Positions 1 through 55,647 of a stretch of DNA of 55,647 bases are shown piece after piece. The position numbers and the translations under genes were made by a program. Every line of letters begins with the position of its first letter. Position 1 is the stretch's first letter. Origin of the DNA: a virus (lineage: Duplodnaviria > Caudoviricetes). The stretch lies in the IMG/VR virus record IMGVR_UViG_3300037516_001048, positions 1 through 55,647 of that record; one strand, 5' to 3'. The notes beneath the pieces were generated by a model that made no database searches, was not told the origin of the DNA, and was given only the letters and a program-made list of their open reading frames with translations.

Positions 1-575
1 GCAAATGAAAAGCTGGGAGATGCAGTGGTTCCAAGTTTACCAACGATACTGTTCGTGCTGGTTAAAGCTGTGGAGGTTAAACCGGCGACAACCACCCCAC
101 CCACCACAAAATCAATCGGACGCGCCACCCCATCCCCTGACTTGTTTGTTCCGATTTTCAGCGTGTTGTTGGTCCCTGATGTGATCCAATCAAATTCAGC
201 CCATTCCGGCGCACCACTGAGGTTGGTGTTATAGACCCGGAACGCCTGCTTGAGCACCCCGTTCCGCTGGGCTAGGATTCCGGGGGCGTCTTGCAATAGA
301 TTTGTGCCAGTCGCACCCAAAAGTGTCGAAGTGCTCGACCATGAAATACCAGCCGTGTCGATTAAATTAATGGCACGGGCAACTCCAAGGTAACCGGCTG
401 TTTGCAACGCGGCAGCACTGGTTGAAAATACGTTAGCTGTTGCGGTGTTGGTGACCCCTAAGCTATTAAACGTCGGCGCGTCCGTCTGGCCGAGGCCGAT
501 GGCGGTGCGGATTTGTAGCTTCTCGCTAGTCGTTGGTGGCGTTCCGGTTGGGATGTTTCCGATGTCGATTGCCAT
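1..575 (-). CDS. tail fibre / receptor-binding protein, N-terminal part (runs off left edge)
   Basis: Not in the ORF track; my translation from ATG 575 is open to the window edge: MAIDIGNIPTGTPPTTSEKLQIRTAIGLG...GTTASPSFSF. Gly/Thr/Ala-rich, lower GC, with a GxxAxPSxSF-like motif typical of fibres. Confidence 0.65.
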   Translation of the reverse strand, partial: MAIDIGNIPTGTPPTTSEKLQIRTAIGLGQTDAPTFNSLGVTNTATANVFSTSAAALQTAGYLGVARAINLIDTAGISWSSTSTLLGATGTNLLQDAPGILAQRNGVLKQAFRVYNTNLSGAPEWAEFDWITSGTNNTLKIGTNKSGDGVARPIDFVVGGVVVAGLTSTALTSTNSIVGKLGTTASPSFSF

Positions 576-579
576 AAAG

Positions 580-720
580 TTAGTTATACTGGATTGGGGT
601 GCCGTTGTAGGTTATGGCGACTCCGTTGTATTGGATGGCGGCGCTGGCGGCGGGGGCGGCCGCGGGTCTCCGGATGCCCCGGAACCGGACAGGCTTGATC
701 GTTGGGACTGATGGGATCAT
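580..720 (-). CDS. small 46-aa protein with IxYNG repeats (possible fibre-associated protein)
   Basis: MIPSVPTIKPVRFRGIRRPAAAPAASAAIQYNGVAITYNGTPIQYN*; ATGA overlap with the stop of the upstream gene. Confidence 0.6.
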   Translation of the reverse strand: MIPSVPTIKPVRFRGIRRPAAAPAASAAIQYNGVAITYNGTPIQYN

Positions 721-992
721 TGCACCAAGGCGCTAAAGGTGGCCGCAGTCCCGTTGGTCGCGGTCTTAACCATGTAAGCCCCCGTCAGCGGTAGCGTGAT
801 CGACTCACCAACCGCCAGCAGCAACCCGTCCGGGTCCACCGTCATCACCCCATCAACATTGACGCCACGGCCAGTCATCAGTCGCAGTCCCGCCCCTGAC
901 CCCGCATCCACACGGATGGTCAGATTCTGAGCCCCCGGCACTACGCCAATCACACGGGACGATGCGGCAGCAGTAGGCGTGGAGAGATTCAT
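717..992 (-). CDS. hypothetical virion protein (beta-rich)
   Basis: 91-aa ORF coupled to the downstream gene and preceded by the GGCAAAGTTG promoter motif. Confidence 0.65.
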   Translation of the reverse strand: MNLSTPTAAASSRVIGVVPGAQNLTIRVDAGSGAGLRLMTGRGVNVDGVMTVDPDGLLLAVGESITLPLTGAYMVKTATNGTAATFSALVQ

Positions 993-1010
993 ATCCCGCC
1001 ACTGTCCGCC

Positions 1011-1313
1011 TCATCCCCAGACACCGCAACTTTGCCTGTCCCCCATCTCCTCCCGTTTCCGCAACTCCTCCAAGAACAGGTCCCATTTCGGGGCCGGCAA
1101 CAGGATGACCCCCACCCGCAGCCCCAGACCCATAAATATCTCCCTCATCTTCCACGCATCCGAGTAGTCGCCCCTCTCCGTGTGCCGCACCGCGTAGTCC
1201 GAAACCCCGCATTCCTCCGCCAGTTCCAGCATGGTCATCCCAAGGACCTGCCGGACCTCGTAAATCCGGACGCCAATCAATCGCAGGTCTGCTTTAGTGA
1301 GGGTTTTTTTCAT
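1011..1313 (-). CDS. XRE-family HTH protein
   Basis: IGVRIYEVRQVLGMTMLELAEECGVSDYAVRHTERG matches the XRE HTH pattern. Confidence 0.75.
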   Translation of the reverse strand: MKKTLTKADLRLIGVRIYEVRQVLGMTMLELAEECGVSDYAVRHTERGDYSDAWKMREIFMGLGLRVGVILLPAPKWDLFLEELRKREEMGDRQSCGVWG

Positions 1314-3169
1314 GTGTAGGACATATCGCGTGAGCCCAAGTCAACATCGTCGTCATCCCATTCCGATTTCCCCCGCCGCACCGGAGCCATGACGTGGCCG
1401 GCATCCATCGTGGCCGCACCCAGCGCCAGCATGAACACCTGGTCATCGTGGAACCCCGCCATCGCCTCCGGTCGCCCGTTCTCCCGCACAATGAACCCAC
1501 CCAACTCACCAATCACCCCGTCGTCCAGTACCTCGATGCCGTCACCCACCTCAGTCAAAAGCCGCACCCGCCGGGCCAGTAACTCCAGCATCGCCGCCCG
1601 CGTGGCCACATCCGTCTTCCACCCATACACCGTCGCCGTAGTCTGCCTCACCCGATCCACCACCACCCGGCGGTACAAATTCACGTCCGGGTAGTTCGCC
1701 CGCAGGAGGACCGTCAGGCCCTTGTCCATATTGGTCTCAATCGTCACGGTCGCGCCACCATACCAAGCGGCCAACAACGCCGCCCGCTCCGTCAGGACCT
1801 CGATGTCCCACCGGCACACCGGCATCGATCGTTTATGCCGGCGCTCCGCCCAGCAATCAGCCAGCCGCGCCGCCAACATCAAAGGCCTCCATGCCGCCTC
1901 CCGGTCAAAATACCCGCCCCGCATGATCCCCGCCCCATGGTTATCCGGATCCGCTCCCACCAGCCCCGTGGCCCCCGTCATGGGGTCCACCGGCAAGTTA
2001 TACCGCAACCCCGGCAGCGGCCGCTCCCAGACCTTCAGAAATGCGTCATCCGGGGCCGTAGGAGCGAATACCGCCACCCGCCGGGAATCATTCGCCCAAC
2101 CCAGCACCCCATACTCCGGAACCGGTGCCTCCCGCGCCCGGCGACGCAACCCCTGCACCGAAGGAGCCGCGAAAAACCGCCGCCCCGATGTGAGGAAACA
2201 GGTATCTTCATCAGCCGGGTACTCCTGCTCGAAAACTTCAGCGTCGCCATCAAACCGCGGCGACTTCAGAATCTTCCGCCGCCAAGCCAGCCGCTCGACG
2301 GAGATATCCATCGCCATCAACTCAATCTCCCGGTCCCCAAGGCTGTCCAAAATCACGCTGCGGTCGTGCTCGCTGATATCGGCCAGCACATACTCAGGAT
2401 GCTGCCACCAAGGGTAAAACACCCGGAAGAACCCATTCCAATTCTCCGGGATCTTCCCCGCCGAGTGGTCCGCCAACGTGATCGCCCCCTGGTAAGTCGT
2501 GTAATAAACCCCGCCCGTCCCGTTCGGCGTGGACTCCACAATGATCAGCGTCCCCGATTCCTCCGGCACGCAGTTCAACAAGGCCGCGAACGTAGCCTTC
2601 CCCGAAATTACCGTGGTTTCCTTCCAATGCGCCACCTCCGTGCAGATCACACACTGCATGGTGCCCGATGCCCCCGCCCGTGGATCATTCGCCGTCTCCG
2701 TTACCAATTCGGAGCCGTGGCTGAACTTCCCGGAGCTCTTGGTGTAGGTATGCCCCCACCGAAACGAATCCTCAGCCGCGTAGTTGTCAAACATCGCCTC
2801 GCAGTTCGCGACGGACTTCTCGTACTCGTCCCCAATGATGCAGACCTTCACGCACGCCGCCTGTGCCATCTGGTACGCCGCCGCTATCGAGAACGTCGTG
2901 CTGCCCTGCTGCCGCCCCTTCAAGGTCACGATGCGGGCCGGTAGCGCCTTCACTCGACAATACCGGATGATCGCGTCAATCTCCGCCTGCATCCGGTTCA
3001 CCGCCAGGTCAGGAGCCTTCACCTTCTTCCTCTTCTTGTCCAAGATGCAGCCGTGAAGCTCAAACCAAACCGCCGGGCTCTCCCTCACCAATCCCGCTTC
3101 CACCTCCGCCTGCGTCGCCACTATCGACGGTGCTCCCGCTCCCTTGGTCCGCGACGGTGCTTTAGCCAT
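1310..3169 (-). CDS. terL: terminase large subunit
   Basis: LKGRQQGSTT Walker A, CTEVAHW Walker B, ESTPNG motif, C-terminal RNase H-like nuclease ending HDDQVFMLAL. Confidence 0.93.
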   Translation of the reverse strand: MAKAPSRTKGAGAPSIVATQAEVEAGLVRESPAVWFELHGCILDKKRKKVKAPDLAVNRMQAEIDAIIRYCRVKALPARIVTLKGRQQGSTTFSIAAAYQMAQAACVKVCIIGDEYEKSVANCEAMFDNYAAEDSFRWGHTYTKSSGKFSHGSELVTETANDPRAGASGTMQCVICTEVAHWKETTVISGKATFAALLNCVPEESGTLIIVESTPNGTGGVYYTTYQGAITLADHSAGKIPENWNGFFRVFYPWWQHPEYVLADISEHDRSVILDSLGDREIELMAMDISVERLAWRRKILKSPRFDGDAEVFEQEYPADEDTCFLTSGRRFFAAPSVQGLRRRAREAPVPEYGVLGWANDSRRVAVFAPTAPDDAFLKVWERPLPGLRYNLPVDPMTGATGLVGADPDNHGAGIMRGGYFDREAAWRPLMLAARLADCWAERRHKRSMPVCRWDIEVLTERAALLAAWYGGATVTIETNMDKGLTVLLRANYPDVNLYRRVVVDRVRQTTATVYGWKTDVATRAAMLELLARRVRLLTEVGDGIEVLDDGVIGELGGFIVRENGRPEAMAGFHDDQVFMLALGAATMDAGHVMAPVRRGKSEWDDDDVDLGSRDMSYT

Positions 3170-3171
3170 GG

Positions 3172-3612
3172 TTAATCAGACCGACGCTTCTTGGTGATCG
3201 CTCGATACTCCGCAACCTCCCGCGTCATCCCCTCCAACAGGGCCGCTGACTCCCGCCTTATACGCAGGAGCGTGGCCTGACGTGCCAACGCCGCGATGAC
3301 ACGCCCCTGAGCCTGCCCCGCCGCCGAGGAGGCCCGCGTGTCAATCTCATCACGGATCGAGACCAAGAAAAATGGCAGCAACTCAGCCGCTAATGGCACC
3401 GCCACCGGGATGTCATCCACGGAGTACACGACCACCGCCTGAATCCCGCCTTGATGCAGCGTGGCCATCAGCAGTACCCAGTTCTCCGGATTGAATGGAT
3501 CCACATCAACGAAGACCGGGGCCGGCGCGAAGTTTTGATGGTGCCCCCAATTCTGGCAGTACCCCACATGGGCAACGTGATCAGGGCCGCTGGCGTAAAT
3601 GACGTGGGTCAT
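3172..3612 (-). CDS. degenerate serine resolvase-like protein (catalytic residues apparently absent)
   Basis: VIY...VFVD...LMATLHQGGIQAVVVYSVDDI...LVSIRDEIDT..SAAGQ..RVIAALA follows the resolvase catalytic-domain pattern but lacks the RxS and DRLxR motifs; start at 3612 inferred. Confidence 0.55.
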   Translation of the reverse strand: MTHVIYASGPDHVAHVGYCQNWGHHQNFAPAPVFVDVDPFNPENWVLLMATLHQGGIQAVVVYSVDDIPVAVPLAAELLPFFLVSIRDEIDTRASSAAGQAQGRVIAALARQATLLRIRRESAALLEGMTREVAEYRAITKKRRSD

Positions 3613-3721
3613 AGCAGGGTGGCCGAAGGAACGGGCGAGCGAGGAAAATGACAAAAACCCCACCCAGCCCGTTCCCACAGGCCACGACCCCTCTACCTTA
3701 CGCGCACTTACGGCGCAAGGG

Positions 3722-4363
3722 CTATGATTGCGGCATCAATCCCTTCACGCGCTGAACCGTGCTGCCAGCTTTCCCCGTGAGTTTGGCAACGTGCCGGATG
3801 CTTTGCCCAGCCTTCAACAGCTTCACAACGTCCGCGTGCTTCTTGAGCGTCTCAGCCGGGCTCACCGTGCTGCCCAACTTGCGGCCCAGCACCACGCCCT
3901 TCCGCCGAGCCTCCGCCAGCCCACTGTTGATGCGCTCCCGTAGCGTGTCCGTCTCCGCCCGCGCCATCTCAGCCAGCAACGCCAGCATGATCGCCGCCGC
4001 CGGATTCCGCTTCCCGCTGGCCATCAGAGTCTCAATCCCCTGCGCGTGCCAGTAAAGGCTGACGCCCGCGGCCTCCAGTTGCTCGACAAGCGCATGAACG
4101 ATAGCCGGCCGACGGCTCAACCGGCTGACCTCATGCACCAGTACCTTCTTGATTCGCCCCGCCTCCACCAGTGCCTCGATGCGGGCCAGTCCCGGCCTGA
4201 CGTTGGCGCTGGCGCTGCCGGTGATGGTCTCTTCGATCACCTCGACGACCTCCCAGCCCTTGGCCGTGGCGACGGCTTTAAGGTCAGCCACCTGCCGGGC
4301 ATGGGCTTGTCGGTCGGTCGAGACGCGGACGAGGATGGCGACGGGGATTTGTTTGGGGGGCAT
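3722..4363 (-). CDS. small serine recombinase (resolvase/invertase) with C-terminal HTH
   Basis: VRVSTDRQ catalytic Ser motif, VHEVSRLSR, ERINSGLAEARRKGVVLGR, C-terminal HTH (SIRHVAKLTGKAGSTVQR). Confidence 0.93.
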   Translation of the reverse strand: MPPKQIPVAILVRVSTDRQAHARQVADLKAVATAKGWEVVEVIEETITGSASANVRPGLARIEALVEAGRIKKVLVHEVSRLSRRPAIVHALVEQLEAAGVSLYWHAQGIETLMASGKRNPAAAIMLALLAEMARAETDTLRERINSGLAEARRKGVVLGRKLGSTVSPAETLKKHADVVKLLKAGQSIRHVAKLTGKAGSTVQRVKGLMPQS

Positions 4364-4474
4364 TGAGGTAGATTCGTTGGAGTTGATAAATGGCGTAGGT
4401 CAGGGATTCAGGTGAGTCAGGCGTGTCCCAGGCATCAAGGACTTCGCGGATGGCGGTTCGTTCGGTGCTGGTCA

Positions 4475-4684
4475 TCAGTATTCAATGCCTCCCTCGCCGA
4501 GCGCCCTCTGCACAAGGTCCAATGCGTCCCTGTAGTTCACGGTCATCTTGACCGGCGGGCCGTAGCCGTCGCGACCGCCGACTTCGTGCAGGACCTCCCG
4601 CTTCGTCCGGCACCGGATGTTGTAGGTTTTGCCGCCATCGAAGAAGGCGACCCAGTAGGTGAGAGTTTTCATGTTGATGTGCAT
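4475..4684 (-). CDS. hypothetical protein
   Basis: 69-aa ORF in a tightly packed minus-strand cluster. Confidence 0.65.
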   Translation of the reverse strand: MHINMKTLTYWVAFFDGGKTYNIRCRTKREVLHEVGGRDGYGPPVKMTVNYRDALDLVQRALGEGGIEY

Positions 4685-4693
4685 ATTGTTGGT

Positions 4694-4942
4694 TCAGTCG
4701 ATGAAGGCGGCGTCAGGGCCGGTCAGTGCAGCCAGCGCCACCGCGAAGGCCGGGGGCATGGCCCAGAAGGGAGCATTCAGTGGCACGCCCGCCGGCCCTC
4801 CGGGAGGGATGATCGTCAGCAGGCGGAGGTTGTGGGGGTTGAACCGCGTGTACCCCTTGGCCCGCAGGCGCTCGATGGTGGCTCTGATGGCCAGCACAAG
4901 TGCCTCCATCCATTCCGGCGTGATCAGTGTCTTGGTCTTCAT
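4694..4942 (-). CDS. hypothetical protein, paralog of 9536..9787
   Basis: Shares AIRATI...GGP.G...ALAAL.G.DAAFI with 9536..9787; C/A-rich leader. Confidence 0.75.
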   Translation of the reverse strand: MKTKTLITPEWMEALVLAIRATIERLRAKGYTRFNPHNLRLLTIIPPGGPAGVPLNAPFWAMPPAFAVALAALTGPDAAFID

Positions 4943-4990
4943 GAGGTTGGTTGGTGGTGTTGGCCGGGGGGTTGAACCCCGGCGGGTTGA

Positions 4991-5515
4991 TTAGGCAGGG
5001 ATTGCGGCCATCAGGTCATCGATCCGAGCGAGGAGGAGGGCACGCTCACCAAGGTCAGCCGGCAGGCGCAGCGTGAAGAGGGCATCCTCGCCGGCACGCA
5101 TCAGTTGCGGGATCTTGAAGGCCCGGTAGCGCAGGACCTCAGGCAAGACAGTGTCAGCCGGCCCACCGCGTGCGGCGCGGAGCATCCCTCTCCATGTGGT
5201 CGCTGCCGCTTTCTCCTTGACCGCTTCAGCCGCTCTCTCCTCTTTCTCCTTTGCAGCGCGGGCGTTATCTTTCGCCAGCACTGCCTCCGCCTTGATGATC
5301 AGCTTCCGGAGTTTCGCCTTCGCCTGTTCGTAGGTCAATTCAGGCTTGAGTAAAACGAAGGGGGCCTTCATGTAGCCGTAGGTGACCTTGTGGTGGTCGC
5401 CCCAACCGATCCGGAGGGCTTTGAACTCAGGCAGTTCAATGAGATCGTGCGTGGCGGCAAAGTAGCCCATTGCGCCGAGGGTCGCGGGGGTGATGTCGGT
5501 TTCGGTGTTGTTCAT
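4991..5515 (-). CDS. hypothetical protein
   Basis: Start MNNTETDIT follows the leader CCAACCAGAAACCCAACACC; 174 aa. Confidence 0.7.
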   Translation of the reverse strand: MNNTETDITPATLGAMGYFAATHDLIELPEFKALRIGWGDHHKVTYGYMKAPFVLLKPELTYEQAKAKLRKLIIKAEAVLAKDNARAAKEKEERAAEAVKEKAAATTWRGMLRAARGGPADTVLPEVLRYRAFKIPQLMRAGEDALFTLRLPADLGERALLLARIDDLMAAIPA

Positions 5516-5543
5516 GGTGTTGGGTTTCTGGTTGGGGGTTGAG

Positions 5544-5756
5544 TTAAAGAGCGGCCATTGTGATCCGGGCGAGGGTGGGGGCACCGCCGTAGTAGTTCCG
5601 CAGACATTGGAGGGCTCCATCGTGTTCGCGGGCGAACCAGTAGTTCCCGGTGAGCCAGGCGTCCCGGATCAGCCCCTTGGCGTTCCTCCCGAAGTGAGTC
5701 CGGACGTAGATGAGGGCGGCGATGATATCGGGGGGGAGGGGTGGGGTGGTTTTCAT
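5544..5756 (-). CDS. small phage hypothetical protein
   Basis: GRNAKGLIRDAWLTGNY...LQCLRNYYG; preceded by a TTGCTT-N16-CATCTT promoter-like site. Confidence 0.65.
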   Translation of the reverse strand: MKTTPPLPPDIIAALIYVRTHFGRNAKGLIRDAWLTGNYWFAREHDGALQCLRNYYGGAPTLARITMAAL

Positions 5757-5878
5757 GGCACCACAAGATGCACGCTGTACCGAATTAAGCAACTGATTTC
5801 TCGCTTACACCTAAAGATAGTTCATCCGTCAGGATTCTACGGGGCCGGGGAGCAAAATCCGGCAGGGTGATTAATTGA

Positions 5879-6244
5879 CTACGCTTCCGTTGCCAGTGCC
5901 TGGCGCATCGCCTCCCGCGCCGCGGGGCTGGCCATCAGCCGGGTCATCGTCTCCGCGTCCGACTCCTGCTTGTCCTCTTTCGTAATGGTGCGCTGCACCG
6001 GCATCCCGAGGTTGTACGAGAGGTAAAGCTGGACAGCCGCGAGCCGGGTCCGGTGGTCCGGCACCGTCACGGATGAGTCGGAGCCGGTGCGGACGATGCT
6101 TGATGCCTCCATTAGGTCGGCGATGGCACGGGCGACGCGCTCCGGCGGGACCTCAGTGGCGAGAGTACTTAGGAGCCGCACCCCGATGTTGGAGGGGATC
6201 GCGGCCATTGCCAGTAGTGCCTTTTCTTTTGGTCGACCTGCCAT
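5879..6244 (-). CDS. possible terminase small subunit
   Basis: MAGRPK start, DHRTRLAAVQLYLSYNLGMP helix motif, upstream GGCAAAGTTG late motif; function is inferred. Confidence 0.4.
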   Translation of the reverse strand: MAGRPKEKALLAMAAIPSNIGVRLLSTLATEVPPERVARAIADLMEASSIVRTGSDSSVTVPDHRTRLAAVQLYLSYNLGMPVQRTITKEDKQESDAETMTRLMASPAAREAMRQALATEA

Positions 6245-6969
6245 TTTAGTTAGAGGAGCCGCGTTTTCGCCCCCCCTGTGTGCGTGCGCGTTTTCTGGTG
6301 CATGAATTCACGCCCACGCCGGCCTCCGGGTCAACTTTGCCGCCGACGCATAATGCAATAATATCCCCCGGCGGGAGGTTCCCTATCACTCACCTGAAAC
6401 GGCACCAAAACGGGGTCGGTTGTCCACGTTGATTTCCACGGTGGTGGAGTGGGGGAATGGGTGTTTATGGATTCTGCTGTTTTAGAGGCTCTGGGAGGGC
6501 GGGGTGGCTGGGGACATAGGATTGGGGGTTCTGACGGCGTGAGACGGCGTTTCTGGCTTCCTGTGAATGGATGGCGTCCATCTGACCGCGCCTCAGAGCA
6601 TAGGTTGGTGGGGGGGGGAGCTTGTGACCGAGGCTTGGCCGACGGGCAGAAGGGGTTGTAAGCCCCCCCTTATCAGGTAGGCACATACCCCCCCACCTAA
6701 TGCTCTGATGGTTTGGGTATAGGTATGTGTAACTCGTTGATAATAAACAATTAGAGTGGTGGAATGAGTGGTGTTGAGCTTCCATTATGCCGTGGTGTTT
6801 CTATTTTTGGGGTTTTTCTATACTGGGTAAGGGATTGACGCCAACTAACCATCTCTTAAAAGCCACGAACCAGCCCCTGTTTCCTTTTAATAGAATAATC
6901 CATTGACAAGGCATATTGGATGATTAAGTAACCGTAGGACGGCAGTTTACGCCCTCCCAACCCAATACT

Positions 6970-7836
6970 ATGACCACCCAAAACGACCCCGAGACCTATG
7001 CTGACGGCATGGATATCATCGACAAGATCATGAATGATGACGCCCAGCCTGAGTGGCGACGCCTCATCAACCGAGCTCTGATGGAGGCAGTGGCACGACG
7101 GGCGGCTGAGTTCCGGGTGAGTGAACTGGATGAATCTCACCTTGAGCGGATTCTGGGGATGGCCTGTTTCCCGCCCCCTATTTCGATTGAGACGGTGAGG
7201 GCTTTGGTGCCGGATGAGAAGCGGATCCAATGGGCTGATCTGGCGTCAACGCTACGGGACCTGTATCACCTGTCCACCTACGAGGTTGGGGACCATATCC
7301 GGCGGACTGTGAAGCTGGGGGCTCTGTATGTGGAGGAGCAGCAGGGGTTGAAATACCTGTGCCGGACCAACGTCACTGATGGGATTGACTGGTCAAGGAT
7401 GTGCGGGTACGGCCGGGCGAAGGGTCCTGATGTGGTGGCGAAGCTGACGGATATCCTTGTATGCAGCGATTCCAAGGCGTACCAGTTGATTGAGGCGGCG
7501 GTGGAGAAGGGTATCCTTGGCGAGCAGAAGAAGGGGCGGTCCCGGATACTCTGGGTGCAGCGAAAGGACGTGACGCGGCGGGACCCCGTATCGGAGCCGG
7601 TGCCGGGCGTTCCCGTTTCAGAGCCCGGTGATGGATCCTTCCCGGTGCAGAACCATGATGGCCTGCTCCCTCCGCCGGCCCCTGATCATCCACCGGAGTT
7701 CGCGGCCTGGTGGTCGGAGAATATGGCGACGTTGGGTCGGTTTGATTCCTACGATCCCGACCGGAGGGACGAACGGAAGGCCATCATCAAGAAGTGGGGC
7801 CGGGCCAACCAAGCCTTTGTGGACGCCAACCAGTAA
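6970..7836 (+). CDS. hypothetical protein (first gene of the plus-strand cluster)
   Basis: 288-aa ORF with a C/A-rich leader and upstream TTGACA at 6903. Confidence 0.75.
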   Translation: MTTQNDPETYADGMDIIDKIMNDDAQPEWRRLINRALMEAVARRAAEFRVSELDESHLERILGMACFPPPISIETVRALVPDEKRIQWADLASTLRDLYHLSTYEVGDHIRRTVKLGALYVEEQQGLKYLCRTNVTDGIDWSRMCGYGRAKGPDVVAKLTDILVCSDSKAYQLIEAAVEKGILGEQKKGRSRILWVQRKDVTRRDPVSEPVPGVPVSEPGDGSFPVQNHDGLLPPPAPDHPPEFAAWWSENMATLGRFDSYDPDRRDERKAIIKKWGRANQAFVDANQ

Positions 7837-7849
7837 CCCAACCACCACT

Positions 7850-8329
7850 ATGACACCAACTGAAAATCAGATCACCGCATCGCGCATCACCGCATCCACG
7901 GCCACCTACGATTCCCACCTCCAGAACCGCCACGAATACACGGAGGCGGTGATCGCCCACTGGGAATCCATCCGACCGAAGGACAACATCGATGCGGACA
8001 ACGCCGCACTCAGGTCGCAAATGGACGAGCTCATCGACCACCACACCCGGTCGATCATCGCCCACGAACGGGACGCGGAGTTGCTTAGGGCGGCGCTGGA
8101 TGACATGACCCGCCGATGTGTCCGATACTGGAATGCCGGCACGGAGGTGCATGGGGGGACCAAATTAGGGCCCATCCCGCCGCTGGCTGCAGAGGATCAT
8201 GAGCGGGATGCGATGAGCAAGGCGTACATGCTGTTCTGCCCTGATCGCCACCGGGGGGATTGGCAGGCATTCCAGAAGGGGTGGCAGGCCGCGAGAGCTT
8301 CGCAGGCCGCGAAGGAGGTGCAGCCATGA
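7850..8329 (+). CDS. hypothetical protein
   Basis: MTPTENQ start after a C/A-rich leader; ATGA coupling to the next gene. Confidence 0.7.
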   Translation: MTPTENQITASRITASTATYDSHLQNRHEYTEAVIAHWESIRPKDNIDADNAALRSQMDELIDHHTRSIIAHERDAELLRAALDDMTRRCVRYWNAGTEVHGGTKLGPIPPLAAEDHERDAMSKAYMLFCPDRHRGDWQAFQKGWQAARASQAAKEVQP

Positions 8330-8559
8330 GTTCTCCAATCGACCACGGCGGGCTAGCCTTTCCCAGCAGCGACGGATATGGACATGTGTTCCCCGGAATG
8401 ACCCGGCGTGACCATTTTGCTGGACAGGCGCTGACTGGCATTCTGGCAGCTTCCGGGGATGGCGGTGGGTTCTCTCATTTCGACATCAAAGAGGTGGCCA
8501 ACAGGTCATGGAAAATGGCAGATGCCATGATCGCCGCCAGGAACGAGGCGCAGCCATGA
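8326..8559 (+). CDS. conserved phage protein (GGxAFP...GMTxRDxFA family)
   Basis: HGGLAFP...GMTRRDHFAGQAL...MADAMIAAR, a widespread phage small-protein signature. Confidence 0.85.
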   Translation: MSSPIDHGGLAFPSSDGYGHVFPGMTRRDHFAGQALTGILAASGDGGGFSHFDIKEVANRSWKMADAMIAARNEAQP

Positions 8560-8867
8560 TGATCCTACCCAGGAAGAAATCGGCGAGCAAACAGGCCAGG
8601 GAACGCGCTATCCTGAAGGCCAAGAACATTGCGGCCGGCACCGTGACGGCGGAGCTCCAGAGTGCGGAGGACGTCCGCAGCTACTACCGTGTGAGCAGGC
8701 CAAGGAAGGAGGAGCCGACGACGGCGAGGGATGGCCCGGCGATCTTCACGTTGGAGACGAGGGTATGGCACTGGTCGCCGGAGGATCAGGCGGAGGTGGA
8801 TAGGATCGTTGGCAAGGCCCCACAAATAGCAAGAAGAGTGTTGCATAACTCAGCTTACGGCGTATGA
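8556..8867 (+). CDS. hypothetical protein
   Basis: ATGA-coupled ORF, 103 aa. Confidence 0.6.
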   Translation: MMILPRKKSASKQARERAILKAKNIAAGTVTAELQSAEDVRSYYRVSRPRKEEPTTARDGPAIFTLETRVWHWSPEDQAEVDRIVGKAPQIARRVLHNSAYGV

Positions 8868-8868
8868 T
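8841..8868 (+). promoter_or_regulatory. sigma70-like early promoter TTGCAT-N16-TATGAT
   Basis: Similar sites at 9488-9515 (+, TTGCAT-N16-TACCAT) and 55590-55618 (-); all contain CTTACG. Confidence 0.6.
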
Positions 8869-8890
8869 TGGGTTGTAACCAACCAAGCCC

Positions 8891-9166
8891 ATGGACACCA
8901 CCACCAAAACCCCACCAACTGCGGCTCACAAAGCCGCCCTGACTGAGCTCAGGGCGGCATATGAGGCCTTGAATGCCCTCACTGTGCAAGAGACGGCGGA
9001 CGCTGAGTTTGCCGCAGTTGAGGCCACCGTAGCCGCCGCCGACGCTGAAGTCGAGTTCCATGAGGCTAAGGCCCGCTGGGATGAGGCCGAGTTCCTGAAG
9101 GCGACAGCGTTGGTCGCATGGAACTGGCACAAAACCAACTATCATTTACCAAGACCGGCTCCGTAA
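8891..9166 (+). CDS. hypothetical protein
   Basis: 91-aa Ala-rich ORF after the promoter; stop lies within a 17-bp palindrome. Confidence 0.7.
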   Translation: MDTTTKTPPTAAHKAALTELRAAYEALNALTVQETADAEFAAVEATVAAADAEVEFHEAKARWDEAEFLKATALVAWNWHKTNYHLPRPAP

Positions 9167-9190
9167 AGGGGCCACAACCACCCCAACACT

Positions 9191-9445
9191 ATGACAACCA
9201 TGATCACCAACTACCTGAGCGAGGAACATATGACCAGTCTCATTGAGCGGGTCACGAAATTGCGGGACGGCCGCAAGCTTACCGGGGGCGCGAAGGCTCC
9301 CTACTGCGTGATCGTAGACGGCGGACAGCACCGGTTCCGTGCGGTCACGGGACTGCGGAAGTTCCTTGAGGGCTGCACATTCCCCGACAGCTACAAGATG
9401 TTCAGGAACGCTTACGGAGGCGTTACCATCGATCTGGACACTTAG
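9191..9445 (+). CDS. hypothetical protein
   Basis: 84-aa ORF between palindromic repeats. Confidence 0.7.
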   Translation: MTTMITNYLSEEHMTSLIERVTKLRDGRKLTGGAKAPYCVIVDGGQHRFRAVTGLRKFLEGCTFPDSYKMFRNAYGGVTIDLDT

Positions 9446-9487
9446 CCCACCGGCCCCGTAACGGTGACAGAAACATGGAACATACGG

Positions 9488-9515
9488 TTGCATAATTCTT
9501 CTTACGTCATACCAT
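9488..9515 (+). promoter_or_regulatory. sigma70-like early promoter TTGCAT-N16-TACCAT
   Basis: Matches the 8841 promoter in spacing and in the internal CTTACG. Confidence 0.55.
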
Positions 9516-9535
9516 TAAGCGTAACCCACACCACC

Positions 9536-9787
9536 ATGAAACCAACCACCACCACCCCTGCCCCCTACGCCGCTTGGCAAGCGGATCTCGTCAAAGCCAT
9601 CCGCGCCACCATCAAGAGAGCCCGCCGGGACGGACTGACCGGGATGGGCATCGACAACCTGAGGCAGGGGACAAGGATCCCAGTCGGTGGCCCCACCGGG
9701 ACCAACGTCCAGTACTTCTACGCGATGGTCTGGTTCCCGGCGGCGCTGGCCGCGCTGAAGGGAGCGGATGCCGCCTTCATCAAATAA
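9536..9787 (+). CDS. hypothetical protein, paralog of 4694..4942
   Basis: LVKAIRATI...GGPTG...AALAALKGADAAFIK. Confidence 0.75.
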   Translation: MKPTTTTPAPYAAWQADLVKAIRATIKRARRDGLTGMGIDNLRQGTRIPVGGPTGTNVQYFYAMVWFPAALAALKGADAAFIK

Positions 9788-9828
9788 CCCGGCCCCGTAA
9801 TGGGGTCACCAACCAGAAACCAAACAAA

Positions 9829-10176
9829 ATGAACATCCAAAACACCAACATCCGCCACGACACGGTCTGGGATTACAACAACCCTGAGATGGCCGACATG
9901 GACAACCCCACCGGGGACCAGTACCGCCCCATCATCCAAGTGGAGGCCACCACCGCGGCCGGACGCCGGTTCATCCACTGGCACCTGTTTGAGCCCGATC
10001 AGGTATTAGCGGCTCAATACCTCGCCGGGCGGATCCTTGGTCGAGGCACCATCAACACCGAGTACTGGACTGAGACGTACGAGGTGTACGGCAGCGAGGC
10101 ATGGCAGGCCGCTGACAACCTCCGAGCCCACGCCAACGCCATGGGACCACTCGCCGGAACCGTGCGCGACTTTTAA
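9829..10176 (+). CDS. hypothetical protein
   Basis: MNIQNTNIRH start after AACCAGAAACCAAACAAA; flanked by palindromes. Confidence 0.75.
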   Translation: MNIQNTNIRHDTVWDYNNPEMADMDNPTGDQYRPIIQVEATTAAGRRFIHWHLFEPDQVLAAQYLAGRILGRGTINTEYWTETYEVYGSEAWQAADNLRAHANAMGPLAGTVRDF

Positions 10177-10217
10177 CCAACCGGCCCCGTTACGGGGCCA
10201 CCACCCAACCAAACAAA

Positions 10218-10448
10218 ATGAACAACCCAACCTATCCTGACCTTTGCCGCATGAGCACGGAGGCGACCGATGCCCTCTATAGCGCCGCTTACCGTTTCCG
10301 GCGGCTATCCGCTCCAGACCGAGATGCGGCCCGCCCCGCATTGATGACTGCAGGTAGACTGCTGGGTGCCATCCGCGACCGCATGAACTCTGATGCGTGG
10401 CCATGCGCCCCTCTCATGCTGACAACCTTCCGTAGCGCACTGCCTTAA
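10218..10448 (+). CDS. hypothetical protein
   Basis: 76 aa, C/A-rich leader. Confidence 0.7.
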   Translation: MNNPTYPDLCRMSTEATDALYSAAYRFRRLSAPDRDAARPALMTAGRLLGAIRDRMNSDAWPCAPLMLTTFRSALP

Positions 10449-10496
10449 TTCCTCCGCTCCGGGGTTCAATCCCCCGGCACCAACCAAACAAACCCA

Positions 10497-10757
10497 ATGC
10501 CCACCCACACCCTCACACGCCGGCCCCCTATGGGTGCCACCACCGCCGCCCGGCGGGTCCTGAATGGCCTCAGCCGCGCCCACAACGTCACGCTCCCCGC
10601 CACCATGGAGGGCGACATGGCCCTCATCATCGAGCGGGAGACTGGCCTGCTCGATCTCCTCAATCACTGCCGGGAGTTGGTGGCCCTGATGTCGGCCTAC
10701 AAAGACTACCCAGCGGTCAGCCGGGCTGTAGAAACCCTCCGCCAGTATCCTGTATGA
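10497..10757 (+). CDS. hypothetical protein
   Basis: 86 aa, preceded by a T-loop hairpin and C/A leader. Confidence 0.7.
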   Translation: MPTHTLTRRPPMGATTAARRVLNGLSRAHNVTLPATMEGDMALIIERETGLLDLLNHCRELVALMSAYKDYPAVSRAVETLRQYPV

Positions 10758-11293
10758 CCCCTTGGCCCTACACCCCTCCCGCCGTCGACTGGCGGATGTT
10801 CCGTGGCGTGCGCATCCGCTGCACACCTCACTACCGAATGACCGCAGAGGAAGTCCGGGACCGGAGTACCCCTGGCAATCCGGGGTTTGTGCCACGGGTG
10901 AATGCCACCGGGGTTTATCGGGATTGCCGGGCCTGCTCCGGTTGGGGGAAACACACCGTACCCGAGGGAGTGGCCCCCTGTGAATTCTGTGAGGTCACGG
11001 AGAAGGAGGACCACGAACGGATGGCCCTTCTTGATGAGAAATACCTACCATCTACCCCCGGCGGGAGCTTTGAGAAACAGTGGACGGACAGTAAACAGGC
11101 GGAGGCAAACGTCGCCGCAGAGGACGGCCCCCACTTCGTTTACCGGTGCCGGCAATGCGAGCTCACCTACAAACGACCCATGGATGCCGGACTGGGTAAA
11201 TGGGACCGGCCCTCGCACCACCGGATCTTCTGCTGCGAGCATCTGGTGCCGTTCGTTGAAGCCGTCACCCCAGAACTGGAGACCTCAGTATGA
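10754..11293 (+). CDS. Cys-rich (Zn-finger-like) hypothetical protein
   Basis: CRACSGWG, CEFC and CRQC motifs; ATGA coupling at both ends. Confidence 0.65.
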   Translation: MTPWPYTPPAVDWRMFRGVRIRCTPHYRMTAEEVRDRSTPGNPGFVPRVNATGVYRDCRACSGWGKHTVPEGVAPCEFCEVTEKEDHERMALLDEKYLPSTPGGSFEKQWTDSKQAEANVAAEDGPHFVYRCRQCELTYKRPMDAGLGKWDRPSHHRIFCCEHLVPFVEAVTPELETSV

Positions 11294-11496
11294 CCCCGGA
11301 ACAAAAGCTAAAGATGAACACCGACATCCACAGGGTAGTTTCTATTTTGAACGTCAAGGTATTGGCTCACGGGTACCTTAGATACGAAAAACTGCGGTTG
11401 TTGAACTCTCAACAGTTCGCGGAATTGCAGCTGAGGAATCTGGCTGGCGAGGGGCATTTCGATACCTTGATCGATCAACTGGAGGGGCCGGTATGA
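11290..11496 (+). CDS. hypothetical protein
   Basis: 68 aa, coupled. Confidence 0.65.
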   Translation: MTPEQKLKMNTDIHRVVSILNVKVLAHGYLRYEKLRLLNSQQFAELQLRNLAGEGHFDTLIDQLEGPV

Positions 11497-11557
11497 GGCG
11501 GGCCATTTACGTTGGAAGACCATACGAATTGCCCAACAATCTTAGCCTCTTAAAATT

Positions 11558-11806
11558 ATGACTACCGAAGAACTCAATAAAATCGACAAATGCCGCCACT
11601 TGCTGCCCGAACCCGCCCCGGAAGTGGTAGGGAAGCTGGTCGAGCAACTGCGCGGATACGACAAGCATCTGCGGGTCTGCATGGGATGGACGATGCGAGC
11701 ATCTGAACTTGAGGTGTCGAGCGGAATGCAGGAAGCGCAACTGACCGACCTAAAAGCGGCGGAATCCTTTTTGGCCGAACGTCTAGCGATGGCATCCCCA
11801 CCTTAA
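11558..11806 (+). CDS. hypothetical protein
   Basis: 82-aa ORF in the plus-strand cluster. Confidence 0.6.
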   Translation: MTTEELNKIDKCRHLLPEPAPEVVGKLVEQLRGYDKHLRVCMGWTMRASELEVSSGMQEAQLTDLKAAESFLAERLAMASPP

Positions 11807-11824
11807 CACCCCAAGACTCAACCT

Positions 11825-12061
11825 ATGAAACAAACGAAATCGAAGCCAGAAACCGCACCCCAAGAGAAAGCTGGTGGGGATTGTCCATCCGCGCCTTGTT
11901 CACCTTCTGTGGTGACTTGCGTGTATTGCGGCCACGAATACCCCGATGGAACTCCGACCGCCAAGCATGACCTGCTGACGGCTCATATCAAGGTCTGCCA
12001 GAAACACCCGATGCGGGAAGCCGAGTCGCGAATCGAACGACTCCGAAAAGCACTGCCCTAA
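11825..12061 (+). CDS. small Zn-finger protein
   Basis: CVYCG...LTAHIKVCQKHP C2HC-type motif. Confidence 0.7.
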   Translation: MKQTKSKPETAPQEKAGGDCPSAPCSPSVVTCVYCGHEYPDGTPTAKHDLLTAHIKVCQKHPMREAESRIERLRKALP

Positions 12062-12064
12062 ACC

Positions 12065-12394
12065 ATGAGCGACACCCCAAGAACAGACGAACGTGAGGCA
12101 AGGTCCGAAGGCTTGCACGACGAGTGGGCTTTCAGCCTCTGCCGCCAGCTTGAGCGCGAGCTTAACGCGGCCAATCAAAACCAATGGTCACGCGGCATTC
12201 ATAGCTGCCACAATGCCTGCGTCAGGCCCATGTGCGTTCTGAGGCGCGAGCGGGACGAAGCCGTCGCCGCAATAAACGACTGCGTGAATTGGGCTAACGG
12301 AAAAGAAGACGAATGGGGGACTCGTGCTGAAAACTCCTACAACTTCCTGCATCGTTTCTTGGCCAAATGCAAAACCGACCAGCCAAAACCATGA
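12065..12394 (+). CDS. conserved phage protein (SDTPRTD...RQLERE family)
   Basis: MSDTPRTD...CRQLERELN signature. Confidence 0.75.
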   Translation: MSDTPRTDEREARSEGLHDEWAFSLCRQLERELNAANQNQWSRGIHSCHNACVRPMCVLRRERDEAVAAINDCVNWANGKEDEWGTRAENSYNFLHRFLAKCKTDQPKP

Positions 12395-12657
12395 AGAGGT
12401 ACGACCCGATTCAACGCTTTGACCAAGGCGGCTCCACTCTTGGCGAAATGAAACAGCGCGATGACGGCGACTGGGTAGCATTTGATGATGTCGCGGAGCG
12501 CCTCGCCCACGCCGAGATCCTCCTGTCCGATCTGGCGTCCGACTACTGGCGGGCCGCCCTCAATGACCAAGACCCCAGCAGGGAGGGCATTATGGGCGAG
12601 CGCGTCGCCCAATATTGGGCGCGATATGCTGAGGACAAACCAACAACTACCCCATGA
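12391..12657 (+). CDS. hypothetical protein
   Basis: MKRYD...DGDWVAFDD motif; ATGA coupled. Confidence 0.7.
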   Translation: MKRYDPIQRFDQGGSTLGEMKQRDDGDWVAFDDVAERLAHAEILLSDLASDYWRAALNDQDPSREGIMGERVAQYWARYAEDKPTTTP

Positions 12658-12851
12658 CGCCAATCCAACCCACCGGAATCGAAAAACAAGTCTGTGACGA
12701 CATCACCGCCCGCCAGCAGCTTGGCATCAGGAAATACGGCGTCACCGTCGCAGAGTCGCCCGACGATATGCTGCAACACGCCTACCAGGAGGCCCTCGAT
12801 TTGTCAATTTATCTCAAAGCCGAAATCACCAAACGCACCCCAAAACCATGA
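12654..12851 (+). CDS. conserved phage protein (GxxKYG...HAYEExLD family, all-alpha NTP-PPase-like)
   Basis: RQQLGIRKYGVTV...LQHAYQEALDLSIYL. Confidence 0.75.
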   Translation: MTPIQPTGIEKQVCDDITARQQLGIRKYGVTVAESPDDMLQHAYQEALDLSIYLKAEITKRTPKP

Positions 12852-13204
12852 CCTACATCACAACAGAACTTTTTAAGTGGGACCGTGACGTCCAGCCCTC
12901 CATCGATGAGGTGGAGCGGAGCGCCGACGCCGATTGGCTCAGGGTCGCCACCGATTGCATTAGACAATCAGCCAGGGACCACGATACGTTCACGTCAGAC
13001 GAGGTAATCCGTCTCCTATCCGCTCATACCGCCCACACCCACAATCTCATGGCCCTTGGCCCGGTATTTCAAAAGGCGTCTCAGCTTGGCATCATCATCA
13101 ACACGGGAAAAATGAAGCAGACCACGATCCGGATCCGCCACCGGAAACTAACCGTCTGGCGTTCCCTGCTCCGCCCTATCCCCCTGACACCATTCCCACT
13201 ATGA
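12848..13204 (+). CDS. hypothetical protein (possible winged-helix)
   Basis: FTSDEV...ALGPVFQKA...VWRS pattern common in phage proteins. Confidence 0.7.
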   Translation: MTYITTELFKWDRDVQPSIDEVERSADADWLRVATDCIRQSARDHDTFTSDEVIRLLSAHTAHTHNLMALGPVFQKASQLGIIINTGKMKQTTIRIRHRKLTVWRSLLRPIPLTPFPL

Positions 13205-13419
13205 TGACCCCCGAAGAAAAGGACGCCGCCAAGGAGCAAGCCAAGCGGTGGCTCCTGCCACCACTGGCAACGTCGTCGCTGGAGCGCCGGCCACGGAGCG
13301 ACAAGGGTCGGCCAAGGGCAGTAAAGAACCAGCCAAAACCGCCCCTGACGCTACCGGACCGCATCATGATTGGCCGCTACACGCTGTTCCTGCACCCCCA
13401 ACCGATTCCAAGACTATGA
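13201..13419 (+). CDS. hypothetical protein, tandem paralog of 13416..13745
   Basis: MMTPEEKDAAKEQAKRWL...LPDRIMIGRY. Confidence 0.65.
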   Translation: MMTPEEKDAAKEQAKRWLLPPLATSSLERRPRSDKGRPRAVKNQPKPPLTLPDRIMIGRYTLFLHPQPIPRL

Positions 13420-13745
13420 TGACTGATGAAGAAAAAGCACTGGCACGGGAACAGGCCAAGAAATGGTTGGCCCCGGTCACCACACCGGGCAAAAAGGCCC
13501 CGAAACGGTGGCGACCGACCCCCTCCCAGAAACGCGCCCTACCGCCGTGCATCTATCTGGGACGCTACGTTGGAGGCACCCTGTTCTACCGGGTGCAGTG
13601 GCAGTCGCAACGAGTCGCCCGGCATGTCGGGTGTTATCTCACCCTCGAGGAGGCCGTCCGCAGATTGCATCTGTCACGGCCCCCTCGCCCCGCCGCCCCT
13701 GTCAATCCTCGACGTCGCCCAGTCGGCTCACGGGTTGGCCCTTGA
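13416..13745 (+). CDS. hypothetical protein with AP2-like C-terminus
   Basis: MMTDEEKALAREQAKKWL...LPPCIYLGRY...YRVQWQ..RHVGCYLTLEEAV. Confidence 0.6.
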   Translation: MMTDEEKALAREQAKKWLAPVTTPGKKAPKRWRPTPSQKRALPPCIYLGRYVGGTLFYRVQWQSQRVARHVGCYLTLEEAVRRLHLSRPPRPAAPVNPRRRPVGSRVGP

Positions 13746-16700
13746 GCTCACCCCATGCCCGGCGGCGTCCGTCCGTGTAGGCTTTTTTGATGCGATCCAC
13801 ATCATCCTGTGTGGGCTTCAGGTTCAGGCCTTGGAGCGACTGCCGAGCCAGCGCCGCAGACCGGCCACTCAGTTGTTTGTAGGCCCCCGCATTCAGTTTC
13901 ACGCGCACCGTTTTACCATCCACTTGCAGTTCGTGCGTCCGGTCCGGCGTGCCCGGTGCCCATGCCTCCTTGCCGGGGTTAGCCGCGTTCCACTGCCGCA
14001 GCACGATGTCAGACGGCTCCACCCCGTCCTGCTTCACCAGCGCCGGCAATAGGATCCGGGTCAGGGCGTTGCCGGTTTTTTCTTTGTCGACTCCGGTGGC
14101 GGTATTCACACGGGATTCCGCCCCGGCCCCAAACGGAGCCAGTTGGTAATACCAGTCCGCCGTGGAACCGTCGCGCACCATGCTATCCATGTTGCGGAGC
14201 GGTTGGCGGATCAGGTTTGGCACCAGTGCCGTCATCACCGCCCGCTGACCCTTGTCGGCCAGCTTGCCGGGTTGTTTCATGGTATCGAACAGCGCCGCCA
14301 GCCCACTCAGGAACGTCTTGTCCATCGCAGCCTGCTGGAGAGACCCCAGCACCCGCCCGAACTTGTCAGCCACGTCCCCGCCGCCCTTGCTGATGCGGAG
14401 GGCATCAACCGTGGATCCCAGCACCGTCGCGAACGGCTCGACGCGGCCGTAGGGAATCCTGACGCCGCCGATCCGGATCACGTAGGCCCCGCCAGCGGTG
14501 CGTTCTTGCAGGTCGCGTTCCGCAAAGTCCGCAGGCTGGCTTCCGGTGATCAGGAGCCATTTTTTCTCGTCGTCGTCGTCACCCTCCGCAGCCCCCTTGA
14601 GCAGAGCCAGCGCCGCCATCGCCAGCGTTTGCTCCGCCAGCCATTTTATCATCTGCGGACTGGCCGCAGTGGCCAACTCCAACCGGCCACCGGACAGCTT
14701 CACCATCCCGTGTTTGCCCAACTGCCAGATCAGATTCGCCGCCCCCAAGGGACTTTTCCTGATCCCGTGCCGGAAGATGTTATAGGGCGTCCGGATAAAG
14801 GGCACCACGAACCCAAGCAACCGGTTGGAATTTTTCCATTTCTGTAGCGGTTTCAGGTTTTCGGGCAGGTCCTCCTGGAAGGTGAGCTCCTGCGCTTTTT
14901 GGACGGCCAACTGCCATGCCTGACTCCCCGGCGTGTAGAGCAGTTGGTTCATCCTTTTCGTCATCGCGTCCCCGCTCAATCCCTCCGCCTTGGCAATGCG
15001 GTAGGCCTGCGCCGCGGCTTCCATCTGCCCGATCAGCCCCTTGAAGAACCCATCCGTCGCCATCAGCGCCCGACCGGGAATCCGGATCACTTTGCCCTTC
15101 GTGCCTGAGATGGCGGTAGCCCGACCTTCACCTTTTGGCCCCGTCTCAAACAGGTCCAGCTGGGCGTTCAGAGCCTCATGCGCGAACCAATCGGTTTCGG
15201 TGCGCCACGACTTGGAGAACAACCGCATCCCCCGGACCAGTCCAGGCAGGAGGGCCTGCCGCATCGCGCCAAACTCCCCGAACGATGCCGACTTGTCATC
15301 CTGAATCACCAAGTTCCAGAGAGCCTCCATGCCACGCTGGACGGTGAGCTCGACGCCAGCGAAGGCCGAGTTACCCACGATGTTCACCACCTGCGTCTGT
15401 GGGCCGGAGAGGATGTTATTGATCCAGTATTCCTGGAGCATATCCATCGCCCCGCCGTGCGCGGCCTGCGTCACCCGCGCCAGCCGCACCACGTCCTCCG
15501 CATCAGCCAGGTCAGCGCCAATGAGGATGGAGACCTCATCTTGCAGCCCGAGGTCCAGTTCGTTCTGCGCCAGCGCCGGGCGGTCCCACACCTTCCCCGG
15601 ACCGGGGGCGATGGAGTTATCCGGCGTACCCATCTGCCCCAGCCGTGGCTGAGTGCCCCGGCCATCGCGGCCCATGGGTTGCGAGAGATATTCCTCGCCG
15701 CTCATGCCGGACTGTGCCGTGGGTGGCTGGTAGAGCCGCTTCCGTTTCACGATCTTGCGCTTGCCGAGTTGCTTCACGGGGATGCCATACCCCATCTGTT
15801 GGACTAGCTTTTGGATTTCGGCGGCGCGTTCAGCCTCCGTCATTCCTACCATGCGGGCAAAGTCCACATCCATGAATTCGTCTCCTGCCATGGCGGCGAC
15901 TTGGAGCGAGGAGGAAGCGGCCGCGATAGCGCGGGCCAGGCGGGCCTCCATCGCCTTGGTCAGTTGGCGGTCCATGTGGTCCTTCACCGCGAGCACCTCC
16001 TGCGGGGTCAGCCCCACCGCCTTCCCGATGTCGAGAGCGGACTGGGTGCCGCCTTTCAGAAGTACGGCGGCTCTCCGGTGTTTGTCAGATGCCAGCCCCG
16101 CGGCGGTCTCTCCGATGATCTTCGCCTTGGCCAGGCTCAACTGGATGCCGCCGGAGAACAGGTCATCCAACGTCACCCCCATTTTAGCAAACTCCGCCTC
16201 GATGCGGGCGATGCGCTGGGCATCCGCACCAAGGATCCGCTGGCGCTCCGCAGCACTACCCGCCGCCTCCAGTTTCTTCCGCGTCTCTGCCGGTGGCGTG
16301 AATATCTGCTTGGCGAGAAACTCCCGGTGCCGCTCCTCCGGAGTTTTGAAAGGATCCCGGCGGGCCGCAAGTCCCCGCGCCTGTTCCGTCCCGGCCTGAC
16401 GATACGCGTAGACCAGCGCCTGCAGGGTACGTTTACGGGCCGGGTTCATTGGCATCCGGCTCTCCTGTTCCACGATGATCTGTGCCGCCTGCGTGAGCTC
16501 CGGGGTCAGTTGGCCACCACTCAGGCCGATGTCCACCAACCGGCGGACGGTCCCGTCGTAGTTCGCCCGCAGCATCTCCACCGCGTCCGCACGCCACTGG
16601 TCGAAGGTCTCCTCCTGCACCGTCGCGTTCCGGTATTCATCCACCCCCATGATCACCGGATCACCGAACGTGGTGTAACTGTTGGTACCGGCCCCGAGGG

Positions 16701-19700
16701 ACAGGTCCGGATTGCCCGTCTTGCGGCTCCCGGAGGATTCGTTATCCGCCCGGTCCATCAGGGAATCCAGTTCATCCAGATCCACCCCGGCCCCGCGCAG
16801 CGCGTCGTCGAAGGATGCGGATTGCAGTGCCGCAGCCGACAGCGGGGCCAGATAGACTGGGGTGGTCAAGTAGCTGGACCTTGCCTCGCCTTCTGATTTA
16901 TTCCAGGCCCCCAGAACCCGAGCGTCCCTGATTACCCTTTCGCCAAAATCAGATCCTATTCTGGATGATGTTCCGGTAACCAAAACCACTTGAGCGCCAT
17001 AATAGTAACCATATCGGAATCCGGGGAGATCTCGCCCTCCCGTTACGCCTAAATGAAACAGAGCCTCCCTGATGGAGTCCCTGTCTAGTTTTATTCCGAT
17101 TGTGCTGGTTCCAGCCAGTTTTCTCTTTGTAGGCTCTCCATCATTCCACACTGAAGAAGGGGCCAAGGCATCGCCCGGCTTTACTTGCGGCACCGGATTA
17201 TTGTGCTCCACCATGACACGCAAGCCCAGCACGCGGGTTTTAGCGCCCGTTGCCAGCTTAAGAATTTCGTCAATGTTTTGCTCGAAAATCGCCAGACGGT
17301 CCGCATCCTGTTCTGCAAGTCCTTGATTCACGCCAAGATGATTACCCGCGCTTACTCCGGATGCAAGCGAATCACCACCTATGGCGTCCAGCGCCGCAGC
17401 CGACAGCGGAGCCAGCATCCCGCCCCGCCCCATCCCATCAGCCAGCGTTCCCATTTCGGGGCCAGTAGCCTCCGTGGCGGCGCCGGTCGGCGTTTCGTTC
17501 CGGGTGGCCATCGTGATCCGGAGCAGCGCGTATTCCGTTTCCAGCGCACGGAGCTTATCAATCTGCGGGAATTCCTGGCTCCCTGCGTCCACCTTCCGCA
17601 ACTCCGCCAACCGGTCAGTCAGGAACGCGATGTTCTCGCGGCTGTTCGCGGGCCGGTCCTCGATGCCGCTCACCAAGCTCCGGATCCCCAACACCAGACT
17701 TTGCCCGCCAGCGTACCAGTCCTTGTATTCAGTCGACCCCGGCACCTGCACCACCCCTACCAGGGCGTTGTCCTTGAGTTTGGCGGTCACTTCAAATGGA
17801 CGCCCGTTGACCTCCATGGCCAGCGTCGTCTGCTTGTCTCCCTGCATCGCCATACTGCCAGCAGCGCCGGCCAGCCAGAGGTCCAGCGGGTTGATGATCT
17901 TCCCGTCCTTCGCCCCCGTGTCGATGGTCTTCCCGTCGAACTTGTAGACCGGCTTGCCGTCAGCCTCCAGGAACAGCTTGCCATAGGTCGCGGCCTCCCG
18001 GTCCACCCGGTTCAGCAGTCCCTCACTGTAGGTGATGCTGGCGGCGATCCGGCGGATGTCTGCCGCCCGGCTGGCCCCCTGCCGTTGCCATCCATTGTAG
18101 CTGTTACGCAGTTGGCGCAGGTCCCGGTCCAGCATCACCTGCCGGATCATGAGAGGGTCACCCATCGCCTGCGCGGCCATCTCATTGAAGCCCATCTGGA
18201 TCTCATCCGTCGGGTCATCGAACTCATTGCCGATCGACTCACCGGAGAGGCTCTGTGCCACCATCCCCTGCTTCGCGGCCATCATGCTGTACACCACACT
18301 GTCCGTGGACCGCTGCACCGCGTATTCTATGATGCCGATGTCGAAGATTTTCGCGGCGGCGTCCGCTTCTGTCCGGATGGCTCCGTCCTTGTCGTTTTCT
18401 GTCAGCCATTCCTTGGCCGCTTTGGCCCGCTTGGCCCCGGTAGTCCCCGCGAAGGGAGTGCCCGCGGCGGTGCCCACCACCCGCGCAAAGGCCGCATCCC
18501 GCCATTCGGCATGGAGGTTCCCCTGCCGGATGATCCGTCCGTTCCGCTGCTCCATCATGGCCGGCTTGAAGTCACGCGGAGGCATCAGGTGATGCACCAT
18601 CGCCAGCCGCTCTTGGATGTTCACGCCCACGCCCAGTCGGGCCGTGCTGCCAATGATCACCCTCACCTTACCCTCGTTCACCGCATCGAGGATGGCCGTC
18701 AGCTTCTCGTCCTTCTCAGTCGTCACCACCACCACCTCCTCCGGTTTCATTCCGCCCGCGATGAGCTTGGCCTTGATGTCATCGCCCAGGTTGAATGCAC
18801 CCTCATTCCGGCCCATATCCGCAAACGGATTACCAGCGAACTCACCCAGCACCCCGAGCCGGAAGCTGTTGAACAGGTCCGAGAACATCACCTGCGCGGT
18901 CTTGTTGGCATCCCCGGAGCGGTAGATTTCCAGCGCCCGCTTGATGGCCACGTTCACCTTGCTCCCCGGATAGTCGGGTGCGTTGTCGTGGATCAGCCGG
19001 GGATCCAGCGCCGCCGCCATCCCAGCCTGCAGGCTCATGATGGGAATCGCCGTCAGCCGGGGATCCTCATCGATCTCCTTCCGGCCGATCGCCTTCCAGC
19101 GTGGAGCCACTTCATTGACGATCCATTCGTTGAACGCTTGGTTGGCTTGCGTCACCGGCACCACCACCTGCTCCGCCTTGCCGCCCGCGATGGATGGCAC
19201 ATCCAGCCCGAGGGACTCGTTGCCCATGGCCACATCGAACACCGACCGGATCAGCCGGATAAACTGCGGGCCATTCACAAATTTCGTGAAGCGGTCCACC
19301 ACCTTGATGCTGCCATCCCAGGTGCTTTCCGTCTGCGAAACCACGGTGCCGTATTGCGCCGCGAAGTCATCGAAGTTCACGATCCCGTTCGCTTCCAGCA
19401 TATCCGGGGCGATGTATCGCAGCATCACGTAGGCCTCTGCCATCGTGTTGGAGATTGGCGTGCCGGTGGCGAAGAAGACACCCTTCCCCTTCATGCGTTC
19501 CCGCACGTTGTGGGTTTTCAGCATCATACTCACCGCCTTGTCAGACCCCTCGCCGGTCGATGGGATGTTCTTCACGTCCCGCCCGCGATTGGTCACCACT
19601 GGGGCGTTCTTGAAGGCGTGCGCCTCATCCACGATCAGGGCATCCACCCCGATCTGCTCCCAGTCCAAGACGTTATCCTGACGTGCCCCGAGACGGGCAA

Positions 19701-22700
19701 TCATTTTGGTCCGTTTCTCCAGCAGCTTGTCGCGGGCCGCTTGGAGACGGCTCTGGCTCTCTGTGTCGTCGGCGGCACTGATGGCGGCGTCCAGTTCGTC
19801 GCTCTCCCTCGCGAAATACGCATCCACCGATGCCTGACTGTTCGGGATCTGCTCCAGATTGGAGTGAGTCATGATGATGGCGTCCCAGTCTCCCGTGGCC
19901 ATGCGGGCCGTGAATCGGGCGCGGGCCTTGGCGCTGTAGGAACGCGGCGTGGCCACCAGCAGTTTCGCCTGTGGGTAGGCCTGCCGGAACGACTTGGCAA
20001 ACTGGTTGATGGTGCTGTTCTGCACCACGATCACCGGCTTGCGGGCCTTGCCCAACCGGCGGAGCTCCATCGCCAGCGCGATCTGGTTGAAGGTTTTGCC
20101 GGACCCCACGCCGTGGGCCATCATGCCCCGCCCCTGCGTCAGGAGCCGGGCTATCACCGCCTTGCGGAAGGGCTTCAACCAGATGACTCCGCTCTGCCCC
20201 GGCAGCGTCACCCAGTCACCTACGAATTTCGGCGGCGTGATCCCGTTCACCTTTTCGTTGAAGATATTCTCCGTCAGCGCCGGGATAGGCACCATCACTC
20301 CGTCGTTCTCAGGGTCAGCCAGTTCTGTGTCCGTGGTCCGCACCCACTGGCGGAAGTCATCCGCCATTTCCAGCGCCTTGCTCTCCAGTTGGGCCGTCAG
20401 TTCGCTATCCACCACCGACTGCCGCAGCACCCGGTTATAGCTGGTCACCAGCAGCTTCCGGTTATTCAGGATGGCATCGAGCGTGTCGAACGCCGACCAG
20501 TCGCCCGTCTCCCATTCCGGCAATCCGCCGCGCCCCGCCGACTCAAAGTGATTCCGCTCCTTCACATATTTCACGGCTCCATTTTTGACGCCCAGATGCG
20601 CCATGTAGGCCGTATAGACCGCGTCCGGTATCCAGCGTGCTCCCACGTTGATGGAGGCTTCCGAGATCATCCGGCGGGGCGGCAGCGCGTTACGTAGCGC
20701 CTCCACGTTCCGAGCGTAGTCAGGGTTATCCTTCGCGGCGGCTTCTGCCTCCCGCAGCCGGACCGCTACCGGGCCGGACAGATATTCATCCGCCGTCATC
20801 AGTTGGCCGCTCGACGTGTCCTCGTATACGTGCCCGCCCTCCAGCAATGCCATGCGGGCCTCCGGCTCAGAGGTGCCGGTCAGGTCAGCCACGTACCGTG
20901 GATTCACGCTACCCTGCCAAGCCATCGACACCGACACCGCCTCCTCGAGGGATGCCGCAGTGGTAGGAGCCTCCAGCACCGGGATGATCCGCTGGCGGAA
21001 GATGTCCGCCTTTTTGTAGCGGTAGGCCACTTCGCCCCGCTCGTTGGTCACCATCGACTCCTCCTCCAGCGCCTCCAGCAGCGCATACTGTGGGTCGTCC
21101 TCCAGGAATCGGTACTTGTTGTTCCGGCGCACGCCGAGGGGGCCGAAGTAGGCCAGCACCCCGTTATAGGCCGTATTCAGCCGGGCGCGGGCGGCGTCCA
21201 GATCCGTGTCCATGCTGGCCGGGTTCACCTCCAGATTCACCATCTCCACGGCGGCATCCCGCAGCTTTGCCCACTGGCGGAAGATGGCCATTTTCTTCTT
21301 GGCTGCAGTCCGCTTGGCCTTATCCAGCGTCTCGTTTTCATTCCATTCCACCGGCTCCAGCCCCTCCGCCGTCACCTGGTAAACGATCCCGTCGCGCTCG
21401 ACGTAGGAGTCGATCTTGTCATCCCGCTCCGCCGCCACCGCATCCCAGCCGGTCGTAGCCGCATCACCCAGGATATTCTCCGGCAGGCGCTCCACCGCCG
21501 CCGCCAGTTGCTCATCGAGGCTCCCCATGGATTGCACGGTATATTCCCCGGCGGAATACATGGACCCCTGCAGCGCATGGCGACCCAGCACGTTCTCCGG
21601 ATGGCGTGCGTAGTACTCATTCACCCGGATCGGCGCAGAGAATTCCAGACTGTCGCTGGAGTCAGGCCGCTCCCGGAAGGCCTTTACGACCGCGTCCCAC
21701 TTTTTGCCAGTCTTTGGCCGGCCACCATCCATCCACGGCCTCCACGCCGTCGCCATCTCCACCGATGTCGGATTCCAGTCAGGCTCGATATCCGAAAACC
21801 AAGTGTGCAGGTCCACCGTGGTCTTCTGCCATGGCCGGGTCTTATCGACCGGGCGGCGGCTCATCACGTTATCCCGGCCCACCTGCATTTTTTCCATCCA
21901 GGGCTCCGGAGCCATCACCTGCTTGCCGTCAGGCTTCCGCAGCATGATCACATCCGTCACCACTTCCGTCCCCGCGTTTTCGGCGAAGGCGTCATTCGGC
22001 AGTCTCCATGAAGCCACCAACTCCGCCTTCCCGTTCAGGTAGGCCCGTTGGGCACGTTGGGATTCCATCGTGCCGGATGAGGTGATGAATACCACCAACC
22101 CGCCCGGCTTCACCTTGGCGAGGGCGCGGGCGAAGAAGTAATTGTGCAGGTTGAAATCCTGACCAAACTCCGACTTGGCCTTGCCCGGCCCTTCTTTCGC
22201 GAAGGGCACGTTGGAGATGAGCAGGTCCAGACTATTGTTGGGGATGCGGCTGTCTTGGAAGCCCATCCCGGATACCTCCCGGCCCGGTGCCGGCATCATA
22301 CCATTCACCCGCGCCTGTGGATACAGCTTGGAGAGGATGCGTGCCGTGACATCATCCAGTTCCGTGGCCTCCCACCGGGTCCGTTCCGCCATCGAGGGAG
22401 GTTGCACGCCAATGAAGTGCCCGATCCCGCCGCCCGGCTCCATCGCCCGGCCACCCTTGAACCCGAGGCGAGCCACCGCCTTCCACATGGATCCAATCAC
22501 GCTTGGGGTCGTGAAGTGAGCGTTACGCACCGACTTGGCAGCACTGCGGAATTCCTTGTCCGTCAGTTCCGCCCGCAGCCTGTCGTAGTGCTGCCCGTAG
22601 GTGGCCTGCCAGGAGAGCAGGGTCTGGGCTTTCTCTGGGTCATTCTCGCGGGCTCGCTGCTGCCAGTCGGTGCTGCGGGCCGGGCTCCGGTCGTAGGATT

Positions 22701-25700
22701 CGCGGTACGGCGGGCGAGCAATCTCGCGGGCAATCGTCGCCTCCCAGGTGGACTTCAACTCTGCGTATGCTTTCGCCCTGACATCGTTGAAGGCTTCCTT
22801 CATCCAGCCCCAGCCGGTGTAGGCCTCCAACACACTCTTCTCTTCCGGGGTAGGGTTGCGGCCGTCCGCATCCAACTGCCGCAGCAGTTTCATCGCCTCA
22901 AAATTCCCCGCCCACTTTTGGCTATTCGTGCGGGGGGCCACCTTGCCCATTGGGTCGATGACGTGGTTCCGGTCCGCCGGGTTTTCCGGCTGGGGGACTA
23001 TGGGATGTAGGCCATCGCGTCCGGATGGATCTTCCCGTAGACCTCCCACAGGTTTCTCCGCTGCTCCGCGTTCAGGCGGTTTTGCCACGCCATCACTGTT
23101 TCCTCCGCTTCCAGTTCCGCGTCCGTCTGGTCCGTTGCCTCCCGGCTGTCCGGATCCAGCCGTTGTGCCTCCCGTTTGGAATTCAGCCGACCAGTCAAAA
23201 AGGTCGTTAGCGCCTCCTGGAGCATTCTTGGATCGCTTGCTATTTTTGCCCCCTGCCGGTGTTCCGACAGCTGCACCAGTGTTGCCAGGACGTCCATCGC
23301 TTCCAGATCCATTTCCTTGAGTTCCATAATTCACACCATACCCGCCGGAAGATGCGAAGTCAAATAAGTCAGAAATCGCCGCCACCGTGGGCAGTTTCCC
23401 AGCGGGCACCTCCGCCTTCAGCGCCTTCGCAAAGGCCGGTTTGCTGCGTTTCGTCTTGGCAGGCAGGCTGTCCGCCCATTCGCCGAACAGGTCAGCGGAG
23501 CTTAACGGTCCGGCGGGAGCGGCAGGCCGTAGAGCGGAGCGTCGTCCGTTATCGGGAACATTTCCTTGATCTTCATTCCCTTGTGTGCTTTCACTAGCGC
23601 CTTTGTCTCCGGCCTGATTGGTTTCAAGGGCCGGGTGGCCGTAGTCGTAGGAGGCAAGTAGTTGGGTTTTGTTGGTGGCGTATTCATTGAGATTGGATCT
23701 TTCCTGCGTGAAATAATACTGCTCACCACGGTCTTTCGCAACCGGGGAGACGCTGGACTCCACCACGATGGACCGGAGACCTTGGCCCCCATCCTCGTAG
23801 ACATTGTCCCCAAACATGATCCCTCTCACCTCATAGGAATCCACCAGCGGCAGGTATTCCCGGAAGTTCATATGAAAGCCTTTATGCCCCCACAGAGTGC
23901 CGCCAGCAGGCACCAGGCGTTTACTCTTCAATCCCCGATCCACTGACCGGTTCATAGCCTCCCATGGATCGATCACGATCCCCCGGAGGTGCATTTCATA
24001 CCCTAGTCCCTTGATTTGCTCCATCAGGGGAATCACCTGCGGGGCGTGGCTCAGAGTAGCGTCCCAGATCAGGTTCACATGGTAGGGCAGTGCCAGCACC
24101 GCAACCACGACATCGTTGAAGATTTTCTGACTCTCGACGTGTACTGTCCCTGCCGCCCGACTGTCCCCCCGTGCCAGCATTTCCTGCATTTCTGGGATGA
24201 GCATTTTGATGTCATCCGCCGTCAGCGTCAATATTCCGTCGCCCGTAGCGATTTCCCCCGTCGATTGCATTTCCCTGATAAACGTGGACTTGCCCGCAGC
24301 CGGACCGCCGCCGGTGAACAGCACCTTACCCCGCCCATTCGCCCGCGCTTTTTCAGCCCGGTCCAGATACAGATCAATGATCGCTTCATGCAACTCATCG
24401 CGGGTGTATTCTTTCCCCGGCTCCAAGTAGTCCAGCAGGTAGTTCGGAATCACCTCCCCATCATCATCCTTGATCATCGTTGGCTGAATCACGGCGGTGG
24501 CATGAGTCAGCACAAACACCCCATCCACCTCCCGCGCCGTGGCCGGTGGTTTCGGCCCCGTGGGTTCGGGTAGTTTCGGCAGTTGCCACTCCGCATCAAA
24601 TTCCAGCGTCACGTCCAGCATCTTGATCGTCGCCAGAATCCGTTTATCCACCACCCCAGCGAACGCATCCAAATTGTCCGGCCCGATTTGCGAAGGCAGC
24701 ACCGCCGAGGACAGCGCCGCCGTCGCCAGCGCGTGCCGGTTCTCCCGCGTCTCCGTGGTCGCCGGATCCACCGCCTTCTGCCACAGCTGCTCCCGCGTCG
24801 CAGGCTCACCCCCGAACATATCCACCTGCGCCGGATTCCCCAGTTGAGCCACCCCTTCCACGTAGTTGGAGATCACCTCCTCCATCCGCGCTTGGTTGGT
24901 CCGGTTGGCGATCAGGAACTGCATCAGTTCCGTGACCATGGGATTCTCAAACACATCCGTCTGACTCTCCAGTCCCTGATAGACCGCAGACGACGGGGTC
25001 TTGGCAGATTTATCACGCAGGGCCACCGCGATCCGTTGTGCCGCCGCCCCCAAATCCACCGAGATGTCCCGTGGGTGCAGATTACCGGCCTTGCCTTCCG
25101 CCTTCATCCAGCCCATCCCAGCGGCCATGGTCAGCAGAGCCGCCGTGATCTTCTTGGCTCCAACACCCGTCGAAGCGGCCATCCGCGCCAGCGCCGCCCG
25201 GCCCTCCGCGTCCAGCCCATAGGCGGAGGCGAAAATGCCCATCCGCATCCGGCTAGCCAGTTCCGGCCCCGTCAGGTTGGCTTCGTTGGTACCGCCCGCA
25301 TCGATCACCTGAGCCACGTAGGCCGTCCGGAACGCCTCATTCTGTTTGGCCTCCAGATCAAAATTAGGATCCAGCAGGGTCAGCACCTGACGCGCCGGTC
25401 CCGCCAGTCGTTGGGCATCCTGCCCGGCCAGTTCGGTGGCGTTGGTCCGCATCGCCACTCCCTCATTACTGCCCTGTGAGAATTTGATTACCGTCTCCCG
25501 GTCGGTAGGTTCCAGCACCCGCACCAGTACCGGCTCCTTCATCGCCATCACGTCCTCCGGCGTCAGGCCGAACCGGGCCGCATTCTTCGCCAGCGCCGCT
25601 TTGTATTTCGCGGCAGTCGGGAAGCCCTCACTGTAGGCCATCGCCACCCCATTGAACCGCCCGTTGCCCACAATCACCTGACCGTTGGCATCCACCACTG

Positions 25701-28700
25701 GTGCCCCGAGATCCGGAGTGGTCGCTGGCACGTTCGTGTCAGGGAAGAACGCCGCCTGGTCGAAATCAAGCTCGCGGGCGATGTTCTGGCTCTGCTTCTG
25801 GTATTCCGGCAGGGACCGGTCCCGTGGTTGCAGCGCCTGATCATACCCAGTCGATGGCTGGCCACGGAAATCATGGGACGGCAGGAGAGTAGACTGTTCG
25901 CGCAGCGCGAAGACCGCCTTCAGCTTGACGCCATGCTGCGTGATCGTGGTGGCTCCTGCCGTTTCGCCTTGTGCTTCCGTTTGCGCTGGCACCATGGGCA
26001 CGTCCCGTGATTCCGGCACGCTGGGTCCAGCGCTTTGCTTCCCGTCAGAGGATGGCGTTTGGTTTTGCTCATTGGTTGTAGATTGGTTTTGCGCCACGCC
26101 GCCGAGGAACTCCCTCATCCGCCCCTCGATGAGCTTCACCGTGTCCTCGATTTGGGCGATGGTTTCAGGCGCAGCCCCAGCCTTCGCCAACTGCTTCTGC
26201 AAGTTTCGCAGGTAGCCCAGCAGCGCATTCACCGCACGCCGCAGGGAGGCCTTCAGGTCCGTCCCGGCCTGTTCGGTCGTTACCAGTTTCCCGTCCAGTT
26301 TCCACCCCTCTTGAGAGATAGCCATCCGCCCCTGCACGATCATCCTCAGGAACTCATGCCCCAGATTCCGGGGCTCCTTGCTGCTCCGGTTATAGGCGTC
26401 CCGTACCACCCGCTGCACTTTCGCGGGCAGGCTGTTATACAGGCCAGCCGCATCCAGCTTGCCACCCTTCTCCAGTTCCAATGCGGCCGAGTGGATCACC
26501 TCCTCGATCACAGCCAGCCGCGCCCATTCCTTGGTGTTCTGTTTTGTGTTTTCCGCCGTCTTGGCTAGAGCCCCGAAATCCAGTTCCAGTGCCCGGTCGG
26601 TGGAGTCGATTTGCAGCCCGCCCCCCAGCGTATTCTCCTTTACGCGGAATCCACCAGGGAATGCCCCCGCCCACTTCTTCGCCTCCATCTCCAGCGCCTT
26701 GGCCATTTCCTTGTTCCGCGCCACCCGTTCCGGCGTGGCCTTCAAGCCGCGGGCTTCCCCGGCCGCTGTGATGGCGTCGGCAAAACTCCCACCCTTGGCA
26801 GGCTCCGCCGTTGGTGCGTCCGGGGCCGTCTGTGGCGCGGCGACCGGCACCTCCACCGCATCCCGCACCATCCCTTGGCCGGTGGCCGCAACTTGAGCGA
26901 TGGCCGCAGTCCGGGATTCCGCCGTCACCCTCACCGGGGCGTCCACCCCATCAATCTCCACGTCCCACTGACGGCCCTGTTTCGGGGCCGTAGGGGCAGC
27001 AGTCGGTGCCGCAGTCGTTGCCGCAGCAGGTGCCGGTGCCGCCGTTGGATCAGGTGCCGCCGTTGGGGCCTGCGCTGCCATCGCCGCCTGGGCAGCGTCT
27101 TGCGCGGCCTGCTGCAACACTGCATCACGCCGTTGCACCTCCCCCGCCGTGATCAGCGCCGCCGCCGCCGGGAATACCCGCTTCGTCCGGTCGATCAGTC
27201 CTTGCCCCAGAATCAACTGCCCGGCCTCCATCGTCACGCGGGGCACGCCGTCCGGCGAGGGGTTGGGGTCCTCGCCGACCACAATCTCAGCGGCAGGACC
27301 ACGGGCCAGTCCGAGCGTGGCCAGTTGACCGTTGTCCAGCGTCGCCGCCCGGCCCGTGGCCACCGCCACCACCGCCCGTGCCGTGGCCACCGCCAGTACG
27401 TGCTCCGGAGTCCCCACAGCCATCGTCAGTCCCGTGACTGGATCCATTACGGGGCCAGCCAACTGCTCCTCCAGACCTACCAAATTCTGTACGCCGGTCA
27501 GCACCGCCTCCCGGCGATCTTTTTCCAGTTGGGCCATCCCGCGCAGCGCCTCCCGCGCCGTCACCCGGTCACCCTTGTTGCGGGCCTCCTCAGCCACCAG
27601 TCCCAGCGCCTCTATCTGAGCCGTGATCCCCGGCACCGTCCCAAATTGCTCCAGCGCCGGCACTGGCCCGAGCGCCGTGGCCATCTTCTGAGGATCCACC
27701 CCAGCCATTTCCGCGAGCCCTTCCTCCGTGGCCGTCATCACCGCCTCCGATTTAGCGATCTCCGCCTTCAGTGCATTCCCGGCTTGATTCAACTGCCACG
27801 CTTCTTTCAACGGACGCATCGCTTTGGCCGTCATCCGCGCCGCACCTCCGGCCCCGCCGAACGCGCCACCACCGATCAACTCACCGATGGCGTTCTCCCA
27901 GATTTCAGTCTGCTCTGCTGCCGTGTAACCCGCTGACAAGTCCGTTTGATTGGAGATACGCGCAGCATAGACCCCAAGAATCCCCTGCATAAAACCCGTG
28001 GCACCCTCCGTGGCCGGGTTCTTGGCCGCTTTCAGGGCACCCATGCCCACTTCCTTCATGAAGGACCGCATCCCCTTATCAGCCACGGCCCTGAGTTCCT
28101 TGGCCGGACGGCCCACCAACTTGCTAATCAACCCACTTTCCATACCGGTCAGGGCATCGAGTGCCGCCGCCGGAGCACCCAATATCAGACTGGCCGCGAT
28201 GGAGCGGTCCACCTTGTCAGGGTCATTCACCAACTGCGCCGGGGTCATGCTCCCCAGGGTGCTTTGCAGGTATTCCCCGCCGTTCCCACGGAAGGAGGAA
28301 CCGAACGCACCCCACTTCGCGACGTTGGCCGCTGACTGCTTCCGCATGATGTCAAAGAGCGGACCCTTCCCCCCTCCCTTGATTTCCGACTTCAGCAGCA
28401 TCAGGACCCGGCTTTCCACCAGCACCGTCGCCATCTCAGAGGTCAGCTTGCGCTTCACCATCAAGTCCGCAGCCTCCTTGGCGATCAGTTTTTTCACCGC
28501 CGTTTTGCCCATCAGACCCGCCACGCCACCACCTACGGTGCCGGGACCAGGGGCCACCGCGCTACCAATCGCCGCGCCGGCCACCGTCGTCACCACCGTC
28601 TCCCCCAAATCGAAGACCATATTGGAAACGGTCTTGCCCACGTAATGCAGGGTATCAGACAGGCTCTCGATCTCCCCGAAGGTATCCACCACACTACCAC

Positions 28701-30945
28701 GCTCCTCCGCCCGCTTCATGTGCTCCGCACTTTGTGCGTGCAGGCTGAGGAATTCCTCGTCATCCCCAGCCAGATGGTTCATCGCTGCGCGCATCATCAG
28801 CCATGTGCCGGTGTATTGGTCCCAGCCGTCAGCGATCTCTGACTTCGCCACATTTAATCCGCCGGTCGCCCGCAGCTGTTCTGATTTGAGGTTTTTCGTG
28901 GTCGCCGTCAACTCCTTGTCGACCGCCCCGGTGTTGAACAGCGGCTGATTGCCGTACTCCTTGATGTACCCCTTCAAAGCCGTCATCCGCGCCGCGGCGC
29001 TGCTGGCATCCTGCTGGCTCAGTTTCCCGGCGGCGTCCAGGGTCACTGCCATGTCAGGCACCGGCTTCACCTCGATTCCCGCCGCCTTGTAGGCATCCAC
29101 CACCTTGTTCATGGGCACGGCCCCCTGCCAAGCCAGGTCCCGCACCCGGCGAAGGTCACCCTGCATCCGTTCCGCTGCCTTGTCATACACGACCGCAGTT
29201 TCAGCCGACCGTTTCTCAAACATGGCCGACATCTCCTCCGGCGAAAGATTCCGCGCCGACCCCGCCGAGGCAATGTCGGTCTGGTGCGCCGCCATCGCCC
29301 CCTTGATCAGCCCCTGCAACTCCCGGCCCCGGTTGGTGATCTCCGCCACCGCAGCATACCCGGCCTCCCGCTCCTGCCGCACATCCGCCACCGGCTTCCC
29401 TCCGGCCTCCTCATTCCCCAGCAGTCGGCGAGTGTTGCCCTCACCTTCCGCACGGGCTTCCACCATGGTCTGCCAGTCGGGCCGCAGGAACACATCCTTG
29501 CCAGGGTTTTGAGCGATGGCCGTTTGCAGGTCCGCCACATTCTTGGCTTCCAAGGTCCCTGCACGGAATTTCGGCGTGAAGGCGTAGTCCAGCGCCACTT
29601 TCGGGGCCGCAGGATCAGCCGCCGCCACCCCAGTGGCCGAGTCGTTAGCCGCCGCCTTCGCCGCTTGCTCTTCCTTCACAGCATCCACCGCTTTCACCTG
29701 CTCATCACGCAGTCCACCGGCATACCGGTTGTGATCGTCGATCGTTGTTCCCAGTGCGTCAAACTTCGCCTTCAACCCCTGCGACCGCAGCAGTAGCGAT
29801 TCCCGTTGCCGGATGATATCCGGGGCCTCCGCCGCCGTATACCCAGCCTCCCCCACCGCCTTCAGCGCCAGAGCCTCCGCGTTCAGTGCCTCATCCTCGA
29901 TCTTGAGCTCCGCCTTCCGCGCATCCATCTTCTGGAGGCTCTCAGCGAGGTACCGCGAGCGCACCGCGTTCTGTTCCTCCGGTGTTTTCCCGGCCAGGCT
30001 CGCCTTGTTAAAGGTATCACTCGACTGGGTCGCCAGACCGGCTTCCTCCACACCGATTTCTGAAATTCGCTTCTCCCGGCTATCCCGCTCCGCCTGTCGC
30101 GTGATCAAAAGCTCATCTGCCGGAGTGGCCGTGCCGCCCGACTTCCGCACCCGCGCATCCTCCAACTGGGTGGGATTCGGGGCGTTCATGTCAGGGGCCG
30201 TCAGCTCCGCCCGCAGCTTGGCCTGCTCACTGGCCAGCCCAGTCTTTTTCCGTGTCCGCAGCGCCGCCGTGGATGCCTCCCGGACCTTGGCATCAGGAGA
30301 TAGGACCCCTTCCTCCGGATCGATGGCGTCCCACTTGGCGTTGGCGTTCTGCCGGTAGATGTATTTGTCGTTCGGGTCTTTGGGATTGCCCCCGATTGGC
30401 GCCTCCGCATCCAAGAAGGATTGCTTCATCTCCCCAGCCTTCCGCTCCACCTTGTAGGCGCGGCCAGTTGAATCCCACTTGGTGGGACCGTCGATATCTT
30501 TGACGACGGGTTTCCCGGTCATGGGGTCCTTGGCTTCCACCACGGTGCCGTCCGGATTCTTGTGATAGCCGAGCCCCGCCGCGTCCATCTCCACGGCCTT
30601 CATGTCCTGCACCGCGTCGAAGTTAAGTTTGTCGACACGCGCCTGCTCCTTGGCATTCGCCTTCGCGACTACCGCCTCATGCGCCGACTGCCGGACCTGT
30701 TGACGCTGCTCCGTAGCTTTGTCCTGGTCATACTTGTCCCACGCACGCTCCTCCCCACCATCATAGGTCTTGGCGAGACCGGAAGGTAGGCGACGTGGAT
30801 CCACCCCGGACGGCGCACGCACCGCAGGGGCTTGAGGTGCCGCAGGGGCTGGGGGCTCCGTTACAGAGCCATCCTCCGGCGGGACCACCGGAGGGATAGG
30901 GGTGGCAGGAGATAGGACAACGCGGCGCGTAGGTTGCAGAGACAT
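13702..30945 (-). CDS. giant DarB-like polyvalent protein (5747 aa): ddrB-type ParB, Zeta-like P-loop kinase, N6-adenine methyltransferase, SNF2 helicase, possible ART-like domain
   Basis: ParB-like LPSH...QPRDR...GAPVV...GNGR (~25450-25930); GGGPAAGKST...DATL (~23700-24400); EPGGGIGHF and ISNVPF MTase motifs (~21900-22500); GVGSGKT, VDEAHAFKN, ATGTPISNT and QRNGRIIRQGN helicase motifs (~18500-20150). Confidence 0.92.
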   Translation of the reverse strand: MSLQPTRRVVLSPATPIPPVVPPEDGSVTEPPAPAAPQAPAVRAPSGVDPRRLPSGLAKTYDGGEERAWDKYDQDKATEQRQQVRQSAHEAVVAKANAKEQARVDKLNFDAVQDMKAVEMDAAGLGYHKNPDGTVVEAKDPMTGKPVVKDIDGPTKWDSTGRAYKVERKAGEMKQSFLDAEAPIGGNPKDPNDKYIYRQNANAKWDAIDPEEGVLSPDAKVREASTAALRTRKKTGLASEQAKLRAELTAPDMNAPNPTQLEDARVRKSGGTATPADELLITRQAERDSREKRISEIGVEEAGLATQSSDTFNKASLAGKTPEEQNAVRSRYLAESLQKMDARKAELKIEDEALNAEALALKAVGEAGYTAAEAPDIIRQRESLLLRSQGLKAKFDALGTTIDDHNRYAGGLRDEQVKAVDAVKEEQAAKAAANDSATGVAAADPAAPKVALDYAFTPKFRAGTLEAKNVADLQTAIAQNPGKDVFLRPDWQTMVEARAEGEGNTRRLLGNEEAGGKPVADVRQEREAGYAAVAEITNRGRELQGLIKGAMAAHQTDIASAGSARNLSPEEMSAMFEKRSAETAVVYDKAAERMQGDLRRVRDLAWQGAVPMNKVVDAYKAAGIEVKPVPDMAVTLDAAGKLSQQDASSAAARMTALKGYIKEYGNQPLFNTGAVDKELTATTKNLKSEQLRATGGLNVAKSEIADGWDQYTGTWLMMRAAMNHLAGDDEEFLSLHAQSAEHMKRAEERGSVVDTFGEIESLSDTLHYVGKTVSNMVFDLGETVVTTVAGAAIGSAVAPGPGTVGGGVAGLMGKTAVKKLIAKEAADLMVKRKLTSEMATVLVESRVLMLLKSEIKGGGKGPLFDIMRKQSAANVAKWGAFGSSFRGNGGEYLQSTLGSMTPAQLVNDPDKVDRSIAASLILGAPAAALDALTGMESGLISKLVGRPAKELRAVADKGMRSFMKEVGMGALKAAKNPATEGATGFMQGILGVYAARISNQTDLSAGYTAAEQTEIWENAIGELIGGGAFGGAGGAARMTAKAMRPLKEAWQLNQAGNALKAEIAKSEAVMTATEEGLAEMAGVDPQKMATALGPVPALEQFGTVPGITAQIEALGLVAEEARNKGDRVTAREALRGMAQLEKDRREAVLTGVQNLVGLEEQLAGPVMDPVTGLTMAVGTPEHVLAVATARAVVAVATGRAATLDNGQLATLGLARGPAAEIVVGEDPNPSPDGVPRVTMEAGQLILGQGLIDRTKRVFPAAAALITAGEVQRRDAVLQQAAQDAAQAAMAAQAPTAAPDPTAAPAPAAATTAAPTAAPTAPKQGRQWDVEIDGVDAPVRVTAESRTAAIAQVAATGQGMVRDAVEVPVAAPQTAPDAPTAEPAKGGSFADAITAAGEARGLKATPERVARNKEMAKALEMEAKKWAGAFPGGFRVKENTLGGGLQIDSTDRALELDFGALAKTAENTKQNTKEWARLAVIEEVIHSAALELEKGGKLDAAGLYNSLPAKVQRVVRDAYNRSSKEPRNLGHEFLRMIVQGRMAISQEGWKLDGKLVTTEQAGTDLKASLRRAVNALLGYLRNLQKQLAKAGAAPETIAQIEDTVKLIEGRMREFLGGVAQNQSTTNEQNQTPSSDGKQSAGPSVPESRDVPMVPAQTEAQGETAGATTITQHGVKLKAVFALREQSTLLPSHDFRGQPSTGYDQALQPRDRSLPEYQKQSQNIARELDFDQAAFFPDTNVPATTPDLGAPVVDANGQVIVGNGRFNGVAMAYSEGFPTAAKYKAALAKNAARFGLTPEDVMAMKEPVLVRVLEPTDRETVIKFSQGSNEGVAMRTNATELAGQDAQRLAGPARQVLTLLDPNFDLEAKQNEAFRTAYVAQVIDAGGTNEANLTGPELASRMRMGIFASAYGLDAEGRAALARMAASTGVGAKKITAALLTMAAGMGWMKAEGKAGNLHPRDISVDLGAAAQRIAVALRDKSAKTPSSAVYQGLESQTDVFENPMVTELMQFLIANRTNQARMEEVISNYVEGVAQLGNPAQVDMFGGEPATREQLWQKAVDPATTETRENRHALATAALSSAVLPSQIGPDNLDAFAGVVDKRILATIKMLDVTLEFDAEWQLPKLPEPTGPKPPATAREVDGVFVLTHATAVIQPTMIKDDDGEVIPNYLLDYLEPGKEYTRDELHEAIIDLYLDRAEKARANGRGKVLFTGGGPAAGKSTFIREMQSTGEIATGDGILTLTADDIKMLIPEMQEMLARGDSRAAGTVHVESQKIFNDVVVAVLALPYHVNLIWDATLSHAPQVIPLMEQIKGLGYEMHLRGIVIDPWEAMNRSVDRGLKSKRLVPAGGTLWGHKGFHMNFREYLPLVDSYEVRGIMFGDNVYEDGGQGLRSIVVESSVSPVAKDRGEQYYFTQERSNLNEYATNKTQLLASYDYGHPALETNQAGDKGASESTQGNEDQGNVPDNGRRSALRPAAPAGPLSSADLFGEWADSLPAKTKRSKPAFAKALKAEVPAGKLPTVAAISDLFDFASSGGYGVNYGTQGNGSGSDGRPGNTGAAVGTPAGGKNSKRSKNAPGGANDLFDWSAEFQTGGTTAGSGQPGGNGPDGRGTGSGGNSDGVAKPPERGAAEKPVGGLREDPSGRDGLHPIVPQPENPADRNHVIDPMGKVAPRTNSQKWAGNFEAMKLLRQLDADGRNPTPEEKSVLEAYTGWGWMKEAFNDVRAKAYAELKSTWEATIAREIARPPYRESYDRSPARSTDWQQRARENDPEKAQTLLSWQATYGQHYDRLRAELTDKEFRSAAKSVRNAHFTTPSVIGSMWKAVARLGFKGGRAMEPGGGIGHFIGVQPPSMAERTRWEATELDDVTARILSKLYPQARVNGMMPAPGREVSGMGFQDSRIPNNSLDLLISNVPFAKEGPGKAKSEFGQDFNLHNYFFARALAKVKPGGLVVFITSSGTMESQRAQRAYLNGKAELVASWRLPNDAFAENAGTEVVTDVIMLRKPDGKQVMAPEPWMEKMQVGRDNVMSRRPVDKTRPWQKTTVDLHTWFSDIEPDWNPTSVEMATAWRPWMDGGRPKTGKKWDAVVKAFRERPDSSDSLEFSAPIRVNEYYARHPENVLGRHALQGSMYSAGEYTVQSMGSLDEQLAAAVERLPENILGDAATTGWDAVAAERDDKIDSYVERDGIVYQVTAEGLEPVEWNENETLDKAKRTAAKKKMAIFRQWAKLRDAAVEMVNLEVNPASMDTDLDAARARLNTAYNGVLAYFGPLGVRRNNKYRFLEDDPQYALLEALEEESMVTNERGEVAYRYKKADIFRQRIIPVLEAPTTAASLEEAVSVSMAWQGSVNPRYVADLTGTSEPEARMALLEGGHVYEDTSSGQLMTADEYLSGPVAVRLREAEAAAKDNPDYARNVEALRNALPPRRMISEASINVGARWIPDAVYTAYMAHLGVKNGAVKYVKERNHFESAGRGGLPEWETGDWSAFDTLDAILNNRKLLVTSYNRVLRQSVVDSELTAQLESKALEMADDFRQWVRTTDTELADPENDGVMVPIPALTENIFNEKVNGITPPKFVGDWVTLPGQSGVIWLKPFRKAVIARLLTQGRGMMAHGVGSGKTFNQIALAMELRRLGKARKPVIVVQNSTINQFAKSFRQAYPQAKLLVATPRSYSAKARARFTARMATGDWDAIIMTHSNLEQIPNSQASVDAYFARESDELDAAISAADDTESQSRLQAARDKLLEKRTKMIARLGARQDNVLDWEQIGVDALIVDEAHAFKNAPVVTNRGRDVKNIPSTGEGSDKAVSMMLKTHNVRERMKGKGVFFATGTPISNTMAEAYVMLRYIAPDMLEANGIVNFDDFAAQYGTVVSQTESTWDGSIKVVDRFTKFVNGPQFIRLIRSVFDVAMGNESLGLDVPSIAGGKAEQVVVPVTQANQAFNEWIVNEVAPRWKAIGRKEIDEDPRLTAIPIMSLQAGMAAALDPRLIHDNAPDYPGSKVNVAIKRALEIYRSGDANKTAQVMFSDLFNSFRLGVLGEFAGNPFADMGRNEGAFNLGDDIKAKLIAGGMKPEEVVVVTTEKDEKLTAILDAVNEGKVRVIIGSTARLGVGVNIQERLAMVHHLMPPRDFKPAMMEQRNGRIIRQGNLHAEWRDAAFARVVGTAAGTPFAGTTGAKRAKAAKEWLTENDKDGAIRTEADAAAKIFDIGIIEYAVQRSTDSVVYSMMAAKQGMVAQSLSGESIGNEFDDPTDEIQMGFNEMAAQAMGDPLMIRQVMLDRDLRQLRNSYNGWQRQGASRAADIRRIAASITYSEGLLNRVDREAATYGKLFLEADGKPVYKFDGKTIDTGAKDGKIINPLDLWLAGAAGSMAMQGDKQTTLAMEVNGRPFEVTAKLKDNALVGVVQVPGSTEYKDWYAGGQSLVLGIRSLVSGIEDRPANSRENIAFLTDRLAELRKVDAGSQEFPQIDKLRALETEYALLRITMATRNETPTGAATEATGPEMGTLADGMGRGGMLAPLSAAALDAIGGDSLASGVSAGNHLGVNQGLAEQDADRLAIFEQNIDEILKLATGAKTRVLGLRVMVEHNNPVPQVKPGDALAPSSVWNDGEPTKRKLAGTSTIGIKLDRDSIREALFHLGVTGGRDLPGFRYGYYYGAQVVLVTGTSSRIGSDFGERVIRDARVLGAWNKSEGEARSSYLTTPVYLAPLSAAALQSASFDDALRGAGVDLDELDSLMDRADNESSGSRKTGNPDLSLGAGTNSYTTFGDPVIMGVDEYRNATVQEETFDQWRADAVEMLRANYDGTVRRLVDIGLSGGQLTPELTQAAQIIVEQESRMPMNPARKRTLQALVYAYRQAGTEQARGLAARRDPFKTPEERHREFLAKQIFTPPAETRKKLEAAGSAAERQRILGADAQRIARIEAEFAKMGVTLDDLFSGGIQLSLAKAKIIGETAAGLASDKHRRAAVLLKGGTQSALDIGKAVGLTPQEVLAVKDHMDRQLTKAMEARLARAIAAASSSLQVAAMAGDEFMDVDFARMVGMTEAERAAEIQKLVQQMGYGIPVKQLGKRKIVKRKRLYQPPTAQSGMSGEEYLSQPMGRDGRGTQPRLGQMGTPDNSIAPGPGKVWDRPALAQNELDLGLQDEVSILIGADLADAEDVVRLARVTQAAHGGAMDMLQEYWINNILSGPQTQVVNIVGNSAFAGVELTVQRGMEALWNLVIQDDKSASFGEFGAMRQALLPGLVRGMRLFSKSWRTETDWFAHEALNAQLDLFETGPKGEGRATAISGTKGKVIRIPGRALMATDGFFKGLIGQMEAAAQAYRIAKAEGLSGDAMTKRMNQLLYTPGSQAWQLAVQKAQELTFQEDLPENLKPLQKWKNSNRLLGFVVPFIRTPYNIFRHGIRKSPLGAANLIWQLGKHGMVKLSGGRLELATAASPQMIKWLAEQTLAMAALALLKGAAEGDDDDEKKWLLITGSQPADFAERDLQERTAGGAYVIRIGGVRIPYGRVEPFATVLGSTVDALRISKGGGDVADKFGRVLGSLQQAAMDKTFLSGLAALFDTMKQPGKLADKGQRAVMTALVPNLIRQPLRNMDSMVRDGSTADWYYQLAPFGAGAESRVNTATGVDKEKTGNALTRILLPALVKQDGVEPSDIVLRQWNAANPGKEAWAPGTPDRTHELQVDGKTVRVKLNAGAYKQLSGRSAALARQSLQGLNLKPTQDDVDRIKKAYTDGRRRAWGELKGQPVSRLGDVED
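16825..17415. repeat. 27-bp direct repeat (25/27) encoding LAPLSAAAL flanking a domain insert
   Basis: CAGTGCCGCAGCCGACAGCGGGGCCAG at 16825-16851 and CAGCGCCGCAGCCGACAGCGGAGCCAG at 17389-17415. Confidence 0.85.
22998..23327 (-). CDS. nested +1-frame ORF (109 aa) inside the giant gene
   Basis: Amphipathic helical composition; preceded by TTGACT-N17-TATGGT 7 nt before the ATG; the host frame here is a low-complexity G/S/N linker. Confidence 0.6.
   Translation of the reverse strand: MELKEMDLEAMDVLATLVQLSEHRQGAKIASDPRMLQEALTTFLTGRLNSKREAQRLDPDSREATDQTDAELEAEETVMAWQNRLNAEQRRNLWEVYGKIHPDAMAYIP
23335..23363 (-). promoter_or_regulatory. internal sigma70-type promoter TTGACT-N17-TATGGT
   Basis: -35 at 23363-23358, -10 at 23340-23335, ATG at 23327 (leaderless geometry). 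Confidence 0.6.
23502..23687 (-). CDS. nested +1-frame ORF (61 aa) directly after the Zeta-like domain
   Basis: MNTPPTKPNYL...ETKALVKAHKGMKIKEMFPITDDAPLYGLPLPPDR*; its stop coincides with the PLSS linker motif. Confidence 0.4.
   Translation of the reverse strand: MNTPPTKPNYLPPTTTATRPLKPIRPETKALVKAHKGMKIKEMFPITDDAPLYGLPLPPDR
25920..26072 (-). CDS. nested +1-frame ORF (50 aa) with CRNHGxCPWC motif
   Basis: MSKTKRHPLTGSKALDPACRNHGTCPWCQRKRKHKAKRQEPPRSRSMASS*; preceded by the C/A-rich leader CAAAACCAATCTACAACCA like stand-alone genes of this phage. Confidence 0.65.
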   Translation of the reverse strand: MSKTKRHPLTGSKALDPACRNHGTCPWCQRKRKHKAKRQEPPRSRSMASS

Positions 30946-30951
30946 AATTGC

Positions 30952-31644
30952 TCAAGCATTCTGGGTACCCTCCTGTAGGGGGTTACGGCGCTGCCGTGCC
31001 GGGGATACACCGTCCACGCCCTTCAAGGCGCGCATGGCGAGTCCACCTGACTGCTCCGGCGTAGTAGCGGCTGGTGCCGCTGCCGGTGCCGCCTGACCGA
31101 AGCCAGGCCCATTACTTGAAACTTGGTCGCCCACGTCGGCGTTTTGCCCCATCGCCTCGTAGGCGCTCCGCTCCTCCGGCGGCATGGCCGCGTATTTCTC
31201 CCGCAACGCTCCTTCCGCTTCCTCGCGGGTTTGGCCTTTGTACTCGCCGGACTGTGCCACCCATCCCGCCTTGCGGTCGCTCCCTGATTTCTGGAACCCG
31301 GCCGCGCCAATGCTTTTTGAGAGGTAAGCCTGAAACCCGTTCGTGCTCTGCGGATCAGCCGGAGGGTTACCGGAACCGGTTCCAGGAACCGCAGACGGCG
31401 TTCCCGTAGCCCGTTGAGCCAGTCCACCCTGCTGCGGTTGGAGGTTCTTGAACTTCATGCTACCCAGTTGATTCTGGACCGGTGCCCCGAACTGCCGGCC
31501 ACCCTCTTGAGATGGATCCGTCGCCCGCTGCGTCAATCCACCGGGAGCGGGCCGTGGTTTCAGGCTACTCAGATCAGGCGCTGCGGCCTGAATCGGCAAA
31601 GCGGAAGCCCCTGCTCCCATGAAGATTTTAGGTGCGGTGCTCAT
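30952..31644 (-). CDS. hypothetical protein (possible internal virion protein)
   Basis: 230 aa, G/A/Q-rich, repeated GGLxQRAT, directly upstream of the giant gene. Confidence 0.65.
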   Translation of the reverse strand: MSTAPKIFMGAGASALPIQAAAPDLSSLKPRPAPGGLTQRATDPSQEGGRQFGAPVQNQLGSMKFKNLQPQQGGLAQRATGTPSAVPGTGSGNPPADPQSTNGFQAYLSKSIGAAGFQKSGSDRKAGWVAQSGEYKGQTREEAEGALREKYAAMPPEERSAYEAMGQNADVGDQVSSNGPGFGQAAPAAAPAATTPEQSGGLAMRALKGVDGVSPARQRRNPLQEGTQNA

Positions 31645-31916
31645 GTTGGGGAAGTGGTTCGTGGTTGGTTCGGTTTGATTTCCGGCAGGTTCAGGTCCGA
31701 GCGGTTATACGGGCAATGCCGCGCCATCGGGCACCCCATCAGCGCCATCTTCAGCTTGGCAATCTCACCCACCGAGACATTGTGCCGCTGGTCACATTTA
31801 ATGGACCGCCAGTAAAGGTGCCCTATCGCCCCAGCCAGCACACTGATCGCGGATGCCATCACGCCGATGGCCCCCACAATCACGGAATCGATCTGGACGA
31901 TGGAAAAAAATATCAT
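31641..31916 (-). CDS. holin-like membrane protein
   Basis: N-terminal hydrophobic segment (VIVGAIGVMASAISVLAGAIG); adjacent to the endolysin. Confidence 0.5.
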   Translation of the reverse strand: MIFFSIVQIDSVIVGAIGVMASAISVLAGAIGHLYWRSIKCDQRHNVSVGEIAKLKMALMGCPMARHCPYNRSDLNLPEIKPNQPRTTSPT

Positions 31917-32446
31917 GGCAGGATGCGGATGACGGCTGAAATAGAGGTGCGGCTCCGGGGCTTCTCAAAGCACCCATCCCCATCACGCCCCCCGCCTGCA
32001 TCGGTGTTGTATCCGATGGCGGTGAACTTCCGGTCCGGTAGGTCACCCGTGTAAATCTCGATGTGGGAGTAGTCGTAAATGATCAGGTCGCCCGTGTGCA
32101 GATTGGCCTCCTTGCCCAGAATTGTCAGTCCCTTTTCCCGCGCCCAGTGCAGCCAGTTGTTACCCTTGGCCTTGAAGCAGGACGCCGACTTGCAGCGCCA
32201 CTTCTCCGCCTGGGTAGGAGTCAGGTCCAGTGCCGTCAGCACCGCCGGATCTCTCAGCCACTCCTTCAGCGTCCGCGCCACCCCAGCCGCACAGTAGGGT
32301 TGCCGCTCATCATACCCATGCGGGTAGCCGGTGGCCTCCCAGAGCGGCACTATCCACGGAGCCTGGTTCCGCGTCTCCTCCATCTTGCCCACGTCCCGGC
32401 GGGCAATCGCGCAGAATCTCATGCGGAGGGGGAAGGAGCCAGTCAT
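31913..32446 (-). CDS. CHAP/NlpC-like endolysin
   Basis: PYCAAGV catalytic Cys, GDLIIYDYSHIEI His, IGYNT motif. Confidence 0.75.
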   Translation of the reverse strand: MTGSFPLRMRFCAIARRDVGKMEETRNQAPWIVPLWEATGYPHGYDERQPYCAAGVARTLKEWLRDPAVLTALDLTPTQAEKWRCKSASCFKAKGNNWLHWAREKGLTILGKEANLHTGDLIIYDYSHIEIYTGDLPDRKFTAIGYNTDAGGGRDGDGCFEKPRSRTSISAVIRILP

Positions 32447-32574
32447 GGATTAATCCGGAAGAATTGTCGTGCCGTGGCGGCGTCCCGCTGTTCGGGGCTT
32501 GCCCCGCACGGACAGGCGCAACCACTGACCAAGAGACCAGCGGCGATGATGAAAAGTGTAAGGAACCGATTCAC
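32443..32574 (-). CDS. small lipoprotein
   Basis: GTG start overlapping the upstream stop; MNRFLTLFIIAAGLLVSGC lipobox. Confidence 0.5.
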   Translation of the reverse strand: MNRFLTLFIIAAGLLVSGCACPCGASPEQRDAATARQFFRINP

Positions 32575-32864
32575 GACGTGATGAGGTTGAGCCGCTTGGC
32601 GATGTTGTAGGCGACCCAGCCGACCACCTGCGGGATCCACGGCCACGCCGTGATCTTGTCCCCAAAATGGAGCCGGACGAGATTGGCCACCCATTCCGCC
32701 TTGACCTTGGATTCGCCACCTGAAGATGATGCCACCACCGTCCACGCGATGACCGCTTGGAAGTCAGCCAGCGTCAGCCCATCCTTGCCATCAGCTTTGG
32801 ATAACTTGATGACCGCCGCCCGAAAAGCGCCGGCGATGGGATTGAAGAAGGATGGGAAATTCAT
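32571..32864 (-). CDS. hypothetical protein
   Basis: 97 aa, coupled on both sides. Confidence 0.65.
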   Translation of the reverse strand: MNFPSFFNPIAGAFRAAVIKLSKADGKDGLTLADFQAVIAWTVVASSSGGESKVKAEWVANLVRLHFGDKITAWPWIPQVVGWVAYNIAKRLNLITS

Positions 32865-33250
32865 GGGGCAGTAGTGGTCGATATTTCAGCCATTTGCACG
32901 TCGGCGGCGATCTGCGCCTGCTTCGTTGCTTCCTTCCCGGCGGCGGTGGAGGCCTTGGTCGCTTCCGTGGCCGCAGTGCGGTTGGTCAGTCCGTTCTCTG
33001 CAATTTCGGCCCCCTTGTTGAGCCCAGAAACCACCAAGCCGGTTCCCACAACCGTACCAACTGTCTTGCTGACGGAGATGAGGCTTTTGGAATTATTGAC
33101 CTCCCTGGCCTTGGCTCCATCAGGGGAAATATCCAGCCCGACAGTGTCACCGCCGAGGGAGTGGTAAGCATACGTCGCCCCATCCGGCCGCGTGCCGGTC
33201 ATGCTGGTGCATGACGGGAGCGCGAGGGACAGGAGAAAGAGGATTCGCAT
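32861..33250 (-). CDS. lipoprotein
   Basis: MRILFLLSLALPSC lipobox. Confidence 0.7.
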   Translation of the reverse strand: MRILFLLSLALPSCTSMTGTRPDGATYAYHSLGGDTVGLDISPDGAKAREVNNSKSLISVSKTVGTVVGTGLVVSGLNKGAEIAENGLTNRTAATEATKASTAAGKEATKQAQIAADVQMAEISTTTAP

Positions 33251-33259
33251 GGGAAAAAG

Positions 33260-33607
33260 TTAAGCGACGGCGTCATCAGACCATGCCAGAAAAGTCACCA
33301 GCCCCTGGCGGAGCAGGTCGAAGGTGGCACCCACCTTGGCCCGCGTGGCTTGATCATCTTCCAGGGCCAGCGCATCGATCACCGTGAAATACAACTCGTC
33401 CAGCTTCTCCGGAGTCAGCGGCACCATCTCAGACGGGGCCAACTTGATGTCCTTGGCCGCAGCCCACAGCTTGCCCGCGTTACCGACAAGGATGGCCACC
33501 ACCTCGTAAGGGGTGATTTTCCCGTCAGCATTAGCCTTCCGGGCCTCATCGATCAGGGAGAACAGGGCCACCGCGGCCTCTTTGGTTTGGGGGATGGTGG
33601 TGTCCAT
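33260..33607 (-). CDS. hypothetical protein
   Basis: 115 aa, ADGKITPYE motif; downstream of the GGCAAAGTTG promoter. Confidence 0.7.
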   Translation of the reverse strand: MDTTIPQTKEAAVALFSLIDEARKANADGKITPYEVVAILVGNAGKLWAAAKDIKLAPSEMVPLTPEKLDELYFTVIDALALEDDQATRAKVGATFDLLRQGLVTFLAWSDDAVA

Positions 33608-33677
33608 AAGAGTTACCGTTTCGGGGGCGACGGGGTAGCCGCACCATCCCTGCCCGAGGGGCTTTATTCAACTTTGC

Positions 33678-34040
33678 CTACAGGAAATCGGAGACCTTCA
33701 GTTTGAAACTGATCGAGATCCCCACATCCTCCCTGGCCGTCGTCTCTGAACGCTGTTCACCCTGCCGCTGCGTCACCGTGGACGCCTCACTGACCGTCCG
33801 GTTTACCGCCGCGTCCCGCGTCTCCGTGGTCGTCCGCTGCGGACTGTCCTCGAGGGTTTCATTAGTGACCTTGCCCGGCCTACTCCTCGTCGTGGCCGTT
33901 TTCTGTGGGTTGATCTGCGACGTGGTCTCCGTGCCCGGCGTGCTGGTACTGGTCCGGTTGGTGATCGCGGTGTTGAAGTCGGTGCGTGTAGACCCCTCCC
34001 CGGCCTCTGTGAAGGTGACTACTTTACTTAGATCGGCCAT
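33678..34040 (-). CDS. Thr/Ser/Glu-rich hypothetical protein
   Basis: 120 aa, extended beta-strand-like composition. Confidence 0.65.
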   Translation of the reverse strand: MADLSKVVTFTEAGEGSTRTDFNTAITNRTSTSTPGTETTSQINPQKTATTRSRPGKVTNETLEDSPQRTTTETRDAAVNRTVSEASTVTQRQGEQRSETTAREDVGISISFKLKVSDFL

Positions 34041-34045
34041 AGTGG

Positions 34046-34513
34046 TTATTCGTAGGTGTTTTCAGTCGTCCGGGTGTCCTTGCCACTGGTTCCGGTGCCG
34101 GTGTGGGTGTCTGAGGTATCGGTGCTAACCGTCTTCTCGACACTTTTCTCACTCTCCCGGATAGTCTGGACCATATAGTAGGGCTGAACTTCCTCCTGCT
34201 CACTGGTGAGCTCCGTTTTCGTCGACGTGCTCTTGCCCTCAAAGGGCGATGCCACCGACCTCGATGTCGCCAATCCCTGCTCCTGCCGCTGCACCGACTC
34301 CGGATTGTCTGTCTGGGTTTCCGAGGGGAACGCCACCGACAGCGACGGCCGCTCCAGAGCATTGACGCCCGTAATCAGGTCCACCGTCACCGTGATCTCA
34401 TCCGTGAAGTCCAGGGTGGCAATCCCCTGCGCCGCCGCCGCGCACCGCGCCAGCTTCAGTTGTTCCGCCATACGCACCAGCGTAGCGCCAAGGTCATCGA
34501 TCAGGATTTTCAT
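34046..34513 (-). CDS. Thr/Ser/Glu-rich hypothetical protein
   Basis: 155 aa; helix plus strand N-terminus followed by a polar repeat. Confidence 0.65.
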   Translation of the reverse strand: MKILIDDLGATLVRMAEQLKLARCAAAAQGIATLDFTDEITVTVDLITGVNALERPSLSVAFPSETQTDNPESVQRQEQGLATSRSVASPFEGKSTSTKTELTSEQEEVQPYYMVQTIRESEKSVEKTVSTDTSDTHTGTGTSGKDTRTTENTYE

Positions 34514-34516
34514 AGG

Positions 34517-36325
34517 TCAGTAAATGGGTCCGATAAAGAATTGCCGGGAGGTGCTGGCAGCACTACCCGGCAACACAGGGTCGTAGAACCCGGTGCCAAT
34601 AGAGGCATAGGGGGCCGTGGTCTGCCGGGCATAGATGTTGCCACGGGAGTAGGAGGCAATGGCCCCTCCATTGGCTGTTGGGTCCTGCCTCGTTCCGTAG
34701 GATTTGATGTGTTGGCCGTAGGCATCATCCCTTAGCAGGAACAGGCAATCACCCTGCACATGGATCGAGTTGAGAGCTACCGTATCGCGCCAGTTGGCCC
34801 CTTGGTAAGAGAAAGTGATACCGGTCTCTGGATCGGTCTCTCCATATCCGGCAATCAGCACGGCGCAGGAATAACCATGGTAGTCAGCTACCGTTCCTGC
34901 AACGTCTGCGCCTGTCCTTCCGTCTGCATAGTAGACCGCCCCCCGTGCCCGGTCCATCATGTGGATCACATCAATGTTCCTGATAGAGACCGTGCTCGGT
35001 CCTCCATTGGATTCCCTGACCAAGACGCCGATAGTGGTGCCCTCGATGTGGACGTTTTCGACAGAGACACACCCTGCGACGATCATGGCGCACAATGGGT
35101 AGGTCAGGAAGTCGCCGTTCACGCGGGGGTCTTTCGTGTAAACAGCGGTATCTGCCCCGCCCGCCGTGCCTCCTGTCGCATAGTTACTACTGCTCGACTT
35201 AGCTAAAGCGAAAGCGACGGTGCCCACCATAATCTTGCAGTCGTAGCTCCACTTACTCAGGTAGATACCAACCATGGTCCGTTTAGTTGGTCCGAACATC
35301 CAAAAGTTACTGATGGTCAGGCCGTTTACGGTGGCAGGGTTTGGATAAGGAGTCCCGGCAGGGATGATGGTCGTAGCGGCCCGGTGGCGGCAGAATCCGA
35401 TCCCAAAACCGGATGGACTGGTGATCAGGATGTCGTCAATGACAGAACATTCCTCCACTCCACCCTGCGCCGAGATTCCGGAAACATTGCGCGTCCAGTT
35501 GGCGTAAGTGGCAGCGCCGCAGTGCAAGTCAAGCCCCCTGATTTGGGTGCGGTAAGTGGCGGCGGCATGAGCGGTGGCTGTGGGGGTGTAAGTGCCTCCC
35601 AACCAGATCATCGCGGCATGGTTCCCGCCAGAAACTTCTGGCCACTGCTCTGCGTGTAGCCAGACAGTAGGTGCCCAGTTGGTAGTAGCAAATATCTCAG
35701 TGCGTCCGGAACCTGCTCCGACAAGGGAAGACATGGTGCCGCTAAGGTCCAGTGGGCGGGCAACGTAGTAGGCGCCTGCGGCCAAGGAGACGCGGATACC
35801 CACCCGCGGACTAATGGCCCCGGCGTAGGGGGTAAAGGACTGGATGGCGCAGTTGATGGCAATGTCATCCCGCAGGACTGCGGCGTTGGATGGGGTGCTG
35901 TAATCAATGATCGTGGACGACGGGTAAGTGCCGTAAGTCCGGGCGGAGAGGCCCCACCACTCCGGGTAGACGTCAGCCCTGCCAAAGGTGCCTCTGATTT
36001 CTCCGGCGGCAAACCCGCTGAAAATCTGCCGCCTGCTGGCGAGGCACTCCCCCAAAAAGAGCAGTAATGACCCTGATCCCTTGATCAGCTTGAACCCGGC
36101 AAACTCAATACCCTTGCCGAAGCCAATGGTAGTGGTGCCAGACGGCAGGACGATATTGGCACAGAGGCGGATCACCAAGTCCCCAGCCTCTGCGAGGGCG
36201 GCGAGGAACTCAGCCTGGGTGAAGACGGACCGGATGGCGGCGGGGGCGCCATCTGGCAACAAATCCAACGAGTCACGGATCCCAGCCAGTTGGCCGGCGC
36301 TTGCTGAGGTAAGTTCAATGGCCAT
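34517..36325 (-). CDS. tail spike / beta-helix (pectate-lyase-like) receptor-binding protein
   Basis: VYPEWWG...DDIAINCAI...VSLAAGAYYV...LVGAG pattern typical of beta-helix spikes; start MAIELTS at 36325 inferred. Confidence 0.7.
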   Translation of the reverse strand: MAIELTSASAGQLAGIRDSLDLLPDGAPAAIRSVFTQAEFLAALAEAGDLVIRLCANIVLPSGTTTIGFGKGIEFAGFKLIKGSGSLLLFLGECLASRRQIFSGFAAGEIRGTFGRADVYPEWWGLSARTYGTYPSSTIIDYSTPSNAAVLRDDIAINCAIQSFTPYAGAISPRVGIRVSLAAGAYYVARPLDLSGTMSSLVGAGSGRTEIFATTNWAPTVWLHAEQWPEVSGGNHAAMIWLGGTYTPTATAHAAATYRTQIRGLDLHCGAATYANWTRNVSGISAQGGVEECSVIDDILITSPSGFGIGFCRHRAATTIIPAGTPYPNPATVNGLTISNFWMFGPTKRTMVGIYLSKWSYDCKIMVGTVAFALAKSSSSNYATGGTAGGADTAVYTKDPRVNGDFLTYPLCAMIVAGCVSVENVHIEGTTIGVLVRESNGGPSTVSIRNIDVIHMMDRARGAVYYADGRTGADVAGTVADYHGYSCAVLIAGYGETDPETGITFSYQGANWRDTVALNSIHVQGDCLFLLRDDAYGQHIKSYGTRQDPTANGGAIASYSRGNIYARQTTAPYASIGTGFYDPVLPGSAASTSRQFFIGPIY

Positions 36326-37244
36326 GGGGGGTGCCGTATCCGTGGGGGGTTGATTGGGTATCGACGGCCAGCCCGCCGACTTGCTTCCAACTGGAGGCAG
36401 TGGACTGGATGGCGTCCTGACGGGTGAACCGCGACCGGTCAAACCAGCGGTGGGTCGAGAGACCCTCGCCCGCCATCGCGACAATAAACCCCGCAACTTC
36501 GTCATCATAAGGTAGATCCACCGGTCGTACAGACGATCCCAGCGTCAGCGGCACCGGAGCCACCAGCGCATCAAAGGCCAACACCGTCATGGCACTATGC
36601 CCCGGCGTCAGCTCCACCAACGTCCGCATCACCCCGGCGTGCTGGATGCGACGCACCGCGAACGATTTTGGCCCGTAGTTGTATCGCTCATCGTGGCGCT
36701 CGACTTGGAAATAATCCTGCCTGCTCACCCGGTCAATTACCGGGCTGACAATCCGCTCGATCATCACTGGCGACAGCTTGGCGTCATGGCAGAGCGTGGC
36801 CCCCACGGTACCGGTCTGCTGCCCAAGGTAAGGATGCCGCAGCGCCGTCCCGTCAAAAATGTTGGACTGATCCCCAGCCACGTCGATCCGGCAATACGGA
36901 CGCGGCGATTCCATCACAGACTCACCGTTGAACAGCAGTGGCTCACCGTCAAAAAACAGCGGCTCTCCCTGATACGTGAGAATGTCCTGAATGGATGGGA
37001 AGGCGACCCCCGAGAGGCCGCGCAGCCCGTAACCGGCCACCACCACAGTCCCCGTGGCGGGGCCGTAGAATTCCAGACTCATCGCCTGCTTTTTGTAATG
37101 CACCGGCAGCGCCCGCCACACCGCCGACTGGGCCGCGTTGAGTGAAAGCAGCAGGTCCCGCATCCCAGACGGGTCCATCGCCCCCTGATCCGGCAGCGCC
37201 AGCCACCGCGTCATCGCCTGTTGAATCAGCGTGATTGAATTCAT
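36315..37244 (-). CDS. virion structural protein (adaptor-like)
   Basis: 309 aa in the tail operon; LTYQGEPLFFDGEPLLFNGE repeat. Confidence 0.65.
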   Translation of the reverse strand: MNSITLIQQAMTRWLALPDQGAMDPSGMRDLLLSLNAAQSAVWRALPVHYKKQAMSLEFYGPATGTVVVAGYGLRGLSGVAFPSIQDILTYQGEPLFFDGEPLLFNGESVMESPRPYCRIDVAGDQSNIFDGTALRHPYLGQQTGTVGATLCHDAKLSPVMIERIVSPVIDRVSRQDYFQVERHDERYNYGPKSFAVRRIQHAGVMRTLVELTPGHSAMTVLAFDALVAPVPLTLGSSVRPVDLPYDDEVAGFIVAMAGEGLSTHRWFDRSRFTRQDAIQSTASSWKQVGGLAVDTQSTPHGYGTPHGH

Positions 37245-39439
37245 TTATTGGTGGGTCCTTTCCGTTCGGTCTCTTTTGGAGTCGGCGTGAAATCACCCAA
37301 CAGTCCCAGCACTTCCTCAGCCTGTTTCAGGATGGCATCCTTGACGTTGTCCTTGACCGTGTACCGGCTCGACAGGGCGTAGTAGAGCGCCAACGGAATC
37401 AGCAGGGTTTCGGCGAAGTTATGAGGCACCGCCAGAATGGTCCCGCCGACAACATCGCTGCACAGGTAGACCGGCGGACGCACCGTCGCTTGCAGATGCA
37501 CCTTCCACGTCCTCGTACCGTCGTAGACCGGGGCCAGCATCACCCGCAGTGACGGGATGCCGATCACCGTGCCATCGTCCTCCGCCTCGACATAATAGGC
37601 GGACGGAATCCGGAGGAAGCGCAGGCTCTCCTCGCCGGCCAACAACGGAAAGGCGTCACGCTCCGCGCTGGCCTTGAAGGATTCGTATTCATGCCGGGTC
37701 GTCAGCGGCCGCAGCGGGAAGCGGGAAAACGTCGTCTCCCCAGCATTCGTGGCCGGGAGAAATTCCGCCCGCTTCACACTCACCGTGCCCCGTGGCAACG
37801 TCACGGACTCCGCCACCCCAGACACTCTGGTCAGGGTCAGCGGCACCGTGGACACAAATCCAAATTCCTTCCCGGAGGAGTAAAGCCGCTGCATCGCCGC
37901 ATTCAGCTTGCCGACAGCCTCATCCACCGCCGGATCATCACACCCCAGTTGCTTGCAGGACGGATGGCCCCACAGATTGACAATCCGCTGCACCGCATCC
38001 CGCACCAATGCGTAACCGAGCGGTTGGGATTCCGCCGTCAGCCCGCCCCGCCCCGGCAGGGTGGCCGACAAAAATTTAATCCCCGCCGCCCCGGATCTCA
38101 TCCCTCCGACGGCCGGCATCGTGATCACCCCGGACGGTTTCGACGTGCCCTTGGCAGATCCAGATGACAAAGACCCCACCGCAGGCAGGGACGCTGACGA
38201 TGTCCGCGTCCGCCTTGACCCGCCCACCAGCCCACCCACCGCAGGCATCAGCGAGTTCGAGGGCCGGACTACCCGCGCCAGCGCCGTCAGTCCCCCGACT
38301 CCCGGCAGGGTAGCCTTCAACGTAGGCATGGCCCGCCAAAGAGCCTGCACCATGGATACGTTATCCATGCGGAGCTCGAAAGGATACTCGATGGGTCCCA
38401 GCCCTATGTAAGTGAGCGGGAACTTTATCGTGTGCGTGCCGGAGGTCGCCTTGAAATAAAAGTCGTGGGTGCCGTCTACGCCGACATCCCCCAGCACTGT
38501 GCTATCCACCATCACGGTCATAATGCCCCGCGAGAAGTTCGCCACGACATCCAGTGAGATGCGGTAATACTGACCCGAGAGCAGTCCTGTAATCACCTGA
38601 TTCAGGGCCGGGGTAGACGTGTGACCGGTGTAGTTGATTAGGGCAAACGCCACCTCATCAACCAGGGGGGCTTGTTCACTGACAAAGTCTGTGTCCCACT
38701 CCGCAGAAGGCGTAAAGTCGCTCAGTGCCATGATAAAATCACCATTCACCACCTTCTCCGGCCGGCGCTTCAGCCTTACGTAATCCAATTTCATGGATGC
38801 GACCCCGCCGGAAACGGACGCTGCGCGGAACCGCAAGGTAGTGATAGCCCCGGTAGCCGTGAAGACGTACGCCCCGAGATTGACGTTTTCGCTGTCCAAG
38901 GTCACCATATCCACCGACCCGGAGAAATTCCGGATCAGTAGAGAGAGTGCCGCTGGAGGATCGTCATTGACGTTGGAGATGCCCCACGTCAGCAGGTAGG
39001 ACTCTCCCACCACTGTAGCCACCGTCACCGTGGCGCTGGCGGAATCGGTGGACGCAGACGCAGACAGATCAATCGCCGAGTTTCCCCCGCCAGTGATCCA
39101 CACTGCCGCACCCGTGGTGCCCACCGCCGTCAGCGCCCAGCCGGGAAATAGCGCCGGATTCTCAAGGAATTCAGAGTTCGGGACCAACTCCACATACCCA
39201 TGGGCCACGCCCGTCCGGCGGTATATCTGCCCGGCATTTTCGCCAGTCAGGATTTGATATTCCTCCCCGGCGACGGCGTCCGTGAAGGTCCACACGTAAT
39301 CACCCAGACGCGCCACGCGATTCTCCTGTCCGACCCATTCGCCGGACGCGCCTACAGGGGCCACGATGTACGTGTCCCCCGTTGACAGTCCAACGATCAG
39401 CCCCGGAAAAGTCAGGGTATTGTCGATGGCGTATTCCAT
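37241..39439 (-). CDS. multidomain virion protein (DUF2793-like N-terminus, carbohydrate-binding-like modules, adaptor-like C-terminus)
   Basis: GDTYIVAPVGASGEWVGQ motif; repeated jelly-roll ends LDYVRL and MDNVSM after VPNSEF and VVNGDF. Confidence 0.65.
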   Translation of the reverse strand: MEYAIDNTLTFPGLIVGLSTGDTYIVAPVGASGEWVGQENRVARLGDYVWTFTDAVAGEEYQILTGENAGQIYRRTGVAHGYVELVPNSEFLENPALFPGWALTAVGTTGAAVWITGGGNSAIDLSASASTDSASATVTVATVVGESYLLTWGISNVNDDPPAALSLLIRNFSGSVDMVTLDSENVNLGAYVFTATGAITTLRFRAASVSGGVASMKLDYVRLKRRPEKVVNGDFIMALSDFTPSAEWDTDFVSEQAPLVDEVAFALINYTGHTSTPALNQVITGLLSGQYYRISLDVVANFSRGIMTVMVDSTVLGDVGVDGTHDFYFKATSGTHTIKFPLTYIGLGPIEYPFELRMDNVSMVQALWRAMPTLKATLPGVGGLTALARVVRPSNSLMPAVGGLVGGSRRTRTSSASLPAVGSLSSGSAKGTSKPSGVITMPAVGGMRSGAAGIKFLSATLPGRGGLTAESQPLGYALVRDAVQRIVNLWGHPSCKQLGCDDPAVDEAVGKLNAAMQRLYSSGKEFGFVSTVPLTLTRVSGVAESVTLPRGTVSVKRAEFLPATNAGETTFSRFPLRPLTTRHEYESFKASAERDAFPLLAGEESLRFLRIPSAYYVEAEDDGTVIGIPSLRVMLAPVYDGTRTWKVHLQATVRPPVYLCSDVVGGTILAVPHNFAETLLIPLALYYALSSRYTVKDNVKDAILKQAEEVLGLLGDFTPTPKETERKGPTNK

Positions 39440-39442
39440 GAT

Positions 39443-39853
39443 TTAGAGGGTGGCGCGGATACCGGACGCGCCGGAGGGGATTTTGAACGTGTCACCGGCA
39501 TTGATTTGTTGGTTGACGGTGAGCGGACCCCACCAGAGCAGATTCCCCAAGGTGGCCGCGTCAAAAAACCCGACCGCCACGATAGTCCCCCAACCCGCCG
39601 CCGCTTCCAGAAAGGAGACGCTCGATGTTAGGTTGATCTCCCGCGAAGTGGTTCCCGGAAACGATGCGGTGCTTCGCACTAGACTAAGGCGGCTATACCC
39701 GGTTCCGCCAGCCACCTCCACCCCCGGACTCGCGTCATTCGGTGGAGCAGTAGTGTAGAGACCGAGATGCAGGTTGGCTGGCAACGTCAAGGTACCGGCG
39801 TTGAAAATGTGATTCAGGATAGTATTGCTGAAAACGGCAGAAGGTCCGGCCAT
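39443..39853 (-). CDS. virion/tail-associated protein
   Basis: LHLGLYT..P...GVEV..GTGYSR...WGTIVAVGFFDAATLGNLL, a widespread virion protein signature. Confidence 0.75.
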   Translation of the reverse strand: MAGPSAVFSNTILNHIFNAGTLTLPANLHLGLYTTAPPNDASPGVEVAGGTGYSRLSLVRSTASFPGTTSREINLTSSVSFLEAAAGWGTIVAVGFFDAATLGNLLWWGPLTVNQQINAGDTFKIPSGASGIRATL

Positions 39854-39878
39854 GGCGGTAAAAAAATAGGAGGGTTTG

Positions 39879-39922
39879 AAAATGGGGCGGGGGGAGGAAA
39901 ACCCAATAACCTCCCCCCGCCC
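39879..39922 (-). terminator. intrinsic terminator after the major capsid gene
   Basis: 13-bp stem GGGCGGGGGGAGG/CCTCCCCCCGCCC followed by CATTTT on the minus strand. Confidence 0.75.
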
Positions 39923-39951
39923 TTAACCGACCCCGTTATGGGGCCGATAAA

Positions 39952-41439
39952 TTACACCGTGACCGGCAACGGCAGATCAGGATAGTGCAGGGAGTGGTTG
40001 ATCACCAGAATCCCAGGGCACTGCTGGCGAATGTTCTTCCGGACGCTCTGCCCGAAGTAGGAGCGGAGATAGACCTTGGTGAAGAATCCATCCTCTTCCG
40101 TTTCGGAGCCGCGTTTGGCGCGGTGTTTGCCATGACCGCGAACGGCCGCAGCACGCGCCACGATGAAGGAGCGGCCAATCGGCTCACCCTTGCTGTTACA
40201 GGCGACGATCAGTGAACCCGCCTTGTGGGTCATGGTATGCTTGCCAGCCCAGACACCCGTATTGTAGGTAACGTCACCCACTGTGAGCTTCCGAATACCA
40301 AGGTCGGCTGTGCCAAGACGCTCAAGGATCACAATCTTGTTCCCATCGTTGCCGGAGGTGTACGCATACATCCCGATCTTGTTTGGATCCGTGACCGCGT
40401 TGGGTGGATTGATGATGAGGAAGAATTTCTTGTCCGCCGTGACGGTCGAGAAGGTCCCATCCATGAAGGGATAAGCCACCCCGTCAAAGTAACGGAAATA
40501 ATCCACATCAAGCAGACCGGCACTGGTAGGGTTACCTCCCCCCTTCACCGTGAGGAGATCACCCACAAGTACGAGAGGATCAACGTCGACACCAAGCAGT
40601 GCGCGAGGCTCCTGCGGGCCACCAATCGGGCCGTCGCCGTCGTGATCCACAATCCGGCGCTCCACCACCGCGATGCCGTCAATGTCAGGGACATCACCGG
40701 TAAAGATGGAGTTGCTGAGACTGCGGGCCTGACCGTTGACCACCTTGGTTTGGTAGTCAGAACTGGACCGGAGCACCGCGAGGGCGGTCGAACTGGCAAT
40801 CAGAGAGAGTCGCAACTGAGGGGCCTGACCCTTCACGGATTTGGTGACGCGGGCAGCGGTGCCGCCGAGCCGACCGAGGTAAGCACCAGCACCAATCACC
40901 GTGTTCCAGTTCAAACCGTCACCAGCAGCGAGGGTGTTAATGGTCTTGCCATTCACACCCATGAAGTTTTCCCCATTGGTTTTGTGGAGCCAGGTCATGT
41001 CCATCTGCTCCGATTTATAGCGGCCGAGCCAGGCTCCGAGATCCTCCGGCACGCCGGAATTGATTTCGCCTTCCGCACCGAGCAGTTGCTCAGAGAGTTC
41101 ATTGTACGAACTGCCGTGACGGATCACGTTGATCTTGAGAGGGTATTCACCCAGCTTGCGCTTCTCAAAATTGGATTCAGCGCCCATCGGGGTCTCCCCA
41201 GTGGTGGGCTTCTTGTAGAATCCGCTGGAAACGCGGATGTTCATGGTCATGCCGCGACCGGCGGCGAGATCCTCACCAGTGATGATGATGGAGTCGTCGG
41301 AAGCTCCTTCCATGGACGACCAGAAGTCGTTGTTTTCGGCGAATCGCTCGACGGTCATCTGCCACAGTTGGGCAGGAGTGACTTGGGCGGCGTAGGTGGC
41401 TGCGGTGTTATTACCGCTGATTAGTGCGTAGTCTGCCAT
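39952..41439 (-). CDS. major capsid protein (DUF4043 / N4-gp56-like)
   Basis: QLW...FWSSMEG...EDLAAGRGMTMNI...IRHG pattern; position after the scaffold and before a strong terminator. Confidence 0.8.
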   Translation of the reverse strand: MADYALISGNNTAATYAAQVTPAQLWQMTVERFAENNDFWSSMEGASDDSIIITGEDLAAGRGMTMNIRVSSGFYKKPTTGETPMGAESNFEKRKLGEYPLKINVIRHGSSYNELSEQLLGAEGEINSGVPEDLGAWLGRYKSEQMDMTWLHKTNGENFMGVNGKTINTLAAGDGLNWNTVIGAGAYLGRLGGTAARVTKSVKGQAPQLRLSLIASSTALAVLRSSSDYQTKVVNGQARSLSNSIFTGDVPDIDGIAVVERRIVDHDGDGPIGGPQEPRALLGVDVDPLVLVGDLLTVKGGGNPTSAGLLDVDYFRYFDGVAYPFMDGTFSTVTADKKFFLIINPPNAVTDPNKIGMYAYTSGNDGNKIVILERLGTADLGIRKLTVGDVTYNTGVWAGKHTMTHKAGSLIVACNSKGEPIGRSFIVARAAAVRGHGKHRAKRGSETEEDGFFTKVYLRSYFGQSVRKNIRQQCPGILVINHSLHYPDLPLPVTV

Positions 41440-41534
41440 ATAAGTGTGTGTTGTCGGGCACGGAAAATCCGTGCCTGTGATTAGGGTGATTCCCGGCTAT
41501 CCGCCGGGGAGGGGGTGATCCGTTTCGGATTCCG

Positions 41535-42578
41535 TCAGGAAGCTCGCCGCCCGTAATGGCGGTTATGCTCCCGGAGTTCATCCAGGCTCATTGCGTTGAT
41601 TGCCTGACGGGCCATCCCATCAGATACAACAGGGGGTGCCGCGACCGCGCCGCCGGAAGCCGGACGGATACGGGACAACACCGGGCCAGCAGGTCTTGCA
41701 TGAATCACAGGAGCCGCACCTGACGCACGGGCCGGGGCAATCCCCAGTTCCGCTGCCGCCATCTGCACTGCACGTACCACCACCTGAGGATCCTTGATTA
41801 GAGGATCCTGATTCGCCCGCATCACGTCGAGGATTTCGCCGGCCCGCTGATACAGCGGTGACGATTCCACGCCGGAATCTGGGTAGAGAGTGACGGCTCG
41901 CGCCTCTGCTTCGGACCACTTACCCGCATCAGTCGCCTGCTGGGTGATCACGGCTTGCGCCTGTGAATGCCCCACCTCGACCTTGCGGACGGACAAATCC
42001 AGAATCTCATCCTGGAGTTTGTTTACCCGGTCCATCTCATACATTTCCCAAGCCTCATCCTTTTCCTTACGGAGAGCCACGATACGCGCATCGATGCCTT
42101 CAACCGTGCCCAGCACATCCACCGGGGCCTGCGCCTCCGGTGTAGCTACTGAGCCCGACTCTTGCACCGTCGCGGGGACGGCAACCCCGAACAGGCTTTC
42201 GGTGGCTTTTGCAATGGTCCAGCCAGGATTGGCCTTCATTATCGCAAATACCGCCGTGTCCCGTGGGTCTGCTGTCCTGATCCGGTATTGTTTCCCGCCG
42301 TTTTCCACCGGTCCATCATCGTCATCCAGATCCGGGTCAGCCCCGGCAGGAATGGATTCAGGAACTAGCGTTACCGTTTCGGGAACGTCAGGGGATTCGT
42401 TGGCGAGCGTAATTTTGCCCGATTTGAAATCCTCCAGATACCGATCAAACGCTTCACCGTTTGGTCTTGGAATCCCATCACCCCCGGCGGGCGATGCCAA
42501 GTAAGGCGACAGGGCCTGATCTTCCACGGCTACCGGTAGTGCCGCTGTTGTTGGAAGGGTAATTGCCTCTGCTGCCAT
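41535..42578 (-). CDS. capsid scaffolding protein
   Basis: Acidic, coiled-coil, C-terminal INAMSLDELR motif, upstream of the MCP. Confidence 0.7.
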   Translation of the reverse strand: MAAEAITLPTTAALPVAVEDQALSPYLASPAGGDGIPRPNGEAFDRYLEDFKSGKITLANESPDVPETVTLVPESIPAGADPDLDDDDGPVENGGKQYRIRTADPRDTAVFAIMKANPGWTIAKATESLFGVAVPATVQESGSVATPEAQAPVDVLGTVEGIDARIVALRKEKDEAWEMYEMDRVNKLQDEILDLSVRKVEVGHSQAQAVITQQATDAGKWSEAEARAVTLYPDSGVESSPLYQRAGEILDVMRANQDPLIKDPQVVVRAVQMAAAELGIAPARASGAAPVIHARPAGPVLSRIRPASGGAVAAPPVVSDGMARQAINAMSLDELREHNRHYGRRAS

Positions 42579-42581
42579 CAC

Positions 42582-42618
42582 ACAAAGTGGCACAACGCGA
42601 AATGCGTGCAACTTTGTC
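42582..42618. promoter_or_regulatory. bidirectional late promoter / inverted repeat ACAAAGTGGCAC...GTGCAACTTTGT
   Basis: 11/12 inverted repeat in the 46-bp gap between divergent structural operons. Confidence 0.55.
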
Positions 42619-42624
42619 CAGCAT

Positions 42625-43281
42625 ATGTCCGTGCCGATTTCCAGCTTTCGCCAGCCGCCCCCGGCTAGTCGTTACCGTTCCGGTGCCAGCCCGGCGGAAA
42701 AAACCCTCTGGCAGGCCCGCCAGCAGGACAGCACCGACGAAGCCCGTGGAGCCCTCATCCGGTGGAATGAATACCTTGGCGGCTACCGCGAGCAGACCAT
42801 CACCACCACCGAGGGCTCTTTTCAGACCTTGGTGCGCGGCTCCGGTGACGGTGCTGCTCCCGCCGCCGGCGGCGCACCCTGGCAGATGGTCCGCCTCGCT
42901 GACCGCGTCCTGCGTATCTTCCCCAGCGCCATCTGGGACGGTAAGGGCCACTCCATCTGGTGTACCTATGCGGAGAAGCCAAGCATCGCCGAGAGTTTCT
43001 TTGACCTGATCCTGCCCAAGAGCCCGACACGCGGATTCGTCTGGCTGGAATGCACCGTCGATGACACCAACGACGACCACGGCATCCTGGAGTCCGCCAT
43101 AATCAAGACGGGGACGGAAGTGGCCTTCAACTCGCGGGCCGACAAAATAGTCAACATCGCCCTCGCCACCTACTTCCTCAACTCCACCAACTACACCTTC
43201 GACCCGGTGCGGGGTTTCGTGTTCGTCTTGCGGCGATTCGGCCCCCGGACCTCGATCACTTGGGACGTGGAGCCGCTATGA
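42625..43281 (+). CDS. hypothetical virion protein
   Basis: 218 aa, ATGA-coupled to the next gene. Confidence 0.7.
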   Translation: MSVPISSFRQPPPASRYRSGASPAEKTLWQARQQDSTDEARGALIRWNEYLGGYREQTITTTEGSFQTLVRGSGDGAAPAAGGAPWQMVRLADRVLRIFPSAIWDGKGHSIWCTYAEKPSIAESFFDLILPKSPTRGFVWLECTVDDTNDDHGILESAIIKTGTEVAFNSRADKIVNIALATYFLNSTNYTFDPVRGFVFVLRRFGPRTSITWDVEPL

Positions 43282-44225
43282 CAATCTCCCGCCCAGCCTG
43301 GCGGGCCAATGTCCGCGCCGCCTATGCCGCTCAAACCAGCAATCCGGAACACCGGGGGCCGTGGGGGAACCCCGGCACTGACCGGTATTCGGCTTTCGGT
43401 TTCGGGGCTGGCGGGGCTCGATCATGGACCCGATTCGGTAAGCAGGGTGGGATGACCATTGAAACCATCGAGGCATACTCACAAATCACGACGGAGACCC
43501 GCACCTACACGGATGCCACCCCTACCAGTACCGGCACCCGTGCGGAAACCAGTTCGTTCGGAGCCAGCGTTACGGTCACAAAAGATAAAATCCTCATCCC
43601 GGAGACTATCGACGCGACCAACCCGCCGGCACTCTATGCCTACCGCCGTCACGCCTCCGCGACCGCTTATGGTGACGGACTGTATGATGCCCACGGACTC
43701 ATCGTGATCGTCGCCCCCACCCACAGGATAGACGCAGTGGACTACACCGGGGACTGGATTGGCACGGACATCTCTTCCACCGCAGACGGGAGCGAGCAGT
43801 ATGTTTTCCGCTACGAGTCGGACGCCACCGCCCTCAATGGCTTGGCCACCCCGGCCCGAGTCGTGGCCACCCAGCAACTCCACGGCCCAGCCATCGCCTA
43901 CCGGGCCAACGTGGTGCTGGTAGACGACCAACCGGGGGGCATCGACGACGAGTTCATCCTGACGGACATCCCGTTCCTCCCCCTCGAAACCAACCCGGAC
44001 GGGGAGACCTACGACGCACTGGGAAATCCGCAGACGGAGCTTTTCTTCACCGACACCTTTTTGAGCAGTCTGGTTTTCGGCACCTTTATCGGGACCATGA
44101 TCCGGACCACCGGCAGCGCATCCAGAACGGAGCCGAACTACAACGACACCGACCCCCAGGCCGCCCTCGCCTGGTCCCACTCATGGAGCCGCTCCGGCAC
44201 CCTGACTCTTACCCTGCTGCCTTAG
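43278..44225 (+). CDS. hypothetical virion protein (Thr-rich)
   Basis: 315 aa from the coupled ATG at 43278. Confidence 0.7.
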   Translation: MTISRPAWRANVRAAYAAQTSNPEHRGPWGNPGTDRYSAFGFGAGGARSWTRFGKQGGMTIETIEAYSQITTETRTYTDATPTSTGTRAETSSFGASVTVTKDKILIPETIDATNPPALYAYRRHASATAYGDGLYDAHGLIVIVAPTHRIDAVDYTGDWIGTDISSTADGSEQYVFRYESDATALNGLATPARVVATQQLHGPAIAYRANVVLVDDQPGGIDDEFILTDIPFLPLETNPDGETYDALGNPQTELFFTDTFLSSLVFGTFIGTMIRTTGSASRTEPNYNDTDPQAALAWSHSWSRSGTLTLTLLP

Positions 44226-44556
44226 CCAGCCACTCCTCCAGCCGCTTCAGCTTTTTCGCATCCATGCCCGCCACCTTCTGGATCAGGTCCTGCTTCGCCG
44301 CCACCGTATCGGGGCCGGTCAGGCGCTCCTGCGTCCACAGGGCCACGGCCTGCTTATATTGCCGGCTGTCCGGCTCCAGCCCAAACCCGTCCCGCAGCAG
44401 CACGTCCAGCGTGTGGCCCCGGATGGCCCAGCCCGGCGTCACCGCCCGCCAGACCGCCACCTTCGACAGCCCGCACCGCTCACCGAGCTCGCGATGCGAC
44501 AACCCGGACTTCTCATACAGCCCGGCCAAAAATTCAGGAGTCTTTTTCACACCCAC
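44209..44556 (-). CDS. XRE-like HTH regulator
   Basis: SGLSHRELGERCGLSKVAVWR HTH. Confidence 0.75.
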   Translation of the reverse strand: MGVKKTPEFLAGLYEKSGLSHRELGERCGLSKVAVWRAVTPGWAIRGHTLDVLLRDGFGLEPDSRQYKQAVALWTQERLTGPDTVAAKQDLIQKVAGMDAKKLKRLEEWLAKAAG

Positions 44557-44573
44557 TCATACCCCTTAATCCT

Positions 44574-46727
44574 ATGTACGCTACTCCAAATCCGCCCGAG
44601 ATCCATATCGGCTCCGTCGCCCGCACCCTCATCCGTGACAACGATGCGGTGGACCCGGTACCCTACAACCAACCGCGCACCCTATTCCCCAGCGAACTAA
44701 TCCTCACCCGCCAGCAGGAGGATGCGATGTGCCTTTTCGCCCAGGCCGGGTTCCGGACGTTGAACTTGGAGTTGGGCCGGGACGAATCCGCCACCGATGG
44801 ATCCATCCCCATGTTCTTGGCCACCGAGGGGAGACGCACCCAAGACACCCTCAGCACCGCGAAAAAATTCATGTGCAAGCGGTCGACCTTCCTGCTGGTC
44901 GAGCGGAACGACATGGAGTGGCGGCGGAGACTCAACCCTGACGCGATCTTCGCGCAATCCAACCTGACGGTCCCGCTGTCCCGCCGCATCGCCGGACAAA
45001 AAGCCGCCCGTGCCGTGAACTACTTTTTCGGGACCGACCCATGGCTGGCCCTCCACGCTATCGGGGCCTCCGATCTGGAGCTATCAAAGAAACTGCAGCG
45101 GCTCCTCGACATCAAAATGATTGAGTCCGGCAGTCTCGCCGCCATCCGCCGTGGCGTGGCCAGCGCTTTCGTCCTTGGGGAATCAGTCATGAAGGTCACA
45201 AAGGCCCGCCGGTCCAAACGATTCCGGGAAATGGCCCGTGTCGCCGTGGACCCGGCTGGCAACCCCTGGCTGGCCGGCGATGGTGGCCCCATTTCGGAAA
45301 CGGATCTTTTCATCGACGACCCCGCCACCGGACAGAGTGTCCTCAAACGCGACCCCAAAACCCCGCACCCCGCCGGAGGCCAGCCCCTGATTTTTACGGA
45401 TGTCCTGATCGATCAGGAGGTCGTCACCTACGAAGGGCCGGAGGTCACCAAGGTCCACTTCCGCGACTTCCTGTGCGCGGAGAACGCCACCGACCTGCAG
45501 TCCGCCCCCATGATCATCCACATGATGGAGCGCAGCGCCTCCTCGATTGCCGAGACCTACCTGGCGTCCGGCGACCGCAGCATGAGCGGCATCCAGAAAG
45601 CCGTCTCCCTGATCCAGTCCGCCCTGACCAACACCACTGCCGCCAAGGGTGGAGCCAGCGGCCCCCGCGCCGAGTACGCCCAGTATGAGCCCAGCCAAGC
45701 CGCCGAGCCGACCACGGAATACGGCGAGTTCTATTTCCACTTCGACGCGGATGGCGACGGCGTGACCGAGGATATCTTCCTGTTCATGGATCCAAAAACC
45801 GGCGTCCCCATCTATTACAATTACGTGGCCAATACCACGGACGACCATCAGCGCCCCTTCTATCCTATCACCCCGTCCCCGGTGGAAGGCCGCTGGTGGG
45901 GCCAAGGCGAGATTGAGCGTTTTGAAAGCCATCAGACCAATATCGATCTGCAATACAACCGCCGGAACCACAACCAGAGCGGGGCCGGGCGGGTCGTATT
46001 CTGGAACCGCGCCGCGACCGTGGAAGGCGACACGGACCCAAATTTGAAACTCAACTGGGGCCGGACCTACACGCTCAAGAACGGGCAGACCATGGACGAT
46101 GCCCTGAAGGTTTTCTACATCTCCGACAACAAATTCGACTACCTCAAGGACGAGGTGGAGTTCACGCTCCAGATGGCCATGAATGAATCAGGCGTCCAGC
46201 ACGCCAACGATGCCCAAGCGGCCGGAATGGATTCCGCCAAACTGGCGACCGGCGTCCGAAATATTGAGAAGAGCGGACAGGAGATGTTCGCCCTTCCGAT
46301 TTCCGAACTGGAATCCTGCCTCACCCCCATCGTCCAGTGTTTCAACACCACCCTGTTCGCCGGGCTCAAGGACGAAGAGACATTCCTCTATTTCGAGGGC
46401 GAGGTCCCGCAGGAGATGGTGGTAGCGGCCCGCGACGTGGCCGGGCTCCGCTTCAATATTCAGGTGCTATTGACCAGATTCCGAGAGGAGCAGGTCTTGC
46501 AATCCACCAGTCAGGCCGCGCTGCTCATCCGGGAGTTTTACGGGTATATGCCGGAACTCCAGATGATCATGGCCCCGCTCTACCGCGATATGTTGAAGAG
46601 CCTGCAAATCCAACGTGCCGACCAGTACATCATCCCCATGGGCTCGCCCCTCACCGCCCCCACCGGTCCCGGCGGATCACCGCAGGCGCCGGGCGGACAA
46701 AGCAAATCCCCGGCCCCGCTTTTGTGA
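44574..46727 (+). CDS. portal protein (P22/N4-like)
   Basis: 717 aa; VHFRDF, FDADGDG, RPFY...GRWWGQGEIE and ATG motifs; Pro/Gly-rich tail. Confidence 0.8.
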   Translation: MYATPNPPEIHIGSVARTLIRDNDAVDPVPYNQPRTLFPSELILTRQQEDAMCLFAQAGFRTLNLELGRDESATDGSIPMFLATEGRRTQDTLSTAKKFMCKRSTFLLVERNDMEWRRRLNPDAIFAQSNLTVPLSRRIAGQKAARAVNYFFGTDPWLALHAIGASDLELSKKLQRLLDIKMIESGSLAAIRRGVASAFVLGESVMKVTKARRSKRFREMARVAVDPAGNPWLAGDGGPISETDLFIDDPATGQSVLKRDPKTPHPAGGQPLIFTDVLIDQEVVTYEGPEVTKVHFRDFLCAENATDLQSAPMIIHMMERSASSIAETYLASGDRSMSGIQKAVSLIQSALTNTTAAKGGASGPRAEYAQYEPSQAAEPTTEYGEFYFHFDADGDGVTEDIFLFMDPKTGVPIYYNYVANTTDDHQRPFYPITPSPVEGRWWGQGEIERFESHQTNIDLQYNRRNHNQSGAGRVVFWNRAATVEGDTDPNLKLNWGRTYTLKNGQTMDDALKVFYISDNKFDYLKDEVEFTLQMAMNESGVQHANDAQAAGMDSAKLATGVRNIEKSGQEMFALPISELESCLTPIVQCFNTTLFAGLKDEETFLYFEGEVPQEMVVAARDVAGLRFNIQVLLTRFREEQVLQSTSQAALLIREFYGYMPELQMIMAPLYRDMLKSLQIQRADQYIIPMGSPLTAPTGPGGSPQAPGGQSKSPAPLL

Positions 46728-46761
46728 TTGTAATCGGCCCCGTTTCGGTAACGGTGCTGGA

Positions 46762-46851
46762 CTCACGGTCAGTTAATATGGCAAGCCCCCATCGTTCCGC
46801 AGTGATTGCGAAAGGCGATGGGTAATGGAGGTTCGAAGTCTCCCCGTGGGA
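46762..46851 (+). ncRNA. tRNA-like element with elongated anticodon arm
   Basis: Acceptor CTCACGG/CCGTGGG, D-like ATGGCA loop, stem CCCATCG/CGATGGG enclosing an extra hairpin, T-arm GGAGG-TTCGAAG-TCTCC. Confidence 0.55.
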
Positions 46852-46858
46852 TTCCTTT

Positions 46859-47290
46859 ATGGCATCAGAACCTGAAATCCACTTCGCCAACCTGTGGATT
46901 GCTGTCGGCGGAGAGGAATCCGGACTACCCTTGGTCCCGGAATTGAAGTGGCACCCCACCCGGAAATGGCGGGCCGACTTCGCCCTGCCCACCCGTGGGG
47001 TATTGATCGAGATCGAGGGCGGCGTCCACTCCGGAGGCCGGCACAGTCGCGGAGCCGGATTCACCGCCGACGCCCAGAAATATCTGGAGGCCACCCTCTC
47101 CGGCTGGCACGTCATCCGCCTCGTCCCTTCACAACTCAACCTGTCCACCACCGAACGCCTCCACTCATGGATAAACGCACTGCCGACAAAGCCGCCAGCC
47201 TCTCCCGCGCCCTCCTCGAAAACCAAGGATGGTCCGGATTCATCCTCCCATGGATTACCGCCCGGCAGGAAACCATCAAGGAAGACCTGA
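46859..47290 (+). CDS. PD-(D/E)XK-like endonuclease
   Basis: WHPTRKWRADFA...IEIEGG...GRH...DAQKY..ATLSGW.VIR signature. Confidence 0.8.
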   Translation: MASEPEIHFANLWIAVGGEESGLPLVPELKWHPTRKWRADFALPTRGVLIEIEGGVHSGGRHSRGAGFTADAQKYLEATLSGWHVIRLVPSQLNLSTTERLHSWINALPTKPPASPAPSSKTKDGPDSSSHGLPPGRKPSRKT

Positions 47291-47427
47291 CCAGCCCGAT
47301 GCCCAGCGAGAAGACGGCGGACCTCCGGGAGGAGTACCGCGTCCTGAAAAGCCTGGCCACCCTGCCGGAACGCAACCTGTCCGCCGCCCTCGCCGTCCTC
47401 AGCGAGCGCGGCGGCGACGACGACTAG
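47167..47427 (+). CDS. small helical protein often found downstream of portals
   Basis: MDKRTADKAASLSRALLENQGWSGFILPW... 86 aa; overlaps the endonuclease tail. Confidence 0.55.
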   Translation: MDKRTADKAASLSRALLENQGWSGFILPWITARQETIKEDLTSPMPSEKTADLREEYRVLKSLATLPERNLSAALAVLSERGGDDD

Positions 47428-49550
47428 CGTTTTAGCACGCGCCAAGCTCCACGGACTCCGTCAATACGGACCTGATTGTCAGCCAACGCCGCCTCCAGTG
47501 CGACCTTGCCCAGACTTATGCTGACGCCAAATGACTCCGCCAGGCGCTTTACCAGATCCTCTTTTGAGATGCCGCCCATTGGCACGGCGTCCCGCACCAC
47601 AGACGGCGGTATCTTCACTTTCCCCGGTGCCGCCTTGCCGTCTGATGCCAGCCGCTCCTTCCACTCATCAAGGCTAAAATCTTCATCCCACTCATACAGA
47701 CCGTCCTCCCGGAGGACGATCCCGAACGGCTTGAACTGCTTGCCGTTATTACACTTCCCGCAGGCCACGATCAGCTTGTCCGTATCCTCCGGGTCGAGTG
47801 GTGCGATATTGATCTGGCTCCGGACCTTGTTGTACAGGCCCTTGCTCCCGCGCCCGAATGATGAGGCATCCCAGCCCACCGCCCGAGATGCCCCCTCTTT
47901 GCCCGTGAGCGCGTGGTGGACAAAGAGGATCACCCGCTTGGTGTTCCCCTCTTGGATCACCGCCCGCAACCGGCCGCATAGCGCCTTCATATGTTCGTCA
48001 GTGTTCAGGTCCGCGCTGCTAAAATCCCCCAACGGATCCATCACCACACCATCAGGATCGATGTCGGCTACGGCCTTTCTGATCTCCTCCAAATCCTTCG
48101 GATCGGTGGTATCCATATCGAAGTCGGAATTCTTGAGTAGGGTCGTCGAGTAAATCCGTCGCGCCACGAACTCAAATTGGGAAGCACTCAGGCCCATGCT
48201 GTTTTTCAGCGTCATGATTTCATGCTTCAGGCGGTTCTTGCGATTCTCTCCCTGCAAGAATAACCATTTTTTCCCGTAGGCGGCAGGGTGGACGACCATC
48301 CCGCAGAAATTCATTCCCAGAATCATATGGGCCACCAACTGGAGGGTCCACCGACTTTTCCCGAGCCCGCCCTGCCCTAGAATACTGCAAGCCTCACCCT
48401 CCGTGATGACGTTTTCTCCCACCCACGCTGCGTCAGGGTCAAGCTCCATCTGGTCGATCTCCCAGAGGGAATGAATCGACAGTTTGGTCGAGCGTTCCTG
48501 TTTCGGGACCATGATGGCCTCCTTCGCCAGCTTGAGCGCCTCAGCACCATCCGCCCGCACCCAGTCATTCAAATCCTTGTACTGCTCCGGAGGGTAGGCC
48601 CATTCCACCCCCGGCCACACACTCGCCAGATCCAGCTTCCACTTATGATTCCCGTGTGGTGCCTCGCCCTCCGCCAATGGCTTGTCGTTTTGTTGAAAAC
48701 CCACGGCAGAGCCACGCAAGTAGTGAGGAGCCAGCGACCTGGCGTTACCGGCACCCCGCGAAATGCAGACCTTCAGAGCATCCCGCATCTGGGGATGTAA
48801 ATGGCACTCACAGCCCAACATCATGGTGAAGGCGTCCCACTGGCTTTCAAACGCCACCACCATATCGCGGCCTTCGCCCCAGATCAGCGGCGTGTTTTTC
48901 GTGCCGGTGGGGAACATCCAGTCGCCGTCATCCCTCCGATAATGACACGACACCACCTTGCCTCCAGCATCCATCACCGGGCAGGCAATCTTCCCCTGAT
49001 ACAACCCGAGCAGCTTCTCTGCCCACAACCAATCCACAAACTCCACTGGCCAGCCACGCCACTCCGCCACCCCCGCCCGCCGCTCCGGCAGGAACGCATC
49101 CACGCAGGCCTGCCAATCAAACGCCACCGGCCCCGTCGCCTTCCCGAGTAGGGTAGCCAGCGATGCCTTCGCGGTCGTTAGTAAATCTTGAGTGGGCGGG
49201 GGTCCAGCGGGCACCGCGACTGATGGCGCAGCCCCTCGACTGTACGCCGGTCGCGGAGCTTCCTCCCGCTGGACCCCAGCCAACTCCAGAAATCGTTTGG
49301 CCGCATCCTCCTTGGAACAGCCCTCAAAATCGGCAATGAAATCTACCTCATCCCACGTCGTCCCGCTCGCCCGGTCGATCCCACGCCACCGTCCATTTCG
49401 CTCCACCACGGAAAACGATGGGTGTTTGTCAGGCCGCAGCGGGCTGCAAATCGGCTTGTTCCCCTCAGGCACGGCCACCCCCAACCGGCGGAGCAGATCG
49501 GGAAATGGCAGGGAGTTACGGGCACGGGCGAGGTCATCAGAGAAGGACAT
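47424..49550 (-). CDS. primase-helicase (Zn-finger-like N-terminus, TOPRIM-like region, RepA/AAA_25 helicase)
   Basis: CSPLRPDKHPSF, FESQWDA, KDLNDW, GQGGLGKS Walker A, VMDPL, VHH. Confidence 0.85.
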   Translation of the reverse strand: MSFSDDLARARNSLPFPDLLRRLGVAVPEGNKPICSPLRPDKHPSFSVVERNGRWRGIDRASGTTWDEVDFIADFEGCSKEDAAKRFLELAGVQREEAPRPAYSRGAAPSVAVPAGPPPTQDLLTTAKASLATLLGKATGPVAFDWQACVDAFLPERRAGVAEWRGWPVEFVDWLWAEKLLGLYQGKIACPVMDAGGKVVSCHYRRDDGDWMFPTGTKNTPLIWGEGRDMVVAFESQWDAFTMMLGCECHLHPQMRDALKVCISRGAGNARSLAPHYLRGSAVGFQQNDKPLAEGEAPHGNHKWKLDLASVWPGVEWAYPPEQYKDLNDWVRADGAEALKLAKEAIMVPKQERSTKLSIHSLWEIDQMELDPDAAWVGENVITEGEACSILGQGGLGKSRWTLQLVAHMILGMNFCGMVVHPAAYGKKWLFLQGENRKNRLKHEIMTLKNSMGLSASQFEFVARRIYSTTLLKNSDFDMDTTDPKDLEEIRKAVADIDPDGVVMDPLGDFSSADLNTDEHMKALCGRLRAVIQEGNTKRVILFVHHALTGKEGASRAVGWDASSFGRGSKGLYNKVRSQINIAPLDPEDTDKLIVACGKCNNGKQFKPFGIVLREDGLYEWDEDFSLDEWKERLASDGKAAPGKVKIPPSVVRDAVPMGGISKEDLVKRLAESFGVSISLGKVALEAALADNQVRIDGVRGAWRVLKR

Positions 49551-49617
49551 GGGAGGGGCAGGACATTACGGAGGAAGGAAGATTGCGCCACGGAAACCCC
49601 GGCACCCAGGTGACAGG

Positions 49618-49779
49618 CTACAGTGTAGCCCGCTCAATGTCGGAGGTGGTCGCCCACTCCGGGGGGTCGCTGAGACGTGCGACGGCGGCGGTCATCAGGC
49701 TGAGGTATTCCAGCCGCAACGCCTCCGCCAGAAAATCAGGGGCCATATCATCAGGTGGTTGGTTTTTTGTTGGGGTCAT
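49618..49779 (-). CDS. hypothetical protein
   Basis: 53 aa after the leader CACCAACAAACAAA. Confidence 0.5.
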   Translation of the reverse strand: MTPTKNQPPDDMAPDFLAEALRLEYLSLMTAAVARLSDPPEWATTSDIERATL

Positions 49780-49814
49780 TTTGTTTGTTGGTGAGTGCCG
49801 GCAGTCCGGCAAAA

Positions 49815-51200
49815 TTAGCGCCTGCCTTTGGCGAACATCCGGGACATCAGCGTCGATGCCGCAGCCCGGCTCAGTCCCTCCGGCGGGATGACCACGCGGA
49901 ACCGGCGGAGCATGGCCACCTGTTTGGCCGTGGCCATGAGCGTGTTATGATCAACGGACGGCACTGCCTCCACTGCGACGTGGTGCCGCTTGCAGAAATC
50001 CGCCAGGGTCACGGTGTAGGCCTTCCGCCGGGCCTCCGCCTTCGTCTTGCGGATGAGAGCCAGTTCGCGGGCAATCCGGAGGGATTCCGCCACTCCGGCC
50101 GCGAGCTCTTCGAGATTGAGCGGCTTGTCCACCACCCTCGATGCACAGATATAACCCATCTCCGGATCGTCCGAGAATAGTGATGCCGGGCGGGCATAGT
50201 GCTGCTTGGTCTGCCACAATAAATCCAGCAGGAGCATATTGGCCTTCCCGGAAAATAGCCGGGTGCCCCGCCCCACGATCTGCTGATAGAGCGACGACGA
50301 CTTGATGGGCCGCAGCGGCACCACGCAGTCGACGCACGGCTCATCCCATCCCTCCGTCAGCACCGCGGCGTTACACAGATACTGGATCCGCCCGGCCCTG
50401 AAATCGGCCATCACCGCTGTCCGGTCCATCTCCCCATCGACGTGGCCAGCCGAAACCCCGCACTCCCGCAGGAGATCCGCGAATCGTTTGGAGGTATCGA
50501 TCAGTGGCAGGAACACCACCACCGAGCGCCGGCCTACGGATGCCTTCACTACCGCCCCGGCAATCTCCCGCAGCAGTGGGGTAATCAGCGCGTCCGCCTG
50601 CTCCGGCGAGAGCTCCCCGGAAACCTTTGGCAGATCCACCAGCACCGGCAGCGATTGAACCAGAATATCACACAAGAACCCCTGACTGATTAGTTCCGGG
50701 AGCGTCACCTCATAGGCGATCCGGTCCCACCACTCCGAGAGTTTCTGCCGGTCCATCCGAAACGGCGTGGCCGTCACCCCGAGGTATTCCCCAGCGGAGA
50801 GGGATTCCAAGAATCGTTTCCATTTCGGGGCCATAGAGTGATGAGCTTCGTCCACAATGACCAAATCAAAATGCCGGTGCAGCCGCCGCCGGTCCCCCCA
50901 CAGGCTGGCCACCGAGCCCACCACCAACTGGTCATCAGGATCCGACTCCAGTCCCGCCATCTCGATCCCCGGCTCCAGCCCGATGGCCCTGCCCTTGTCC
51001 ACGGCCTGCATCACCAGATCCTCGCGGTGCGCCACCACCAGCACCGACCGCCCGGCAGCGAGCGCCCGCCGGGCATATTCGATGAAGACCACCGTCTTGC
51101 CGCCGCCGGTCGCCATCAGCAGCAGTTGGCGCGTGTACCCGGCAACCCGGCCTTCCTCCAGCGCCGCCAGGGCACTGGCTTGGTAGGGTCGCAGGGTCAT
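49815..51200 (-). CDS. SF2 DEAD/DEAH helicase
   Basis: LRPYQ, ATGGGKT, VDEAHH, TATP, LTEGWDEP, QIVGRGTR. Confidence 0.92.
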   Translation of the reverse strand: MTLRPYQASALAALEEGRVAGYTRQLLLMATGGGKTVVFIEYARRALAAGRSVLVVAHREDLVMQAVDKGRAIGLEPGIEMAGLESDPDDQLVVGSVASLWGDRRRLHRHFDLVIVDEAHHSMAPKWKRFLESLSAGEYLGVTATPFRMDRQKLSEWWDRIAYEVTLPELISQGFLCDILVQSLPVLVDLPKVSGELSPEQADALITPLLREIAGAVVKASVGRRSVVVFLPLIDTSKRFADLLRECGVSAGHVDGEMDRTAVMADFRAGRIQYLCNAAVLTEGWDEPCVDCVVPLRPIKSSSLYQQIVGRGTRLFSGKANMLLLDLLWQTKQHYARPASLFSDDPEMGYICASRVVDKPLNLEELAAGVAESLRIARELALIRKTKAEARRKAYTVTLADFCKRHHVAVEAVPSVDHNTLMATAKQVAMLRRFRVVIPPEGLSRAAASTLMSRMFAKGRR

Positions 51201-51415
51201 GCGCTCTCCTTCCAGCCAATCGCCCCGGCGGTATCCATGGCCGTGTCGATCATCGCCCGGTCGTAGGTGGTATTCCGCTTCCCTTGGATGACCGGGCGGA
51301 GCCCCGTCACGCTGCAGAGCCTCCGGAGATTCTCCCGCCCGCCCACATAGGCCGCTGCGATAGGCTCCCGCATCCCGCGTGGCCAGGAGGGGTTGATGGC
51401 AAATTCAGTGGTCAT
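51197..51415 (-). CDS. small DNA-binding (excisionase-like) protein
   Basis: WPRGMREPIAAAYVG...YDRAMID pattern. Confidence 0.55.
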   Translation of the reverse strand: MTTEFAINPSWPRGMREPIAAAYVGGRENLRRLCSVTGLRPVIQGKRNTTYDRAMIDTAMDTAGAIGWKESA

Positions 51416-51440
51416 ATTGTGGGCAGGGGGATGAGGTGGT

Positions 51441-51947
51441 TCAGTACGGAGGCTTCACGGATTCGACAGTGGCCGTCGTTCCCGATGCGGGGCCGCTGCT
51501 CTTCAGGAGTGCGGAGGCGCGGTTGGTCAGGTTCATCCGCTTGAGCAGATCCTTACCGGCATTCGGCGCGAGCACCGGGGCCGACGCAGATTTGCCGTAG
51601 GGATTGAGCCACCGGACCCTCAGATATTCCTTGGTGCCATCTTCCGACGGCTCCATTTCGGCAACGATGCTGCACGTCTGATCAAGGAACAGGTCCGGCA
51701 GTTCAGCAATCTCTTCGAAGACTCCCCCGAAGCCGAACGTCTCATGGAGGGCCTTCGCGGTCCCCTCCCACGATTTGTCGGACAGCCAGCCGGTCCATGC
51801 GATGGTTTGCCCCGCTTGAGGGCCAGCAATCACCTGCATATTGACGCGGACGCCGAGGGTGCCCTTGGTGGATTGGAAGAGACCGTTGGAGGTATCTGAG
51901 ATGACGGAGCAATCGTAGTTGCCGGGGGTTTTGAGTTCGTTTGACAT
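51441..51947 (-). CDS. ssDNA-binding protein-like (DUF669-type)
   Basis: PGNYDC...STKGT...; located next to the Sak4-like ATPase. Confidence 0.65.
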   Translation of the reverse strand: MSNELKTPGNYDCSVISDTSNGLFQSTKGTLGVRVNMQVIAGPQAGQTIAWTGWLSDKSWEGTAKALHETFGFGGVFEEIAELPDLFLDQTCSIVAEMEPSEDGTKEYLRVRWLNPYGKSASAPVLAPNAGKDLLKRMNLTNRASALLKSSGPASGTTATVESVKPPY

Positions 51948-52055
51948 AGTGTTTTCGGGTTGTTGTTGTTGGGGTTGGGTGGTGGAGGCGGGGGGGCCAC
52001 GCTGCTTTCAGCGCGAGGCTTAGTCGGGGATTTGCCGCCCCCGCCTCCAAATTGT

Positions 52056-52970
52056 TCAGGCCGCTGGCTTGGCCAGTCCGGGGATTTCGTCCGCCTGGCG
52101 GAGCTCAAAGAAAGCGACCGCCTTCCGGAGACGGTCAGGCGTCAGGGTGGCGATGGATGCCAAGTGGGTCTTGCGCTCCGCATCAGTGAAATTGCTGGTG
52201 GACAGCAGACCCATCGCGTTAGCCTCCAAGGTGGGCCGGTGCAGGGCCTTCAACTCCTTGTCCAAGGCATCCATGGAGAATGGCAATTCAGCCGGCAGAC
52301 CGTAGCGGTTTTTCGCCTCCCACTCCGGGGACTTTTCCGTGTAGAGCTTCCGCTCCCCGCCCATCGCCGACCGCTCCTTTTTATCGCCCTTCTGGAACAA
52401 TTCATAGTTCGCGAACAGCACCATATCGGCCCAGCCAAGGATGATCGAATTAAACGCTTCGTTGCCCTTCAATACCCACGAATTGTATTCAACCCCGTCC
52501 GGGCGTTTAATTATTTTCGTGGTCACATGGCTGGTGATCCAGACCGCCACCAAGTGCTTCTGGTTGATTTGATCCAGCCGTTGCAGGACGCCCTCCAGCA
52601 GTTCCCGGCCCCGCTTGTAGCCCTTGCCATAGCCGCCGCCGTAGAGTTCCACGCTCTTGACCGTGCCCTCGCGACAAACCTCCGCGTAGATCAGGCTCTC
52701 CAAGGCATCGAGCGTATCCACCGCCAACGTCCGGAACGGCAGTGCCTTGGCCCCGATGGATTCATCGAGGAACCCAATCACTTCAGCATAGGTCGCCGGT
52801 TCAAACTGCGGAATGTATTCCATGCCGACCAATCCCTTTTCACAGGCGATCACGGCCGGCTGAAATGCCGAGCAAACGAAGGTTGTTTTTCCGATGCCGG
52901 GGACCCCGGCAATGATCCCCCGTGGAGGCAGGATCAGTTCTTTGGGAGCGAGTTTTGACAAGAATGACAT
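52056..52970 (-). CDS. Sak4-like AAA_24 ATPase / recombination protein
   Basis: GVPGIGKTTF, TLAVDTLDALE, GYGKGY, WADMVLFA, AKNRYGLP. Confidence 0.88.
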   Translation of the reverse strand: MSFLSKLAPKELILPPRGIIAGVPGIGKTTFVCSAFQPAVIACEKGLVGMEYIPQFEPATYAEVIGFLDESIGAKALPFRTLAVDTLDALESLIYAEVCREGTVKSVELYGGGYGKGYKRGRELLEGVLQRLDQINQKHLVAVWITSHVTTKIIKRPDGVEYNSWVLKGNEAFNSIILGWADMVLFANYELFQKGDKKERSAMGGERKLYTEKSPEWEAKNRYGLPAELPFSMDALDKELKALHRPTLEANAMGLLSTSNFTDAERKTHLASIATLTPDRLRKAVAFFELRQADEIPGLAKPAA

Positions 52971-53251
52971 TATTTTGTGGGTGTTGTTTTTGGTTGGAAA
53001 AGTTCATGGGACGGATCGACGAACTCCATCACGATGCGGGCGGCAACGGCCCCCACCTGGACGGCCTCAGCCGCAGCCGGGACACGGCGGTCGCGTTTCA
53101 CGTCGTCCCAGTATTCGTCGACCTCCTCCTGGAGGATGGCGTAGGCCTCATGGGGCGAGTTGAACGGCTTGTGAAGGGAGCGTGCGCGGATCACCTCAGC
53201 GCGGATTTCTGCCAGTGCGGCATCGAGTCGGATCAGATCGTCAGTGGTCAT
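52970..53251 (-). CDS. MazG-like all-alpha protein
   Basis: FNSPHEAYAILQEEVDEYWDDVK...EAVQVGAVA; start MTTDD at 53251 inferred. Confidence 0.75.
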   Translation of the reverse strand: MTTDDLIRLDAALAEIRAEVIRARSLHKPFNSPHEAYAILQEEVDEYWDDVKRDRRVPAAAEAVQVGAVAARIVMEFVDPSHELFQPKTTPTK

Positions 53252-53254
53252 ATA

Positions 53255-53478
53255 AGTGGGAGGGGTGCCCAGCCCTGCTGGTATCGACAGGGCCGGGCGG
53301 TTGGTTTGCCGGATTACCCTCCGGCGAGGAATTGGTGGGGCCATCGCAGTCTCCGCTGCCTGCCCAGGTGTTGGTTGTTTTACCTGCGACAGCCCCAAAT
53401 TGATTACCACACCCGCCGCCGAGATTTCCGTTCGATAAAACGGCGGGCGTGGTATTGCCCGCAGAGAGCGGGAAATTC
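53255..53478 (-). ncRNA. structured intergenic RNA (four to five hairpins)
   Basis: 14-bp stems TACCACGCCCGCCG/CGGCGGGTGTGGTA and TGGGGCTGTCGCAG/CTGCGATGGCCCCA, plus GCCGGA/TCCGGC and GCCCGGCCCTG/CAGGGCTGGGC. Confidence 0.5.
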
Positions 53479-53495
53479 GTTACCGGAACGGGGCC

Positions 53496-54290
53496 TTAAT
53501 ACGCCACCGGGAAGTCCTCCGTGGCATCCGACGCGGCCCGCCAGTGGATCCCTTTGATTTTCTTGCCACCACGGCGGAAATTCCAAGCCTTGATCAGCAG
53601 AGCGAGCATCGTGTTGTCTGGCAGTTTCGTATTGGCGACGGTGTTCCGGATGATCTTGTCCCGCAGGACCGCCACCGGATCACCAGCCTTGAGACCGATC
53701 CCCGTGTGCAGGTCCATGATGAATCGATCCGCCTCCAGCCGGGAGTGTTGGCTGAACACGTAGTGGGCTGCGGTCAGCCGGGCCGGTGAAATCATCCGTG
53801 GAAGTTTGCGCTTACAGAAGGTCACCGACTCACTCAGCCAGGGATGCTCCGCGAGGATACCTTCGATCTCGACCGTGGGGGGATGCTCCTTTGACATCAC
53901 CGTGCCGCGACCGATCTGCCACAGCACCACCAGCGATGCCCCGAGAACCGTAGTATTGAGGTGCCCCGCGATGGACAGCACATCAGATGCGCCACGGACC
54001 TTGCCGGAATCGATCGTCGCGAAGTACGCGCTATCGATCCCATATACCACCACTGACCACATCGCGACTCCCGTATCAACCACGGCCAGCAGTCGGTGCT
54101 GCCCGTCGAGAATCCCATCATCACTCAGGATGATCGACTCGCCATTGAGCCGGTAGGTACCCTCAGTCAAAGCTTTGACCACCTTGTTGTAGTTGACGAG
54201 ATTGACCGGGCGGTTGGTCTTTCGCATGGCCAGCCACCGTTTGGCCATGACTGGGGTGATTAGTGTGATGTGGACGTGTGGTTTTGTCAT
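53496..54290 (-). CDS. ParB-like (DGQHR motif) protein
   Basis: ITPVMAKRWL...NRP...ILDGQHRLLAVV...IDSGKVR. Confidence 0.8.
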   Translation of the reverse strand: MTKPHVHITLITPVMAKRWLAMRKTNRPVNLVNYNKVVKALTEGTYRLNGESIILSDDGILDGQHRLLAVVDTGVAMWSVVVYGIDSAYFATIDSGKVRGASDVLSIAGHLNTTVLGASLVVLWQIGRGTVMSKEHPPTVEIEGILAEHPWLSESVTFCKRKLPRMISPARLTAAHYVFSQHSRLEADRFIMDLHTGIGLKAGDPVAVLRDKIIRNTVANTKLPDNTMLALLIKAWNFRRGGKKIKGIHWRAASDATEDFPVAY

Positions 54291-55345
54291 TTTAGGGTGA
54301 GTTCGGGTTGATTGGTTGACCCCGTAACGGGGACGATGAGAGCCGTGAGCCAGGCCTCCAGCCGGTGGTGCCAGAGGGTGCCCCACCGCAGGGCCTCCGC
54401 CTCCTCACCCACCCGGCGGATGGGGTTCTCGTAGAGATGGTAGTGCAGCCGTGGACAGCACCGGTACGCCTTCATCCGGCTGTTGGTGAGCAGTTGCCGA
54501 CCGCTGCCGTCATCCTGCATATTCAATTCAGCGTGAGCCTGCGGGACCGTCGCATACAGGTCCGAGTCCGCCGGCACCGTGCCCGCGCATTTCTCCCAAA
54601 ACTGGCACCGGCTCCATGCATCGCAGTGGGAGGGATTCCGGGGCCACAGGTTCTTCTGCCGAGCGTAGAGCAACTGCTGCCCCACCGCCCACGAATCTGC
54701 CATGTACTCCTCCAGATCATTCGCCAGCCGGGGAATCTCCCGAGCTTGGAAATATTTGGCAGGTTCCGCCCGCATCACCTCCGCCACCCGGTCCCCGTAT
54801 TCCTCCGCCGTCTCCGGCCGGGTTTGCAGAGTGAACCCCTGCGCCGTGTCCCCGCTCTCCCGCCATTTCTTGCCGTCCTTGGTCCGCTGCCGGACGCCTT
54901 CCGCATCATGCACGATCTTCACTCCGGCCTCATCCGTCAGCGGCACCCCGGCTGGGCGGCACCCCGGTTTTCTGGTGACATCGTAGAATATAGGACCAAT
55001 CCCTGATTCCGGATGCAGTACCTGTGACGCGATCACATACTTGCTGATCTGCGTGTCCATCTTCAGGGCCGGCCAGTAATCCGAGCCCGGTGCGATGTCG
55101 CCCGCCGTCGTCTTGTGCTCGCCCACCGAGATCAGGCCGGTGGTCTTGTGCCGCAGCAACAGGTCGATCTTCCCGGCCTCCACGAAACTGCGGGACTCCC
55201 CGCCCGTCTCCGGGTTCTTGAGGCTGAACGCGAACTCCTGTTCGACCGCAACCACTTCGTAGGTCCGCCGGATGTATTCGCCCGTGGTGGCGACCCAGCG
55301 AGGGAATTGAGCGGCAATCGCCGCAAGGATGTATTCGTCTTCCAT
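54287..55345 (-). CDS. PD-(D/E)XK exonuclease (Cas4/AddB-like), circularly permuted
   Basis: VEQEF...GKIDLL...EHKT...QISKY and C-x5-C-x5-C; the normally N-terminal LTNSRM..YRCCPR...GTLWH motif is at the C-terminus. Confidence 0.85.
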   Translation of the reverse strand: MEDEYILAAIAAQFPRWVATTGEYIRRTYEVVAVEQEFAFSLKNPETGGESRSFVEAGKIDLLLRHKTTGLISVGEHKTTAGDIAPGSDYWPALKMDTQISKYVIASQVLHPESGIGPIFYDVTRKPGCRPAGVPLTDEAGVKIVHDAEGVRQRTKDGKKWRESGDTAQGFTLQTRPETAEEYGDRVAEVMRAEPAKYFQAREIPRLANDLEEYMADSWAVGQQLLYARQKNLWPRNPSHCDAWSRCQFWEKCAGTVPADSDLYATVPQAHAELNMQDDGSGRQLLTNSRMKAYRCCPRLHYHLYENPIRRVGEEAEALRWGTLWHHRLEAWLTALIVPVTGSTNQPELTLK

Positions 55346-55440
55346 GTGTCAGTTTTGGGTTTGAGTCGAGGGGGGTGGAGTTTCTGTTGGCTTCTCGCGG
55401 ACGATGGGACCGTTCCCGCCGCCGCCTGGTTTCCAGTCGC

Positions 55441-55581
55441 CTACCATATTGTGACGAGAGTCACAAAACTCCCCCACGTCCCCGCCGAGGCAATGATGAG
55501 GGCCAACTGGAACCGGGTCAGGGCCACCCGGCGGGGGCACCGGCAGTGGTCGGGGAAGAATATTTTGTTTTGTGTTTTCAT
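55441..55581 (-). CDS. small hydrophobic hypothetical protein (46 aa)
   Basis: MKTQNKIFF...LALIIASAGTWGSFVTLVTIW*; follows the promoter at 55590-55618. Confidence 0.4.
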   Translation of the reverse strand: MKTQNKIFFPDHCRCPRRVALTRFQLALIIASAGTWGSFVTLVTIW

Positions 55582-55589
55582 GAGTGGTT

Positions 55590-55618
55590 GCAGTACGCCG
55601 TAAGCACTTATATTGCAA
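55590..55618 (-). promoter_or_regulatory. promoter for the replication/recombination operon (TTGCAA-N17-TACTGC)
   Basis: Shares GCTTACGGCGTA exactly with the 8841 promoter. Confidence 0.5.
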
Positions 55619-55647
55619 GAAAAATAGTTGGATCATTTTTTGTTAGA

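Follow-up and report, generated by a model that had tools for sequence, protein, structure and literature searches.

A member of an unnamed small-protein family encoded within a giant polyvalent-protein gene of a tailed phage

Introduction

Rz1 is an outer-membrane lipoprotein, with a signal peptide and a lipobox, that pairs with the product of its host gene, Rz, itself a functional coiled-coil protein. In lambda-like phages these spanin genes come in embedded, overlapped and separated architectures. Spanin genes are the subject of PMC6139136 and PMC5295617. Here we describe a locus in a Caudoviricetes genome (IMG/VR record IMGVR_UViG_3300037516_001048; the whole stretch analysed, 55,647 nt, is called the window) which invites comparison with Rz/Rz1 since a complete small gene, in the +1 frame, lies wholly within a larger phage gene on the same strand, and since one family is embedded in some phages and forms a separate gene in others. 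Unlike Rz1, the nested protein has, as read from its sequence, no hydrophobic N-terminal segment, membrane segment or lipobox, and the lack of a lipoprotein signal and membrane segment means that it is not a spanin. Its host genes also vary from case to case, so that there is no fixed partner pair of the Rz/Rz1 kind, and the host frame here appears to be an unconstrained linker, unlike that of Rz.

Viral overprinting, exemplified by phiX174 genes B, E and K, is reviewed in PMC8227390 and PMC6195259. As in classical overprinting, two proteins would share one stretch of DNA, each in its own frame, under asymmetric selection. However, the embedded frame of the classical model is new and arises de novo, whereas here the embedded gene appears to be old and widespread and the enclosing linker new.

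The third point of reference is the class of polyvalent proteins that phages and conjugative elements encode (Iyer et al., 2017; PMC5512222). The host gene described below is typical of this class: its product joins ddrB-ParB to a Zeta-type kinase and an SNF2 helicase, carries an internal-virion domain at its C terminus and is encoded in a virion-gene context. In the main text of PMC5512222 the word "overlapping" occurs 0 times, and we came across no account of genes nested within polyvalent-protein linkers.

Results

Position and content of the nested ORF

The 50-aa ORF proposed in the first-pass annotation proved to be present exactly as described, from ATG to TGA on the minus strand (Table 1). 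Its frame is +1 with respect to the 5747-aa ORF. The translation, MSKTKRHPLTGSKALDPACRNHGTCPWCQRKRKHKAKRQEPPRSRSMASS (50 aa), contains 14 K/R against 2 D/E. Residues 1-41 are the family-homologous part, while the last ~10 codons (PPRSRSMASS) run over the conserved start of the host ParB module, the ddrB-ParB domain of the host beginning where the nested ORF ends.

Table 1. Coordinates of the nested ORF, its leader and the surrounding host features in the window
Feature	Position	Strand	Remarks
Host gene, polyvalent / internal-virion protein, 5747 aa	13702..30945	-	
ddrB-ParB domain of host, residues 1672-1811	25513..25932	-	PF18763, E 8.7e-22
Nested small gene	25920..26072	-	ATG start, TGA stop, 50 codons plus TGA
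Host-frame linker, residues 1617-1665	25951..26097	-	VAQNQSTTNEQNQTPSSDGKQSAGPSVPESRDVPMVPAQTEAQGETAGA; flanks align with L006, linker does not
CRNHGTCPWC, codons 19-28	25989..26018	-	Presumed metal-binding knuckle C19, H22, C25, C28; columns invariant or >=90% conserved in alignments A1 and A5
Nested-gene leader	26073..26097	-	G-poor, C/A-rich; 1 G in 20 nt before ATG; without Shine-Dalgarno site

Alternative-frame ORFs of similar length abound in the host gene (62% G+C); 45 ORFs of at least 30 aa overlap positions 24000..28000. The length of the nested ORF alone is therefore not beyond chance. Its content is far beyond chance: the family profile, run on the 900-nt stretch 25601..26500, scored 75 bits (E 1e-24) in the nested frame and <0 bits in the remaining two frames of that strand, and when the whole window was searched in six frames with the nested peptide, this location alone matched.

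Besides ddrB-ParB, the host protein carries a Zeta_toxin-type kinase (residues 2193-2361), SNF2-rel_dom and ResIII domains, a Helicase_C match of 22.6 bits that lies under the 23.5-bit cut-off, and a C-terminal internal-virion-protein domain (phrog_6651, E 4e-17). It thus joins several unrelated effector/enzyme domains in a virion-gene context, as polyvalent proteins do, and 300 relatives have polyvalent-type Pfam sets. Nearly all of the linker DNA belongs to the small gene or to its leader; in the host frame this DNA reads as a Q/T/S/P/E-rich segment in which the CRNHGTCPWC codons become VPESRDVPMV. A blastn search of 24500-27500 against phage records returned no match.

Run X3, from another study, contains 25929-26213 with 0 differences, which supports the reality of this DNA; run X4 gave no pieces on the stretch. 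The X5 variant covers 78 nt of the ORF with 0 differences and has 4 over the 73 nt upstream; given that its other pieces differ by 3.6% (21/577 nt), zero in the ORF part would be expected ~6% of the time, and the population signal for the nested ORF is thus weak. None of the runs on record as RNA contains the nested stretch.

An unnamed CRNHGxCPWC protein family

The first-pass annotation had connected CRNHGxCxxC with small stand-alone phage proteins and suggested a protein search with the peptide, and such a family does exist and is large. We obtained 370 phmmer matches at E<=1e-3 against 1.84 billion (1.84e9) representatives, i.e., a family of at least 370 clusters at 50% identity; P0004 and P0058, long repeat proteins without the Cys motif, were dropped from the matches as spurious. 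Nearly all are proteins of 46-130 aa whose alignment starts at their own Met, the best real match being P0005 (66% identity over 44 residues, 1-44; E 2e-12). In addition, tblastn against 50,697 phage records matched stand-alone ORFs of 49 and 48 aa (E 4e-6 and 4e-5), and stand-alone members occur in Aeromonas phage AhSzw-1, MW202801, LR756511 and MT836507.

The family is defined here by alignments A1 and A5. Every A1 column that is invariant or at least 90% conserved (C19, C25, C28, R32, K13, D16, R20, H22 and G23) is kept in the nested ORF, and the conserved columns of A5 are likewise all present. The family core, C19-R20-x-H22-G23-x-C25-x2-C28 followed by R32, is therefore complete in the window. 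A basic N-terminal segment, (K/R)(K/R)PYxGSKAxD, precedes it, for which the window has KRHPLTGSKALD, retaining K13 and D16 and replacing the usual Y by L, as do P0005 and P0048.

These matches bear on one alternative, namely that the ORF is a chance one with convergent similarity, or that the conserved entity is a DNA or RNA site. Apart from the abundance of alternative-frame ORFs noted above, the near identity in DNA of the 10-codon core among nested copies speaks for it. However, this codon identity derives at least in part from avoidance of stops in the host frame, where a TAA or TAG can arise if R20 is encoded by CGT or AGA, and among stand-alone members the codons for these residues vary widely, indicating that the protein sequence is the conserved thing. 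Together with an alignment that runs from Met to residue 44 in a search of so many proteins, this leaves a chance ORF or nucleic-acid element with next to no probability.

No named relative of the family emerged. Scanning the peptide and family members against Pfam, NCBIfam, PHROGs and PADLOC yielded no match, the nearest being phrog_30431 (E 0.21; E 0.027 with member P0011), and a word-indexed protein search with the peptide gave no candidate. The PDB sequence-profile search and Foldseek of the model against PDB each returned 0 matches at E<=10, and the best VIA-align wide score was Z 2.0, so that the protein was assigned to no fold. Matches in the ESM Atlas were to viral "hypothetical protein" clusters only, 0/15 listed members of 10 clusters carried a name, and in a literature search the CRNHG string appeared only in unrelated papers, with nothing found on a CRNHGxCPWC family or on genes nested in polyvalent proteins.

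The AF2 model of the nested protein alone shows a turn and then a helix at 26-39 (mean pLDDT 79.5). From motif and model, the core C-x2-H-x2-C-x2-C is a putative zinc knuckle that may bind metal, followed by a predicted basic helix, and the protein is a candidate nucleic-acid binder. It is short, Cys/His-rich and basic like Lar, the YgiT-type fingers and the IS1595 ribbon, but its C-x2-H-x2-C-x2-C spacing differs from theirs. A Lar or Zn-ribbon identity was rejected, since the matches were sub-threshold and arose for the longer P0005 only (Lar E 0.008; 16.5 bits vs a cut-off of 39.6), to which an extra C-terminal CxxC of that protein contributes.

Start signal

The nested ATG is directly preceded by CAAAACCAATCTACAACCA, in agreement with the first-pass annotation. 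Leaders of the window's other genes are likewise G-poor and devoid of Shine-Dalgarno sites. Mean G content in -20..-1 was 2.7 for 28 ATG-start window ORFs, the "gene starts" of the leader model, which were hand-picked from the ORF list rather than taken from an independent gene caller, and 7.5 for 335 ATGs inside the giant gene. The nested ATG is the sole one of these 335 with <=1 G, and its leader-PWM score ranks 2nd of 335. In the provirus L108, some genes of which have SD-like sites, the nested gene begins with GTG preceded by ggaagggggggcaaagg.

The small frame is also open for 14 codons 5' of the ATG (a 64-aa open frame), and for longer in L061, as would be expected if a programmed +1 shift appended the Zn-knuckle as a tail after residue ~1624 of the giant protein, giving a truncated isoform. 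We regard such a shift as very unlikely. Every nested copy keeps a start codon where the stand-alone members start, which a shift product could do without; between hosts, the DNA is conserved from -13..0 onwards and not upstream of it; and inspection by eye of the 40 nt before the ATG revealed no known +1 shift site.

Nesting in other phages

IMG/VR neighbourhoods were taken from the best 80 of 295 and the best 80 of 255 matches, and among the 115 distinct neighbourhoods at least 13 other contigs carry the small gene nested in a same-strand host ORF. Host ORFs are of 1518 to >4000 aa in seven contigs (L093, L094, L095, L096, L097, L103 and L108) and of about 115-224 aa in six (L098, L099, L033, L035, L083 and L109); the short-host loci that are annotated (L077/L109, L083 and L099) lie between portal and scaffold/protease. 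The relative frame is identical in 13/13 nested contigs. Frame-1 open stretches at these loci start 4 nt after the small-gene start, and only the -1 frame can read over the small gene because ATGAGC puts a TGA in the other frame.

The host proteins of nested copies fall into four groups. The giant proteins of G001 and G002 have 32 aa in common, all over the nested gene, and no shared protein was detectable between these genomes outside the giant genes. Between cassettes in unrelated hosts, nucleotide similarity begins at -13..0 and ends at +115..+141, counted from the ATG, i.e., it covers the small ORF itself. The same nesting in unrelated phages indicates a real gene within a gene. Accordingly, of the overprinting proposed in the first-pass annotation, the 13 same-frame nestings and the selection described below uphold the presence of two genes on one stretch, while its polarity appears reversed, the small gene being the older.

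The closest relative and selection on the nested frame

A single close relative of the giant gene was found in IMG/VR, L006/G003; it is 76% identical in aa sequence over the adjoining ParB region, and its genome is rated 100% complete. Its giant ORF is continuous, with a linker of 46 aa vs 49 in the window, and no trace of the small gene was found in this linker (<0 bits) or elsewhere in that genome, so the gene is dispensable for that lineage; the difference may be a gain in the window's lineage or a loss in that of L006/G003. A JGI metagenome scan for relatives of the giant gene gave two loci only, at 30% identity, of no use for telling gain from loss, and a regular-expression search for the host-frame signature found it in 0 of 119 other giant ddrB-ParB proteins. 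The frame conservation in related giant genes that the first-pass annotation had proposed to check is thus absent from the closest relative and from these 119; the frame is kept, rather, in different giant genes.

For the seven nested copies other than the window's (21 pairs), pN/pS was 0.16-0.52 in the small frame and 0.72-5.9 in the host frame. These substitution patterns point to purifying selection on the small frame among those copies. The window copy gave pN/pS of 0.56-0.81 against other nested copies, at near-saturated divergence, and has a long terminal branch (0.52).

That branch and the raised ratios are what might be seen if the window copy were an engulfed relic, a family-derived ORF now unexpressed in this phage and surviving through recent capture as linker DNA. 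Its absence from a complete closest relative is consistent with this, as are the C-terminal 10 residues, which are read-through into host DNA and not family sequence. Moreover, nested copies are open to decay, as a stop at codon 33 in that of L109/L077 shows. Nonetheless, we consider a relic improbable: the start codon, the full 41-residue core and all nine conserved residues have survived about 40% divergence from the nearest relatives, the leader is of the genome's type and unique among the 335 internal ATGs, and other nested copies are clearly under purifying selection.

Discussion

The window probably contains a functional gene of the small family, lying wholly inside the gene of a giant polyvalent protein that would be packaged in the virion, initiated independently and older than the linker frame over it. 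The giant gene would read this DNA in the frame one base earlier, where it encodes a linker joining an upstream domain to ddrB-ParB, and translation of the small protein would start independently from its own ATG, via the G-poor, non-Shine-Dalgarno leader usual in this genome. The small gene is presumably translated in the window phage. The small frame would be the one under selection, the linker frame being merely tolerated.

Under this reading, the host ORF came to read through a small gene that already existed, perhaps by insertion of a cassette into the linker or perhaps by extension or fusion of neighbouring ORFs. A tRNA scan of the window found none, and no long direct repeat flanking the cassette was found there. 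A broader and more tentative proposal, which we think possible though doubtful, is that the gene travels between unrelated phages as a self-contained cassette and repeatedly lands, with the host frame open, in disordered linkers of virion-packaged proteins. Giant genes might then grow, or be stitched together, by engulfing small genes, the engulfed gene gaining late, virion-coupled expression, and such "reverse overprinting" might quite generally supply the linkers of giant phage proteins and conceal genes that go unannotated.

These results bring to light a large small-protein family that is unmatched in Pfam, NCBIfam, PHROGs and PADLOC and whose nested copies gene callers necessarily miss. 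They also describe a recurrent gene-within-gene arrangement in tailed dsDNA phages with a polarity that appears opposite to the textbook model, in which the origin and persistence of overlapping genes are directly testable by comparing nested with free copies of one family. We suggest the linkers of polyvalent and internal-virion giants as targets for embedded-gene scans, and such linkers may be sites of cassette exchange.

The nested ORF and its protein family

The window is an entire IMG/VR virus record (55,647 bp; completeness rating, 88%) that carries terminase, portal, major head protein and replication genes. The ORF described in the first-pass annotation was present from ATG to TGA, in the +1 frame relative to the giant ORF that encloses it. 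It overlapped host residues 1625-1675 and matched almost exactly the linker (residues 1617-1665) between an upstream domain and the ddrB-ParB domain. Since 45 ORFs of at least 30 aa overlap 24000..28000, the length of the nested ORF is by itself uninformative.

Coordinates of features in the window and in related loci
Feature	Location	Strand	Details
Nested ORF	25920..26072	-	ATG to TGA, 50 codons, MSKTKRHPLTGSKALDPACRNHGTCPWCQRKRKHKAKRQEPPRSRSMASS
Host ORF	13702..30945	-	5747 codons, polyvalent protein
ddrB-ParB domain	host residues 1672-1811
Zeta_toxin-type kinase	host residues 2193-2361
SNF2/ResIII and Helicase_C domains	host protein
'Internal virion protein' domain	C-terminal part of host protein
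Repeated word	26049-26097	-	GCAAAACCAA, present twice, 24 nt apart; leader and small-gene codons 2-5
Serine recombinase/DNA invertase gene	3722-4363	-	phrog_125, E 3e-31; adjoins terminase
Example window gene starts	31644, 51947, 52970, 13204
Copies in tRNA arrays	L001 2911-3150; L003 1388-1680; L067; L071; L075; L130; L134; L166
Truncated nested copy	L109 (=L077) ~8001-8100		stop at codon 33
Paired copies	L161, motifs at 7518 and 8052		~530 nt apart, one contig
Open +1 frame	L113/L114 8005-9450		482 codons, from 4 nt past small gene's ATG
Terminase large subunit start	L117 8131
Direct repeat	L006 2773-2843 and 4144-4214		71 nt, 90% identical, spacing 1371 nt (457 codons)

The first-pass annotation linked the Cys/His motif of this ORF to stand-alone small phage proteins, and database searches bore this out. 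Among 50,697 phage records, tblastn returned 22 at E<=10, of which five were convincing: Aeromonas phage AhSzw-1 (two records, E 4e-6), MW202801 (4e-5), MT836507 (7e-4), and LR756511 (3e-3). All five are free-standing ORFs of 48-80 aa that begin MSRTK(R/K)KPYT or carry a short N-terminal extension. A phmmer search of 1.84 billion representatives found 370 proteins at E<=1e-3 and three at E<=1e-10, the best (E 2e-12) being 66% identical across 44 residues when P0004 and P0058 are excluded; these two of the 150 matches listed were discarded as long repeat proteins without the motif. The other 148 were nearly all 46-130 aa long, and about half aligned from their own residue 1. C19, C25, and C28 were invariant in alignments of both 24 and 149 sequences. 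In the smaller, R32 was also invariant and K13, D16, R20, H22, and G23 were at least 90% conserved; in the larger, R20, H22, G23, and R32 were at least 90% conserved. The window ORF retains every one of these residues and, judged by its sequence, is a real member of the family. ESM Atlas matches were viral 'hypothetical protein' clusters (49-61 aa), the 15 cluster members listed are all without a name, and the family went unmatched in Pfam, NCBIfam, PHROGs, and PADLOC and, by sequence, in PDB.

An AF2 model from 149 sequences (mean pLDDT, 79.5) showed an extended, basic N-terminus, a short helix (12-15), a turn bearing C19, H22, and C25, and a helix (26-39) starting at P26-W27-C28; no structural neighbours of the model were found. 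The protein contains 14 K/R and 2 D/E residues, and we consider the chances about even that it is a nucleic-acid-binding zinc knuckle. Annotation was run for 148 of the 192 ORFs neighbouring free-standing copies, and these were mostly unannotated or related to DNA/nucleotide metabolism: DNA methyltransferase (6), 5'-3' deoxyribonucleotidase (7), HNH endonuclease (3), and also SSB, PAPS reductase, RNA ligase, and NrdD. The small proteins beside the deoxyribonucleotidase are near-identical and belong to a single clade. In loci L113 and L117 the small terminase subunit lies directly upstream of the small gene, and in L117 the large subunit comes after it. Eight of the 60 scanned loci had the free-standing gene inside a phage tRNA array, where it often began 10-90 nt past a same-strand tRNA gene (e.g., tRNA-Met in AhSzw-1 and tRNA-Arg in LR756511); this placement may reflect an RNA- or translation-related role, or simply that tRNA regions are rich in small ORFs.

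Nesting recurs in unrelated hosts

Of 315 pattern matches in one IMG/VR scan with a family alignment, 295 were relatives; a second such scan gave 255 of 287. The best 80 relatives of each together comprised 115 distinct neighbourhoods. Seven contigs among these had the small gene enclosed by an ORF on its own strand, 1518 to >4000 codons long (L093=L061, host 4591 aa; L094; L095=L052, 2593 aa; L096; L097; L103, G+C 0.48; and L108), and six had it within an ORF of ~115-224 codons (L098, L099, L033, L035, L083, and L109). In the annotated loci (L077/L109, L083, L099) the short host ORF sits between portal and scaffold/protease, and sequence conservation of the short hosts extends past the nested part. 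In all 13 contigs and the window, the host frame leads the small frame by one base, and peptides resembling VPESR(D/E)xPxV are read across CRNHGxCPWC. A TGA within ATGAGC blocks the remaining same-strand frame, and open stretches in frame 1 begin 4 nt past the ATG; therefore, the common nesting frame is not by itself proof of a single origin.

By all-against-all BLAST the giant hosts formed four groups: L093/L094/L097; L095/L096, with L103 distant; L108; and the window, whose similarity to the first is confined to a C-terminal domain (~600 aa). The giant proteins of genomes G001 and G002 have no more than a single 32-aa stretch in common, positioned over the nested gene. Outside the giant genes, G001 had no protein in common with G002 or the window, and the window and G002 shared three weak protein matches (23-41% identity). 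Nucleotide similarity between copies in unrelated hosts ran from -13..0 to +115..+141 relative to the ATG, i.e., over the small ORF itself.

Three further loci were observed. The small-frame stop in L109 falls directly past the Cys/His core (CQSNR-stop) while its ~115-aa host ORF remains open; this copy is either decaying or a shorter form. L161 carries two copies. The long open frame in L113/L114 is probably chance openness upstream of terL rather than nesting, the large subunit beginning only at 8131 in the related L117.

Selection and start signals

Nei-Gojobori pN/pS for seven nested copies, the window's excluded (21 pairs), was 0.16-0.52 in the small frame vs 0.72-5.9 in the host frame, indicating conservation of the small protein but not of the linker peptide. 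Comparisons with the window copy (0.56-0.81 and 0.87-1.29, respectively) were too saturated to inform, at 50-62 differences per 120 nt. Core codons have many synonymous variants in stand-alone members, and TGC CGG AAT CAC GGG is common to nested copies. Several alternative core codons would make host-frame stops, and the shared codons are consistent with avoidance of such stops.

Window genes do not use Shine-Dalgarno sites, and their leaders are G-poor and C/A-rich. A loose regular expression found Shine-Dalgarno-like words at 6 of 39 ORF starts, four of them GTG or doubtful starts. The rarity of these words and the G-poor leaders suggest a host that initiates without such pairing. The mean number of G in -20..-1 was 2.7 for 28 ATG-start ORFs picked by hand vs 7.5 for the 335 ATGs within the giant gene. 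The nested ATG, with one G in its leader (GCAAAACCAATCTACAACCA), was the sole one of the 335 with one or none, and 0.34% of all 20-mers of the giant gene are equally G-poor. It ranked second of 335 by leader PWM, the top-ranked ATG opening a 14-codon ORF. Comparable leaders precede other nested copies, in phages with similar-looking genes; in provirus L108, some genes have Shine-Dalgarno-like sites and the nested copy starts with GTG after ggaagggggggcaaagg. The repeated word at the start of the small gene may be a small duplication that made the leader, or chance within A/C-rich sequence.

Seven lake-water metagenome runs contained parts of 24500-27500. X3, from another study, covered 25929-26213 with zero differences. 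The X5 variant differed at 21 of 577 nt across four other pieces; in its piece 25995-26145, four positions differed, each lying before the ATG, and the 78 nt of ORF sequence matched throughout. This pattern is a weak hint, since zero ORF differences would be expected ~6% of the time.

Origin in the window lineage

The sole close relative found was L006 (genome G003, rated 100% complete), 76% identical in the ParB region. Its giant ORF is unbroken at the corresponding site, where the linker (46 aa vs 49 aa in the window) was unalignable, held no family ORF, and scored <0 bits with the family HMM; no copy occurred anywhere in G003. The seven giant-ORF contigs above that do carry the small gene have different giant genes. 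The small gene might have been lost in G003 and then decayed, or captured independently in the window lineage. In a rough 40-column tree the window copy grouped with stand-alone L009 (UFBoot 96, SH-aLRT 77) and was set apart by a starred branch from the principal clade of nested copies; the tree requires the 'nested' label to change three times or more. Independent capture is favoured over loss. At its 3' end the window ORF overlies, for ~10 codons, host sequence conserved in L006 (TTITQHGVKL), and so this tail represents read-through rather than family sequence. The direct repeat in L006 brackets the linker and ddrB-ParB module and looks like a junction for in-frame insertion or deletion of the module; the window has no such repeat.

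Comparison with known systems

With nesting recurring in 13 contigs and the small frame conserved, the first-pass proposal of real overprinting, i.e., two genes in one stretch, is supported, and the observation on which it was built is confirmed. In the polyvalent-protein paper (PMC5512222), the word 'overlapping' is absent from the main text. The closest known architecture to the nested gene is that of Rz/Rz1. Rz/Rz1 genes occur embedded, overlapped, or separated; unlike them, the small protein lacks lipoprotein features and a constant partner. In classical overprinting the embedded frame is the new gene, whereas in the present case it is the enclosed gene that is old, and the nested ORF has exposed an unannotated protein family.
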